A stretch of 36,366 nt of DNA, from assembly GCA_964589485.1 (NCBI GenBank), contig CAZPRK010000010.1, positions 1 to 36,366 on the forward strand, in the 5' to 3' direction. The position numbers were made by a program, and so were the translations under genes. Within the stretch, counting starts at the first letter, position 1; every line of letters begins with the position of its first letter. This DNA is from an uncultured Methanosarcinales archaeon. Lineage in GTDB: Archaea; Nanobdellota; Nanobdellia; Woesearchaeales; CAYSVS01. The notes beneath the pieces were generated by a model. It made no database searches. It saw only the letters and a program-made list of their open reading frames with translations, and was not told the DNA's origin. This document shows, piece by piece, positions 1-36,366 of the stretch.

Positions 1-113
1 TCATAAATTTTATTAATTCAATATTTGCGTTTTCATTTTCAGGAAAATCTTTAATTGCAATTGTTAATTTATTTAGTTTTTTTTGCAGAATTAGATTTAA
101 TAATTACTTCCAT
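1..113 (-). pseudogene. Possible frameshifted DUF167/UPF0235 (YggU-like) gene, runs off window edge
   Basis: ATG at 113 just after the sufC stop gives MEVIIKSNSAKKTK*. Removing one A from the A8 run gives ...LTIAIKDFPENENANIELIKFM, resembling the DUF167 motif (VKPNxKK...IKAxPExGKANxELIKFL). Confidence 0.35.
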
Positions 114-115
114 TA

Positions 116-847
116 TTAATCCTCTTTAATCCAACCATATCCTTTTTCTTCTAATTCATCTAATAATTTACCTTTTCCTTCCAATGCTATTTTTCCATCA
201 ATCATTATATGTAATGTATCTGGTTTAACATATTCAAGGATTCTTTTATAGTGAGTTATAATTAGAATCATTTTATCTTTATTCATAACATTTTGTATTC
301 CTTCAGAAACTTGTTTTAATGCATCAATATCTAACCCTGAATCTGTTTCATCAAGTATTGCGAATTTAGGGTCAAGAACAGCCATTTGTAAAATTTCAGC
401 TTTCTTTTTTTCTCCGCCTGAAAAACCTTCATTTAAGTAACGTTCAAGAAATTTTTGATCCATTTTTAATAAAGTCATTTTTTCAGCTAATATTTTTCTA
501 AATTGCAAAACGTTTAATTTTTTTTCTCTAATATTATTTAATGCTGTTCTTAAAAAATTACTAATTGTAACTCCAGAAATTTCTTTAGGATATTGAAATG
601 ATAAAAAAATACCTTTTTTAGCTCTTTCGTTTGAAGGCATATCATTAATAATTTCATTGTTATATATAATTTGACCTTTAGTTATTTTATAACTTGGATG
701 TCCCATTAATACATATGATAAAGTACTTTTTCCGCTTCCATTTGGACCCATTAAAGCATGAACTTTACCTTTTTCTAGTTTAAGGTTTAATCCTTTAATA
801 ATTTCTTTTCCTTCAATTGATACATGTAAATTTTTAATTTCTAACAT
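116..847 (-). CDS. sufC: Fe-S cluster assembly ABC ATPase SufC
   Basis: GPNGSGKS Walker A, FQYP, NEGFSGGEKK signature, LDETDSGLDIDAL, ITHY. Confidence 0.97.
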   Translation of the reverse strand: MLEIKNLHVSIEGKEIIKGLNLKLEKGKVHALMGPNGSGKSTLSYVLMGHPSYKITKGQIIYNNEIINDMPSNERAKKGIFLSFQYPKEISGVTISNFLRTALNNIREKKLNVLQFRKILAEKMTLLKMDQKFLERYLNEGFSGGEKKKAEILQMAVLDPKFAILDETDSGLDIDALKQVSEGIQNVMNKDKMILIITHYKRILEYVKPDTLHIMIDGKIALEGKGKLLDELEEKGYGWIKED

Positions 848-1212
848 TTTTTCACCGCCTTATGTAAAACTTCAAGTGAAAGTAAGACACATTTAAGTCT
901 TACTGGTCCAACTGGAATTTCTAATAGTTCTAATAAATCATCTTTATTTAGTTTAATTACTTCATTTAATTTCATTTCTTTAATTGTTTCAGTTAACAAT
1001 GAAGCTGAGGCGATACATAAAGCACAACCTTTCCCTGAAAATTTTACATCAGATATAACATTATTGTCAACTAAAATTTCAATTGTAATATCATCTCCAC
1101 ATAATGGGTTAAGTTTTCTTTCTTTCTGTGTAACTTTTTTTAGTGACCCAAAATTTAATGGATTTTTGTATAAATCTAAAATATGTTCTTTATACATTTC
1201 TCTTGAATTCAT
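841..1212 (-). CDS. sufU: SufU/NifU-family Fe-S scaffold/sulfur-transfer protein
   Basis: MYKEHILD, NPLCGD, GKGCALC, PVRLKC; inside suf operon. Confidence 0.92.
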   Translation of the reverse strand: MNSREMYKEHILDLYKNPLNFGSLKKVTQKERKLNPLCGDDITIEILVDNNVISDVKFSGKGCALCIASASLLTETIKEMKLNEVIKLNKDDLLELLEIPVGPVRLKCVLLSLEVLHKAVKKC

Positions 1213-2393
1213 TTTAATATTCCTATTGTTTTTTCTAATGATTTAATGAATTTATCAACATCATCATGTGTATTGTATACATAAAAACTAACTCTACATG
1301 TTCCAGTAATATTCAACTTCTCCATAAGTGGCATTGCACAATGATGACCTCCTCTTATACAAATATTATCATCTGATAATAAAGAAGCAACATCATGAGG
1401 GTGTAATCCATTTATGTTAAATGAAATAATACCTGCACTCTTTTCTACACCTGGACTATATATAATAACATCTTCAATTTTTTTTAATTTATCCATTGCA
1501 TATTGAGTTAATTCTTTTTCCCATTTTTCAACATTTTCCATGCCAATGTTTTCAAGATAATCTATAGCTTCACCTAAACCAATAGCTCCTGCAATATTTG
1601 GTGTGCCAGCTTCAAATTTAGTAGGTATTTCGTTCCATGTTGAGTCTTCATATTTAACTTCCCCTATCATATCTCCGCCAGTATTAAACGGTTGAAGTTT
1701 TTCCAATAACTCTTTTTTTCCGTATAAAACTCCAATTCCAGTAGGTCCTAACATTTTATGTCCGGAAAAAACAAGAAAATCACAATCTATTTTTTTAACA
1801 TTAACTTTAGAATGTGGAACTAATTGAGCTGCATCTATAATAGAATATGCTTCTACTTTTTTAGCTAAATTAACTAATTTTTTAATGTCATTATTTGTAC
1901 CAAACACATTACTTGTTGCAGTAAAACTTACTATTGCAGTTTTATTAGTTATTTTTTTCTTAGCATCATCATAATCTAAAGTAAAATCATCTTTCATTTT
2001 AATGAACTTTAATTTAAAATTATTTCGTTTAGCAAATTGTTGCCAAGGAACTAAATTAGCATGATGTTCCATTTCTGTTAGAACTATTTCTGTTTTATTT
2101 ACTTCCAATGAAAAACTTAACAAATTCAAAGCTTCAGTTGCACCTCTTGTGAAAACTATTTCTTCAAATTCAGCATTAATAAATTTGGCAACTATTGATC
2201 TTGCATTATCATATAATTCGGTAGCTTTTTGACTTAATTCATAAACTCCCCTGTGTATATTGGCATAACTATTTGAATAAAAATTACTTATTGCGTCTAT
2301 AACATGTTTAGGTTTTTGAGTACTTGCTCCGCTATCTAAATAAATTATTTTTTGTTTAAATATTGGAAAATCTTTTTTTTTGTCCATTTTCAC
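1209..2393 (-). CDS. sufS: SufS-type (group II) cysteine desulfurase
   Basis: YLDSGASTQKP, EHHAN, SGHKM PLP lysine, RGGHHCA catalytic Cys; start may be ATG 2387. Confidence 0.96.
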   Translation of the reverse strand: MKMDKKKDFPIFKQKIIYLDSGASTQKPKHVIDAISNFYSNSYANIHRGVYELSQKATELYDNARSIVAKFINAEFEEIVFTRGATEALNLLSFSLEVNKTEIVLTEMEHHANLVPWQQFAKRNNFKLKFIKMKDDFTLDYDDAKKKITNKTAIVSFTATSNVFGTNNDIKKLVNLAKKVEAYSIIDAAQLVPHSKVNVKKIDCDFLVFSGHKMLGPTGIGVLYGKKELLEKLQPFNTGGDMIGEVKYEDSTWNEIPTKFEAGTPNIAGAIGLGEAIDYLENIGMENVEKWEKELTQYAMDKLKKIEDVIIYSPGVEKSAGIISFNINGLHPHDVASLLSDDNICIRGGHHCAMPLMEKLNITGTCRVSFYVYNTHDDVDKFIKSLEKTIGILK

Positions 2394-3454
2394 ATCTCAA
2401 TTGCTTTTTTTATTGGAGTTTCTACTATTTCCTTGAACTCTTTAAATTTATCAATTAACGGTGAAAAAAACCCATTGATTAACAATTTCTTTGCATCATC
2501 TTCATTAATTCCTCTTGATGTCATGTAAAATAATAATTCTTTGTCAATGTTAGTAACAGAACTACCGTGACTACAAATGACTTCATTGTTGTCAATTTCA
2601 AGGTTAGGAATAGCATCAGCTTCAGCATTATCGCTTAAAATAAGAACTTCTTGTTTTTCATATCCCTTAGAGTTAGGAGCATGTTGTTTAATTTTAATTA
2701 AACCTCTACTTAGAGCTTTTGATTTATCTAATACAACACCTTTAGTTAAAATATTTGAAGTTGTATTTGGTGCTTCATGAATAGCTGCAGTATAAATATC
2801 AAAAATTTGGTTTTTGTTTGAATGGTATAAAACAGTTGTATTAATATTACTTTCTTCTTCAAATAATGAATTAATTATATCTATTTTTTTATATTCTCCG
2901 CTTAAACATGTACTTACTATATTTATATTTGAATTCTTTTTACTTGATGTAATGATTTTTTGTATGTTTTCTTTTTTCAAAGAATCAATTAAAATAAAAT
3001 CTAGTAAAGAATTCTCTTTAGTAATTATTCTAATATCTTCACTGAAAAAACTTCCTTTTTTATTAAATATAATTGTTGCTTTACTATTTTTTTCAACTTG
3101 AATGTAAAAGCTAAGAAAAACATTTTCATCACAATCAATGTTAACAATGATTGGTTCATTTATTTTTTTTGGAATGTTTAAGTAAATAAATTTATTTATT
3201 TTTTCTTGATGTAAATAATAAAATTTATCCTTTTCTACATTAATTTTTTGAAATTCCATAAATTCTTTTTCAGTAATTTCTTTTAATTTAGCATTAGTAA
3301 TTTCAACCTTTGGGTTAATTTCTGAAGAAGATATATTTTCAAAGTTAAATTTAGGTTTAATCATTATTGAAGTTCCGTGTCTAAAACTAGGCAAAGGAGC
3401 ATTGTTTTGTTTTGCTTTATTTCTATGTTCTGTTAACCATTTTGGTTCTTTCAT
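2390..3454 (-). CDS. sufD: SufD-family Fe-S assembly protein
   Basis: AEADAIPNLEI..EVICSHG, LFYMTSRGI; follows sufB. Confidence 0.9.
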   Translation of the reverse strand: MKEPKWLTEHRNKAKQNNAPLPSFRHGTSIMIKPKFNFENISSSEINPKVEITNAKLKEITEKEFMEFQKINVEKDKFYYLHQEKINKFIYLNIPKKINEPIIVNIDCDENVFLSFYIQVEKNSKATIIFNKKGSFFSEDIRIITKENSLLDFILIDSLKKENIQKIITSSKKNSNINIVSTCLSGEYKKIDIINSLFEEESNINTTVLYHSNKNQIFDIYTAAIHEAPNTTSNILTKGVVLDKSKALSRGLIKIKQHAPNSKGYEKQEVLILSDNAEADAIPNLEIDNNEVICSHGSSVTNIDKELLFYMTSRGINEDDAKKLLINGFFSPLIDKFKEFKEIVETPIKKAIEM

Positions 3455-4854
3455 CCTAAAGACCCTTCCATTTCTAATTCAATTAATCTGTTTAATTCAA
3501 CAGCATATTCTAAAGGAAGTTCTTTTACAATTGGGTCAACAAATCCAGAAATTATCATTTGTTTAGCTTGTTCTTCATTTAACCCTCTAGACATTAAATA
3601 AAAAATTTGTTCTTCGTTTATTTTTCCAACTCTTGCTTCATGAGATATGTTTGAATCTTTTTCTTTAATGTCCATAAAAGGATAAGTATTTGATTTAGAT
3701 TTATTGTCTATCATTAAAGCATCACATTCAACTAATGCAGATGCATTTTTTGCACCTTTAACTACGCTTAATTGTCCTCTATAGCTACTAATTCCTCCAT
3801 TAATACTAATTGACTTTGATTTAGTTATGGAAGTAGTATCTTTCCCAATATGAATTACTTTTCCGCCAGTATCTTGATTTTGATCTTTATTTGCTAATGC
3901 AATACCTATAAAATCGGCTTTACTTCTATCTCCTATTAACATTGAGGCTGGATAAAGCATTGTTACTCCTGAGCCAAGATTTCCATTAACCCACTCCATT
4001 ATTCCATCTTCATAAACAACTGCCCTTTTTGTGTTTAAATTATAAGTATTTTTACTCCAATTTTCAATACTTGAATATCTTGCTCTTGCTCCTTTTAAGA
4101 CGTGAACTTCTACACATCCGGCATGTAATGAATTTTGTGTATATTGAGGAGCACTACATCCTTCGATATATTGCATTTCTGCTCCCTCATCTACAATTAT
4201 TAAAGTATGTTCAAATTGTCCTCCTTTGGCTGCATTCATTCTAAAATATGCTTGTAATGGTTCAGTTAATTTTACATTTTTTGGAATGTAAATAAAAGTC
4301 CCCCCACTCCAAACTGCTGCATGTAATGCACTAAATTTATGTAAATCAATTGGAACACATGAAGTCATAAAATATTTTTTTACTAATTCAGGAAATTCTT
4401 TAACTGCTACATCCATATCAAGAAAAACTATTCCTTGTTCTTCCCATTCTTTTTTTAAGCTATGATAAACAACTTCTGATTCATATTGAGCACCAACTCC
4501 ACCTAACGATTTTTTTTCAGCTTCAGGAATTCCCAATTTATCAAATGTTTTTTTAATATCTTCAGGAACATCTTCCCATTTTGTAGAATTTTGTTTGGCA
4601 TCAGGTCTCATAAAATAATGTATTTGTGATAAATCTAATTTACTTAAATTTGGACCCCAGTTAGGCATACTTTTTTCTTGAAATATTCTTAATCCTTTTA
4701 ATCTTATATCTAACATCCATTTAGGTTCTTTTTTTTGTTTAGAAATTTCTCTAACAACTTCTTCAGTTACGCCTTCTTTTGCTTTATAATTTAATTTTTC
4801 AGCATTAAAATGATCATAACGTTCTCTTTCAATTTCAAATGCCTTTTTTTCCAT
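3451..4854 (-). CDS. sufB: Fe-S cluster assembly protein SufB
   Basis: LGIPEAE, GAQYESE, WSGG, YIEGCSAP, FYLMSRG; start taken at ATG 4854 (MEKK), about 28 nt below a TATA box. Confidence 0.97.
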   Translation of the reverse strand: MEKKAFEIERERYDHFNAEKLNYKAKEGVTEEVVREISKQKKEPKWMLDIRLKGLRIFQEKSMPNWGPNLSKLDLSQIHYFMRPDAKQNSTKWEDVPEDIKKTFDKLGIPEAEKKSLGGVGAQYESEVVYHSLKKEWEEQGIVFLDMDVAVKEFPELVKKYFMTSCVPIDLHKFSALHAAVWSGGTFIYIPKNVKLTEPLQAYFRMNAAKGGQFEHTLIIVDEGAEMQYIEGCSAPQYTQNSLHAGCVEVHVLKGARARYSSIENWSKNTYNLNTKRAVVYEDGIMEWVNGNLGSGVTMLYPASMLIGDRSKADFIGIALANKDQNQDTGGKVIHIGKDTTSITKSKSISINGGISSYRGQLSVVKGAKNASALVECDALMIDNKSKSNTYPFMDIKEKDSNISHEARVGKINEEQIFYLMSRGLNEEQAKQMIISGFVDPIVKELPLEYAVELNRLIELEMEGSLG

Positions 4855-4912
4855 GTTAACTATTGTTAACAAATTTAAGTTTATTTAAATAACTTTCGGG
4901 AGATTTATAAGT
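4854..4912. promoter_or_regulatory. Divergent archaeal promoters plus palindrome TGTTAAC-N4-GTTAACA
   Basis: Minus-strand GAAAG-TTA-TTTAAATA (~4882-4897) for sufB; plus-strand TTTATAAG (4904-4911) for ORF 4934; 7-bp inverted repeat at 4854-4871. Confidence 0.6.
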
Positions 4913-4933
4913 AATCGTAATTTACGCAAATAT

Positions 4934-5395
4934 ATGTACAGTGAATTTAAAGCTTATCATCTTTTTGATAATAATACTATTAAAATAAGAGTTACTGATT
5001 TAAGCAAATTAGAAAAACGGTTATCTGAAGTTGATTTAGTTGTTGAAAGTGATGATTCTCAAGGTTTAGATGAATCTCTCACTTATTTTGCAGTAGCAAG
5101 TTTTGGGATATTTCAAAAGGAGGGTTTTAGTATACAAGAAATTAATAATATTGGCACTTCAGAACTTAATTCTTTGAAAAGTTTATTTAATTATGGTTGT
5201 AGTAAAGTAGAAAACAATTTTGGTATGGGTGATTCTAATTTACTTTCTTTTTTTAAATCTGCATTTGTAGTAATGAGAGCATTAGACTACGAACAAAAAA
5301 ATGGAAGAGAACCTGAATATATGAATGAATTGTTGATTTTTAAAAATCATATTGAACAATTTCATAATGGACCAGTAATTGAAACTATTAATTAA
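4934..5395 (+). CDS. Hypothetical protein
   Basis: 153-aa ORF with TATA box ~25 nt upstream; no recognised motif. Confidence 0.7.
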   Translation: MYSEFKAYHLFDNNTIKIRVTDLSKLEKRLSEVDLVVESDDSQGLDESLTYFAVASFGIFQKEGFSIQEINNIGTSELNSLKSLFNYGCSKVENNFGMGDSNLLSFFKSAFVVMRALDYEQKNGREPEYMNELLIFKNHIEQFHNGPVIETIN

Positions 5396-5442
5396 CAATA
5401 CCTTTATATATCAACTGTATTCTTGCAAAATAAGGTGAAATT

Positions 5443-6264
5443 ATGAAAGAATTACAACATACGGAACAAAGAGTAGCAGTACTTATTGATATTCAAAATA
5501 TGTATTATAGTGCTAAACATTTATACAATACTAAAGTTAATTTTAAAGAAATTATGAGAACTGCTGTTTCAGGGAGAAGATTAGTTAGAGCTATAGGTTA
5601 TGCAATTAAAGCTGATGTTAAAGATGAAAATGTTTTTCATGATGCTTTGAATAAAGTTGGAATTGAAGTTAAAGCTAAAGATTTACTTGTCTTCCATGGT
5701 GGAAGTAAAAAAGGAGACTGGGATATTGGAATAGCAATGGATGCAGTAAGGTTAAGTAACAAAATAGATACTTTGGTTTTAGTTTCAGGGGATGGAGATT
5801 TTAAAGATTTGTTAACTTACTTAAAACAACATGGACTTAGAACTGAAGTTTTAGCTTTTAGTAAAACTGCAAGTATTTTTATTAAACAGGAAGCAGATCA
5901 ATTTGTTGATTTAGAGAAAGATAAAAGTAAGTATTTAATTAATTATAAAGAAAATAAAACTTATGAGAAAAAAACTTATCAACCAAAAAAGGAAGTAGTA
6001 AAACAACAATCACCACCAGTATTTAAGAAGGTAGAAAAAAAAGTTTATACTGATGAACCAAATATTGAAGATGTTTTTGGTGATGATGAGAAGAAGTCTG
6101 TAACTCAAAAAACTTCAAGCAATGCAAAGAAAGAAACTGTTCAGAAACCTTCAGTAAAAGAAGAAACTCCTAAAAAAGTTACAAAAAAAGTAGTAGAGAA
6201 AAAAGAATCTAAACCAAAGGACAGTTTGCTTAAAAGAATAAGTAATAAATTAAAAAAATCATAA
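5443..6264 (+). CDS. NYN-domain (LabA/DUF88, PIN-like) protein with Lys/Glu-rich tail
   Basis: VLIDIQN, KGDWDIGIAMDA, LVSGDGDF, ADQFVDL; AGGTGA RBS. Confidence 0.9.
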   Translation: MKELQHTEQRVAVLIDIQNMYYSAKHLYNTKVNFKEIMRTAVSGRRLVRAIGYAIKADVKDENVFHDALNKVGIEVKAKDLLVFHGGSKKGDWDIGIAMDAVRLSNKIDTLVLVSGDGDFKDLLTYLKQHGLRTEVLAFSKTASIFIKQEADQFVDLEKDKSKYLINYKENKTYEKKTYQPKKEVVKQQSPPVFKKVEKKVYTDEPNIEDVFGDDEKKSVTQKTSSNAKKETVQKPSVKEETPKKVTKKVVEKKESKPKDSLLKRISNKLKKS

Positions 6265-7359
6265 GTTATGCATACTATTATCTAATTTCCTTTGATGCAC
6301 TATTAATTCAGCATTAAGGTAATTTAGTTTTAGCCTGGAAATAGGATCGTTATAAACAACTTTTTCTAATGTATAAGTTTTTAGTCTTGTAATTTGATCA
6401 AGAGTTGGATCTATATCATAACAAATTATTTCATTAGTTATGTCTATTACATTGAATAAACCATTATTAATTCCTGCATTATTTAATAAATAATACCACT
6501 CATTATGTATATAAAAATGAGTTGTTTTAAATGTATCATTACTTTGACAAAAAAGTTTAGGTATATTTGATTTTTTCTTAAGAAATTCTTTCATTAAATT
6601 TGATTTAGGTTCAAGTAAAAATGGCTTGCTATTAGTTTTATTCTCAATATGATTAAATATTAAGATTGCTCTTGCTTTTACCATTTTTTTAGAAACTTCA
6701 TTTAGTGTAGATTTTGTTATATTTTCTTGAGCTATACTTTTTTCTTGGTCTAAGTCATCATCATATAATCCAGGAATTCCTGCGATTAAAATATCTTTTT
6801 CCAATATTGCTTTTTGGCTTATAAGTTTAAAATTGTTAATTTCTTTTAATTTGTTTTTAAATATTTCAAAATGGTTTCTTTCTTTGCTTTGATATAATAT
6901 TTTATTTAGCATTTCTTTTTCTAAACCAAATACTAAAGATAATTCATGTAACATATAATCATGTAAAGGACTTTCGTGGTTTCCTAGATTAAAATAAACT
7001 TTACATATTTGAGATAATTTTCTTAAACTATGTATTACGAACATATATCTTTCATCAATATAGTCTTTTAAACTTTCACTAAGTTCAATTAAACTTTTTT
7101 GATCTAATTCTTGCCCTTGTTTAATTTTCTGAATTGCTTCAATTAATTTACCTGATGTATATGGGGCAGCATTTTGAAACACTTTTGAAAAATCTTCAAG
7201 TGGTTTATTTTTTTCATCTTTAGCGTTAAAAATTCCAAGAATATCTCCGTTAACAACAACCCCGTCTACTTTATATTTTATAGAGAACGATTTAAAATAA
7301 GAATATATTTTTTCAAATGACTCTGCAGTGTTAGTGTCAGAAATAACGGCTAATCTCAT
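6259..7359 (-). CDS. Divergent calcineurin-like metallophosphoesterase
   Basis: MRLAVISD, VVNGD, LGNHE motifs; DxH His is absent (DTN). Confidence 0.65.
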   Translation of the reverse strand: MRLAVISDTNTAESFEKIYSYFKSFSIKYKVDGVVVNGDILGIFNAKDEKNKPLEDFSKVFQNAAPYTSGKLIEAIQKIKQGQELDQKSLIELSESLKDYIDERYMFVIHSLRKLSQICKVYFNLGNHESPLHDYMLHELSLVFGLEKEMLNKILYQSKERNHFEIFKNKLKEINNFKLISQKAILEKDILIAGIPGLYDDDLDQEKSIAQENITKSTLNEVSKKMVKARAILIFNHIENKTNSKPFLLEPKSNLMKEFLKKKSNIPKLFCQSNDTFKTTHFYIHNEWYYLLNNAGINNGLFNVIDITNEIICYDIDPTLDQITRLKTYTLEKVVYNDPISRLKLNYLNAELIVHQRKLDNSMHNL

Positions 7360-7390
7360 TATTACTATTATAAATTTTATTTATATAAAC

Positions 7391-7783
7391 TTATTGTTTT
7401 AAAACATCATCAATTGTTCTTTTTAACTCTATAGTAGGTTGTTGTGCGTCCATACAAATATGCGCAATATAATGTTTACCTTCTTTAAGTCCTAAATTTA
7501 TTGAATAGTTAATATTTTCACTAGAATAAAGTATGACAGGTGTTTTTTTATTAGTTTCTTCAAGAAATTGCAAGTATTGATTTAAACGTTTACTATTTCT
7601 AGTAACCATAAAAGGTTCAGTAACCAACACATCGTATTGTTTAGTTTCAAAACAATCTTTTGCTTGCGCTATAGATGCTACGGGTTCAAATTTCATTCCT
7701 AATACTGGCTCAGTATTTTTATAAATATGGGCATTATTACGTCCACCAGGTGAACCATCTAACATTAAAACATTAATTGTCAT
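7391..7783 (-). CDS. Hypothetical protein, possibly a degenerate CheY-like receiver fold
   Basis: NVLMLD...YDVLVTEP...TPVILYSS pattern; Glu at the phospho-Asp position. Confidence 0.45.
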   Translation of the reverse strand: MTINVLMLDGSPGGRNNAHIYKNTEPVLGMKFEPVASIAQAKDCFETKQYDVLVTEPFMVTRNSKRLNQYLQFLEETNKKTPVILYSSENINYSINLGLKEGKHYIAHICMDAQQPTIELKRTIDDVLKQ

Positions 7784-7816
7784 AAATACAAAGAATTATA
7801 GTAACTTTATAAATTT

Positions 7817-9499
7817 TTATTCCATACAAGCTTTAACAAATCCTAAATAAAAAGGACTTGGTTTACTTGGTTTTGATTTAAATTCAGGGTGAGCTTGAGT
7901 TCCAACGAAAAATTTATGTTCTGGCAACTCTAAAATCTTCATAATGTCATGTTTTTTTCCAGAAAATATCATTCCGTTTTCTTCAAATCTAGTTACATAT
8001 TCAGGGTTACATTCAAATCTATGTCTAAACCTTTCTCTAATATTAATACTTCCATATAATTTATGGGCGATTGTATTTTCTTTTACATCTATGTCAAATT
8101 CACCTAATCTCATATTTCCGCCTAAACCTTCAATTTTCATTTGTTCAGGTAGTAAACAAATAACCGGGTTTTTTGTATCTTGGTTTACTTCAGTAGAATC
8201 TGCATCTAAGTTCATTACATTTCTTGCGAATTCAACTAAAGCCATTTGAAATCCATAACATAACCCTAAATAAGGTAAATTATTTTCTCTTGCGTATTTT
8301 ATGCAAGAAATTTTTCCTTCAATACCCCTTGTTCCAAAACCACCAGGAACAATTATACCATTTACATCTTTTAGTTGTTCATTAATATTATTTTCATTAG
8401 TAGTATCTATCCATTTAATGTTAATTTTTACACTATTTGCATATCCTGCATGATCAAGCGCATGAATGATAGAAGCATAAGAATCTCTTAACCCTGTATA
8501 TTTCCCAGTAATTCCTATTGTTATATTTTTTTCTAAATTTCTAGTTTGTTCAATAAAATTACTCCATTTTTTAATATTAATTTCTTCTTCTTCTGGTTTA
8601 ATTCTGTCTTTTAAATCTAACAATTCAACAACTGCTTCGTCGATTTTAGCATCTTTTAATGCTAAGGGAATTCTATATAAATTTTTAACATCATGGGCAC
8701 TAAACACCATGTTTGTTTTAACGTTTGCAGTAATGCTTATTTTTTGTTTAACTTTTTCAGTTACTTCATTTACAGCTCTACATGCAACAATATCAGGTTG
8801 AATTCCTTTTTCCATTAAAGTTTTTATTCCTAATTGTGCAGCTTTACTTTTTTGTTCACCTAAAAAAGCAGGTTCTAAAACATATGTTAAACAAAGAAAT
8901 GCTACGTTTTCTTTACCTTCTTCATATGCTAGTTCTCTCATTGCTTCAATGTAATGAGAATTTTCAATATCACCAACTGTTCCACCAATTTCAACAAACA
9001 CAACATCTGCTGAACTTTTCATTGCCAATTCTCTTAAAAGAAATTTAATTTCACCTGTTACATGCGGAATGAATTGAATATCTCTTCCTAAATACTTTCC
9101 TTCTCTTTCTTTTTTTAGAATTTTTGTAAATAATTGTCCATTTGTAGTGAAATTAAGTGAATTTAAATCTTGCTCTAAGTAACGTTCATATGTTCCTAAG
9201 TCCATGTCAGTTTCCATTCCATCGTTTAAAACAAAAACTTCACCATGTCTGTATGGATTTAATGTTCCTGAGTCTATATTAATATAACCTTCAAATTTAA
9301 TTGGGCTAACATTTAAACCTTTAAATTTCATTAATTTAGCTAATGATGAAGAAAAAATACCTTTTCCTAAACCAGACATTACAGTTCCTAATGTAATTAT
9401 GAATTTAGTTTTTCCTTTAACATATCCTTCAGGAATTGAAGAAAAGTATTCAGAATCTTCTTGTTTTTGGGCAATGTCATCTAAAACGTCAGGTTGCAT
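7817..9499 (-). CDS. pyrG: CTP synthase
   Basis: SGLGKG, GTLNPYRHGEVFV, GGTVGDIE, VPGGFG, GLCYG, RHRFE, HPE. Confidence 0.98.
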   Translation of the reverse strand: MQPDVLDDIAQKQEDSEYFSSIPEGYVKGKTKFIITLGTVMSGLGKGIFSSSLAKLMKFKGLNVSPIKFEGYINIDSGTLNPYRHGEVFVLNDGMETDMDLGTYERYLEQDLNSLNFTTNGQLFTKILKKEREGKYLGRDIQFIPHVTGEIKFLLRELAMKSSADVVFVEIGGTVGDIENSHYIEAMRELAYEEGKENVAFLCLTYVLEPAFLGEQKSKAAQLGIKTLMEKGIQPDIVACRAVNEVTEKVKQKISITANVKTNMVFSAHDVKNLYRIPLALKDAKIDEAVVELLDLKDRIKPEEEEINIKKWSNFIEQTRNLEKNITIGITGKYTGLRDSYASIIHALDHAGYANSVKINIKWIDTTNENNINEQLKDVNGIIVPGGFGTRGIEGKISCIKYARENNLPYLGLCYGFQMALVEFARNVMNLDADSTEVNQDTKNPVICLLPEQMKIEGLGGNMRLGEFDIDVKENTIAHKLYGSINIRERFRHRFECNPEYVTRFEENGMIFSGKKHDIMKILELPEHKFFVGTQAHPEFKSKPSKPSPFYLGFVKACME

Positions 9500-9593
9500 A
9501 ATTCTGGGAAAGGTATTTGTTATTTAAAGATTATTATTGTAGAAATTCTTCTTTGACTATATATTTAAATATGACAAAGAATCATCAAAAAAA

Positions 9594-10148
9594 ATGATTA
9601 AATCTATTATATTTGACCTTGATGGAATGGTTCATAGAGTAAATGAATTATTTAGTGTTTCAATGGCTGAGAAGCACGGAATTAATGTTTTAGATTTCTT
9701 TAATAACGAATATATTGAATGTAGGATAGGAAAATTAGATACTAAAGAAGTGTTAACAAAATATGTTGAAAAATGGAATATGAGTGTTGATGATTTCATT
9801 AAATTATGGAATGACTTTGGATATTTTGATAAAGAAGTTATAAAATTAATATTTAAGTTTAAGGAAAAAAATATTAAATGTATACTTGCAACAAATAATG
9901 TTAAAACACGTATTGAATCTTATGACGAATTAAAAATATTTGATAATGTAATAGCTTCATATGATTATGGAGTTTTAAAGGATGAGTTGTTCCAAGTTCT
10001 TTTAGATATCAGTAATTGTAACAAGGAAGAAATTTTATATTGTGATGATAAAACTGTAGATAAAGCTAATGACTTCGGATTTAAAACTTTCTGGTATAAG
10101 GATTTTGATGAGTTTAGAGAGTTTCTTGATAAAGAAAGGATATTGTGA
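9594..10148 (+). CDS. HAD-superfamily hydrolase
   Basis: IIFDLDG motif I, LATN motif II, YCDD motif IV. Confidence 0.85.
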   Translation: MIKSIIFDLDGMVHRVNELFSVSMAEKHGINVLDFFNNEYIECRIGKLDTKEVLTKYVEKWNMSVDDFIKLWNDFGYFDKEVIKLIFKFKEKNIKCILATNNVKTRIESYDELKIFDNVIASYDYGVLKDELFQVLLDISNCNKEEILYCDDKTVDKANDFGFKTFWYKDFDEFREFLDKERIL

Positions 10149-10151
10149 ATA

Positions 10152-10171
10152 AAAAAGAAAACCTTTAAAAG
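10152..10171 (+). promoter_or_regulatory. BRE/TATA promoter of the tRNA(CAU) gene
   Basis: Purine-rich AAAGAAAA followed by TTTAAAA at 10164-10170, 25 nt before the tRNA 5' end. Confidence 0.6.
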
Positions 10172-10195
10172 TTAATGCTATGTTCTAAACTTAAC

Positions 10196-10415
10196 GGCGG
10201 TGTAACTCAGCCTGGTTAGAGTGCCACTTTCAATTTTATATTGGGGGCAAGGCTCATAAGATTTGAGCTATGATCCTTCGGGAGATGAAGAACTCAAACT
10301 TTAACTGGGTCACGTGGAACTTAGGTTCAGTGAATCTAGGCACGAAAGTCGCGATTTCAAATAGTTGACGAAGACAAGTAATGAAAGCGTCAGCTTGAAT
10401 GTATCGCCACCGCCA
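10196..10415 (+). tRNA. tRNA with CAU anticodon (probably elongator Met; Ile2 not excluded) with four introns
   Basis: Exons 10196-10227, 10252-10258, 10312-10318, 10347-10361 and 10402-10415 join into a 75-nt cloverleaf with all stems fully paired: GGCGGTG TA ACTC AGCCTGGTTA GAGT G CCACG CTCATAA CGTGG AAGTC GCGAT TTCAAAT ATCGC CACCGCC A. Each junction lies in a BHB or BHB-like motif. Confidence 0.9.
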
Positions 10416-10507
10416 TCTTAATTTTATAAATATATCACTGGACACACTGGACAGGTACGCGTGAGATATATAAATGAGTTACTATATTCTATATATTAGG
10501 TGAGGGA

Positions 10508-11350
10508 ATGGAATCAGATAAAGCACTTGTTGTATTTGAAGATAAGAAAATAAGAAGAATTTGGCATAATGGTGAATGGTGGTTTTGTATAAATGATATA
10601 GTTACCATACTTATTGATACTGTTAATGCTTCTGATTATATTAAAAAGCTTAAAATTCGAGATGATGAGTTGAACAAAGGGTGGGGACAAATTGTCACCC
10701 CCCTTTCAATTGAAACATCTGGAGGTGTACAAAAGTTGAATTGTACTTCAACAAAAGGAGCTTTTAGGGTTATTCAATCTATTCCTTCTAAGAAAGCTGA
10801 GCCTTTTAAACAATGGTTAGCTGAAGTTGGTTATGAAAGAATTCAAGAAATAGAAAACCCTGAGCTTGCACAGGATAGAGCTAAAGCATATTATGAACAA
10901 AAAGGATATCCTAAAAGTTGGATTGATAAAAGACTTCGTGGAATTGCTGTTCGTCAAGACTTAACAGATGAATGGAAAAATAGAGGCGTAGAACATAAAA
11001 ATCAATTTTCGATACTTACAAACGAAATTTCTAAGGCAACATTTGGTTTAGATATAAAAGAACATAAAAAAGTCAAAGGTCTTGATCCTAAATTTAAAAA
11101 TAGAAATTTAAGAGATCATATGACTGACTTAGAACTTATTTTTAATATGCTTGGAGAAGCATCAACAACTGAAATTGCAAAGGAGAACGATTTTCAAGGC
11201 TTCAAAGAAAATAAAATTGCTGCAAAAGAAGGTGGGAAAATATCTGGAAATGCTAGAAAAAGCTTAGAGCAAAAAACAAAGAAACAAGTTGTAAGTTCAA
11301 ATAATTATCTCTATCTAAATAATAAAAAGATCAAACAACATAATCAATAG
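10508..11350 (+). CDS. Bro-N domain protein (phage antirepressor/DinD-like family)
   Basis: IRRIWHNGEWWF, RVIQSIPSKKAEPFKQWLA, NLRDHMTDLELIF. Confidence 0.85.
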   Translation: MESDKALVVFEDKKIRRIWHNGEWWFCINDIVTILIDTVNASDYIKKLKIRDDELNKGWGQIVTPLSIETSGGVQKLNCTSTKGAFRVIQSIPSKKAEPFKQWLAEVGYERIQEIENPELAQDRAKAYYEQKGYPKSWIDKRLRGIAVRQDLTDEWKNRGVEHKNQFSILTNEISKATFGLDIKEHKKVKGLDPKFKNRNLRDHMTDLELIFNMLGEASTTEIAKENDFQGFKENKIAAKEGGKISGNARKSLEQKTKKQVVSSNNYLYLNNKKIKQHNQ

Positions 11351-11900
11351 CTTTATCTACTAATTTACTCAATTCTTCAATCTTAGAATCTTTTAAAGAA
11401 GTTGCTCCATATAAGCTAAGTGTTTTAGTTTTTATTCCAAAAAATCCAAGAATATCTTTTGTAATATGTTTATTTGCTGTATCTCCTAAAAACCATGTTG
11501 CAACTCTAGGACTTCCTCTAGTATTAATCACGGAAGCTTTTCCTTTCAGTAATTTAATTGGTACTCCTGCTTTAAAGTTAAACGCAAACCCTGGTGTAAA
11601 AACTTTTTCAAAAAACCCTTTCAACATAGCAGGCATTGTACCCCACCATACAGGATAAATAAATATTAATTTTTCACTTTCTTTAATTTTTCTTTGTATT
11701 TCTAAGTTTAATTTTGATATTTCAAAAGGTTTTTTTGTGTATAACTCAGATTCATGTAAAATTGGATCATATTTCATTTTATATAAATCAAGAATTTCAA
11801 ATTCAATTCCTTTTTCTTGTAATTTTGAAACTGTTTGCTGTAAAATTAATGGACAATACCCTTCACTTCCAGGATGTGAATATACAATTAAAACTTTCAT
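11331..11900 (-). CDS. Flavodoxin-like NAD(P)H:quinone oxidoreductase (Flavodoxin_2 family)
   Basis: LIVYSHP, DLY, YPVWWGTMPAMLKGFFE, PGFAF. Confidence 0.9.
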   Translation of the reverse strand: MKVLIVYSHPGSEGYCPLILQQTVSKLQEKGIEFEILDLYKMKYDPILHESELYTKKPFEISKLNLEIQRKIKESEKLIFIYPVWWGTMPAMLKGFFEKVFTPGFAFNFKAGVPIKLLKGKASVINTRGSPRVATWFLGDTANKHITKDILGFFGIKTKTLSLYGATSLKDSKIEELSKLVDKAIDYVV

Positions 11901-11946
11901 ACTATTGAAAAATATATTAGTAGTATATAAGCATTTGTTTTGATAG

Positions 11947-12483
11947 TTATGGTAAAAAATCTTTAGGTTCTAATTTACTATTTCTAATATTTTCAAATTC
12001 TTTTCTAGCGTTTTCAACATCCTTGGTTATATACAATCCAGGTAATGAAAAAATGGAATCATAAATTGCTAAATGTCTTTCAGTACTTAAATCTCCAGTA
12101 GTTACAGAAATAGAATAGCTTTTTGGTCCAATCATCCAGCTTGATTTGAAAGACATACTAGTCCCAAATACTTCTCCGTATTGATAAGTAACTGTTTTAC
12201 TAGTTGCTGTTATATTAGCTTTTGGAGTTTTGATTTTTCTATAGGTATTTTCGTCTAAAATAGATTCCAAAGTAGATAATAATTCTTTAGTTTGTTCAAC
12301 GTTTGTTCCAATGTCAAAGCTATATGAAAATGAATAATAACTTTGTGTTTCAACTTGAAAATGGAAATCAAAAGAATTCATTAATATTTTATTAGTTTCT
12401 TGCTCCTGATTATTTTCTTGTTTTTCTTTAGATTTATTTTTATTATCTTTACGGAAGTATTTTTGAATTAATTCTTTTAGCAT
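11947..12483 (-). CDS. Hypothetical protein
   Basis: 178-aa ORF, no recognised motif. Confidence 0.65.
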   Translation of the reverse strand: MLKELIQKYFRKDNKNKSKEKQENNQEQETNKILMNSFDFHFQVETQSYYSFSYSFDIGTNVEQTKELLSTLESILDENTYRKIKTPKANITATSKTVTYQYGEVFGTSMSFKSSWMIGPKSYSISVTTGDLSTERHLAIYDSIFSLPGLYITKDVENARKEFENIRNSKLEPKDFLP

Positions 12484-12534
12484 TTTCTTAGTAAATTAGC
12501 AATAATTATAAATCTAACTCTAAAACTATAATTT

Positions 12535-13449
12535 GTGTCTTTCAAAAACTATATCTCAAACATAATCATATTTGGATTAACTTTACTTTTTGTAAGAACT
12601 TTTCCTTATTATGTTGATTATTTAAGAGAAGAAGTACAAAATACTTTACTTTATATTTATTTAGCATATTTAATTCTAGCTCCAATATTTTATTATTTTG
12701 TTAAAACTGAAACAAATAAATCAGTATTAATTATGCAGTATCTAAGAAAATTATTAACTTGGAACATTCATACGACAAAAGAAGAAAAAACAGCAATTCT
12801 TTTTTTGTTGGTAAAATTATTCTTTACACCGTTAATGTTACATTTTTTCTTTCAAAATTTTCATCATGTAAAATTTCTATTAAACCATTTTAATTGGTTT
12901 GGGTTTGCATTAACAACAGTTTTTATGATAGATACTTTTATTTTCGGGTTTGCTTACCTTGTTGAATTTAAATTTTTAAATAATATTGTAAAGTCAGTAG
13001 AACCAACTTTTTTAGGGTGGTTTGTAGCAATTATCTGTTATCCTCCTTTTAATTGGTTAATTGGAGACCATATAGAGTGGGGAGCAAATGATTATGCTAC
13101 TTTTGGAGTTTATACTAACTTTGTAAGAGTTTTAATTCTTTTTTTAATTTTAATATATTTATCTGCAACTTTTTCTTTAGGTGCAAAGGCATCTAATTTA
13201 ACAAATAGGGGTATAGTTACAAAATTTCCTTACTCAATAATAAGACATCCAGCATATGTTAGTAAAAATTTGATGTGGTGGATTACTTTACTTCCAGTAA
13301 TGACTTGGAAGTTTGCTATAGGAATGTTTTTTTGGAGTTTTATATATTATTTAAGGGCATATACTGAGGAAAGACATCTTAGTCAAGATCAAGATTACAT
13401 TATATACAAAGAAAAAGTAAAATATAAATTTATTCCTTATATATATTAA
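12535..13449 (+). CDS. Membrane methyltransferase, ICMT/PEMT-like family
   Basis: Multiple TM segments; GIVTKFPYSIIRHPAY and RAYTEERHL..Y..Y..KVKYKFIP. Confidence 0.8.
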   Translation: MSFKNYISNIIIFGLTLLFVRTFPYYVDYLREEVQNTLLYIYLAYLILAPIFYYFVKTETNKSVLIMQYLRKLLTWNIHTTKEEKTAILFLLVKLFFTPLMLHFFFQNFHHVKFLLNHFNWFGFALTTVFMIDTFIFGFAYLVEFKFLNNIVKSVEPTFLGWFVAIICYPPFNWLIGDHIEWGANDYATFGVYTNFVRVLILFLILIYLSATFSLGAKASNLTNRGIVTKFPYSIIRHPAYVSKNLMWWITLLPVMTWKFAIGMFFWSFIYYLRAYTEERHLSQDQDYIIYKEKVKYKFIPYIY

Positions 13450-13537
13450 TTCAAAAAGTTTATATATGATAATTAATTTAATTCATATAAGAGAGGTGTA
13501 AACTTGAAAGATAAATTTACCCTAGTTACTAGGTGAA

Positions 13538-16500
13538 ATGATGAAAAAGGTATTGTTCACAGTATTTCTTTTCTTATCTATAATCTTTATTGTTAATGCA
13601 GATTTTGAAATTCAAGCTAATTTATTATGTACTACATGTGACACATGTAATTCTCAAATTGTAGCTGCAGATCCTGGCGATTATGTATTGCTTACTGCAA
13701 ATGTTGAAACTACGGTTAAGACTTGTATTAATATATCTAGAGGTGATATTCTTTTTTCTTGTTATGGTGGAACTGAAATAAAAGGAAATGGAAGTTATGC
13801 AATCTTGATAAATAGGTCTGTTCATAATGTTTCGAGATTAACCATTGACAGTTGTAGAATAAATGGTTGGGAAAAAGGTATATTTGCAAGGAATGTAGTT
13901 AATATTACTATGTCTAATTTATCTATAAGCAACACTTCAATTGAAGGAATACATTTGGTTTCTACTAAGAATATTACTATTGTTAGAAGTAACTTTACCC
14001 ATAACATTAATAATATAAGAGGAATCAATGTTACTAATGTACTTTTAGGTAATAATACTTTTTTGCATTCACAAGGTTTAATTATTAATAGAGGAAAAAC
14101 TCCGACAATCACTTATAGCGTTTTTAAAAATATTTCAACTTTAGCTTTGCGAATAGATAATTCAACAAATGTAACTATTAATTGGAATAATTTTACAAAT
14201 GTAAATAATAGTATAAATATAAAGAATAGTAGTAATGTTTCTGTTACAGATAATGTATTTAATAAATCAAAAAGTTTAATTTTCAACTTAACTAATAACT
14301 TTAATTTTAGTAGAAATACATTTCTTGGAAACTCTACTTCAGAGTTGCTTCATTTTGAACGAACTCATTACGGTGGAATAATAAAAAATACGTTCTACAA
14401 CCCATTAGGTAATAGGTTAGTTCACTTATTACACTCTAAAACTGAAGCTTTTAGTAATAATACTTTAATAAATGGAACTAATGCTGTGTATTTAGAAAAT
14501 ATGACTACTTTAAATTTTACTTATAATAATTTGACAAATTTTATTGGAGTGGGAGTTTCTATTCAACAATCTCCAGTTGGAAGATTTTCTTATAATCGTT
14601 TTTATAATGTAACAATTGGTTTGAAAATGCTTGATACTGACTCCGATACTAAAACTATCTTCAAAAATATTTTTAATATATCTACTACTGCAATAATTTT
14701 GAATAATTCTATTAATTTAGAAGTTCTAAATAATACTATTGATAATGCAACATATGGAATAAAAATGTTTAATGCAGAAACGCACATTATAGAAAATAAT
14801 ACAATAATAAATGTTCAAAATCCTTATTATAAAGAATTTAATTTGAGTAGTGTTAATTCCGATACAAATACAAATGTGACTAGTTTATTAAAGTTATATA
14901 GTGAATTTGGTATTATTAATTTTTTAAATACAGTTGATTATTCTAGTTTATTTGATTTTAGTAGTATTCTAGGAAGTAATAATATTTCTGCAAATACAAG
15001 TGCAAATCCAGGATTAAATTCATCAGCAGAAATTAATTTGTATGATGTTGATTATGTTAACGTTGGATTAGAATTTGAACAAGATGGAGAGTGGAATTAT
15101 TGTGATAATTCTAGATGTAATGTATTAAATTATTCAGATAATAATTTGTTATTTAATGTAACTCAATTTTCAGGTCTTAGAGCAAGAGGCGATAATATAG
15201 GTTTATCATCAGATGCAGATGCAGGAGATAGACGTGAAGATGAAGAAATTTTCTTTGAAAATAATTTCACTAATGTATCAAGAAGTACATATACTTCTGG
15301 TGTAACTTGTACTATTCAATTTAATTTAAGCGATGGATGGACAAATGCAACTAACATGAGTCTTGATGGAGCGTTTAAGTCAAGTTATGCTTTTACTGAT
15401 CCTGGAACTTACGTTTGGCTAGTTGTTTGTAACAATTCTGGTTCATTAATTAATTTTTCTAGTTCAATAAGTGTATTGGCTAGAGTTACTGTTGGAATAA
15501 CAACATCAAGTGGAGCTAGTAGAGTTTTTAGTTTTATTCCTACAGACGCTTCAGATATAGAAGCGTCAATAGAGGAAGGTAAAAATATCTTCATAAATTC
15601 TCCTGATTATGTTTCTTTAACGAATGAACATAGTCAACGAATAGCAGAGTCAATGAAAGATACTATTCCAGAAGATTGGGTTAATGTTGAAGTAAAAAAA
15701 ATAGATGATTCATCTGAAACTACAATTGCCACTATAGCCACTTTAGATGCAAGCGAAAAGTTTATTGTTGATAAAAAAGCAAAAGATACAATGGGTAGTT
15801 TAAGAGAAAATACTAGAAGAGCACAAATTGCAACAATACCCACAACAAATCATTTAACAACTTATACAGTTATTAATAAAGACACAGGTGAAACTGTAAA
15901 TAGATCTGCAATAAGTGTTGCTTTTTCAGCTGAATATAATATGTCAAACACTTCTATTATACAAATTATTCCTAAAAATATAGCTCTCTCAGCTTCTGAA
16001 TTAAAATTTATTGGAAAGCAACCAACAATATTACAAGATGATCCTATTGTTGAATGGACAGTAGATAACATGAGAAAAGGAGATTCTAAAGAATTTACTT
16101 ACATTGTAAAAAGAAAAGTAACTAAATTAGAAACTATTGTAATTGGAAGTGGAAAGTACGAAGATAGAGTAACTGGAGAAAACTTACCTTGTTCTAATAT
16201 TTCTAAAGGTAATTTGTCTAGACCAGTTACATCACTTAAAGCTGAAGTAAAAGATGAAGAAATTACTCCTGGGTATGAAGTTGCTATTCCTGCATTTAAT
16301 TTAAAATGTGATGGTGAAGATATTGACTTTACAGTAAGCGTTCCTTTAGAATATACTGATGTTAAAATTTTAAAATGTACAGATGAAGGTTGCCTTCCTA
16401 AAGAAAAGAAAACTGTAACTGAATTAAAATGTGGAAATAAAATTATTAGAGAAACTGTAATAGAAGAAGAGTTTGGTGGATTTGTTCCGATAAACATTTC

Positions 16501-17920
16501 TAATGTTACTATAAATTATGATGAATTCAAGCAAGCTTTTGAAAGTATGAAATTAATGGATTTTTATGATAATAAAGATGAATTTATTTTAGAAACTTCA
16601 GCAATACAACCACAAAATCCTAATTTGAAAATATTAGGTGCGCCTATTAAGATAAGGTTAGAAAATTTAGAAGAAACTTCAATTACTTTGCCTGTCATTA
16701 CTGCAATGGGTTTTGAAGATAACTCTCAAAATATTTATGTTAAAACTAATGACTTAGAATGGCAATATATTGGTGGAGAAATAAAAGATAACTTTATTAC
16801 CGCTACAATTCCAAAAGAATATTTTATTAATAATGAAATTGAAGTTGCAGTAATGGGTATTTTATGTTTAAATTGTATTGAAGCTGAGATGGAAATGGCT
16901 TATTCTCCTGATAAATCAAGTAAAGATGTTGTTGTTTTAGTTCATGGTTTAGCATCTTCTCCTGCAACTTATGAAGATATTTTAAAAGATATTAGGTTAA
17001 CTGAACAACCTTTTAATGTATTAACTTTTGCTTATCCAACTTCACATCCTATAAAGAAAAGTGCAGAAAAATTTGCAAGTTTATTGGAAGAACATGTTAA
17101 AAACTTTGATAATGTTTACATAGTTGCACATTCAATGGGAGGATTAGTTACTCAACAGGGTTTAAATTTAACTAGAGACAAAAAATATGTTCAAAAGATT
17201 AAGAAAGTTGTTTTAGTAGGAACGCCAAATGAAGGTGTCCCTGAAGTTGATTCTTTAGGTTTAATGTTTCAATTTTTAGTTAATTTAAAGACAGAAAATA
17301 AAATGTTTAATCTTAGAAGTGGAGTAGTTGAAGAACTTGCAAAAGGAATGATTACTCCAAGGTTAGATCATATTGATTATTATGTAATTGCTGGAGAAAA
17401 ACCTTTTAGATTTTCAAAAGCTTTGAATATAAATGAAACCAATGATGGTATAGTAACAGTTCCAAGTGCTCAACGTGTTGGTGATGGATATCTTACCAAT
17501 CAGTGTAAAGATTTCTGGGGTTTAAAGTTATCCCATAATGAATTAATTGATAATGTTGTTTCAAGAAAATTAATTGAAAGGATTGTAGCTGAAGAAATTT
17601 TAAAAGGAAATGATGATAACAGTTTATTAGGAAATACTCAATTTTTTGAGTTTAATGTTAACGATTGTTCTCCTGATGACAAATACGTTGTTATAGGTGT
17701 TAAATTAAATCAAAGTGAAATTTATGATCCAACTGGATGTAGTTGCGGTAATGGTGTTTGTGGTCAAGGAGAAGATGAAACAAGTTGTCCTTCAGATTGT
17801 GCTGTATTCGAGATAAGAACAAAATCAAATTTAAGTATATTGGGGCTAATATTAGTTTTTATTTCTTTAATTTACTTTCTTAGTCATAGAAAGAAATTAA
17901 AAAGAAAACGATCTAAATAA
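13538..17920 (+). CDS. Large membrane-anchored surface protein: parallel beta-helix repeats, alpha/beta-hydrolase domain, Cys-rich module, C-terminal TM
   Basis: Signal peptide; Asn-rich 'I.NN.F' repeats; VLVHGL, AHSMGG, GTPNEG, NDGIV; CGNGVC..GED..SCP.DC; hydrophobic tail followed by RKKLKRKRSK. Confidence 0.85.
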   Translation: MMKKVLFTVFLFLSIIFIVNADFEIQANLLCTTCDTCNSQIVAADPGDYVLLTANVETTVKTCINISRGDILFSCYGGTEIKGNGSYAILINRSVHNVSRLTIDSCRINGWEKGIFARNVVNITMSNLSISNTSIEGIHLVSTKNITIVRSNFTHNINNIRGINVTNVLLGNNTFLHSQGLIINRGKTPTITYSVFKNISTLALRIDNSTNVTINWNNFTNVNNSINIKNSSNVSVTDNVFNKSKSLIFNLTNNFNFSRNTFLGNSTSELLHFERTHYGGIIKNTFYNPLGNRLVHLLHSKTEAFSNNTLINGTNAVYLENMTTLNFTYNNLTNFIGVGVSIQQSPVGRFSYNRFYNVTIGLKMLDTDSDTKTIFKNIFNISTTAIILNNSINLEVLNNTIDNATYGIKMFNAETHIIENNTIINVQNPYYKEFNLSSVNSDTNTNVTSLLKLYSEFGIINFLNTVDYSSLFDFSSILGSNNISANTSANPGLNSSAEINLYDVDYVNVGLEFEQDGEWNYCDNSRCNVLNYSDNNLLFNVTQFSGLRARGDNIGLSSDADAGDRREDEEIFFENNFTNVSRSTYTSGVTCTIQFNLSDGWTNATNMSLDGAFKSSYAFTDPGTYVWLVVCNNSGSLINFSSSISVLARVTVGITTSSGASRVFSFIPTDASDIEASIEEGKNIFINSPDYVSLTNEHSQRIAESMKDTIPEDWVNVEVKKIDDSSETTIATIATLDASEKFIVDKKAKDTMGSLRENTRRAQIATIPTTNHLTTYTVINKDTGETVNRSAISVAFSAEYNMSNTSIIQIIPKNIALSASELKFIGKQPTILQDDPIVEWTVDNMRKGDSKEFTYIVKRKVTKLETIVIGSGKYEDRVTGENLPCSNISKGNLSRPVTSLKAEVKDEEITPGYEVAIPAFNLKCDGEDIDFTVSVPLEYTDVKILKCTDEGCLPKEKKTVTELKCGNKIIRETVIEEEFGGFVPINISNVTINYDEFKQAFESMKLMDFYDNKDEFILETSAIQPQNPNLKILGAPIKIRLENLEETSITLPVITAMGFEDNSQNIYVKTNDLEWQYIGGEIKDNFITATIPKEYFINNEIEVAVMGILCLNCIEAEMEMAYSPDKSSKDVVVLVHGLASSPATYEDILKDIRLTEQPFNVLTFAYPTSHPIKKSAEKFASLLEEHVKNFDNVYIVAHSMGGLVTQQGLNLTRDKKYVQKIKKVVLVGTPNEGVPEVDSLGLMFQFLVNLKTENKMFNLRSGVVEELAKGMITPRLDHIDYYVIAGEKPFRFSKALNINETNDGIVTVPSAQRVGDGYLTNQCKDFWGLKLSHNELIDNVVSRKLIERIVAEEILKGNDDNSLLGNTQFFEFNVNDCSPDDKYVVIGVKLNQSEIYDPTGCSCGNGVCGQGEDETSCPSDCAVFEIRTKSNLSILGLILVFISLIYFLSHRKKLKRKRSK

Positions 17921-18922
17921 TTTGATTAATTTTTCTACATCTTCTTTTTTATGCGCGAAGAAATTAGGAATTCTAAGTTGGTCTTTTTTATTTACTCCAT
18001 AACCTGTTCCAATAACAATTCCATTATTTTTCATGTAATTAATTATTTTTTCATTTTCAGTAGCTTCTAAAACTAATAAATATGGAGATCTTCTTTCTTT
18101 TAATAATAATGGAAATTTAGTTTGATTATCAAAGTAATTGTATAATGTTTTTGCATTTTCATCAATTTCTTTTCTAATATTATCTAACCCATATGCAAGA
18201 AATTCTTCACATATTTTATTTAGAATGTATATTGCCAAAACATTTGGAGTTTCTATTGTTTGGTAATCTAAATATTTTTTATATATTACTGAAAAACCAT
18301 GATATGGTCCAGTAATTATATTTTTTTCTTCTAATTCTTTAGCTCTTTGAAGACATTTATCATTGATAATTAAAACACTTAACCCTGCAGGCATACCAAA
18401 CCCCTTTTGAACTGAGAATAAACAAGCATCAACAAATGTAAAGTCTATTTCAACATAAGGTGCACTTGAGGTACAATCAACAGCTAGTAAAGTGTTTTTA
18501 TTTTCATAAACTTTTTTTAAATCTAATAATAATCCATTACTTGTTTCGTTATGTGTAACACAAATTAAATCACTTTCAGGCATGTTATCTAAGTTTGATA
18601 AGGCAATTGCTTCCTTCCCATAACCTTTACTAAAATTAAACCATTTTTTTCCAAATTCGCCTTCTACTAGATGTACACTTTTAGTTTCAACTAAACTTTG
18701 AATGACTCTTTCCATAGCTTCATTTGCACTACTTAGAAAGAATATGTGATATTCTTCAGGAATGTTCATTAATTTTTTTAATGAAAAAATTGTATTCTTC
18801 ATAATTTCTCTGAATTCATTTCCTCTATGAGAAGTTGAACCTATATTATTATCTAAAGCTTCATCTAAGTATTTTCTATAACTTGGCATAAGTTCTGATG
18901 GACCTGGCGTGAAAAATTTCAT
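17897..18922 (-). CDS. serC: Phosphoserine aminotransferase (class V PLP enzyme)
   Basis: FTPGP, SHRG, HNETSNG, DCTSS, SVQK, TPN; coupled to serA. Confidence 0.8.
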   Translation of the reverse strand: MKFFTPGPSELMPSYRKYLDEALDNNIGSTSHRGNEFREIMKNTIFSLKKLMNIPEEYHIFFLSSANEAMERVIQSLVETKSVHLVEGEFGKKWFNFSKGYGKEAIALSNLDNMPESDLICVTHNETSNGLLLDLKKVYENKNTLLAVDCTSSAPYVEIDFTFVDACLFSVQKGFGMPAGLSVLIINDKCLQRAKELEEKNIITGPYHGFSVIYKKYLDYQTIETPNVLAIYILNKICEEFLAYGLDNIRKEIDENAKTLYNYFDNQTKFPLLLKERRSPYLLVLEATENEKIINYMKNNGIVIGTGYGVNKKDQLRIPNFFAHKKEDVEKLIKLFRSFSF

Positions 18923-20118
18923 TAGTATAACACCCTTATTTTTATTGTTTCTTCAATGTTTTTCAAAGCTTTAACTACATCTTCATCATAATCTTTGTTA
19001 ATTGCAGTTATTACATATGCTACGTTGTTTTCACCTTTTTGAAATTGAGAAATAACGTTTATGTTATGTTCAGCTAAAATTGTATTTATTTTACTTAATA
19101 TACCTGGAACATTTTTATGAATATGAATTAACCTATGTGCATTTTCAATAATTGGCATTTGAATTTCTGGAAAATTTATACTTCCTTCAGTTGTTCCTAG
19201 TTTAATAAAATCAATTAATTTTGAAGGGACATATTCGGCTATTCTTTCTTGTGCTTCAATTGTACTTCCTCCTATATGAGGCGTTAAAATAACATTTGGA
19301 AGATTTTGTAATTTATTGATAAATCCATTTCCATTACTTTTAGGTTCTTCTGGATAAACATCTATTGCAGCTCCAAATACTTTACCTGATTTTATATTTT
19401 CAGCTAATACATCTAAATCAACTACTTTTCCTCTACTCAAATTAAGAAATATAGCCCCTTCTTTCATTTCATTAAACACATCTTCATCTATTAAATATTT
19501 ATTACTTTCTCTTCCATCAACATGAACAGTTATTATATCACATTTTTTAACTAATGAATTTATGGAGTAAGATTTTTTTGCATTTCCCATAGGTAACTTT
19601 TCACTAATATCATAATAATAAACAGTCATTCCAAGATTTTCAGCTAATACGCTTAACTGACTTCCAATATTTCCATAACCAATAATTCCTAATTTTTTTC
19701 CTCTTATTTCATTACTATCTTTAGCACTTTTATTCCACATTCCTTTATGTAATAAGTTACTTTTTTCAACTACTCCTCTTAATAACATTATTATTTCCCC
19801 AAGAACTAGTTCTACAACACTTCTTGTGTTGCTAAATGGAGCATTAAATATAGGAACACCTTTCTGTAAAGCATAATTTTTGTCAATTTGATCTGTTCCA
19901 ATGCAAAATGTTCCTATACATTGTAAATTTTCAGCACAATCTAAAACTTTTTGTGTTACTTTAGTTTTTGATCTAATTCCAATAATATGTTTATCTTTGA
20001 TTTGGTTACAAAGTTCTTCTTCATCTAAACTTTTATCAAATGTTTGAACTTCATACCCTGATTCTTCAAACGCTTGTTTTGCTTTTTCATGTATGTTTTC
20101 TAGAAGTAAAACTTTCAT
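18922..20118 (-). CDS. serA: D-3-phosphoglycerate dehydrogenase with C-terminal ACT domain
   Basis: GIRSKT, FCIGTDQ, NAPFSNTRSV, GYGNIG, TPHIGGST, HKNVPG. Confidence 0.95.
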   Translation of the reverse strand: MKVLLLENIHEKAKQAFEESGYEVQTFDKSLDEEELCNQIKDKHIIGIRSKTKVTQKVLDCAENLQCIGTFCIGTDQIDKNYALQKGVPIFNAPFSNTRSVVELVLGEIIMLLRGVVEKSNLLHKGMWNKSAKDSNEIRGKKLGIIGYGNIGSQLSVLAENLGMTVYYYDISEKLPMGNAKKSYSINSLVKKCDIITVHVDGRESNKYLIDEDVFNEMKEGAIFLNLSRGKVVDLDVLAENIKSGKVFGAAIDVYPEEPKSNGNGFINKLQNLPNVILTPHIGGSTIEAQERIAEYVPSKLIDFIKLGTTEGSINFPEIQMPIIENAHRLIHIHKNVPGILSKINTILAEHNINVISQFQKGENNVAYVITAINKDYDEDVVKALKNIEETIKIRVLY

Positions 20119-20238
20119 AGTTTTTGGTGATTATAAATTGGTATTTAATCTTTTCTGTTACTTATATTATAATAAATAAAAAGGTTCATTATTTTACTTC
20201 TTAATAATATTTATAAGTTATCTTTGATTCTAAATAAT

Positions 20239-20832
20239 ATGGATAAATTGTTTGAAATAATGGATGAGTATAATTCAGTGATGGGTACTTATCAAGCTGT
20301 AGATGATCAGGTGTTACTAATTGCTAATAAAATTACTAGTCTTGAAAATGAAAGATCTATGATGACTGGAAACCTTTTCGAAAGAGCTTGTCGTGCTTTA
20401 GCTAAAGCTGACATTGGTGCTACTAATGCTGAAACAAGACAAACTAGGTTTAAAGCAATTGATGAAGAGCTTAATAAATTAAGTGTTTTGTCAGAAGGTT
20501 CTAAAAGTAGAAAATCTGAAATGGAAAATATGCTGGATTCGATAGAACAAAATTATTTTAGGAATTTAATATTATGGCCAGGTGATGAAATATCTTTTAT
20601 GAATCATTATCAAATAAGAATTTGTACTGTTGAAATGACAAGTAATGATAAAGGTGTCAATGTATTTTATTCTGCAGATGGTACAGAAAAAATAACTGGG
20701 AACTATGATGCACATTCTTTAATAACAAAAGGTGTTATTGCATTAATACATAATAGAAAAATTGACGTAGTTATAGAAAATTCTAGGTACTTATCACATG
20801 GGAACTATGGATTGCCTGTTAGGGTTGATTGA
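20239..20832 (+). CDS. Hypothetical protein with N-terminal coiled coil
   Basis: Long ORF; ATG 20239 lies below a TTTATAAG box. Confidence 0.65.
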   Translation: MDKLFEIMDEYNSVMGTYQAVDDQVLLIANKITSLENERSMMTGNLFERACRALAKADIGATNAETRQTRFKAIDEELNKLSVLSEGSKSRKSEMENMLDSIEQNYFRNLILWPGDEISFMNHYQIRICTVEMTSNDKGVNVFYSADGTEKITGNYDAHSLITKGVIALIHNRKIDVVIENSRYLSHGNYGLPVRVD

Positions 20833-20837
20833 TAAAA

Positions 20838-20921
20838 CGCCACGGCCCAGATTTGAACTGGGATATCCCGGAGGAAACAACCTTTCCAGGGTTGCGCGAT
20901 ACCAGATTACGCGACCGTGGC
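20838..20921 (-). tRNA. tRNA-Ser(GGA)
   Basis: GCCACGG/CCGTGGC acceptor, CAACC-CTGGAAA-GGTTG anticodon arm, long variable arm, CCCAG-TTCAAAT-CTGGG, G73, no intron, no CCA. Confidence 0.96.
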
Positions 20922-20997
20922 ATATATAATTGAAAAAAATAACCAACTTATAAATCTATTGCTAAATTATTTAAGTAAACAAGTTTTTTTTTAATTT

Positions 20998-21324
20998 ATG
21001 ATACATGAAATTGTAGATAATTATAAAATTCGTTTATCTTTAGTAGATAAAAATGATTTATTAATTATTGCTAGAAAATCATATGATTCTGCAGAACCAA
21101 AAAATACTGGATCTATTCATCCTGATTTTCAAGATTTTTTAAAATATTCAAATGGAAGACTTATTGGTTTAGAAATGCATACTGTAAATGGAAGAGAATG
21201 TAATACTGTTATTACGCTAGGAGTAGATTCTGCTTTTTATTTTAATACTGATTATTTTAAAAAAAGAGAATCAGAAGGTTTTGAAAGAAATAATCCTTTA
21301 AATTTATTAAAATCTATTTGGTAA
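20998..21324 (+). CDS. Hypothetical protein
   Basis: 108-aa ORF with upstream TATA-like box. Confidence 0.55.
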   Translation: MIHEIVDNYKIRLSLVDKNDLLIIARKSYDSAEPKNTGSIHPDFQDFLKYSNGRLIGLEMHTVNGRECNTVITLGVDSAFYFNTDYFKKRESEGFERNNPLNLLKSIW

Positions 21325-22399
21325 ATTCACGAACATATTCTAATATTTCTTCTTTAGATGCTTCGACAAACTTAATTGTTCCTGCTACATTATGTCCGCC
21401 ACCGTTAACATTTGCGTAAGGAAATTTTTCTTTTAATTCTTTTAACAAAGTATGTAAATTAAATTTTTCATTTTTACTTCTAAAAGTAATAAAATCATTC
21501 CCTATGCCCATTGTTGTTATACCTTCTCCAAAACTATCGTTAGCCCATCCTGTTATTTTCCCTGCTTGAGGAAATTCTCCCCTAAAAGAAATTTTATCAA
21601 GTTCAAGTTCAATAGTCTTATTATTTACTTTTGCATATTTTTTTACAACTTTCATTGTATTTTCTTTTCTTAAATTAATTTCTTTTATTAAAATTTTAAC
21701 TAATTTTTTATCAAACATAATATCTTCAATTAATTTAGAATCTATATGTTTAGTATGATGTGCCATAAAATCAACACAAATTGCAATATCTCTTAATTCT
21801 TCTTCGGAATAATCTTTCAAATATTGTTTAATTTCTAATCCCTCACACCTATCTGAAACTCCAGATAATGAGGCAAATATTTTATCAACTTCACCTATTT
21901 GTGATGCTATTTCATAACATAACATTCCGCTGCAAATATTACTGTCTCCTCCTACTAAATGTGGGTTTATTTGAATATCTACAGTTTTATCAATTTCAGG
22001 GAAAGGATTATGATGATCAACTACAGCAACTTTAGCTTTATTTTGTTTTACAATATTAATAGCCAATAAATCTTCTTCTCCACTTCCATTATCTAAAATA
22101 ATAATTAACGCTTTATTTTGAATTAATTCAATGTCTCTTGCAGCGTCATTTAATTCATAGAATGGAGCTTTACAAGGGTTTCTTCTAAAATAATACCTTG
22201 ATTTAAATCCATGTTTTTCATTTACTAAAGGCAAAATAACATTTTCTAAAGCTAGCCCTGCGCAATATCCATCTACATCAGCATGATGTCTAAGAATAAT
22301 AACATCATTGTTTTTAATAGAATTTTTAATTTCATCAACTAATAAAGCTATTTTATCTTTTAATTTATCTAAAATTTTAGAATTTATTGTGAATTTCAT
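21314..22399 (-). CDS. DHH/DHHA1 phosphoesterase (archaeal RecJ-like)
   Basis: RHHADVDG, LDNGS, VDHH, INPH, GGGH. Confidence 0.9.
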   Translation of the reverse strand: MKFTINSKILDKLKDKIALLVDEIKNSIKNNDVIILRHHADVDGYCAGLALENVILPLVNEKHGFKSRYYFRRNPCKAPFYELNDAARDIELIQNKALIIILDNGSGEEDLLAINIVKQNKAKVAVVDHHNPFPEIDKTVDIQINPHLVGGDSNICSGMLCYEIASQIGEVDKIFASLSGVSDRCEGLEIKQYLKDYSEEELRDIAICVDFMAHHTKHIDSKLIEDIMFDKKLVKILIKEINLRKENTMKVVKKYAKVNNKTIELELDKISFRGEFPQAGKITGWANDSFGEGITTMGIGNDFITFRSKNEKFNLHTLLKELKEKFPYANVNGGGHNVAGTIKFVEASKEEILEYVREFTK

Positions 22400-22436
22400 T
22401 TTATTATTTTAAAAATATTAATCTATATAATACTTT

Positions 22437-22682
22437 TTAATATCTCCACTCACTATGACCCCATGCAATCATTAGGTCAGTTTTAATGTTTCTAGGAAAA
22501 TCACATCCGCCAAAACAACTTCCAAGCCAAATATACACCTCACAATTAGTTTCTTTTTCTAATTGCATCTTAATTTCTCTTGCTTCGGGTTTCAATCCGT
22601 CAGGTAATTGAATTAAAACCTTTTTAGCTTCATTTTTCTTAATTTCTTCAATTGCCTTTTTTAATTCAAGATCATATCTCAT
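22437..22682 (-). CDS. Stand-alone N-terminal domain of diphthamide synthesis protein Dph2
   Basis: KVLIQLPDGLK, GSCFGGCD (first Fe-S Cys), WGHS; only 81 aa. Confidence 0.85.
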   Translation of the reverse strand: MRYDLELKKAIEEIKKNEAKKVLIQLPDGLKPEAREIKMQLEKETNCEVYIWLGSCFGGCDFPRNIKTDLMIAWGHSEWRY

Positions 22683-22755
22683 ATTTTTCTTTATTTTAAG
22701 TGTCTTTATAAGTTTTTATGTAATATTTATAAAGACCGTATCTTCTTGAAAAAAA

Positions 22756-23253
22756 ATGAGAGACATTTATATAGAGAAAAATGATTTAGTTTGTGTTGAT
22801 GAGCCAATAAGAGATGCTTCATTAATTCAAGAGTTAGATAAGCCTATTTATATTTTTAGTAAAGCAGTCTTTACTATTGATTATTTGCTTGATCTTAAAG
22901 GGTATGATATGGGTAGTATGTGTTTAAAAAATTTAGACCCAAAAGATCAATTTTCTGCATTAAAAGGGATTGGAGCACGGATTTATAGAGAAAGAATAAA
23001 ACTAAAAAAATTAAATTCTATGTTACATAATTTACCTCAAAATTATTTTGTTTTAGATGGAATGCATCGTGTAATAAACTCTGAAAAAAAATTAAAAGCT
23101 AAAGAAATTGAAACTGATAAAGATCTTGAAGAATTAGCTGAACACGCACCAGTTGAAGAATTAGTTTTACATGTTCATTTACTTAATTTTTATCATTATG
23201 CTAATTGGAATGGGTTTAAAACAGCAGAAGAATTAACTAAACAGGCTCATTAG
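22756..23253 (+). CDS. Hypothetical protein with ParB/Srx-like DGxHR motif
   Basis: YFVLDGMHRV. Confidence 0.5.
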   Translation: MRDIYIEKNDLVCVDEPIRDASLIQELDKPIYIFSKAVFTIDYLLDLKGYDMGSMCLKNLDPKDQFSALKGIGARIYRERIKLKKLNSMLHNLPQNYFVLDGMHRVINSEKKLKAKEIETDKDLEELAEHAPVEELVLHVHLLNFYHYANWNGFKTAEELTKQAH

Positions 23254-23770
23254 TTTTTACATCTTTTCCATTAAATTCATAATTAGAAATTGGCGCTGGT
23301 TCAGGAATTTCTTTTGCTTCTGCGTTATAATCTATAGCTTGTTGTGGGTGCATTTCTTCTTCTAAACGTTTAGTAGTTTGCAGTATAAATCGATTTGGCA
23401 AGTTTATGAACGCATCATACTTTTCAGCCAAATTTTGAGGTGTTGTTAATTGTCTAATTTTAGTGTTTATTGTACTAGGATCAGTTTTACCTATGTATAA
23501 CAATCCTATTTTTCTTATATTATCTGCATTTCCATCATTTGCTAATAAAAGAGTCTTTGTAAAGTATTCTAGAAATTCACCCTTTGGTTCACAATTTAAA
23601 AAATAAATAATGTTTTCTAAAATTGAATCTTTTTTTTGAAAATTCACTGAATTTCCAAATAGTTCTTCTAGCTTTAAAACAGTATGACTCAGAAAAGGTA
23701 AATCTGTCCAATCTTCTTTTCCTGCATATTGTAAATATCTATTTAGTGAAATACCTTCAAATTCAATCAT
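23237..23770 (-). CDS. Hypothetical protein
   Basis: 177-aa ORF; TTTATATA box ~25 nt upstream. Confidence 0.65.
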   Translation of the reverse strand: MIEFEGISLNRYLQYAGKEDWTDLPFLSHTVLKLEELFGNSVNFQKKDSILENIIYFLNCEPKGEFLEYFTKTLLLANDGNADNIRKIGLLYIGKTDPSTINTKIRQLTTPQNLAEKYDAFINLPNRFILQTTKRLEEEMHPQQAIDYNAEAKEIPEPAPISNYEFNGKDVKTNEPV

Positions 23771-23920
23771 ATTTAAGGGATATTTTCTTAGTATATAAAC
23801 TTTCCTTTATTAATTACTAGCAAGTAGTTCTAGAATCGAATTAAGATATTAGTATAGTAATTAGGTGAAATATAAAAAAATATTATAGTAAATTAATTAA
23901 CTTTGTTGAAAAGGAATAGC

Positions 23921-24067
23921 TTAATAAAAGCTCTCAACATTCATTAAATCATCTAATTCATTATCATCAAAAGCTTTTCTTGATAACAAATTTCTTAACG
24001 ATTTTTGCTCTTTAGTTTCTCGCATGTTGCTAAGTAAATCTAAATCTTCTTTATTAAATTCGTTCAT
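23921..24067 (-). CDS. Small protein, 48 aa (not in ORF track)
   Basis: MNEFNKEDLDLL...VESFY*; GAGGA RBS; ATGA overlap with upstream ORF. Confidence 0.55.
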   Translation of the reverse strand: MNEFNKEDLDLLSNMRETKEQKSLRNLLSRKAFDDNELDDLMNVESFY

Positions 24068-24228
24068 TTTTTCCTCTTTAAATCTTGTATTTCTCTCTCT
24101 AGAATTGAAATTCTTTCTTGTAATGCATAATTATTATCATTTAGAAAAGTAATCCATTCATATGTTCTGTTTCTTAAAAAAACCATATCGTTTTTTACTC
24201 TGTTAAATGAAACTTGTATTTTTGACAT
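24064..24228 (-). CDS. Small coiled-coil protein, 54 aa (not in ORF track)
   Basis: MSKIQVSFNRVKNDM...LQERISILEREIQDLKRKK*. Confidence 0.6.
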   Translation of the reverse strand: MSKIQVSFNRVKNDMVFLRNRTYEWITFLNDNNYALQERISILEREIQDLKRKK

Positions 24229-24229
24229 T

Positions 24230-24313
24230 CTACCACTTCCGAAAAAATGATCTTATCCAACAATATACTCTCTTAACTCTACTTTCCCTGACATCATATA
24301 CTGTTAATTTCAT
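24230..24313 (-). CDS. Micro-ORF, 27 aa, basic/aromatic
   Basis: MKLTVYDVRESRVKRVYCWIRSFFRKW*; GTGAGGA RBS; TATA box at ~24347-24355. Confidence 0.4.
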   Translation of the reverse strand: MKLTVYDVRESRVKRVYCWIRSFFRKW

Positions 24314-24447
24314 TTTTCCTCACTTGAAAGGAGTAAATTCAGTCACATATATAAATGTTTCTGTTTTTAACAACTAATTAGTGATTAATTATTTCTTCGA
24401 AAAGTATTTAAATTCGTATTTTTTGGTATATCAAAGGGGTGTAGATT

Positions 24448-24852
24448 ATGGAATTAGAATCAAATGAAGGTGATGAACCTCCCTCGGGATGGTTAGAGGG
24501 AGTAATTCTGGATGAAGATATTTTTATAGAAAATAATGATAGTTCTTTAATTTTAATGTATCATACTGGAGATTTAGTGGAAGGTAATGGTTTTTACACA
24601 AATGAATTCCCAGAAGTTGGTAAGTTAGATTATGTTGAAAGTGGTGATGAACCTACGTACCAAAGTACAGAATTAGGTGATTCTAATTATACTGGAGAAA
24701 AAATAGATGAAAATATGCATTTGTATAATATTGGCATAGCGAATAATCCTTTACTTAAAGCTCAATCAAAACAGGCATTAATGAGGGAAGTAATGTTAGG
24801 TAATGCTGCAGCTTCAGTAGCATTAAGACAAATTAAAGTTTTAGATCCTTAG
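24448..24852 (+). CDS. Acidic hypothetical protein
   Basis: 134-aa ORF with GGGGTG RBS. Confidence 0.65.
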   Translation: MELESNEGDEPPSGWLEGVILDEDIFIENNDSSLILMYHTGDLVEGNGFYTNEFPEVGKLDYVESGDEPTYQSTELGDSNYTGEKIDENMHLYNIGIANNPLLKAQSKQALMREVMLGNAAASVALRQIKVLDP

Positions 24853-24925
24853 TTCTAATCCGTAACATTTAAATATAGGCAATTAAAGCTCAAACATAAA
24901 AAGAGAATATAAAAGGTGAATTTAA

Positions 24926-25237
24926 TTGAGGGAAATAATACAAAGCCTAAAGGTGTGTGAAAAAGAATCCACTAAGATTTTAGAAAAGGCTGAAACTGAT
25001 TCTTTGGCTATGGTTGAGAATGCTAAAGAAAAAGCAAAACAAAGCATAGGCAAACTTTATACTAAAATCGAAAATAATAGACAGAAAAATTTGAAAAAAG
25101 CAGAAGCAGAAATCGATGAAGAAATTAAGACATTAAAATCAGACTCTGATAAACAACTAAAATCTCTTGAAACAAGTTTTTCTAAAAATAAAGTGAAAGC
25201 AAAAAAAGAAATTATTAAGGTGTTATTAGGAGATTAA
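24926..25237 (+). CDS. atpH: A/V-type ATP synthase peripheral stalk subunit H (G)
   Basis: Charged helical ~100-aa protein first in operon; AGGTGA RBS, TTG start. Confidence 0.8.
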   Translation: MREIIQSLKVCEKESTKILEKAETDSLAMVENAKEKAKQSIGKLYTKIENNRQKNLKKAEAEIDEEIKTLKSDSDKQLKSLETSFSKNKVKAKKEIIKVLLGD

Positions 25238-25240
25238 TTT

Positions 25241-27160
25241 ATGTTTAGGTCTTCAGATATGCAGAAAGCTAGTCTTTTTGCTGTTTCAAATGAAAGAGAA
25301 AAAGTTTTAAGTAAAATACATGAAACTGGGTTGCTTCAATTAATTGATTTAAAGGGAAGTGATATAGATTTAGAATTATCGAACCCAGGAAGTGAATTAA
25401 AAGAAATTTCTGATAAATTACTTAGAGTTTCTAGATTAGTTACAATTATGAAACTTGCACCTAGAAAGCTTTCTTTTACACAAGAGTTATTTGGTTTAGA
25501 GTTAATGGATAAAGAACATGTAAAAAGAGAAAGTAAAAAAGTAATGATAAAACATGCTGAACAATTTTTAGACAAAAATGAAGAAAAATTATTAACATTA
25601 GAAGAAGAAAATTTAACTTTAAATGAAAAAATTAATGTATTAAATGATCAAAAGAAATTAATTGTATTGTTGACAAACTTAGGAATTCCTTTAGATGAAA
25701 TTCAAACTTCCAATAAAATTTTATTCACATTAGGAAGAATTAATAATATTAATTTAGATAACTTCAAAAAAGATTGTGAAGATGACTTAAATGAATTATG
25801 TCATTTTGATGTTAGAGAAGAAAATAATAAAGAATCAGTTATAACTTTAATTACAGTTAAAGAAGATGAACATAAAGTAAATTTGTTAACTAAAAAACAT
25901 TCACTTTTAACGTTTGCTCTACCAGACTTAGAAAAACCAACAGTTGAATTTGTTGATAATGCGATTGAAACTTCAATCCAAAGAAGAATTAAGTTAATTG
26001 AAGAAATTTCAGAATTTAGAAAGAAAGTATTTGCAAATGCTATTAAATATAGAGAAGAATTAGAACTATTAAAAGAAAAATATGAAGCTATTCATAAAAC
26101 TATGAATTCTGAAAAATTCTTTTTATTAACAGGATGGGTTAGTAAAGAAAATATTAAAAAATTAGAAGATAGTTTGAAAAATTTAGCTGTAATTACTTTT
26201 GAAGACCCTAAGGAAGAAGATATTGTTCCAGTAGAAACAACTAATCCAAGGTGGCTAAAACCATTCGAAGTATTAACTGAATTATATTCTTTGCCAAAGT
26301 ATAAAGATTTAGATCCTACTTTTATTGTTGGTCCAATTTTTGTAATTTTTGCAGGGTTTATGTTAACTGACTTTGTATATGGTTTAGGGTTAGTAGTATT
26401 AGGAAGTTTTCTAATCAAAAAATTTGGCAAGTATAGCCAAGGATTAAATGATATTTCAATTAGCATTTTATTAATTGGAATTTTTTCAATGTTTTTTGGT
26501 GTTTTAACTGGAAGTTATTTAGGAGATATGATGCAATATATTAATCCTAGTTGGACTTCTAAAAATTTAGCATTCTGGGGAGATCCTTTATCAGATCCAT
26601 TATATTTTTTAATTATTAGTTTAGGAGTAGCATTAGTTCATGTAAATGTAGGTTTAATTATGGGTTTAACCGAAGACATAAGAAAAAAAGAATATAAAAC
26701 TGCTCTAGGTGATAGAATAGTTTGGTTTATTATACAAATTGGAATTGCATTATGGGCAACTGGATTTTTAGCTACTTTTGGTAAGATATTATTTGGGTTA
26801 GGTGTATTAATAAAAGTAAGCACAGCTGGTCCACTTGGATTATTAGACATTACAGGTTTTATGGGAGATGTAATAAGTTATTCTAGATTATTTGCATTAG
26901 CTTTGAGTACAGCTGGAATTGCAATGACTGTAAATTTATTAGCAGATTTACTTAGCGGAGTACCTTTTATTGGCTTTTTTTTAGCTGCTTTGATTTTCAT
27001 TGTAGGTCATTTATTTAGTTTCGCAATGAATGCATTAGGTGGTTTTGTTCATAGTATTAGGTTACAGTTTGTAGAATTTTTTGGAAAATTTTATGAAGGT
27101 GGCGGAGATAGATTTTTACCATTTAAAGAAGAAAGAACTTATACTGAGGTTAAAAAATGA
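25241..27160 (+). CDS. atpI: A/V-type ATP synthase subunit I (a)
   Basis: LPKYKDLDPT, GFMLTD, DVISYSRLFAL (essential Arg), HSIRLQFVEFF. Confidence 0.96.
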   Translation: MFRSSDMQKASLFAVSNEREKVLSKIHETGLLQLIDLKGSDIDLELSNPGSELKEISDKLLRVSRLVTIMKLAPRKLSFTQELFGLELMDKEHVKRESKKVMIKHAEQFLDKNEEKLLTLEEENLTLNEKINVLNDQKKLIVLLTNLGIPLDEIQTSNKILFTLGRINNINLDNFKKDCEDDLNELCHFDVREENNKESVITLITVKEDEHKVNLLTKKHSLLTFALPDLEKPTVEFVDNAIETSIQRRIKLIEEISEFRKKVFANAIKYREELELLKEKYEAIHKTMNSEKFFLLTGWVSKENIKKLEDSLKNLAVITFEDPKEEDIVPVETTNPRWLKPFEVLTELYSLPKYKDLDPTFIVGPIFVIFAGFMLTDFVYGLGLVVLGSFLIKKFGKYSQGLNDISISILLIGIFSMFFGVLTGSYLGDMMQYINPSWTSKNLAFWGDPLSDPLYFLIISLGVALVHVNVGLIMGLTEDIRKKEYKTALGDRIVWFIIQIGIALWATGFLATFGKILFGLGVLIKVSTAGPLGLLDITGFMGDVISYSRLFALALSTAGIAMTVNLLADLLSGVPFIGFFLAALIFIVGHLFSFAMNALGGFVHSIRLQFVEFFGKFYEGGGDRFLPFKEERTYTEVKK

Positions 27161-30100
27161 GCATTCCATATTATAGTTATTTACAAACCCAGGGAATTTT
27201 ACAGGAAGCTGTAAATAATATGACAAAGACAGTTGTTGAAACATCTGTTGATTTAAGTAATGTTACAATTAATAATTCAATTACAACTTCTGGAATGTTT
27301 GGTGGTATGTTTAATATTGGGATTGATCCTATGTATTTAGCTATAATAGGAGCAGGTATCGCAGTAGGTGTTTCTGGAATTGCATCAGCTATTGGAGCCG
27401 GAATTGCAGGAAGTACTGGAGCGAAAGCTGTAGCTGAAGATCCTAAACAATTTTCAACTGCATTATTATTTCAAGCTTTACCTCAAACTCAAGGTATTTA
27501 TGGTTTTTTAATTGCAATTTTAATATTATTGGGAGCAGGTGTAGTTGGAACTGTAAAACAAATCACATTAGCTCAAGGTTTAGGTGCTTTAGGTGCTGGT
27601 TTAGCAGTTGGAATTGCAGCAGTTTCAGCAATTGGTCAAGGTATTGCAGCAAGTGCAGGAATTGGAGCAGTAAAAGAAGATAAAAAAATGTTTGGTAAAA
27701 GTATTTTATTCTCAGTTTTGCCAGAAACTCAGGCATTATATGGTTTTATTATTTCTATTTTAATATTAATAGGTGTAGGGTTATTCGGAGCTGTAACAAA
27801 AAATATTCCTGAAGTATTAGGATGGGCTTCAGTTGGTGCAGGTTTAGCAGCAGGTATTGCTGGAATTTCAGCTTTAGGTCAAGGAATTGCGGCAGCCGGT
27901 GGAATTGGAGCTGTATTAGAGAGAAGTAAAGTTTTTGGTAAGAGTATTTTATTCTCAGTTTTGCCAGAAACTCAAGCATTATATGGATTTATAATTGCAG
28001 TATTGATATTAATAGGGTTTGGAATTTTAGGTGTTCCACAATCTGAATTTAATTTAGCTTTAGGAATGTTTGCAATAGCTGCAGGGTTAAGTGTAGGTAT
28101 TTCAGGAATTTCTGCAGTAGGTCAAGGTATGGCAGCTTCAGCCGGTATTGGAAGTATTGCAGAAGATGATAAAATGTTTGGTAAAAGTATTTTATTTTCA
28201 GTCTTGCCAGAAACTCAAGCATTATATGGATTTTTAATTGGAGTTTTAATTTTAGTTGGTGGTGGGTTAATTGGTGGAATAAAAGTTGGCATTACAACTC
28301 CTATAGGTGTTATTGCAATAGGCGCAGCTTTAAGTGCAGGTTTTGCAGCAGTTTCAGCTATAGGTCAAGGTATGTCTGCTTCTTCAGGAATAAAGTCAGT
28401 TACAGAAAAACCAAGTATGTTTGGTAAAAGTATTATATTTAGTATCATTCCTGAAACTCAAGCTTTAATGGGATTTTTAATTGCTATATTATTATTAATA
28501 GGTTCAGGTATTATTGGTTCAGCTAAAGCGGGACTTAGCATGGGCAGTGGTTTAATTGCAATAGGTGCAGGAGTTGCTGTTGGTTTAGCTGCTGTGTCTG
28601 CAGTAGGTCAAGGATATGTTGTAAGTTCAAGTATTACTAACGTTACAAGAAATGCGAAAATGTTTGGTAAAAGTTTATTATTCAGTGTACTTCCTCAAAC
28701 TCAAGCATTATATGGATTTTTAATTGCAATTTTATTATTAGTTGGAGGTGGTCTTGTAGGCGGAGTTAAGTCAGGACTTTCTACTTCAATAGGTTTAGTT
28801 GCAATTGGAGCTGGATTAGCAGTTGGTCTTTCTGCAATGTCAGCAATTGGTCAAGGACTAGTTGCAAGTAGTGCAGTAAATGCAGTTTCAAGAAATAATA
28901 AAATGTTTGGTAAAAGTATTTTATTTTCAGTCTTGCCAGAAACTCAAGCACTATATGGATTTTTAGTAGCTATAATTCTGTTAGTATCAGGTGGATTAAT
29001 TGGTGCTTCATCAACTAGTATTATTACTCCAATGGGAATTGTTGCAATTGGCGCTGCAATTAGTGTTGGGTTTGGAGCAATTTCAGCTATAGGTCAAGGA
29101 ACTTCTGCAGCTAGCGGAGTTACTGCAACTTCTGAAAAACAAAGTATGTTTGGTAAAAGTATTATATTTAGTATTATTCCTGAAACTCAAGCTTTAATGG
29201 GTTTTTTAATTGCAATTTTAATGTTGATTGGTGCAGGGTTAATGGGAAAAATTGCATATTCTATTTCGATAGCTCATGGGGTTGTAGCAGTGGGTGCAGG
29301 TTTTGCTGTCGGTATGGCTGCTATTTCAGCTATAGGTCAAGGGTTTGCAGTTTCAACATCTATTAATGCAGTAACCCAAGATGCAAAAATGTTTGCAAAA
29401 AGTTTATTGTTTTCAGTTATTCCACAAACTCAAGCTTTAATGGGTTTTTTAATCGCAATATTAATATTAATTGGCAGTGGATTAGTAGGAAGTATTAACA
29501 TGGCTATAACTACTGCAAATGGTCTTGTAGCAATAGGTGCAGGATTTGCTGTAGGATTAGGAGCATTATCTGCAGTAGGTCAAGGTTTTGTTATTTCATC
29601 TGCTATAACTACAGTAACACAAGATAACAAAATGTTTGGTAAAGGTTTATTGTTTAGTGTTCTTCCACAAACTCAAGCATTGTATGGATTTTTAGTTGCA
29701 ATTTTACTTCTTGTAGGAGGAGGATTAATAGGCGGAAGTGCTTTAGATTTACATATTCCTGTTGGATTACTTGCAATGGGTGCAGGGTTAGCTGTTGGTT
29801 TAGCAGCAGCTTCAGCTATTGGTCAAGGATTAGTTGCAGGAAGTGGTATAACTGCAGTTAAGGAAGATAATAAAATGTTTGGTAAAGCTATATTGTTTTC
29901 AGTCTTGCCAGAAACTCAAGCATTGTATGGATTTTTAATCGCAATTTTATTATTAGTAGGCGGTGGATTAATAGGTACATTAAATTTAGCATTAACTGTT
30001 CCTTTAGGTTTAGTTGCAATTGGAGCAGGGTTAAGTGTCGGAGTTGCTGCAGTTTCAGCTATAGGTCAAGGTGTAGCTGCAAGTAGCGGTGTTGCTTCAG

Positions 30101-30462
30101 TTCAAGAAAATAGTAAAATGTTTGGTAAAAGTATTTTATTTTCAGTATTACCAGAAACTCAAGCGTTATATGGAACAATAATATCTATTCTTTTAATGAC
30201 TGGTGTTGGTATAATGGGTGTTATTAAATCTGGAGTAACTATGTTACAAGGATTTGGTGCAATAGGCGCAGGATTAGCTATAGGTTTTGCTGCAATATCA
30301 GCATTAGGTCAAGGAATAATTTCAGCAAGTAGTATAGGTGCAAGTTTAAAAGATGCAAAAAGTATGGGTAAAGGATTAGTATTAAGTGTAATCCCTGAAA
30401 CATATGCTATCTTTGGATTATTAATTTCAATTTTAATGTTGTTAGGACTTAAAATAATTTAA
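27157..30462 (+). CDS. atpK: A/V-type ATP synthase proteolipid subunit K (c) with 13 fused hairpins
   Basis: 13 copies of G-A-G-L...SAxGQG...F.K..LF..LP(E/Q)TQA.YGF, between atpI and atpE. Confidence 0.96.
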   Translation: MSIPYYSYLQTQGILQEAVNNMTKTVVETSVDLSNVTINNSITTSGMFGGMFNIGIDPMYLAIIGAGIAVGVSGIASAIGAGIAGSTGAKAVAEDPKQFSTALLFQALPQTQGIYGFLIAILILLGAGVVGTVKQITLAQGLGALGAGLAVGIAAVSAIGQGIAASAGIGAVKEDKKMFGKSILFSVLPETQALYGFIISILILIGVGLFGAVTKNIPEVLGWASVGAGLAAGIAGISALGQGIAAAGGIGAVLERSKVFGKSILFSVLPETQALYGFIIAVLILIGFGILGVPQSEFNLALGMFAIAAGLSVGISGISAVGQGMAASAGIGSIAEDDKMFGKSILFSVLPETQALYGFLIGVLILVGGGLIGGIKVGITTPIGVIAIGAALSAGFAAVSAIGQGMSASSGIKSVTEKPSMFGKSIIFSIIPETQALMGFLIAILLLIGSGIIGSAKAGLSMGSGLIAIGAGVAVGLAAVSAVGQGYVVSSSITNVTRNAKMFGKSLLFSVLPQTQALYGFLIAILLLVGGGLVGGVKSGLSTSIGLVAIGAGLAVGLSAMSAIGQGLVASSAVNAVSRNNKMFGKSILFSVLPETQALYGFLVAIILLVSGGLIGASSTSIITPMGIVAIGAAISVGFGAISAIGQGTSAASGVTATSEKQSMFGKSIIFSIIPETQALMGFLIAILMLIGAGLMGKIAYSISIAHGVVAVGAGFAVGMAAISAIGQGFAVSTSINAVTQDAKMFAKSLLFSVIPQTQALMGFLIAILILIGSGLVGSINMAITTANGLVAIGAGFAVGLGALSAVGQGFVISSAITTVTQDNKMFGKGLLFSVLPQTQALYGFLVAILLLVGGGLIGGSALDLHIPVGLLAMGAGLAVGLAAASAIGQGLVAGSGITAVKEDNKMFGKAILFSVLPETQALYGFLIAILLLVGGGLIGTLNLALTVPLGLVAIGAGLSVGVAAVSAIGQGVAASSGVASVQENSKMFGKSILFSVLPETQALYGTIISILLMTGVGIMGVIKSGVTMLQGFGAIGAGLAIGFAAISALGQGIISASSIGASLKDAKSMGKGLVLSVIPETYAIFGLLISILMLLGLKII
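27331..30453 (+). repeat. 13 diverged tandem coding repeats, period 243 nt (81 aa)
   Basis: P(E/Q)T codons start at 27481, 27721, 27964, 28207, 28450, 28693, 28936, 29179, 29422, 29665, 29908, 30151, 30394 (first spacing 240, all others 243). Confidence 0.95.
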
Positions 30463-30474
30463 GGTGTATAAAAA

Positions 30475-31023
30475 ATGAGCTTAGAAAAAATTAAACAAAA
30501 AATTTTAGATGAAGCAAAAGAAGCTTCAGAAAAAACCAAGTCAGTATATCAAGAAAAAGTTGACGAAATTGTTAGTGACAATAAGAAAGAAATGGAAACA
30601 ATTTCTCAAAAAAAAGACGATGAAATTAATGCAGAAATTGTATTATTTAAAAAAAATGCAATAGCAAGACAAAAGTTATCTTTACAATCAAAGTATTTGG
30701 TAAGAAGGGAAGAGATATTTAATTCTCTTTTAACGGATGCATTGAAAAGTGTTGATGCTAATTTGGTTAAGGAATATATGAAAACTGTTCTTGATGAAAA
30801 TAAAGATTTATCTGGAAAAGTAACAGTAACTTGTTCAAAAGAATATATTGAGTTTGTTAATTCAAATACAAAATTTTCAAATTTTGAAGTAATTGAATCA
30901 AAAGATGATTCTTTTACTATCGCATCTGATTCAGGATTAAGAATCAATGGATCTTTAAATGCGTTAGTTGAAAGAAAAAAAAGTGAATTAAGACAAGGAG
31001 CCATCAAGGCTTTAGGTGTATAA
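30475..31023 (+). CDS. atpE: A/V-type ATP synthase subunit E
   Basis: MSLEKIKQKILDEA helical N-terminus; operon position. Confidence 0.88.
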   Translation: MSLEKIKQKILDEAKEASEKTKSVYQEKVDEIVSDNKKEMETISQKKDDEINAEIVLFKKNAIARQKLSLQSKYLVRREEIFNSLLTDALKSVDANLVKEYMKTVLDENKDLSGKVTVTCSKEYIEFVNSNTKFSNFEVIESKDDSFTIASDSGLRINGSLNALVERKKSELRQGAIKALGV

Positions 31024-31025
31024 AT

Positions 31026-32066
31026 ATGGATGTAGTAGTATTTGGAGCAATTGCAGCTAGTTTAGTTGCAGGAACTGTAGTTATTTGGCCTACTGTGCAA
31101 ATGACAATTGGTTTAGCTCCGCACATTTATGCTAATACTAGATGTAGTGCAAAACTTGCACAATTACTCCCAGATACATTTACAGATAATTTACTTCAAT
31201 CAGTTTCATATGAAGAATCATTATCTTTACTTGAAGATTCTTATTATAGAGTTTATGTAGAAAAGTCAAGAGATTTTGTTAAACTTAGTTCAATGTTAAA
31301 TCAAGATTTATATTTAACGTATCGATGGTTAGAAACAATTGTTCCTGAAAATATGGTTCCAATAATAAAAACACTTAGAATTAAGTTTGAAATTGGTGAT
31401 ATTAAAGAATTGTTTAATAATTTAAAAAATAAAATAACAGAACATAAACTTCCTCATGTTCAAGATGAAAATTTAAAATTAAAGTTAGAAAATACAACTG
31501 ATTTTGCATCATTAATGGCGTCATTTGAAGGAACTGAGTATAGTACTATTTTTGCTAATAAAAATCTTACACAACTCGATAGCATAAATAATGAATTAGA
31601 TAAATTTTATTTTGAAAAAGTTTTTGATGTCATTTCAGCTTCTGAAGATGAAAAAGCAGCAGTGGCATTTAAAGAATATTTTAGTTATTTAGTAGATTTA
31701 ATAAATTTAAAATTAACTCTTCGAAGAATTGATAAAAAATCTTCATTAGATTTATTAGATCATGGAAGAATTTCAAAAGAATCATTAGAAGATATTGAAG
31801 ATTTAAATGCTTTTGAGAATTTATTATCTCAATTTGGTTATAATGAAAATATTGTTGAATATACTCCTTTTGAGATTGAAAATAGCGTATACAAATATAT
31901 GAAGAAAGCTTCAGGGTTAATTAACTCAAAACATAGCTTAAAGTCAGGAAGTGTTGTAAGATATATTATGCTTAAAGAAATTGAAATTAGGAATGTAAAT
32001 ATTATTTTAAAATTAAAGTCAGATAACTTCAATAAAGAAGAAATTCAAAAGGTGTTAGTATTATGA
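31026..32066 (+). CDS. atpC: A/V-type ATP synthase subunit C (d)
   Basis: YANTR, DLINLK..LR, KEIEIRNV; N-terminal hydrophobic segment. Confidence 0.9.
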   Translation: MDVVVFGAIAASLVAGTVVIWPTVQMTIGLAPHIYANTRCSAKLAQLLPDTFTDNLLQSVSYEESLSLLEDSYYRVYVEKSRDFVKLSSMLNQDLYLTYRWLETIVPENMVPIIKTLRIKFEIGDIKELFNNLKNKITEHKLPHVQDENLKLKLENTTDFASLMASFEGTEYSTIFANKNLTQLDSINNELDKFYFEKVFDVISASEDEKAAVAFKEYFSYLVDLINLKLTLRRIDKKSSLDLLDHGRISKESLEDIEDLNAFENLLSQFGYNENIVEYTPFEIENSVYKYMKKASGLINSKHSLKSGSVVRYIMLKEIEIRNVNIILKLKSDNFNKEEIQKVLVL

Positions 32067-32368
32067 TGCAGATTGCTTTAATAGGAGATGAAGATACTAT
32101 TAACGGGTTTATGTTAGCTGGGGTAAAACATAGTATAAAATATAGAGAAGATAAGCTTGAAGAAGATTTGAAAAAATTTTCAGAAGCAAAAGTTTTAGTA
32201 TTTACAGAAAAAGTTGGAGAACAATTAAGAAAAACTGGATTAATTGATAAAATTGAAAATACATATTTAGAAATTCCAGATAAAACTGGTTCAAGTGGCC
32301 AGGCAATGCAAAAAATAAGTAATTTATTTGAGAGTGCAATTGGAATTGCACTAAAAGAAAACGAATAA
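32063..32368 (+). CDS. atpF: A/V-type ATP synthase subunit F
   Basis: IALIGDEDTINGFMLAGV, EIPDKTG. Confidence 0.93.
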   Translation: MMQIALIGDEDTINGFMLAGVKHSIKYREDKLEEDLKKFSEAKVLVFTEKVGEQLRKTGLIDKIENTYLEIPDKTGSSGQAMQKISNLFESAIGIALKENE

Positions 32369-32379
32369 GGTGATTCACG

Positions 32380-34116
32380 ATGGAAGGAAAAATTATCAAA
32401 ATATCAGGACCTGTTGTTGTAGCTTCAGGCATGAAAGGAGTTCAGATGTATGAAGTTGTTAAAGTAGGAGATGAAGGATTAGTTGGTGAAGTAATTGAAC
32501 TTCATGAAGATACAGCGACAATTCAAGTATATGAAGAAACTACAGGGATTGCACCTGGCTCAAAAGTTGTATCTACTGGTGCAAGTTTAAGTGTTGAATT
32601 AGGTCCAGGAATTATAGGTAATATTTATGATGGGATATTAAGACCATTAGATAAAATTAAAGAACAAACTGGAGCATTTCTTGCGAGAGGTGTTGAAGCA
32701 GATTCAATTAACCATAAGAAAAAATGGAAATTTGTTCCAAAATTAAAAAAAGGAGAAGATGTTACTCCTGGAATGATTATTGGAGAAGTAAAAGAAACTT
32801 CAGTAGTTGTACAAAAAATTTTAGTTCCACCTGGTGTAGAGGGTGAACTTAAAAAAATATCAAAGGAAGGAGAATATACTGTAGAAGATGTTGTAGCTGT
32901 TGTAGGCGATACTGATATTAAATTAAGTCAAAAATGGCCGGTTAGAATTCCTCGTCCAGTAATTGATAAATTAGAACCTACTTTACCTTTAGTTACAGGA
33001 ATGAGAATTATTGATACTTTTAATCCAGTTGCAAAAGGAGGAACAGCTTGTACTCCAGGACCGTTTGGAAGTGGAAAAACTGTTACACAACAAAGTATTG
33101 CAAAATGGTGTGATGCAGATATTATTGTTTACATTGGTTGTGGTGAAAGAGGAAACGAAATGACTGATGTATTGCAACAGTTTCCGACTATTAAAGATCC
33201 ACGAACAGGAAAAGCATTACTTGAAAGAACAATTATTATTGCAAATACCTCAAATATGCCAGTTGCAGCTAGAGAAGCTTCAGTTTATACTGGAATTACA
33301 ATTGCTGAATATTTTCGAGACATGGGATTTGATGTAGCTTTAATGGCTGATTCAACATCAAGATGGGCAGAAGCAATGAGAGAAATTTCAGGAAGATTAG
33401 AAGAAATGCCTGGTGAAGAAGGTTATCCTGCTTATTTATCAACAAGGTTAGCTCAATTTTACGAAAGAGCTGGACGTGTAAAAACATTAAATAAAGATGA
33501 AGGAAGTGTTACTGTAATTGGAGCAATTAGTCCACCTGGTGGAGATTTTTCAGAACCAGTTACACAGAATACATTAAGAGTTAATAAAACGTTTTGGGCT
33601 TTAGATAAAAATTTAGCTTCAAGGAAACACTTTCCCGCAATTAATTGGTTAAATAGTTATTCTTTATATTTAGATTCAGTTACTGATTGGTATAAAGATA
33701 ATGCAGGAGATAAATGGCGTGATCTTAGAGATGAAGCAATGAGATTATTACAAAAAGAAGAACAGTTACAGGAAATTGTTCAGTTAGTTGGTCCAGATGC
33801 TTTACCTGATAACGAAAGATTAGTTTTAGAAGTTACTAAAATTATCAGAGAAGATTTTTTACAACAAAATGCTTATCATGAAGTGGATTCATATTGTCCT
33901 TTATCAAAACAAGTATTTATGCTTGAATTAATCTTGGAATGGTTTTCACTTTCAAATGCAAAATTAACTCAAGGTGTAAGTATACACGATATTTCAGATA
34001 TGAAAATAAAGGAAGAGTTAGCGAGAATGAAAGAATTTAATAATGATAAATTCGAAGATCATTATAAAACATTAACAAAACAAATGGCCGAAGAATTTGA
34101 GGCTATGAAGGCGTAG
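32380..34116 (+). CDS. atpA: A/V-type ATP synthase catalytic subunit A
   Basis: [37 protein letters not shown]; no intein. Confidence 0.98.
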
Positions 34117-34129
34117 GAGGCACATTACA

Positions 34130-35512
34130 ATGAAACAAAAAACAATGGAGTATAGTTCAATTAAAGAAATATCAGGTCCTTTAATGATTGTTAAGGGAGT
34201 TGAGGGTGTTGCTTACGGTGAATTAGTAGAAATTCAATCTGAAGATGGTCAAAAAAGAAATGGACAAGTCCTTGAAGCTAAAGATGATTTAGCAGTTGTT
34301 CAAGTTTTTGAAGGAACAAGAGGTTTAGATACTAAACATACATCAGTAAGGTTTACAGGAGAGACAATGAAGATAGGAGTTTCCGAAGAAATGATTGGAA
34401 GAATTTTTAATGGACTTGGAAAACCAATAGATAATAATCCTGAAATAGTTCCAGAAGCTAATTTAGATATTAATGGGCAGGCTATTAATCCTGCAGCTAG
34501 AGAATTCCCTGAAGAGTTTATTCAAACAGGTGTAAGCGCGATAGACGCTATGAGTACTTTAGTAAGAGGACAAAAACTTCCAATTTTTTCAGAAGCTGGT
34601 TTGCCACATAATCAATTAGCAGCACAAATTGCAAGACAAGCAAAAGTTTTAGGAAAAGGTGAAAAGTTCGTTGTTGTTTTTGCAGCAATGGGAATTACTT
34701 TTGAGGAAAGTAAATTTTTTATGAATGACTTTGAAAGGACTGGTGCAATTGAAAATATGGTTGCGTTTATCAATTTAGCAGACGACCCGGCAATTGAAAG
34801 AATTATCACACCTAGAATTGCATTAACAACAGCTGAATATTTAGCTTTTGAGAAAGATATGCATGTATTGGTTATTTTAACTGACTTTACAAATTATTGT
34901 GAAGCTTTAAGAGAAATTGCAGCTGCAAGAAATGAAATCCCTGGGCGAAGAGGATACCCAGGATACATGTATACTGATTTAGCGATGAGTTATGAAAGAG
35001 CTGGTAAGTTAGAAGGTAAAAAGGGAAGTGTTACTCAAATCCCAATTTTAACAATGCCACAAGGTGACATAAGTCACCCTATTCCTGACTTAACTGGTTA
35101 TATTACTGAAGGACAAGTTGTTGTTAGTAATGAATTACATAGAAATGGTGTTTATCCACCGATTGATGTTTTACCATCTTTATCAAGACTTATGAATGAA
35201 GGTATTGGTGAAGGTAAAACTAGGGAAGATCATAGTGGTGTAGCTAACCAGTTATATAGTGCATATGCTGAAGGAAGAGATTTAAGAGATTTAGTTGCCG
35301 TTGTAGGTGAAGAAGCTCTAAGTGAAAGGGATAAAAAAATCTTAAAGTTTGCATCATTATTTGAAAATGAATTTATTCGACAAGCAAATAGTGAAAATAG
35401 AGATGTAACTAAAACTCTTGGAATTGGTTGGAAATTATTAGGAACCTTACCAGAAAAAGAGTTAAAGAAAATTAAACTTGAGCACATTTCAAAATATTAT
35501 CCAAAGAAGTAA
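34130..35512 (+). CDS. atpB: A/V-type ATP synthase subunit B
   Basis: [37 protein letters not shown]. Confidence 0.98.
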
Positions 35513-35513
35513 A

Positions 35514-36131
35514 ATGGCATCAAAAACTATAATTGCAACACGTATGGAGCTGTTAAAGCTTAAGAAAAAGATTAAGCTAGCTCAGAAAGGACATAAACTT
35601 TTAAAAGAAAAAAGAGATGCTTTAATTGGTGAATTTTTTACTTTAATGGAAGGGTTAAAAACTCAAAGAAAAGATGTAGATTACGCTTTAGAAAAAGCAT
35701 TTAAATCTTTAAGTTTATCTACAGCTATTTCTGGATCTGATGAAATTAAGCGTGCAGCTTATTCTACTGATGAAATGGGTGAAATTGTCCAAAAGAAAAA
35801 TACAATTATGGGAGTTAGTGTTCCTATTTTTGAATTTGAATCTAAAATTGATAGAAAGTATAGTCATTTGTCAACTAATGTTGAGTTAGATACAGCTTCA
35901 AGATATTTTGATAAAGCTCTTAATAAAATGGTAAAATTAGCTGAACTTGAAGCAACTGCTACAAAGTTAGCTGATGAAATTAAAAAAACTAAACGTAAAG
36001 TAAATGCATTAGAACAAAGGTTAATTCCTAACTTGAATAAAGATATTATTTACATTAAAATGCGTTTAGAAGAAATGGAAAGAGAAAATTTCTCTAGATT
36101 AAAAGTTATTAAGAAGAGAATTGAAGCGTAG
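35514..36131 (+). CDS. atpD: A/V-type ATP synthase subunit D
   Basis: TRMEL, GHKLLKEKRDAL, IKKTKRKVNALE, ERENFSRLK; start at ATG 35514 just after the atpB stop. Confidence 0.96.
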   Translation: MASKTIIATRMELLKLKKKIKLAQKGHKLLKEKRDALIGEFFTLMEGLKTQRKDVDYALEKAFKSLSLSTAISGSDEIKRAAYSTDEMGEIVQKKNTIMGVSVPIFEFESKIDRKYSHLSTNVELDTASRYFDKALNKMVKLAELEATATKLADEIKKTKRKVNALEQRLIPNLNKDIIYIKMRLEEMERENFSRLKVIKKRIEA

Positions 36132-36366
36132 AAATTATATTGTTCTATATTCTTTTGAAGCTTCTTTTCCTTTAATATATTCAGGATCAGTTTTTTCTAG
36201 AATTTTTTCAACTGTATTTTCAATATGAAAAATAGAAATATTTAATTCATTTGCAATTGTTTTTGCTCTTTTCATTGTAATTTCAGATAAAAAAGCATCT
36301 CCTTCTTTTGCATCCCAAGTTTGACAGTTAAATAGAAAAGTGTCCTAAGTTTGTTTTAGGTTATGA

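Follow-up and report, generated by a model that had tools for sequence, protein, structure and literature searches.

A tRNA-Met gene with four introns and a candidate half box C/D guide in a DPANN archaeon

Archaeal tRNA genes with several bulge-helix-bulge (BHB) introns have been described in Thermoproteales and ARMAN-2, where canonical introns are combined with non-canonical ones and one intron must leave before the motif of its neighbour can form. In the accessible parts of Fujishima 2011 (PMC3239211), Fujishima & Kanai 2014 (PMC4033280) and the tRNAscan-SE 2.0 preprint (10.1101/614032), the last of which presents a search that iterates over introns, three is the maximum number of introns per gene, and the Thermoproteales and ARMAN-2 hosts carry (alpha-beta)2 or epsilon2 EndA bearing specificity loops. 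For Asgard archaea, a computational census gives 'up to five' intervening sequences per tRNA gene (bioRxiv 10.64898/2026.10.13.758758), and over half of the disrupted tRNA genes are described as having several introns (PMC11291895). The tRNA gene analysed here, with four BHB-type introns, resembles the Thermoproteales and ARMAN-2 genes in combining canonical with non-canonical intron positions and in the predicted dependence of one motif on the prior loss of a neighbour, but it exceeds their maximum, and only an EndA apparently without such loops was found in its host. Like the Asgard genes, it has at least four inserts, lies in a group where introns were gained repeatedly at common positions, and tends to be missed by standard annotation. 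The Asgard hosts, however, mostly possess two EndA paralogues, and the main text of the preprint contains no occurrence of 'Woese' or 'DPANN'. A search of the open full-text literature by titles and abstract openings, a scope outside which most subscription papers lie, returned neither a four-intron DPANN tRNA nor C34 guides located in the introns of Met or Leu genes of Woesearchaeota.

Structure of the gene and its counterparts among relatives

The window, that is, the whole 36,366-nt stretch of DNA that was analysed (contig CAZPRK010000010.1), belongs to a host genome labelled G000. The gene occupies positions 10196-10415 of the window, and all of its features lie on the + strand. A BRE/TATA-like putative promoter at 10157-10170 contains a TTTAAA box (10164-10169) 26 nt upstream of the gene; the same box lies upstream of the gene in the same-genus genome G001, and a TTTAAA box A is known from N. 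equitans tRNA promoters. Excision of the four inserts leaves exons of 32, 7, 7, 15 and 14 nt, and the spliced 75-nt form, a fully paired tRNA(CAU) cloverleaf in the first-pass annotation, was identified by ARAGORN as tRNA-Met(cat) with all four stems paired. The introns, located at tRNA positions 30/31, 37/38, 44/45 and 59/60, are 24, 53, 28 and 40 nt long and account for 145 of the 220 nt (66%) of the gene. Exon 1 (10196-10227, positions 1-30), delimited by ARAGORN and by a blind parse, is identical in G002, another genome of the genus. Micro-exon 2 (10252-10258, positions 31-37) carries the anticodon CAU at 10255-10257 and is a partner in three mutually exclusive pairings. Micro-exon 3 (10312-10318, positions 38-44) is contiguous in G001 and G002 with the sequence of exon 4 (10347-10361, positions 45-59; ARAGORN), and exon 5 (10402-10415, positions 60-73) ends in discriminator A73, the CCA tail not being encoded.

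At all four introns the central helix is paired at 4/4 positions (TGCC/GGCA, CTCA/TGGG, CGTG/CACG and TTCA/TGAA) and flanked by 3-nt bulges, with the cut falling after the second bulge base. These helices were re-derived together with the coordinates, lengths, tRNA positions and two 7-nt micro-exons, and each came out as first annotated. Intron 1 (10228-10251; h3/h'6) and intron 4 (10362-10401; h5/h'8) are strict hBHBh' motifs, in agreement with the earlier assignment. For introns 2 and 3, to which one weak flanking helix each had been ascribed, the description was refined: intron 3 (10319-10346) is a relaxed HBh' motif with no exon helix and a 9-bp intron helix (h0/h'9), and the canonical intron 2 (10259-10311), h1/h'1 as long as the transcript is unprocessed, acquires its 5-bp exon helix, as hBH, only after intron 1 has been removed. 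A flanking helix of at least 2 bp is thus present in the primary transcript for introns 1, 3 and 4, and for intron 2 only after the removal of intron 1. A nested fifth intron within intron 2 was considered and rejected by eye, as a central helix was lacking.

The parse was recovered independently by a beam search, a walk along a cloverleaf model that may skip BHB-bounded inserts and was supplied with no coordinates. The identical four-intron structure was returned with a score of 57.7, within the range of the other tRNAs of the genome, and the best spurious parse genome-wide reached 32.3; within the window, only this gene and a tRNA-Ser were reported. When the interior was dinucleotide-shuffled with exons 1 and 5 kept, some parse was obtained in 89 of 300 shuffles, the best scoring 31.8 against 57.7. 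In 5000 shuffles of each intron, a fully paired central helix with an intron helix at or above the observed one appeared at frequencies of 0.0008, 0.0064, 0 and 0 for introns 1 to 4. The expectation that standard scanners would overlook the unspliced gene was borne out for ARAGORN, run with and without -i and on both window and genome, and for Rfam RF00005, which missed the locus. The strongest evidence for the gene structure is the comparison with G002, whose exons are identical at 75/75 nt and in which junctions 1|2 and 3|4 are contiguous DNA (locus L006). There is accordingly little doubt that the locus is a real four-intron elongator tRNA-Met gene, and very probably an essential one. Three metatranscriptome contig sets from the same study contained no contig over the tRNA locus, which is uninformative either way.

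In both G001 and G002 the Met gene has only the 37/38 and 59/60 introns; intron 1 is absent from them, and position 30/31 is used in other families of the order. An insert between the D-arm and the anticodon was found in 26 of the 401 genomes of the order, G000 included, a count that is not a census because genes without a 30/31 insert are invisible to this pattern. Among the 25 other loci, seven were parsed with three introns and none with four; two are Lys tRNAs, and several matched through a canonical intron. Two of these loci, one with three introns (G374) and one with two (G206), come from genomes flagged unpublished, and both also enter the set B motif counts and the 51-locus D-arm set used below. 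Of the individual positions, 30/31 recurs widely, 44/45 recurs in L285, L096 and L178, and 59/60 in G001, G002, L293 and L298, while the 37/38 intron is conserved across the order. Since every intron position recurs, the G000 gene brings together every site that is otherwise occupied two or three at a time in the order. Introns 1 and 3 were probably gained later, at positions also interrupted in other lineages of the order, the alternative being loss in the two congeners. Copying of introns between tRNAs of the genome was examined over 351 pairs of 27 introns and rejected as a source, only the guide-bearing Met, Trp and Leu introns standing out (z 6.1 and 3.8); introns 1, 3 and 4 had no clear sibling among the 27 (best z 3.0).

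Beyond the order, scans of collections (at least 119 and at least 120 stretches) returned mostly Nitrosopumilaceae single-intron genes and likewise do not represent a census. There were 241 candidate starts, 32 of which had no automatic parse and were examined by hand, and low-score parses with four to six introns (L113, L132, L142 and L146) were left out of the counts. Among the matches listed, most of the named records that share this Met-intron architecture are titled Ca. Woesearchaeota or Nanoarchaeia. A contig assigned to Ca. Odinarchaeota (L049, JAEOUO010000001.1, - strand, 390-565) contains a tRNA-Met(CAU) that parses with four introns at 30/31, 37/38, 45/46 and 59/60, scored at 58.1 by a relaxed parser, with two introns showing by eye only 3/4 central pairs. 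The suggestion in the first-pass annotation that four introns might be a record is therefore not upheld, in view of both the Odinarchaeota tRNA-Met parse and the Asgard census. By eye, L142 resembles L049. L118, L157, L171, L256 and similar loci have tRNA-Met introns at 8/9, 30/31 and 45/46, and upstream of the gene the 5' strand of the acceptor stem is duplicated over a short stretch.

Several features were observed around the gene. A Bro-N domain gene (10508-11350, +) lies directly 3' of the tRNA, with a paralogue-like open reading frame on contig C3; the genome was found to contain no second copy of the 3' end of the tRNA. Between the two genes, a repeated element at 10436-10477 consists of a tandem 7-nt repeat directly upstream of a TATA-like box. 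At least seven further copies occur in G000 and many in G001, G002 and G047; several copies precede, by eye, Bro-N-like or helicase-like open reading frames, and the element may be an operator or a MITE. Further downstream (27157-30462, +), a 1101-aa c/K subunit of an A-type ATP synthase contains 13 ATP-synt_C stretches, so that a whole rotor ring is possibly fused in one chain; a 13-fold c/K subunit fusion exists in Methanopyrus kandleri.

A kink-turn and antisense elements in the 37/38 intron

Intronic RNAs related to box C/D guides are described in several archaea. The elongator tRNA-Met intron of N. equitans is, like the one studied here, a long 37/38-type intron with box C/D elements, and it was found there as a stable RNA (Randau 2012, PMC3491384); its box D is accompanied by a box C that is mutated, and the accessible text names no target. 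The pre-tRNA-Trp intron of Haloferax and Pyrococcus encodes a Cm34 guide (sR50) for its own host tRNA (PMC7994747, PMC2584109), but this guide bears both C/D and C'/D' motifs and has two targets. In Pyrococcus, position 34 is described as a C/D guide target in Leu(CAA), Leu(UAA), Met and Trp, the Met Cm34 guide (sR49) being separate and, according to the available text of PMC2584109, always outside the intron. The candidate in G000 differs in lying inside the Met intron; unlike the N. equitans case, it has a C'/D'-type half, a register on C34 and covariation, and it is also seen in Trp and Leu(CAA).

Intron 2 has the layout of a C'/D' kink-turn, namely a short antisense, an NUGA word, a hairpin and a RUGAU-type box. 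The antisense element (10262-10268) pairs with positions 31-37 at 6/7 positions in Watson-Crick fashion, and the fifth base upstream of the D'-like box (register -5) faces C34. The kink-turn (10270-10291), a putative L7Ae binding site, comprises a D'-like AUGA (10270-10273), a hairpin (10274-10283) and a C'-like box (10285-10291) matching RUGAUGA at 6/7 positions; it was identified with what we take to be the C'/D' box consensus. A second antisense element (10299-10310) can form 12 bp, four of them G-U, with the D-arm at 10210-10221 and shares nucleotides with the 3' strand of the central helix of intron 2.

The element was followed in a set of relatives that had not been chosen for the motif (29 loci, of which 22 are Met-type and three of these intronless). 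The motif was present in 18 of the 19 intron-bearing Met loci, and -5 was the best register in all 18, although these relatives are not independent. Across the 18, positions 32-35 pair in every locus, position 31 in 16 (11 as G:C and five as A:T) and position 36 in two; 5-7 of the seven positions pair, usually 5-6. Two further, partly overlapping Met sets gave the motif in 20/25 and 21/24 loci, the latter hand-picked, with register -5 in 20/20 and 21/21. In Trp introns the motif was found in 24 of 25 loci, always at register -5 (24/24), and the antisense was altered to the CCA anticodon at positions 35 and 36; this set is biased, since resemblance to the Trp intron of G000 was the basis on which it was assembled. 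Within G000 itself, exactly three of 28 introns carry the motif, one in each of the Met(CAU), Trp(CCA) and Leu(CAA) genes, and all three have 6/7 pairs at register -5. The Leu(CAA) gene (G000:C1:223771-223931, +) and the Trp(CCA) gene (G000:C2:77486-77634, +) have two introns each; in both, the 37/38 intron bears this kink-turn together with an antisense directed at the anticodon loop of its host tRNA. The motif is absent from Leu(UAA) in G000, though that tRNA is a guide target in Pyrococcus. As a separate observation, a 50-nt tRNA-Tyr intron (G000:C4:23247-23125, -) was rejected by the kink-turn filter although a perfect box C-like word occurs in it.

The intron falls short of a canonical C/D sRNA. 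By inspection no terminal box C or box D was found, the intron beginning with the antisense and having no box C upstream; CUGA-like words near the 3' end of 37/38 introns overlap the BHB helix and vary, and Rfam gave no match over the locus. The duplex is 5-6 bp, where a typical archaeal guide duplex is about 10-12 nt, and intron-internal pairing is also open to the antisense. Complementarity of the 3' part of the intron to the D-arm extends beyond G000 (33 of 51 loci with z<-1.64), but its covariation is thin, with T:A at positions 16 and 17 in three and one of 43 loci. The D-arm antisense was considered as a second methylation guide and rejected for now, no consistent box being found behind it.

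The half-complete architecture and short duplex are also what would be expected if the kink-turn and antisense formed an L7Ae-bound folding or timing element that keeps the precursor inactive for as long as the other introns remain, and did not guide methylation. The widespread D-arm antisense with no box behind it fits this alternative, as does the predicted minimum-energy fold of the intermediate that retains only intron 2: this fold is the blocked one, uses both antisense elements and lies 5.9 kcal/mol below the splice-ready fold. A folding or timing role, however, would not explain the register fixed at -5 throughout the overlapping Met sets and the Trp loci, nor the confinement of the motif in G000 to three C34 tRNAs and its absence from the other multi-intron genes. 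We consider it rather unlikely that the element serves folding or timing alone. More likely, the 37/38 intron is the old, conserved one and its half box C/D guide, acting in cis or in trans, is responsible for 2'-O-methylation of C34.

Splicing order and the splicing endonuclease

The splice motifs of neighbouring introns compete for the same nucleotides. The exon helix of intron 1 borrows, according to folding, positions 32-34 and 22-24, and the central helix of intron 2 uses positions 32-35; on the other side, the central helix of intron 3 uses positions 39-42 and the exon helix of intron 2 positions 39-43. In a folding model that ignores proteins and tertiary contacts, forming the motif in the full precursor cost 9.7, 21.6, 0.1 and 0.7 kcal/mol for introns 1 to 4. 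The cost for intron 2 fell to 11.5 kcal/mol without intron 1 and to 9.2 kcal/mol without introns 1 and 3, and that of intron 1 was 2.4 kcal/mol when it was treated as HBh'. The splice-competent intron-2 fold was placed 5.9-9.2 kcal/mol above the ensemble by the secondary-structure model. Because the motifs are mutually exclusive, the 37/38 cut should come last: the exon helix of intron 2 is the anticodon stem, which is unable to form before intron 1 leaves. Modelling thus makes an ordered pathway reasonably probable, in which introns 3 and 4 would be removed first, then intron 1, then intron 2. The 37/38 intron is also processed last in a three-intron tRNA of C. merolae (PMC3728597), whereas in a two-intron M. 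kandleri substrate in vitro the canonical intron is described as leaving first, the opposite order (Kaneta 2018, PMC5829648).

One EndA gene, encoding a 175-aa alpha subunit, was found in G000. A profile of 13 EndAs from the order, run against all six frames, gave no second hit below E=0.4, and a single EndA sequence detected the N. equitans beta subunit at 1e-10. Across 61 genomes, exactly one EndA match was obtained in 56, two in three and none in two. The best structure match of the G000 enzyme is that of N. equitans. It aligns gap-free with the alpha4 enzyme of M. jannaschii (1A79) at the sites of a 6-residue insert in N. equitans 3IEY and a 5-residue insert in ARMAN-2 4FZ2, and A. pernix EndA likewise has an insert where the G000 and M. 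jannaschii enzymes align gap-free. With loop boundaries judged from pairwise alignments, the G000 enzyme appears, provisionally, to be without the known specificity loops (L1, L2 and L3). Relaxed-motif cleavage has been tied to such loops, and L3-bearing alpha4 EndAs are reported in DPANN (Kaneta 2018, PMC5829648); alpha4 EndAs without a specific loop are described as cutting relaxed motifs poorly (PMC3239211, PMC5829648). The L3-bearing enzymes provide the nearest parallel, being single-subunit EndAs in DPANN with many disrupted tRNAs, but the G000 enzyme lacks an insert relative to M. jannaschii.

This leaves a tension, as intron 3 is of the HBh' type yet the search yielded only an alpha subunit that is apparently loop-less. 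The limits described in vitro for EndAs of this kind (in the accessible text of PMC5829648) could mean that the alpha subunit alone is unable to cut intron 3 and that an unrecognised partner subunit or an RNA chaperone gives relaxed specificity, and a very divergent beta subunit could evade a profile. Nevertheless, the absence of a second hit below E=0.4, the ready detection of the N. equitans beta subunit and the single match in most of the genomes make such a partner unlikely.

Isotype, maturation and meaning of the gene

The host genome comprises 1.16 Mb in 23 contigs, with about 28% G+C and a marker completeness of 99.9%. Judged by the named records that share its Met-intron architecture and by the N. 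equitans match of its EndA, the host is most likely a low-GC DPANN archaeon of the Woesearchaeota type. Two CAU genes were found in the genome, the four-intron gene and one at C5:16405-16305. The latter combines A1-U72 with three G-C pairs in its anticodon stem, which we take to be the marks of an initiator, whereas the four-intron gene has G1-C72. An Ile(UAU) gene is present at C14:26488-26380, TiaS (PF08489) was found in 0/1 for G000 (control 4/14), and the tRNA inventory held no other elongator Met candidate. With initiator marks on the other CAU gene, an Ile(UAU) gene in the genome and no TiaS found, the four-intron gene is assigned, on sequence grounds, as the only elongator Met gene found in G000. 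A search for another CAU copy, proposed with the first-pass annotation, accordingly gave no intact second elongator gene. The isotype and the kink-turn and antisense element of intron 2 are additions to that annotation. No other tRNA of the genome was parsed with more than two introns (29 genes inventoried, at least one mis-parsed). Among the inventoried genes, an intron-containing tRNA (G000:C7:38675-38584, -) was parsed with anticodon AGU (Thr, A34), and Thr(UGU) was not found; A34 in this anticodon is unusual for archaea.

Given 23 contigs and an inventory without clear genes for several anticodons, the locus might be an overloaded, non-functional one whose working copy lies in unassembled DNA. 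The exons, however, are identical at every position to those of the two-intron G002 orthologue, none of the four central helices is disrupted and the gene is preceded by a promoter-like box; this explanation is very improbable. Although a CAU anticodon by itself does not discriminate, it is scarcely credible that the gene encodes an agmatidine-modified tRNA-Ile2 and not elongator Met, as TiaS was not found, Ile(UAU) is present and no other elongator candidate was found in the inventory, a combination (no TiaS, Ile(UAU) present) also described for Ile2-less ARMAN archaea (PMC3239211).

EndA, RtcB, fibrillarin, Nop5 and L7Ae are all encoded in G000. Taken as a whole, the locus is very likely best explained as a single elongator tRNA-Met gene with EndA/RtcB processing, ordered splicing and a guide in its 37/38 intron. 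A precursor of about 220 nt would be transcribed, EndA would cut the four BHB-type introns and RtcB would join the five exons. Introns 3 and 4 would present cleavable motifs already in the primary transcript; intron 1 would follow, probably as HBh', and the 37/38 intron would leave last. Either in cis or in trans, the C'/D' kink-turn and short antisense of intron 2 would direct 2'-O-methylation of C34 through L7Ae-Nop5-fibrillarin. One antisense would lie over the anticodon loop and the second over the D-arm in the preferred fold, and with both covered the last cut would be held back. A joint reading is put forward tentatively, in which minimal half guides lie in the canonical introns of three C34 tRNAs and the one in this gene also acts as a conformational gate: its intron would cover its own anticodon loop and D-arm, have C34 methylated and be the last of the four to leave, with a loop-less single-subunit EndA responsible for every cut.

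The four-intron parse accounts for an essential tRNA that is apparently missing from G000. Four introns are extreme, though no longer unique; the number exceeds the three of the peer-reviewed texts and extends four-intron genes to DPANN. The gene is, moreover, a compact substrate for asking whether a loop-less single-subunit EndA can cut relaxed, non-canonical BHB motifs. If the guide reading is true, Woesearchaeota-type archaea would use a half guide made of one kink-turn and a 5-6-nt antisense with no terminal C/D boxes, and a half C/D guide that methylates its host tRNA through a 5-6-bp duplex would alter the definition of a minimal archaeal guide. Such a self-methylating guide, if true, would also provide a reason for the introns to persist.

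Follow-up and report, generated by a model that had tools for sequence, protein, structure and literature searches.

A co-linear tRNA(CAU) gene with four introns at BHB motifs and two 7-nt micro-exons in a probable DPANN archaeon

The 36,366-nt stretch of DNA that we analyzed, hereafter the window, contains a 359-nt gap between open reading frames (ORFs), inside which a 220-nt segment of the plus strand (10196..10415) can be read as an interrupted tRNA gene. The G+C content reaches 38% in this gap and 55% in the exons described below, against 28% for the window. A preliminary description of this DNA had called the segment a single tRNA(CAU) gene with introns at positions 30/31, 37/38, 44/45 and 59/60 and two micro-exons of 7 nt, and the sequence, the geometry and the relatives of the gene all agree with that call. 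Five exons of 32, 7, 7, 15 and 14 nt join to 75 nt, and the introns, of 24, 53, 28 and 40 nt, account for 145 of these 220 nt, that is to say the 66% that had been announced. Exon 1 (10196..10227, positions 1-30) supplies the 5' strand of the acceptor stem, the D arm and the first 4 nt of the anticodon stem. The two micro-exons follow, all features being on the plus strand: exon 2 (10252..10258, positions 31-37), which bears the anticodon CAT at 10255-10257, and exon 3 (10312..10318, positions 38-44), which provides the 3' strand of the anticodon stem. Exon 4 (10347..10361, positions 45-59) brings the variable loop, the 5' strand of the T stem and most of the T loop. Exon 5 (10402..10415, positions 60-73) brings the 3' strands of the T and acceptor stems and the discriminator A; it does not encode the CCA.

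When the four intervening segments are removed, the joined exons are recognized by ARAGORN as one gene, tRNA-Met(cat), with an anticodon loop and a T loop of 7 nt each and with the acceptor, D, anticodon and T stems all fully paired, so that the 75-nt cloverleaf initially proposed is indeed obtained. The spliced molecule displays the usual D-loop GG and T-loop TTC, and its length is normal, being that of 25 of the 25 related genes presented below. Since the five exons are contiguous and in order at one locus, within 220 nt, a split or a permuted tRNA gene is ruled out.

It had also been anticipated that standard scanners would miss such a gene, which was borne out for ARAGORN, with or without its intron option, and for Rfam. 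On the window DNA, the sole ARAGORN call was a tRNA-Ser at 20837-20922, the only other tRNA of the window and one devoid of intron, and the intron option returned no call for 10100-10520. At gathering scores, Rfam found the same tRNA-Ser alone in the window and missed 10196..10415; at E values up to 10, the region 9800-10800 gave nine weak matches, none of them to a tRNA and all below gathering scores.

The name given by ARAGORN depends on the anticodon alone, and CAU is common to elongator tRNA-Met and tRNA-Ile2. Archaeal initiator tRNA-Met is characterized by an A1:U72 end pair and, at the base of the anticodon stem, by a run of three G:C pairs. The tRNA of the window has instead a G1:C72 pair and an A:T pair in the middle of this stem, and an initiator tRNA is thus ruled out by these criteria. 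The sequence most likely corresponds to an elongator tRNA-Met, but may also be a tRNA-Ile2.

Upstream of the gene, a TATA-like box TTTAAAA lies at 10164..10170 (plus strand), from -32 to -26 relative to the first tRNA base, and is preceded by an A-rich stretch; we regard it as a putative promoter. Similar A/T-rich words, judged by eye, are found at a comparable distance in about 8 of the 10 DPANN-type relatives, loci L014 and L010 having none. Directly 3' of the gene, a T-rich tract at 10416..10427 (plus strand), with TTTT at 10422-10425, is likely to act as an archaeal terminator.

We then scored each exon-intron junction as a BHB motif, in which the four exon bases preceding the 5' bulge pair with the four intron bases preceding the 3' bulge, each bulge measures 3 nt and cleavage occurs after the second base of the bulge. 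Helix lengths are given below as central/exon h/intron h' and were counted with the other introns removed; a class (hBHBh', hBH or HBh') was assigned when at least one flanking helix had at least 2 bp. Intron 1 (10228..10251, plus strand, 24 nt, position 30/31) is a strict hBHBh' motif of 4/3/6, with a central helix 10222-10225/10246-10249, an exon helix 10219-10221/10253-10255 and an intron helix 10229-10234/10240-10245. Intron 2 (10259..10311, plus strand, 53 nt), at the canonical position 37/38, is hBH-like with 4/5/1: its central helix is formed by 10253-10256/10306-10309, its intron helix is offset by an internal loop, and its exon helix is the anticodon stem itself, which is available only once introns 1 and 3 have been removed. 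Intron 3 (10319..10346, plus strand, 28 nt, position 44/45) is a relaxed HBh' motif of 4/0/9, in which the central helix 10313-10316/10341-10344 is accompanied by a 9-bp hairpin (10320-10328/10332-10340) and the exon helix is lacking. Intron 4 (10362..10401, plus strand, 40 nt, position 59/60) is again a strict hBHBh', with 4/5/8; its central helix is 10356-10359/10396-10399, its exon helix is the T stem (10351-10355/10403-10407) and its intron helix is 10363-10370/10388-10395.

The central helix is thus paired at 4/4 positions between 3-nt bulges at all four junctions. These are the helices TGCC/GGCA, CTCA/TGGG, CGTG/CACG and TTCA/TGAA of the preliminary description, and its statements that cutting after the second bulge base yields exactly the required exons, that introns 1 and 4 are strict and that introns 2 and 3 have one weak flank all held at the four junctions with the counts given above. 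The absence of an exon helix for intron 3 and the offset intron helix of intron 2 imply that the enzyme must tolerate relaxed motifs. Such an arrangement is not expected by chance: when segments of the four lengths were placed throughout the window, 4115 of 145159 placements (2.8%) had 4/4 central pairs, and only 19 (0.013%) combined a 4/4 centre with both flanks of at least 3 bp. Bases repeated at the junctions allow 18 equivalent placements, among which only the BHB placement gives 4/4 at each junction, and the joint chance of 4/4 at the four junctions is at most about 1.2e-5. As to a possible spread of the introns by transposition, blastn-short searches against the window and the 25 related loci returned below E = 0.1 nothing other than self matches, the rest being chance words.

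Relatives of the gene were collected by scanning public species-representative genomes with tRNA positions 10-30 (bases 10205-10227), which gave 25 loci, none of them the window's own; this sample, selected for its identity at positions 10-30, is neither random nor complete. Fifteen of them share a different acceptor stem and come from Hydrothermarchaeota, from records labelled Methanobacteriota and, for two, from records labelled only 'archaeon'. By their titles, the other ten belong to Woesearchaeota (six), Nanoarchaeota (two), Altiarchaeota (one) and, for the locus that we call L015, an 'uncultured Methanosarcinales'. Most of these genes (21 of 25) have a single intron, at 37/38, and one (L014) has none. 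The three remaining ones have two introns each, at 37/38 and 44/45 in L011 and at 37/38 and 59/60 in L015 and L016. An intron is therefore found at 37/38 in 24 relatives, at 44/45 in one and at 59/60 in two, and three of the four sites of the window gene are common to relatives. The 30/31 intron, found in 0 of the 25 related genes, is unique to the window gene.

At the shared sites, the BHB classes of the relatives match those of the window. The 44/45 intron of L011 is 28 nt long, exactly as intron 3, with 4/0/6, and the 59/60 introns of L015 (30 nt) and L016 (29 nt) score 4/5/8 and 4/5/0, respectively. For the 37/38 intron, the central helix is paired at 4/4 in 20 of 24 relatives and at 3/4 in the other four, and the intron helix is reduced to 1 bp in six of the 24, as in the window. 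The likeness of the 44/45 and 59/60 introns of the window to their counterparts in L011 and L015 lies mainly in the bases constrained by the motif, and the shared sites may reflect either common descent or repeated gain. The insertion sites were also recovered without any motif information, since a MAFFT alignment of the unspliced genes separated four insertion blocks with respect to the intron-less L014; the block for intron 1 corresponds exactly to 10228-10251, and the other three fall at the same sites within 1-2 nt, junction bases being repeated there.

After splicing, the window gene and its 25 relatives give 26 sequences that are all 75 nt long and all recognized as tRNA-Met(cat) over 1-75, the 17 extra wrap-around calls made by ARAGORN on this set being due to its circular default. 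Identity to the window is 75/75 for L015, 73/75 for L001 and L013, 71 for L011 and L019, 69/75 for L014 and 62-66 for the others. Twenty-three of these bases belong to the search pattern and are identical by construction, so that the informative part is made of the other 52, and 52/52 of them are identical between the window and L015. The differences with L001 and L013 lie at paired positions of the T stem and preserve the pairing. The micro-exon exon 2 is invariant in 8/8 rows of our alignment A1.

In L015, the nearest relative that we found, the tRNA gene lies between a metallophosphoesterase gene and a flavodoxin-like gene, as it does in the window. The flanking proteins of the two genomes are only 56% and 46% identical, and the introns of the two tRNA genes differ in number, length and sequence. 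The full conservation of the exons next to proteins diverged to this extent argues that every exon, both micro-exons included, is under purifying selection. This conservation, together with the TATA-like word and the T-rich tract, suggests that the gene is probably functional and not a relic.

One could nevertheless suppose that the locus is a decaying tRNA pseudogene in which insertions have accumulated, an intact tRNA(CAU) gene elsewhere serving the cell. That the locus is invisible to ARAGORN and Rfam, and that the 30/31 insertion has no counterpart in 25 relatives, would be in keeping with such a decay. On the other hand, one would have to explain why the exons are identical to the spliced L015 gene despite the divergence of the neighboring proteins, why the four insertions all fall exactly at BHB motifs (4/4), why three of the four sites are common to relatives whose genes look equally intact, and why a TATA-like box has been kept at the expected distance. 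We consider a pseudogene to be improbable on these grounds.

The host itself is probably a DPANN archaeon of the Nanoarchaeota/Woesearchaeota type, judging from the labels of the closest tRNA relatives and from the homologues of an ATPase rotor protein encoded in the window, of which the named ones belong to Nanoarchaeota/Nanobdellota at 64-66% identity. The L015 record (9.2 kb, 26% G+C) bears the title Methanosarcinales, in disagreement with the other close relatives, which are labelled Nanoarchaeota/Woesearchaeota; this record may have been wrongly binned or labelled.

We also analyzed the folding of the 220-nt precursor. Its minimum free energy (MFE) is -74.9 kcal/mol (z = -4.88), and 0 of 200 shuffled sequences fold as well. 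The BHB motifs of introns 3 and 4 are present in full in the MFE structure (13/13 and 17/17 pairs), with a probability of 0.92-0.96 for the central helix of intron 3. The motif of intron 1 (BHB1) is absent from the MFE structure of the full precursor, where its central-helix pairs have a probability of 0.07-0.36; for the motif of intron 2 (BHB2), the probability of the central helix is 0. BHB2 has to compete with another pairing, of 13 bp, which binds the D arm (10210-10222) to the 3' portion of intron 2 (about 10298-10310) and dominates the MFE structure of the precursor as well as that of the one-intron intermediate. This complementarity is not obviously conserved in L001, and it could be due to chance, be a folding trap or represent a regulatory alternative. 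As a control, we folded single-intron precursors, and the MFE structure missed the 37/38 central helix in 10 of 10, ordinary one-intron relatives included; MFE folding is thus uninformative as a test of BHB2. The cost of imposing the canonical fold is 3.4 kcal/mol for the window, compared with 0.9-9.6 for the other precursors.

The low probability of BHB1 and the unusual shape of intron 3 raise the question of whether some of the insertions are introns at all. Class II tRNAs carry an arm in the variable region. A 9-bp hairpin located in this very region, next to a junction without exon helix, could be viewed as such an extra arm, retained in the mature molecule, and the 24-nt insertion at 30/31, whose BHB is not the favored conformer of the full precursor, could similarly be retained. 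However, the window and L011 both keep four intron bases that pair with positions 39-42, as well as the two bulges of 3 nt, the intron being otherwise different, and a variable arm would need neither these four bases nor these bulges. As for the 30/31 insertion, 24 nt kept within the anticodon stem would break the stem, and intron 1 possesses a full strict motif, with 4/3/6. We thus find it hardly likely that any of the four insertions is retained. Finally, an assembly or binning artefact producing chimeric joins within a tRNA gene, which might be feared from a window that is probably metagenome-assembled (as we infer from its close relatives, which are all MAGs), is very improbable, given that the five exons are ordered and together complete, that three intron sites recur in independent assemblies, that synteny with L015 extends to the genes on either side and that chimeric joins would not generate four BHB motifs.

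Altogether, we estimate at roughly 85% the probability that 10196..10415 represents a single, co-linear and functional tRNA(CAU) gene in a DPANN archaeon, most likely encoding elongator tRNA-Met, whose four introns are cut by the splicing endonuclease EndA at BHB motifs and whose exons are then joined by a tRNA ligase. No gene for EndA or for the ligase was found among the 34 ORFs of the window, which were compared with Pfam; the nine left unnamed by Pfam were run again at a looser threshold, and these nine and three others were also compared with NCBIfam.

How such a precursor could be matured is suggested by the geometry of the motifs, as each 7-nt micro-exon gives bases to both of the BHBs adjacent to it. 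Bases 10253-10255 belong to BHB1 through its exon helix and to BHB2 through its central helix, and bases 10313-10316 belong likewise to BHB2 (exon helix) and BHB3 (central helix). It follows that the two BHBs flanking a micro-exon cannot exist in the same conformer. Moreover, intron 1 interrupts the anticodon stem in its 5' strand, and the 3' strand of this stem (10313-10316) is engaged in the central helix of intron 3; as the motif of intron 2 needs the anticodon stem, which introns 1 and 3 block, the canonical intron is expected to leave last. We propose that transcription would be driven from the TATA-like box at 10164-10170 and that the BHBs of introns 3 and 4 would form readily in the primary transcript, with BHB1 as an alternative conformer. 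The removal of introns 1 and 3 would allow the anticodon stem to form and to complete the canonical BHB2, after which intron 2 would be removed. At each step EndA would excise the intron at its BHB, and the tRNA ligase would join the exons. The mutual exclusion of the motifs would prevent a micro-exon from being released by simultaneous cuts at its two ends.

The canonical intron contains one further feature. K-turns are made of a canonical stem, a 3-nt bulge and a juxtaposition of tandem G-A/A-G pairs. A K-turn-like module is located at 10270..10288 (plus strand) in intron 2 and consists of ATGA, a 3-bp stem (10274-10276/10281-10283) closed by a 4-nt loop, and GATGA. Of the 25 genes with an intron at 37/38, seven show the same pattern, namely the window gene, L001, L011, L013, L015, L016 and L019, with a consensus of ATGA or ACGA, a short hairpin and GATGA or AATGA. 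The stems of these seven modules have five different sequences that are always complementary, in other words compensating changes have occurred. The K-turn sequence pattern is matched in the window and in six DPANN-type relatives, terminal C and D boxes not being conserved, and the module has the look of a K-turn or of an internal box C'/D' motif.

In box C/D-guided methylation, the target nucleotide is the one that faces the fifth base upstream of the box. In 7/7 genes, the bases just upstream of the first box of the module can form 5-7 contiguous pairs with tRNA positions 30/31-35/37, C34 being opposite the fifth base upstream in 7/7 genes as well. When the register is shifted, the run becomes shorter in six of the seven genes, L019 reaching 6 at +2. 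The guide-like bases also pair within the intron, and the duplex is short (5-7 bp). The module may thus be a minimal intron-borne methylation guide or a binding site for L7Ae, an idea to be taken as a lead only. The register facing C34 leans weakly towards Met rather than Ile2 for the identity of the tRNA. C34 of tRNA-Met is a known guide target in Pyrococcus (PMC7994747). We considered and ruled out a full box C/D guide, as there is no C box at the 5' end of intron 2; a D-box-like word at its 3' end, seen only in some relatives, is merely the strand that pairs with the anticodon loop.

A parallel can be drawn with the tRNA-Trp intron of Euryarchaeota, a box C/D guide for C34 methylation that, like intron 2, occupies the canonical position and carries boxes forming K-turns (PMC7994747, PMC7714728). 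Intron 2 differs from it by possessing only one K-turn-like module, with a short complementary run and without conserved terminal C/D boxes, and the likeness remains a resemblance only.

With respect to the number of introns, the preliminary description had suggested that four could be a record. The maximum quoted in the tRNAscan-SE 2.0 paper (PMC8450103) and in a 2015 review (PMC4390854) is indeed three per tRNA gene, a figure that four exceeds. However, a bioRxiv preprint of October 2026 (10.64898/2026.10.13.758758) gives for Asgard tRNA genes a mean of 2.2 intervening sequences and 'up to five in a single gene', which refutes the suggestion. In three Asgard genomes, Valentin-Alvarado et al. 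(2024) already described more than half of the tRNA genes as multi-intron (PMC11291895). Within the literature that we searched, largely open full text without supplements, we found no tRNA gene with four introns, either in DPANN or elsewhere; the one mention of 'four introns' that we met counts introns at a single tRNA position. Four introns are unusual, then, and not an archaeal record.

The classical multi-intron tRNA genes are those of Thermoproteales such as Pyrobaculum calidifontis, which, as presented in PMC8450103 and PMC4390854, are likewise co-linear, mix strict and relaxed motifs at canonical and non-canonical BHB introns and, as here, have introns packed so tightly that a motif can form only after the removal of a neighboring intron. 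They reach at most three introns per gene, against four here, and belong to crenarchaea, whereas the probable host here is a low-G+C DPANN archaeon. The Asgard genes of the 2026 preprint (10.64898/2026.10.13.758758) resemble ours by the presence of several introns per gene, many of them non-canonical and partly missed by annotation, and by their detection through compact relatives. That work is a computational census of another superphylum, with up to five introns per gene; the present case is one gene, and the other tRNA of the window is intron-free. A third comparison comes from the nuclear tRNA genes of Cyanidioschyzon merolae (PMC3728597), whose introns, three at most, likewise occupy both the arms and position 37/38. 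There, RT-PCR showed that the flanking introns leave before the 37/38 intron, an order that is only inferred for the window gene, and the nucleus and the enzyme are eukaryotic. Nearer to the probable host, since it concerns the same superphylum, the study of Kaneta et al. (2018) links an extra loop in DPANN EndA to increased disruption of tRNA genes and notes that incomplete tRNA sets point to undetected disrupted genes; we came across no four-intron gene there (PMC5829648). Genes of this sort have been poorly catalogued in the lineage, and the window provides an example of unusual fragmentation.

A more ambitious hypothesis would combine these elements. The gene would be the most fragmented co-linear tRNA gene yet seen outside Asgard. 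Its three added introns, at 30/31, 44/45 and 59/60, would leave first, without a micro-exon ever being freed on both sides, and the old canonical intron would leave last. The latter would have been kept across the DPANN lineage owing to its K-turn module, a minimal L7Ae-binding, box C'/D'-like half-guide that would position C34 of elongator tRNA-Met for 2'-O-methylation before splicing. Taken as a whole, this reading is rather unlikely, and we put it forward as a speculation.

If the gene is what we propose, heavy interruption of tRNA genes at multiple sites would extend beyond Thermoproteales and Asgard to the small-genome DPANN archaea, with a count of four, beyond the 'up to three' that the tRNAscan-SE 2.0 paper still gives (PMC8450103). 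As such genes are invisible to common scanners, an elongator tRNA-Met missing from DPANN bins may reflect a gap in annotation and not a loss, and this gap would affect both estimates of completeness and claims of host dependence. Orthologous tRNA genes with 0, 1, 2 and 4 introns would also offer a compact natural series for studying the gain and loss of BHB introns. Lastly, micro-exons of 7 nt raise the question of how the endonuclease and the ligase avoid losing very small exons.

Several other features of the window deserve to be mentioned. Immediately 3' of the tRNA gene, an ORF (10508-11350, plus strand) contains a Bro-N domain (Pfam, 3.2e-13), of a type typically found in viruses and mobile elements, and has a weak DinD-like match; by tblastn, the syntenic interval of L015 lacks this ORF. 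Just upstream of the ORF, at 10436-10453, 9 nt are perfectly duplicated in tandem. We looked for an integration scar at the tRNA gene and rejected it, as the 14-mer of exon 5 has no second copy in the window at up to 2 mismatches, hence no att-like repeat.

Farther along the window, an 81-aa ORF on the minus strand (22437-22682) matches only the first 64-81 positions of Dph2 diphthamide-synthesis models of about 310 aa, and it is either a split gene or a truncated remnant; a gene for a HAN/RecJ-like nuclease (21314-22399) comes directly after it. The interval 23771-24447 (677 nt, 25% G+C) has no ORF of at least 70 aa and no Rfam match at gathering scores. The ATPase rotor protein mentioned above is encoded inside an A-type ATPase operon (24926-36131) by one ORF of 1101 aa (27157-30462, plus strand) with 13 ATP-synt_C repeats according to Pfam, and its DNA has a period of 243 nt with a 70-78% match between repeats. 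Fifteen other matches to this protein, with at least 83% query cover, have 63-87% identity and lengths of 983-1139 aa, and the Methanopyrus proteins stand at 45%. This ORF looks like a whole rotor ring fused in a single polypeptide.

Follow-up and report, generated by a model that had tools for sequence, protein, structure and literature searches.

The open reading frame at 27157-30462 of the window (the whole stretch of 36,366 nucleotides analysed here) is, by its profile matches and operon context, the gene for the proteolipid (K or c) rotor subunit of a complete A/V-type rotary ATPase, and it joins 13 hairpins in a single chain. Taken as a whole, the explanation that we consider probable is that this is the A/V rotor of a DPANN archaeon, that its hairpins were amplified separately from those of the 13-hairpin rotor of Methanopyrus, that one chain would close into a 13-hairpin ring, and that nine live and four dead Na+ sites would line this ring. 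The c ring sets the number of ions moved per ATP in rotary ATPases, and in nearly all organisms ring size must be measured, as the genome does not reveal it. A one-chain ring would fix the ion-to-ATP number, and its single positions would be addressable by evolution and by experimenters.

A 13-hairpin K gene in an ATPase operon

The K gene is an uninterrupted frame of 1101 codons on the + strand and lies between the genes for subunits I and E in an operon of the order H-I-K-E-C-F-A-B-D (Table 1); its ATG overlaps the stop codon of the subunit I gene (ATGA), and a GAGGT stands 8 nt upstream of the start. The first-pass annotation had described 13 hairpins fused in one frame at a period of about 81 residues, and this is borne out: Pfam ATP-synt_C (PF00137) matches the product in 13 stretches (E 3e-198), the V-type subunit K models of NCBIfam match it as well (best 1096 bits with NF011483, cut-off 188), and 13 instances of the motif P[EQ]T[QY] follow one another at spacings of 81 aa (11 times) and 80 aa (once). 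At the DNA level the gene consists of 13 copies with a period of 243 nt (240 nt in one case) and a mutual likeness of 60-76%, and the longest exact repeat inside it measures 53 nt. Within the window, the complete A/V-ATPase operon and the claimed lack of another K gene were likewise confirmed, by Pfam and NCBIfam matches and by a hairpin HMM run against all six frames of the window, which found no second c gene and had the K frame as its sole match.

Among sequences that carry a taxon name, the closest to subunit A are from Ca. Woesearchaeota (75%), Nanoarchaeota (73%) and Nanobdellota (69%). For K they are from Nanobdellota (66%), from Nanoarchaeota (64-65%) and from a record labelled simply 'archaeon' (63%); the kingdom Nanobdellati takes in both Nanobdellota and Ca. 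Woesearchaeota. These names fit a DPANN host of the Woesearchaeota/Nanoarchaeota kind, in agreement with the earlier DPANN assignment. ATPases of DPANN archaea are often described as reduced or missing (PMC10656485), and the present operon shows that some DPANN archaea keep a complete, elaborately tuned one.

Table 1. Features of the operon and of subunit K, with positions counted from the first letter of the window.
Feature	Position	Strand	Evidence
Subunit H (stator stalk, G/H type), first operon gene	24926..25237	+	Pfam V-ATPase_G E 7e-6, below cut-off; NCBIfam subunit H E 2e-5, weak
Subunit I (a-type stator, ion channel)	25241..27160	+	PF01496 E 9e-25; NF004428 full length E 1.6e-145
Subunit K (c/proteolipid), 1101 aa, 13 hairpins, 26 transmembrane helices	27157..30462	+	PF00137, NCBIfam, motif count, AF2
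N-terminal extension of K, residues 1-52, polar, not conserved among relatives	27157..27312	+	pLDDT <50 for residues 1-54; alignment start without consensus
Hairpin 1: dead site, Gln for Glu, Ala for helix-1 Gln	27313..27555	+	Motif pattern; aligns to E. hirae NtpK helices 1-2
Hairpin 5: live Glu, Tyr(+5) to Met, predicted to disable next site	28282..28524	+	Motif pattern; clade with hairpin 8 at 99
Hairpin 6: dead site, Gln for Glu	28525..28767	+	Motif pattern; clade with hairpins 9 and 10 at 97
Hairpin 8: live Glu, Tyr(+5) to Met	29011..29253	+	Motif pattern
Zone with exactly 243 nt (81 aa) absent from P0002	29185..29463	+	28-nt exact direct repeat flanks (29183, 29426)
Hairpin 9: dead site, Gln for Glu; Tyr(+5) to Met	29254..29496	+	Motif pattern
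Hairpin 10: dead site, Gln for Glu	29497..29739	+	Motif pattern
Hairpin 13: live Glu; ETY..F instead of ETQ..Y	30226..30459	+	Motif pattern; last-hairpin clade 99
Subunit E (stator stalk), weak assignment	30475..31023	+	NF002629 E 4e-9, far below cut-off; no Pfam match; operon position fits
Subunit C (d-type, on top of ring)	31026..32066	+	PF01992 E 8e-36
Subunit F	32063..32368	+	PF01990 E 7e-13
Catalytic subunit A	32380..34116	+	TIGR01043 968 bits (cut-off 972); NF003220 920 bits
Subunit B	34130..35512	+	NF003235 797 bits
Subunit D (central stalk)	35478..36131	+	PF01813 E 2e-56

The gene is not a one-off, as the domain count across relatives shows: the K family comprises at least 16 clusters (that of the window and 15 others, which, where named, are Nanoarchaeota or Nanobdellota), 12 of them with 13 hairpins and four with 12, and the first hairpin of K relatives begins anywhere from residue 4 to residue 97. 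Forms with 6, 12 and 15 hairpins occur in other archaeal lineages. A search restricted to lengths of 1928-5000 aa found no K relatives, which is weak evidence, and a scan for related loci with overly specific patterns returned three loci, none with a full-length multi-hairpin K and two of them holding contig-end fragments. In the literature that we searched, no paper describing multi-hairpin K subunits in DPANN archaea was found; a 2026 preprint mentions 'several multi-hairpin structures' (bioRxiv 10.64898/2026.10.01.756066), and its supplements may list some.

Live and silent ion-binding sites

The ion-binding Glu is kept in nine of the 13 hairpins and is replaced by Gln in hairpins 1, 6, 9 and 10 (QEEEEQEEQQEEE); the corresponding patterns for the helix-1 Gln and for Tyr(+5) read AQQQQQQQQQQQQ and YYYYMYYMMYYYF. 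Each of the four Gln hairpins is preceded by one that lacks the site Tyr, and this includes hairpin 1 if hairpin 13 is counted as its predecessor. Hairpins 1 and 2 align to residues 12-154 of Enterococcus hirae NtpK (PDB 2bl2; E 5e-20), and the K residues T, Q, Y, the Gln of GQG and the Glu fall on NtpK Thr64, Gln65, Tyr68, Gln110 and Glu139, which are the Na+ ligands and a stabilising Tyr according to PMC2359735. A full ligand set (helix-1 Gln, Glu, Thr(+1), Gln(+2) and Tyr(+5)) is present at nine of the 13 inter-hairpin sites, for which we predict Na+ specificity as read from the motifs. With nine intact sites this is not a 13-site rotor; the changes from Glu to Gln had not been recorded in the first-pass annotation. 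Silent hairpins as such are normal among V-type members of the PF00137 family.

When the site patterns of proteins with at least six hairpins were merged into 25 distinct patterns, loss of the Tyr in hairpin n was paired with an impaired site in hairpin n+1 throughout the inner junctions (25/25 impaired and 224/224 intact), and the last-to-first junction followed the same neighbour rule in 23 of the 25 patterns. Control registers (0, +2 and -1) on the same patterns gave no association between Tyr and site. This rule, at the junction from 13 to 1, would hold equally in a two-chain ring. The inner hairpins of 13 clade members comprise 15 dead and 126 live ones: Leu stands for Ile at column 50 in every dead inner hairpin and in 4% of the live ones, and the hairpins that precede dead ones read SIIPETQALMGF in 15 of 15 cases.

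From these patterns we infer that each ion site would be formed between neighbours, with Thr, Gln and Tyr contributed by hairpin n and the helix-1 Gln and Glu by hairpin n+1, and that a conserved two-hairpin module would kill it through Tyr to Met or Phe in n together with Glu to Gln and bulkier helix-1 residues in n+1. The dead sites of the window protein would then be junctions 13/1, 5/6, 8/9 and 9/10, and a full turn would carry 9 Na+, or 3.0 per ATP instead of 4.33. Fewer Na+ per ATP would mean either that a higher voltage can be built per ATP or that a higher voltage is required for ATP synthesis. In a host that probably lacks respiration, an ATP-driven Na+ pump would fit this at least as well as a synthase, the direction and the ratio of 3.0 both being predictions from the motifs alone.

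That hairpin order matters bears on a different possibility, raised in the first-pass annotation and with no feature of the sequence in its favour, namely that the reading frame encodes a polyprotein cut into small c subunits after translation. Position-specific dead sites and a neighbour rule that extends from hairpin 13 to hairpin 1 require this order to be kept in the ring, and the linkers, of about 11 residues, are short and variable and show no conserved cleavage motif in the consensus of 31 sequences; we find such processing scarcely credible. In the closest 13-hairpin relatives (P0003, P0004 and P0005) the dead sites lie at hairpins 1, 6 and 10. The distances between them are 5, 4 and 4, which counts among the three most even three-fold spacings possible on a 13-ring. 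Three-fold spacing as a general rule was dropped, the gaps being 6, 3 and 3 in the 12-hairpin P0028 and 5, 3, 1 and 4 in the window.

Proposed ring closure and the number of units

The AF2 model of K, computed as a single chain of 1101 residues, is helical throughout (pLDDT 85), with a pTM of 0.85 that by itself cannot separate a closed ring from a rigid arc. It superposes locally on NtpK (TM 0.86, rmsd 1.6 A), Foldseek having matched two-hairpin chains only, which carries no information on ring closure; the whole K model gave no match to the PDB at E <= 0.001. Among solved A/V-type rings, the smallest has 12 hairpins (Thermus thermophilus, with 12 single-hairpin chains in each entry) and the largest 20 (E. 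hirae, 10 x 2), and 13 hairpins fall inside this range of 12-20 and 26 outside it.

A single K chain would, as we infer, close on itself into a 13-hairpin ring whose size is written in the gene. The gene alone would not fix the size if two or more K chains shared a ring of at least 26 hairpins, and two observations are compatible with such an arrangement: the 13-to-1 relation suits head-to-tail contact between chains as well as contact within one, and the six-hairpin relatives must oligomerise. However, 26 hairpins lie beyond the solved range, and the 86 long relatives pile up at 12 hairpins (n=14) and 13 hairpins (n=18), with a maximum of 15 that belongs to a distant family. In addition, the pattern of P0030, P0032 and P0033 is QEEEEEQEEEEE; it looks like a six-hairpin type that has been doubled and suggests that 12 is the complete unit, and the pTM of the K model was reached with one chain. 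We consequently judge a multi-chain ring improbable.

If the one-chain ring is true, it offers a natural test of silent positions passing the stator, including two in a row, and its relatives form a graded series with 12, 11, 10 and 9 live sites on the same scaffold; single-chain rings of 12-13 hairpins would also have arisen several times in archaea.

The number of units itself is called into question by a public protein, P0002, which equals the window K minus one 81-aa unit and is otherwise identical, its contig being 243 nt shorter. Two further pairs differ by whole units (P0009 and P0013 by minus 81 aa, P0013 and P0022 by minus 324 aa), so that a hairpin count taken from a metagenome assembly cannot be trusted fully. 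As to P0002 and the window, the population may contain genes of both 12 and 13 units; otherwise one of the assemblies is wrong. The three pairs, and the 28-nt exact repeat that flanks the variable unit, speak for an assembly error behind the 13, with 12 or some other number of units in the true gene. Yet the sequence that P0002 lacks is unique: no other hairpin shares more than 47-66% identity with hairpin 9, and an assembler thus cannot have produced the unit by copying. The K units in general are no more than 60-76% alike, with exact internal repeats of at most 53 nt, and 13 complete hairpins recur in ten diverged relatives. Five 13-mers that were tested are in register with the window (65-74% identity at shift 0 versus 55-60% at other shifts), and the P0001 cluster holds five sequences versus one in the P0002 cluster. 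An error of this kind in the window is, on these grounds, very unlikely. The agreement in number with Methanopyrus that the first-pass annotation had pointed out is nevertheless soft, in view of the 12-hairpin relatives and the 12-hairpin twin record.

These elements can be joined into a more ambitious reading, which as a package we rate as rather unlikely. One gene would hard-code both the ring size and the number and angular position of live sites, a copy-and-paste dead module would have spread by internal recombination and lowered Na+/ATP stepwise, starting at 4.0 with one dead site and passing 3.67 and 3.33 before arriving at exactly 3.0 in the window, and the twins of 12 and 13 units would be a real natural polymorphism. 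The near-even dead-site gaps of the closest 13-hairpin relatives would then hint at a rotor matched to the three catalytic steps.

Origin of the hairpins and comparison with known rotors

In trees of individual hairpins, which are built on about 79 columns per hairpin and leave many forks unresolved, the first hairpins of 'Gln-first' proteins with 2, 3, 4, 6, 12 and 13 hairpins form one clade (support 99, 96 and 99 in three trees), as do their last hairpins (99, one tree). In the window K, hairpin 1 falls with the first hairpin of ordinary V-type four-helix c subunits and hairpin 13 with the last. The 11 hairpins in between form, across the DPANN 13-mers, an exclusive DPANN clade (97, 95 and 96 in three trees). 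Such a topology suggests that the protein began as a four-helix c subunit of the V type, whose first hairpin was dead and whose last was live, and that 11 extra hairpins would have been amplified inside it in the DPANN lineage, independently of Methanopyrus.

The independent origin proposed in the first-pass annotation is accordingly the favoured one. No hairpin register with Methanopyrus was found (the hairpins are 47-50% identical whichever of the 13 cyclic shifts is applied, and 323 of 2000 permutations score at least as high as the observed diagonal), the inner clade is confined to DPANN, and an AU test rejected the joining of the first hairpins with the Methanopyrus first hairpin (p 0.012); the equivalent joining of last hairpins was not rejected (p 0.33). 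The groups for both AU tests were named after tree inspection. Gene conversion between units is evident from hairpins 5/8 and 6/9/10, which cluster within the protein. Conversion of this kind could erase an old register.

The 13-hairpin layout might thus go back to an ancestor shared with the Methanopyrus line, or have been transferred from it, with the positional signal erased afterwards by such conversion. The equal hairpin number, the conversion visible inside the DPANN gene, a shared last hairpin that the AU test does not reject, and a subunit A identity of 63% to Methanopyrus, near the 65% for Methanobacterium, would all agree with such a history. However, the two terminal hairpins of the DPANN proteins side with those of 'Gln-first' proteins of 2 to 12 hairpins, first with first and last with last, and not with Methanopyrus, the first-hairpin join is rejected, and identity to Methanopyrus is flat over the 13 registers. 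Moreover, Methanopyrus-type proteins have kept all 13 sites, and in another Woesearchaeota genome an operon of this gene order has a K with just one hairpin. A common 13-hairpin ancestry is decidedly improbable by this evidence, and we favour separate amplification.

Among the closest known counterparts is the K subunit of Methanopyrus kandleri, with 1021 aa and 13 hairpins, which was proposed to form a ring alone (Lolkema and Boekema, 2003, FEBS Lett 543:47, as relayed in PMC2359735 and bioRxiv 10.64898/2026.10.01.756066). Both are single reading frames with 13 hairpins that lie in an A-type operon and carry the Na+ ligand motif, and a Methanopyrus sp. protein of 1021 aa (P0017) is 45% identical over 91% of the window K. 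They differ in that no hairpin of the six Methanopyrus-type proteins has lost its Glu, Gln or Tyr, which leaves 13 sites as opposed to nine in the window K, in the missing hairpin-by-hairpin register, and in their terminal hairpins, which in the window belong to the V-type series 'dead first, F/L last' and in Methanopyrus stand outside it.

E. hirae NtpK (2bl2, ring of 10) resembles the window K at both ends: its first hairpin has no carboxylate, like hairpin 1, and its second ends in ETYAILGF, similar to ETYAIFGL in hairpin 13. The window K has the NtpK-type features (a hairpin 1 lacking carboxylate and helix-1 Gln, and a last hairpin with Glu and ETYAIF) but not the two-hairpin build; ten NtpK chains of two hairpins make a 20-hairpin ring with 10 sites, whereas the window K has 13 hairpins and nine sites in one chain. 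For Methanocaldococcus jannaschii, Ruppert et al. reportedly described in 1999 a K subunit with three hairpins and two carboxylates, said to share the 'Gln-first' layout (QEE) of the window K; proteins of three and four hairpins with QEE and QEEE patterns are also present among the library proteins. With three hairpins the M. jannaschii subunit must oligomerise, unlike the 13-hairpin window K with its extra dead sites inside the chain.

The V/A-ATPase of T. thermophilus (PDB 6qum), an A/V-type enzyme with 12 hairpins, shows that a ring of 12-13 hairpins fits this enzyme type, although its hairpins are separate single-hairpin subunits, each with a carboxylate and with an incomplete Na+ motif (PETLVIFG). 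Finally, the hybrid c ring of Acetobacterium woodii (PDB 4bem) combines nine one-hairpin c subunits with one V-type c subunit that has one site (PMC9171764), and shares with the window K a silent position among live Na+ sites. In A. woodii, however, the ring is F-type and assembled from separate gene products with one silent position, whereas the window K carries four in one chain.

The K gene and the probable ring of its product

The window's K gene (coordinates of this and the other features are tabulated below) begins at an ATG that shares ATGA with the stop of subunit I, with GAGGT 8 nt upstream, in an operon of the order H, I, K, E, C, F, A, B, D, every subunit of which was matched by Pfam or NCBIfam, weakly for E and H. 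The first-pass annotation had described 13 proteolipid hairpins fused in one ORF near an 81-aa period, and this was borne out: K matched Pfam ATP-synt_C in 13 separate stretches (E 3e-198) and the NCBIfam V-type subunit K models with a top score of 1096 bits, and its P[EQ]T[QY] motif occurs 13 times, spaced by 81 residues (eleven times) or 80 (once). The complete operon also stands, and a hairpin HMM applied to all six frames of the window matched K only and detected no second c gene there. At the DNA level the gene contains 13 repeats with a period of 243 nt (one of 240) and a mutual likeness of 60-76%, the longest exact repeat being 53 nt; the units are old and diverged rather than recently copied.

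Features of the window and of K loci in other archaeal genomes
Locus	Coordinates	Strand	Length	Description
window	27157..30462	+	1101 codons, open	K gene
window	24448-24852	+	134 aa	same-strand ORF immediately 5' of subunit H; unmatched in Pfam and NCBIfam
window	13538-17920	+	1460 aa	right-handed beta-helix/NosD repeats, C-terminal alpha/beta-hydrolase-like part; may be a surface protein
window	10508-11350	+	280 aa	protein with BRO-N domain, which is usual in viruses and mobile elements
window	22437-22682	-	81 aa	ORF matching a diphthamide synthase profile over the first 56 of 302 positions only, below cut-off; possibly what is left of a gene, or else matching by chance
L003	5157-5393		78 aa	single-hairpin K of a Ca. 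Woesearchaeota MAG; operon order as in the window
L001	3-908			piece of a long K gene split over two contig ends; MAG named Thermococci archaeon
L002	6623-7887			other piece of the same K gene

A shorter twin of K, P0002 (1020 aa), is identical to it along its first 688 and its last 344 residues but is short of exactly 81 residues at the passage from hairpin 8 to hairpin 9, and its contig of 36123 nt equals 36366 minus 243. The junction lies inside a 12-aa stretch common to both hairpins, which corresponds to a 28-nt exact repeat in the window DNA. The absent unit is a sequence that occurs only once, hairpin 9 sharing 47-66% identity with the rest, so an assembler cannot have produced the 13-unit form by duplication, and the 12-unit form is either an assembly collapse or a true deletion variant. 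Two further pairs are otherwise identical, P0009 and P0013 differing by exactly 81 residues (one unit) and P0013 and P0022 by exactly 324 (four units); the shorter twins, P0013 and P0022, are on shorter contigs, and these differences reflect either collapsed repeats in the assemblies or genuine variation in unit number.

AlphaFold2, supplied with a 31-row alignment, modelled K with a mean pLDDT of 85.0 and a pTM of 0.85, pLDDT being below 50 only for residues 1-54 and 62-79 in the linkers. Foldseek matched this model to two-hairpin chains only, the best being 2bl2_A (NtpK; TM 0.86, rmsd 1.6 A, 150 columns). Solved A/V-type rings consist of 12 single hairpins in T. thermophilus (132 chains, 11 entries) and 10 double hairpins in E. 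hirae (50 chains, 5 entries), a range that includes 13 hairpins and excludes 26, and the search returned no K relatives of 1928-5000 aa, which counts as weak evidence. The best reading, an inferred one, is that one K chain would close the ring alone. The available text of a bioRxiv preprint (10.64898/2026.10.01.756066) places T. thermophilus among four-helix c subunits, whereas PDB chains of its subunit K have 73-102 residues and match one query hairpin.

Predicted live and silent ion sites

Across the 13 hairpins the carboxylate position reads QEEEEQEEQQEEE, the helix-1 glutamine position AQQQQQQQQQQQQ, and the tyrosine position, five residues past the carboxylate, YYYYMYYMMYYYF. Hairpins 1 and 2 align with the Na+-pumping NtpK of E. 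hirae (2bl2; E 5e-20), such that the Thr, Gln, Tyr, GQG-Gln and Glu of K fall on Thr64, Gln65, Tyr68, Gln110 and Glu139, i.e., the Na+ ligands and stabilising tyrosine of NtpK (PMC2359735). Each NtpK site combines the second helix of one hairpin with both helices of the next, and K follows the same logic: Tyr is lost in hairpins 5, 8, 9 and 13, and Gln replaces Glu in their successors 6, 9, 10 and 1. Proteins with at least six hairpins yielded 25 distinct site patterns (those with gaps excluded), in which Tyr loss in hairpin n corresponded to an impaired site in n+1 at 25/25 impaired and 224/224 intact inner junctions, cells that are phylogenetically non-independent. The last-to-first junction obeyed this neighbour rule in 23 of the 25 patterns, and no association appeared in them at control registers 0, +2 or -1. 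From the site residues and the neighbour rule it follows that K has nine intact predicted Na+ sites, each with a complete ligand set, and four that are silenced.

The silent sites share further residues. Among the inner hairpins of 13 members of the clade (excluding P0002 and P0013 as twins and P0016 as partial), of which 15 are dead and 126 live, Leu replaces Ile at column 50 in all 15 dead hairpins versus 4% of the live ones, most dead inner hairpins have Val-Val instead of Ala-Ala after GQGx, and all 15 hairpins just before dead ones read SIIPETQALMGF. The predicted silencing is the work of a conserved module rather than of decay. Within the DPANN gene, one single-hairpin tree unites dead hairpins 6, 9 and 10 (97*) and, in a separate clade, hairpins 5 and 8, which bear Met (99*); the module has spread by recombination inside the DPANN K gene. 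In the window K the dead sites are those of hairpins 1, 6, 9 and 10. Three related proteins (P0003, P0004 and P0005) have theirs at hairpins 1, 6 and 10, with gaps of 5, 4 and 4. By our own count, 3 of the 66 placements of two extra dead sites share the most even three-fold division of a 13-ring, this one among them. Three-fold spacing as a general rule is ruled out because the gaps in P0028, another relative, are 6, 3 and 3.

If each turn moves nine Na+ through the predicted sites for three ATP, the ratio would be 3.0 ions per ATP, as against 4.33. Under the relation delta-Gp = n F delta-mu (PMC9171764), a phosphorylation potential of 50-60 kJ/mol equals, by our own arithmetic, ~173-207 mV at n = 3 and ~120-144 mV at n = 4.33. 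A nine-site rotor would favour either pumping, with a high sodium-motive force generated for each ATP, or synthesis that depends on a large such force.

Relatives and their hairpin numbers

A length-matched search returned 86 relatives of K (605-1927 aa), in which hairpins were counted with an HMM made from the units of the window K, giving six hairpins (35 proteins), eight (7), nine (3), ten (2), eleven (2), twelve (14), thirteen (18) or fifteen (5). By BLAST, the fifteen clusters P0002-P0016 share 63-87% identity with K, and the names given to some of them are Nanoarchaeota, Nanobdellota or 'archaeon'; 13 complete hairpins are present in ten clusters and 12 in four, and P0016 has 13, the last one partial, with 12, 11, 10 or 9 live sites per protein in the clade. 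The best named relatives of subunit A are from Ca. Woesearchaeota (75%), Nanoarchaeota (73%) and Nanobdellota (69%), its identity to Methanobacterium being 65% and to Methanopyrus 63%; Nanobdellota and Ca. Woesearchaeota both belong to kingdom Nanobdellati, which we take to be DPANN. The single-hairpin K of L003 reads PETLVIFG, as in T. thermophilus, so that both extremes of hairpin number occur among archaea named Woesearchaeota. The two pieces of the split K gene (L001 and L002) are 49-53% identical to the window K.

Five proteins of 1108-1147 aa (P0077-P0081) share 27-29% identity with K and have 15 hairpins each, with Glu in all 15 and the Na+ ligands Gln and Thr replaced by Ile/Leu and Ala; two of the five carry the name Promethearchaeota (Asgard). 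These proteins look like a further, distant single-chain ring, probably of the H+ type, and our literature search found no published account of a 15-hairpin K. Thirty-five proteins of ~605-805 aa (P0042-P0076; Thermoplasmata or Thermoplasmatota where named) have six hairpins of pattern QEEEEE behind an N-terminal extension, which in many contains PKD domains (PF00801, PF18911); given c-subunit topology, an extracellular domain would be tethered to the rotating ring. Three 12-hairpin proteins (P0030, P0032 and P0033) have the pattern QEEEEEQEEEEE, show the same doubling in their helix-1 Gln and Tyr patterns, and look like tandem doublings of the six-hairpin type. Shorter K proteins form a Gln-first series of QE (Tyr pattern YF), QEE (YYF), QEEE (YYYF) and QEEEEE, at whose long end Q is followed by 11 or 12 E.

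Origin relative to Methanopyrus

Single-hairpin trees were built with FastTree (114 and 106 rows) and IQ-TREE quick (71 rows) and leave many forks open because they rest on ~79 columns. First hairpins of the Gln-first series, including that of the window, form one clade in all three trees (99, 96*, 99), last hairpins do so in one (99), and all three trees set the inner hairpins of the DPANN 13-mers in a clade free of other sequences (97*, 95*, 96*). Methanopyrus hairpins are placed elsewhere each time. Identity between K and five 13-hairpin relatives of its clade peaks at shift 0 (65-74% versus 55-60% elsewhere), but is flat at ~47-50% over all 13 registers for four Methanopyrus-type K proteins, and the diagonal observed with the Methanopyrus sp. 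K (P0017) was reached by 323 of 2000 permutations. For groups named after the tree had been seen, an AU test rejected joining DPANN first hairpins with that of Methanopyrus (p 0.012), while the equivalent join for last hairpins was not rejected (p 0.33). The proposed independence from M. kandleri is favoured by the inner hairpins, the lack of register and the first hairpins, while the AU test would allow a shared last hairpin. Inner hairpins of other lineages likewise group by lineage in one of the single-hairpin trees, which, along with the doubled six-hairpin proteins, suggests more than one or two origins for long single chains of 12-13 hairpins.

Several ATP synthase subunits are absent from 60 of 103 DPANN (PMC10656485), and our full-text literature searches found no description of a multi-hairpin K in this group. 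Archaeal c subunits have been described with 1, 2, 3 or 13 hairpins (Litty & Muller 2022, PMC9171764), and the available text of the 2026 preprint (10.64898/2026.10.01.756066) still names M. kandleri as the extreme, mentioning 'several multi-hairpin structures' without detail. Next to M. kandleri, the window K represents a second line of probable one-chain rotors with 13 hairpins, which seems to have evolved on its own and in which silent sites are programmed.

Follow-up and report, generated by a model that had tools for sequence, protein, structure and literature searches.

The 36,366-nucleotide window, which is the whole stretch of DNA that was analysed, contains a complete A-type ATPase operon with the gene order H-I-K-E-C-F-A-B-D (Table 1). 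Subunits I, C, F, A, B and D were recognised by Pfam above the cut-offs, while H stayed below and the ORF in the position of E matched nothing. A single K gene is present in the operon of this 36-kb window and carries all 13 hairpins. Its ATG overlaps the stop codon of the I gene (ATGA), which couples start and stop, and the reading frame is unbroken. The host is a tiny, Woesearchaeota/Nanoarchaeota-like archaeon with a low GC content of about 27%.

Table 1 Genes of the ATPase operon and hairpins of the K protein, with positions in the window
Feature	Position	Strand	Remarks
Putative subunit H (peripheral stalk)	24926..25237	+	weak V-ATPase_G match, 27 bits vs cut-off 28.6
Subunit I (stator a-type subunit)	25241..27160	+	PF01496
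K/c proteolipid gene (ahaK/ntpK-type)	27157..30462	+	1101 aa, 13 fused hairpins, 26 predicted TM helices
N-terminal extension, residues 1-56	27157..27324	+	outside all hairpins; pLDDT <50
Hairpin 1	27325..27564	+	Glu-less acceptor: Gln CAA 27484; GAG, Ala 27397
Hairpin 2	27565-27807	+	Glu, GQG, full donor (L52, T, Q, Y); live site 1->2
Hairpin 3	27808-28050	+	Glu, GQG, full donor (L52, T, Q, Y); live site 2->3
Hairpin 4	28051-28293	+	Glu, GQG, full donor (L52, T, Q, Y); live site 3->4
Hairpin 5	28294..28536	+	live acceptor (4->5); dead donor: Tyr->Met ATG 28468, Leu52->Ile ATT 28447
Hairpin 6	28537..28779	+	dead acceptor: Glu->Gln CAA 28696, GQGY TAT 28615
Hairpin 7	28780..29022	+	live acceptor, full donor
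Hairpin 8	29023..29265	+	live acceptor (7->8); dead donor: Met ATG 29197, Ile52 ATT 29176
Hairpin 9 as acceptor	29266..29508	+	dead: Gln CAA 29425, GQGF TTT 29344
Hairpin 9 as donor	29266..29508	+	dead: Met ATG 29440, Ile52 ATT 29419
Hairpin 10	29509..29751	+	dead acceptor: Gln CAA 29668, GQGF TTT 29587
Hairpin 11	29752-29994	+	live acceptor, full donor
Hairpin 12	29995-30237	+	live acceptor, full donor
Hairpin 13	30238..30459	+	live acceptor (12->13); dead donor of closure 13->1: Phe TTT 30412, Ile52 ATC 30391
182-aa ORF in subunit E position	30475..31023	+	no Pfam match
Subunit C (d/AC39), socket joining central stalk to ring	31026..32066	+	PF01992
Subunit F	32063..32368	+	PF01990
Catalytic subunit A	32380..34116	+	Pfam
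Subunit B	34130..35512	+	Pfam
Subunit D (central stalk)	35478..36131	+	PF01813

Within the 1101-residue K protein, PF00137 matched 13 stretches (E = 3.1e-198; 642.7 bits, cut-off 24), and exactly 13 P[EQ]T motifs occur, spaced 80 residues apart once and 81 residues apart eleven times. The first-pass annotation had placed its feature at 27481-30420, which runs from the Pro codon of the hairpin-1 motif to the end of the hairpin-13 motif. The N-terminal extension holds three N-x-S/T sequons. An AlphaFold model of the single chain reached a pLDDT of 79.2 and a pTM of 0.82, and its best PDB fold match was 2bl2_A (TM 0.87 on target, rmsd 1.6 A, 149 columns, 38% identity), the Enterococcus hirae NtpK that is also the best sequence match. 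Judged from its sequence, the gene probably encodes the entire membrane rotor of an ATP-driven ion motor in 13 linked hairpins.

Each ion site would lie at the interface between two adjacent hairpins, with the preceding (donor) hairpin supplying the backbone carbonyl of Leu52, Thr55, Gln56 and a supporting Tyr59, and the following (acceptor) hairpin supplying the helix-1 Gln25 and the helix-2 carboxylate Glu54. By HMMER alignment, TQxxY of one hairpin corresponds to T64/Q65/Y68 of NtpK (2bl2), while in the next hairpin Gln of GQG and Glu of PET correspond to Q110 and E139. As given in the accessible part of PMC2359735, the Na+ ligands of NtpK include T64, Q65, Q110 and E139, the carboxylate is the principal ligand, and Y68 is a non-ligating Tyr that stabilises the Glu. 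The earlier premise of T/Q/Y from one hairpin and Q/E from the next is thus supported by both alignment and literature. A Na+ rule of E[STQ][STQ]xxY plus a helix-1 Q/E, stated in the accessible text of preprint 10.64898/2026.10.01.756066, is likewise matched by the live sites of the window, and Na+ would be the transported ion.

Along hairpins 1-13, the carboxylate pattern reads QEEEEQEEQQEEE (residue after the Pro: Q,E,E,E,E,Q,E,E,Q,Q,E,E,E) and the Tyr pattern reads YYYYMYYMMYYYF, with a carboxylate in 9/13 hairpins and Gln in 4/13. The TQxxY Tyr is retained in hairpins 1-4, 6, 7 and 10-12, replaced by Met in hairpins 5, 8 and 9, and by Phe in hairpin 13 (ETYAIF), so that all four Glu-less hairpins are cyclically preceded by a Tyr-less one. 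In helix 1, hairpin 6 carries GQGY, hairpins 9 and 10 GQGF, and hairpin 1 GAG. Model column 52, equivalent to L61 of NtpK, is Ile in all four dead-site donors and Leu in all nine live-site donors. All nine live interfaces carry L, T, Q, Y / Q, E, and the NtpK-type Na+ residue set is complete at 9/13 interfaces and incomplete at 4/13, with Gln25, Thr55 and Gln56 retained at the three internal dead ones. Despite lacking Glu, hairpin 1 contributes the complete T/Q/Y set to site 1->2 (Tyr at 27499), and hairpins 6 and 10 retain the donor Tyr for live sites 6->7 and 10->11. The Tyr codon TAT and the Met codon ATG differ by three base changes, and the Glu and Gln codons are GAA and CAA. The E/Q series of the first-pass annotation is borne out by the 13 P[EQ]T motifs, and its Tyr losses just before the Glu-less hairpins, as well as GAG in hairpin 1, were found again in the translation; its aromatic residue after GQG holds for hairpins 6, 9 and 10 of the window but is not general across dead acceptors. 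The chance that four Glu-less and four Tyr-less hairpins match at one cyclic shift is 1/C(13,4) = 1/715, or about 0.004 when three plausible registers are allowed, a figure that overstates independence because hairpins 5/8 and hairpins 6/9/10 are paralogues.

The coupling recurs among 137 non-redundant fused K proteins of 164 parsed. Their internal junctions comprise 946 with both Glu and Tyr, 37 with neither, 16 with Glu after a Tyr-less hairpin and none of the reverse kind; accordingly, 37/37 internal Glu-less hairpins follow a Tyr-less hairpin and none follows a Tyr hairpin. While the first-pass annotation had set its reading against random E/Q and Y/M patterns in homologues, these patterns proved to be non-random. 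With cyclic closure in the same 137 proteins (register -1), the counts are 964 E&Y, 17 E&nonY, 4 nonE&Y and 135 nonE&nonY, and the control registers 0, +1 and +2 yield only 1, 3 and 16 nonE&nonY pairs against these 135. Internal dead junctions show three residue solutions, namely Q..M/QG[FYST]/Q at 27 junctions (plus one with donor column 56 missing), F..F/VGI/Q at six, and H..S or A/QG[VI]/Q at four, and three lineages thus appear to have converged on the same dead-site logic via different residues. A dead site of the closure (13->1) type is common to all parsed 4- to 13-hairpin K subunits except the Methanopyrus and Asgard types, and the dead closure site is ancestral. The states of the last and first hairpins covary, as Methanopyrus has Y/Q with Q/E and all remaining proteins pair F or L with A, V or T and Q; this covariation is compatible with closure within one chain or between chains.

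At 25 dead and 191 live junctions in 20 proteins of the Woesearchaeota/Nanoarchaeota clade, the dead donors carry Y59M (100%), L52I (96%), V51I (92%) and L48I (92%), and the dead acceptors E54Q (100%), I47L (100%), A29V/I (100%) and A28V (88%). The column after GQG is more variable in these acceptors (F 36%, Y 24%, S 24%, T 16%), and column 27 is F or Y in the three internal dead hairpins of the window. In this clade, a dead site is a fixed substitution set spanning donor and acceptor. Conservation between orthologues is 0.79 for hairpin 6 when dead vs 0.75 when live, and 0.71 vs 0.70 for hairpin 10, which equals that of live hairpins and suggests no relaxed selection on the dead ones.

Proteins with 13 hairpins were found with 13, 12, 11, 10 and 9 carboxylates. 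The relatives have one, two or three dead sites on the common 13-hairpin scaffold, and the four of the window protein are the maximum found; relatives at 63-72% identity share its architecture. The commonest relatives have dead hairpins 1, 6 and 10, one of the three most even 13-hairpin spacings given a dead hairpin 1. On a tree of 19 clade rows and two Methanopyrus rows, built by a quick search and with 3/18 inner forks and the placement of the window unresolved, the E/Q state at hairpins 6, 8, 9 and 10 changed at least 3+1+1+5 = 10 times, and in all rows the Tyr state of the preceding hairpin matched the E/Q state. Supported branches provide 2+1+1+4 = 8 independent pairs, each of which points the same way. 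Taken hairpin by hairpin, the sign tests gave p values of 0.125 to 1, none significant alone, while the pooled test (8/8) gave p = 0.008, the pooling not being strictly independent.

Taken together, it is likely that the whole ring is one 13-hairpin chain, an A-type monomeric rotor with a Na+ motif that moves 9 ions per turn and 3 per ATP. Four interfaces (13->1, 5->6, 8->9 and 9->10) would have been made into uncharged, repacked non-sites via matched substitutions on both sides. As nine interfaces are complete, no more than nine ions would be moved per turn, or 3.0 per ATP, while a fully loaded 13-hairpin ring would move 4.33; we infer a closed monomeric ring, Gln sites that carry no ion, and this ratio of three. 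Steps between successive live sites would be unequal, at 1,1,1,2,1,3,1,1,2 hairpin pitches of 27.7 degrees, and the lower ratio would suit an ATP-driven pump building a high ion gradient, or synthesis at high driving force. A ring of 13 hairpins is plausible by analogy with solved V/A rings, which have 12 single hairpins in Thermus K (132 chains in 11 entries) or 10 double hairpins in NtpK (50 chains in 5 entries). When the c10 ring of the F-type synthase of Bacillus PS3 was engineered into a single chain, one E56Q was enough to stop both synthesis and pumping (PMC8809890, accessible part, citing Mitome 2004), so a Glu-less hairpin is not automatically tolerated; here, the extra remodelling and the example of natural V-type rings suggest that it may be. 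The first-pass annotation had further proposed that fusion may allow the ratio to be tuned apart from ring size, and that homo-oligomers of short subunits could not build such a ring. The span of 13 to 9 carboxylates on 13 hairpins agrees with such tuning, yet comparable ratios could come from short QEEE or QEEEEE subunits, for instance 9 of 12 with three QEEE copies in one ring. Only the irregular spacing would require fusion.

Another reading keeps the same structure but takes the dead sites as historical by-products, copied or erased by unequal crossing-over or gene conversion and not tuned; they would stem from one ancestral dead two-hairpin module or be scars of fused shorter subunits, and their number would drift within the tolerance of the enzyme. 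This reading is rather unlikely; the paralogy of the hairpins speaks for it. Dead acceptors 6 and 10 are mutually best paralogues at 73-78% identity, whether site columns are removed or not. At the DNA level, hairpins 5 and 8 are 77% identical, while hairpin 9 is 72% identical to hairpin 10 in its front and 73% to hairpin 8 in its back. Dead modules differ from live ones at many loop positions and, remote from the site, share loop residues at acceptor column 38 (E->K/R) and donor column 41 (K->E). All three internal dead interfaces are copies of a single paralogous two-hairpin module and did not arise by separate losses, and because of this paralogy one recombination event may shift both residues, which weakens the case for selection on the Glu/Tyr pair. 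Exact one-hairpin deletions also separate P0002 from P0001 and P0013 from P0009; P0002 is an otherwise identical 12-hairpin variant without one 81-aa unit, its missing 243 nt extending from within hairpin 8 into hairpin 9. Moreover, the Thermoplasmata 12-hairpin proteins have an internal dead site with the closure-site signature, as a doubled 6-hairpin unit would give. Yet dead and live hairpins are equally conserved, the substitution set is 88-100% fixed, three lineages follow the same logic with different residues, and the hairpin number stays constant at 13 while the dead count goes from 1 to 4. In the identity comparison, hairpins 1 and 13 were no closer to hairpins 6/10 or 5/9 than to other hairpins, so a fusion-scar origin of the internal dead sites gains no support.

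It is very unlikely that the ring comprises at least two K chains, or K and a proteolipid encoded elsewhere, and is larger with a ratio other than 3. While 36 kb is all of the genome in view and the E. hirae ring has 20 hairpins (10 chains per entry), the fused K proteins cluster at 12-13 hairpins with shorter forms of 4 or 6 that divide into 12, Thermus rings have 12 hairpins, the single chain reached its pTM of 0.82, the operon has one K gene, and first and last hairpins covary. Slightly less probable still is that the Gln sites bind and carry the ion and all 13 sites work. The retained Gln25, Thr55 and Gln56 would fit this, but the carboxylate is the principal ligand (PMC2359735, accessible part), Tyr and Leu52 are replaced along with Glu, bulkier residues lie near the site (F/Y at column 27 in the three internal dead hairpins of the window, and across the family A29->V/I and A28->V), and E56Q abolishes function in the engineered ring (PMC8809890, accessible part). 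An assembly artefact or a gene in decay is scarcely credible as the source of the pattern. P0002 is encoded on a contig 243 nt shorter, and a 28-nt exact repeat recurs 243 nt apart in hairpins 8 and 9; however, the extra unit is unique, with 57-73% DNA identity to any other hairpin, and mis-assembly therefore cannot invent it. The intact, coupled ORF and the architecture kept in relatives also speak against an artefact.

Beyond the single-chain rotor of nine ions, it could be speculated, although this is improbable, that the fused ring is angularly programmed, with silent sectors at set catalytic phases and a heritable gear shift. Since a single chain makes each hairpin unique, the central stalk (C and D) could always bind in the same register, which the charge-swapped cytoplasmic loops of the dead modules could set, and the silent sectors would coincide with set phases of the three catalytic dwells. 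By duplicating or deleting a ready-made dead-site module through recombination, cells of the clade would then select 12, 11, 10 or 9 ions per turn, and the Na+/ATP ratio would shift in heritable steps.

The ion/ATP ratio of a rotary ATPase is set by the number of rotor ion sites. Textbook rotor rings are symmetric homo-oligomers, and their ratio therefore shifts only by ring size or regular site loss. The single-chain reading would instead offer a natural ring whose 13-hairpin scaffold stays constant while its sites number 13, 12, 11, 10 or 9, with irregular silent sites, two of them adjacent in the window rotor. Its four silenced sites would lower the ions moved per ATP; if the phosphorylation potential is taken as 50 kJ/mol, ~173 mV goes with 3.0 ions per ATP and ~120 mV with 4.33, a difference relevant to small fermentative archaea that may run the enzyme as a pump. 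This raises the questions of how the rotor passes the stator across ion-free sectors of 55 and 83 degrees, whether the uneven steps are fitted to the three-fold catalytic head, and which of the partner substitutions let a rotor tolerate a Glu-less hairpin, E-to-Q by itself being fatal in the engineered ring (PMC8809890, accessible part). Such a rotor would also be a natural template for engineering single-chain rotors.

A monomeric 13-hairpin rotor is already known from Methanopyrus kandleri (Lolkema and Boekema 2003, as cited in the accessible parts of PMC2359735 and preprint 10.64898/2026.10.01.756066), and the four silenced sites are the new variation. Like the window protein, the M. kandleri-type K (relatives P0017, P0027, P0031 and P0036) is encoded by a single gene with 13 PF00137 hairpins and PETQxxY and GQG motifs, at about 1020 aa against 1101 aa and 45-47% identity. 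However, Methanopyrus has Glu and Tyr in 13/13 hairpins and a complete closure site (also in the accessible part of PMC2359735), whereas the window protein has lost four sites, and Methanopyrus is a hyperthermophilic methanogen, unlike the low-GC host of the window. The NtpK of E. hirae shares the site chemistry and geometry (L61, T64, Q65, Y68 / Q110, E139), and its non-site interface (ETYAIL of helix 4, then GVG of helix 1 and PGTQ of helix 2) closely resembles the 13->1 closure of the window (ETYAIF; GAG; PQTQ), as seen in VETYAIL of NtpK helix 4 and ETYAIF of hairpin 13. The internal dead sites (Q..M / QG[FY] / Q) differ in signature from this non-site. While the NtpK ring consists of ten copies of one subunit in which site-bearing and site-less hairpins strictly alternate, one site to every two hairpins, the window protein has nine irregularly spaced sites on 13 hairpins in one chain; its irregular pattern QEEEEQEEQQEEE does not fit a V-type double-hairpin proteolipid with one site per four helices.

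Short multi-hairpin archaeal K subunits reduce the ions per hairpin, as the window protein would. The M. jannaschii K has two carboxylates in its triple hairpin. Proteins of 4, 5 or 6 hairpins (QEEE, QEEEE, QEEEEE) have a Glu-less first and a Tyr-less last hairpin, like the window protein, and since such subunits must oligomerise, their dead sites are regularly spaced. The triple-hairpin form in M. jannaschii is described in the accessible part of PMC2359735. The F/V hybrid c-ring of Acetobacterium woodii (PDB 4bem) combines nine single hairpins and one double hairpin (PMC9171764 and preprint 10.64898/2026.10.01.756066, accessible parts). According to these texts it is, like the window rotor, asymmetric, a working Na+ ring with one site fewer than hairpins, yet it is F-type, made of separate gene products and carries a single dead site. 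In the 36-kb window the operon has one K gene with all 13 hairpins, which speaks against a hetero-oligomeric ring of this type. Finally, the Bacillus PS3 single-chain c10 ring (PMC8809890, accessible part) is also fused with individually variable sites, but it is artificial and F-type and a bare E56Q is fatal, whereas the window protein is natural and combines E->Q with conserved partner substitutions.

The plus strand of the window, which has a G+C content of ~27%, carries an intact A-type ATPase operon that consists, in order, of H (a weak match), I, an open reading frame of 1101 aa encoding the proteolipid or K subunit, a 182-aa open reading frame in the E position, C, F, A, B, and D. PF00137 is found in 13 separate stretches of the K subunit (E = 3.1e-198), and the P[EQ]T motif of helix 2 occurs exactly 13 times with a period of 81 residues. 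Residues 1-56, ahead of hairpin 1, are modeled with low confidence (pLDDT <50), and N-terminal extensions of relatives' K subunits range from 4 to 97 residues. Other K subunits have an outward-facing N-terminus, and if this topology applies here, the extension could form a glycosylated tail. The remaining genes are ordinary chromosomal ones, including those of the SUF system, CTP synthase, and serine pathway enzymes. The same strand also encodes a repeat protein and a protein with a Bro-N domain, which is frequent in viruses and mobile elements.

Coordinates of features in the window
Feature	Positions	Strand	Description
K ORF	27157-30462	+	1101 aa; start ATG shares bases with the stop codon of I
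K N-terminal extension	27157-27324	+	56 residues, not hydrophobic, three N-x-S/T sequons
Unit with flanking repeat	29179-29449		28-nt exact repeat flanking an 81-residue unit of K
Bro-N domain protein	10508-11350	+	
Repeat protein	13538-17920	+	1460 aa; right-handed beta-helix/NosD repeats and a C-terminal alpha/beta-hydrolase-like region

Each ion site of such a rotor lies between a donor hairpin, which supplies a Tyr, and the following acceptor hairpin, which supplies a Glu and a helix-1 Gln; sites with a Glu-less acceptor are referred to as dead. The carboxylate pattern of hairpins 1-13 is QEEEEQEEQQEEE, as the first-pass annotation had read it, and the Tyr of TQxxY is missing from the hairpins it had named, with Met in hairpins 5, 8, and 9 and ETYAIF in hairpin 13. 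The helix-1 variants were likewise recovered, namely GQGY in hairpin 6, GQGF in hairpins 9 and 10, and GAG in hairpin 1. The claimed pairing is exact, the Tyr-less hairpins being those that precede the Glu-less ones (13 counted as preceding 1), and by our arithmetic the chance of such a match in one fixed register is 1/715. The residue equivalent to Leu61 of NtpK, the K subunit of Enterococcus hirae, covaries just as exactly, being Ile in 4/4 donors of dead sites and Leu in 9/9 donors of live sites. Hairpins 1, 6, and 10 lack the Glu yet keep the Tyr because the site after each is live, and hairpin 9 has neither, since it precedes hairpin 10, another dead one; the Tyr therefore tracks the state of the next hairpin and not that of its own. 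At the codon level, the replacement of Tyr (TAT) by Met (ATG) amounts to three base changes.

When hairpins 4-5 were aligned to solved chains using HMMER, the best match was E. hirae NtpK (2bl2; E = 1.6e-19). The L-x-x-T-Q-x-x-Y of one hairpin aligns with L61, T64, Q65, and Y68 of NtpK, and the GQG Gln and PET Glu of the next hairpin align with Q110 and E139, respectively. In NtpK, Na+ is liganded by E139, Q110, T64, the L61 carbonyl, and Q65, with Y68 beneath the ion and stabilizing the Glu, and the corresponding Tyr of I. tartaricus is supplied by the neighboring subunit (PMC2359735). An AlphaFold2 model of the window's K subunit, obtained from an input alignment of 14 sequences, has a mean pLDDT of 79.2 and a pTM of 0.82, and its top fold match in the PDB is 2bl2_A (TM 0.87 by target, rmsd 1.6 Å, 149 columns, 38% identity). 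The residues of the closure interface (hairpin 13 to 1) resemble those of the non-site interface of NtpK.

Relatives were collected by a length-restricted search (605-1927 aa), yielding 86 proteins, and by a scan of species-representative genomes, in which 451 relatives were confirmed among 474 candidate stretches and 78 loci were kept (proteins and loci carry P and L handles, respectively). The closest proteins share 63-72% identity. The titles of their assemblies are Woesearchaeota, Nanoarchaeota, or Nanobdellota, except for two titled Methanosarcinales, which are probably mislabeled bins. Titles and K types also clash for L007, L014, and L059 (titled Methanosarcinales, K subunit DPANN-like) and for L018 (titled Halanaerobiaceae bacterium, K subunit Thermoplasmata-like), contigs that are probably mis-binned. 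Using a hairpin HMM built from the window's 13 hairpins, 164 proteins were parsed, of which 137 were retained after identical hairpin regions were dropped. The parse does not include the further protein representatives P0087-P0232, and among the representatives listed the only long forms are P0013, P0041, P0048, and P0079.

When each acceptor is scored against the Tyr of the hairpin before it and the last hairpin is joined to the first, the 137 proteins hold 964 junctions with both Glu and Tyr, 17 with Glu only, 4 with Tyr only, and 135 with neither, events that are not independent since the proteins are related. The last class shrinks to 1, 3, or 16 when the Tyr is taken from the same, next, or next-but-one hairpin, and most of the 135 represent the inherited closure interface. 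The coupling also holds at internal junctions, where Glu and Tyr are both present in 946, both absent in 37, and Glu occurs without Tyr in 16 and Tyr without Glu in none. The family has reached internal dead junctions by three different residue solutions (donor / acceptor helix 1 / acceptor helix 2): Q..M / QG[FYST] / Q at 27 junctions, plus one lacking donor column 56, in the DPANN clade; F..F / VGI / Q at 6 junctions of Thermoplasmata 12-hairpin proteins; and H..S or A / QG[VI] / Q at 4 junctions of a third group. At all 16 internal junctions with Glu only, the helix-1 Gln of the Glu-bearing hairpin is replaced by Leu or Ile and the preceding Tyr by Phe, Asn, or Thr. Going by these residues, such an interface is a third kind of site, and sites of different ion preference may be mixed within one ring. 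They occur in P0021, P0024, P0035, P0075, P0076, L068, L070, L075, P0008, L009, and P0019.

Within the clade, sequence identity leaves it ambiguous which of the middle hairpins correspond by position, and a quick maximum-likelihood tree was therefore computed from positional concatenation. Its input, stripped of the site columns, comprised 19 rows from the clade and 2 from Methanopyrus, with the C- and N-terminal fragments placed from their ends; the 12-hairpin proteins P0002, P0008, P0012, and P0013 were omitted. The E/Q state changes at least three times at hairpin 6, once each at hairpins 8 and 9, and five times at hairpin 10, and the Tyr state of the preceding hairpin matches in every row. 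Supported branches provide 2, 1, 1, and 4 independent contrasts, respectively, all in the same direction, none of these hairpins being significant when taken alone; the window's own branch has no resolved placement on this quick tree. Across 20 clade proteins, 25 dead internal junctions set against 191 live ones show that, at the residue level, a dead site in the clade is a fixed remodeling set. Dead-junction donors carry M59 (100%), I52 (96%), I51 (92%), I48 (92%), and I69 (100%), and the acceptors carry Q54 (100%), L47 (100%), V or I at column 29 (100%), and V28 (88%). The aromatic after GQG, which the first-pass annotation had linked to dead acceptors, is indeed found in the window's hairpins 6, 9, and 10, whereas at column 27 the dead acceptors of these clade proteins replace Ile by F, Y, S, or T. 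Orthologous dead hairpins have a mean pairwise identity of 0.79, versus 0.75 for live ones, at hairpin 6 and of 0.71 versus 0.70 at hairpin 10; as dead orthologues are about as similar as live ones, selection has not been relaxed.

The four dead sites are not very independent losses. The best paralogue of hairpin 6 is hairpin 10 in 4/4 proteins tested (73-78%), even without the site-linked columns; in the window's DNA, the most similar hairpin pair is 5 and 8 (77%), and hairpin 9 resembles hairpin 10 at its front (72%) and hairpin 8 at its back (73%). In the DPANN clade, dead and live modules also differ at cytoplasmic loop residues that cannot belong to the site. From these resemblances, the best reading of the internal dead interface is a single conserved module, two hairpins long, that recombination has both copied and erased. 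The alternative that the internal dead sites may be scars of fused short subunits gained no support: hairpins 1 and 13 show no greater resemblance to 6/10 or 5/9 than to the other hairpins. A recent tandem duplication as the source of hairpin 9 was ruled out, its DNA being only 57-73% identical to any other hairpin. The closure dead interface is older than the internal ones and is common to all parsed 4-, 5-, 6-, 12-, and 13-hairpin K subunits except the Methanopyrus and Asgard types. Dead modules of the DPANN clade also show a swap of loop charges far from the membrane site (acceptor column 38 Glu to Lys or Arg, donor column 41 Lys to Glu); these residues have either hitch-hiked or serve to mark where the central stalk docks.

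Proteins with 13 hairpins form a series with 13 carboxylates (7 proteins, Methanopyrus type), 12 (3 proteins), 11 (7 proteins), 10 (3 proteins), and 9 (the window's only), and 16 proteins in all have 12 hairpins with 11, 10, or 9 carboxylates, the completeness filter behind these counts being crude (L008, L059, P0022, and P0041 are incomplete or come from contig edges). Nine live sites are also found in the 12-hairpin L017 and P0028, QEEEEEQEEQEE. The proposal that a ring of short subunits could not build such a rotor thus holds for the irregular spacing, which needs fusion, but not for 3 ions per ATP, since three QEEE subunits would suffice and fusion is not the sole route. Hairpin number itself may vary: P0002 equals the window's K minus one 81-residue unit, which begins within hairpin 8 and ends at the corresponding position of hairpin 9, and is otherwise identical; its contig is 243 nt shorter, and an exact repeat flanks the unit in the window. 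P0013 and P0009 are related by the same one-hairpin deletion (81 aa, 243 nt). The 13-hairpin form as a spurious assembly was ruled out, as the DNA of the extra unit is unlike the other hairpins (57-73%), and unique sequence cannot be an invention of the assembly. The shorter forms P0002 and P0013 reflect either assembly collapse or a polymorphic hairpin number.

In the proposed mechanism, a single K chain would close into a 13-hairpin ring in which nine interfaces would bind Na+ in the manner of NtpK, and four uncharged interfaces, repacked by bulkier side chains, would pass the stator without ion exchange. One turn would then carry 9 ions, or 3.0 per ATP, with steps between live sites of 1,1,1,2,1,3,1,1,2 hairpin pitches and a largest ion-free arc of ~83 degrees. 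In an engineered single-chain F-type ring, one bare E56Q abolishes activity, and two impaired sites hurt least when adjacent (PMC8809890). By analogy with the former, we infer that a Glu-less hairpin is tolerated by virtue of the partner substitutions; the extra dead site of the window, adjoining an existing one, would fit the latter.

In Promethearchaeota (Asgard), P0077-P0082 (829-1147 aa) have 11-15 fused hairpins with Glu in all, and an E-A-L-x-x-Y motif and Ile for the helix-1 Gln, and therefore are without the Na+ motif. Six-hairpin K subunits of Thermoplasmata (P0042-P0073; L024-L057) have 110-320 extra N-terminal residues with PKD-type domains in precomputed Pfam annotation (PF00801, PF18911, PF22352), which would give a rotating ring a folded domain outside the cell. 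K subunits of the Methanopyrus type with 13 hairpins (P0017 and P0036; also P0027, P0031, P0037, P0038, P0041, and L019-L021) carry an Arg at the Gln65-equivalent position (PETRAIY or PETRSIY) in hairpins 6, 9, and 12, and GQG[FVI]T replaces GQGIA in the hairpins that follow (7, 10, and 13). Three interfaces of this supposedly all-complete rotor are therefore modified, and the site might there hold the Arg as a tethered cation. The dead donors of the 12-hairpin P0028/L010, at hairpins 6, 9, and 12, coincide with these Arg positions.

A full-text literature search, mostly of journals outside subscription, led to the M. kandleri rotor and to general reviews. It found no account of DPANN K subunits with many hairpins, of a fused ring whose dead sites are irregular or variable, or of a coordinated substitution set; the additional files of the 2026 preprint cited below may list multi-hairpin subunits. 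Loss of sites following hairpin duplication has precedents in V-type subunits and in some of the archaeal ones. A. woodii provides a known ring with a single dead site (PMC9171764), and the 13-hairpin monomeric rotor of M. kandleri has been described with all sites complete (PMC2359735, PMC9171764, preprint 10.64898/2026.10.01.756066). The fused 13-hairpin rotor and site loss were thus known before, and what seems new here, within the literature searched, are the irregular, variable dead sites together with their coordinated substitutions.
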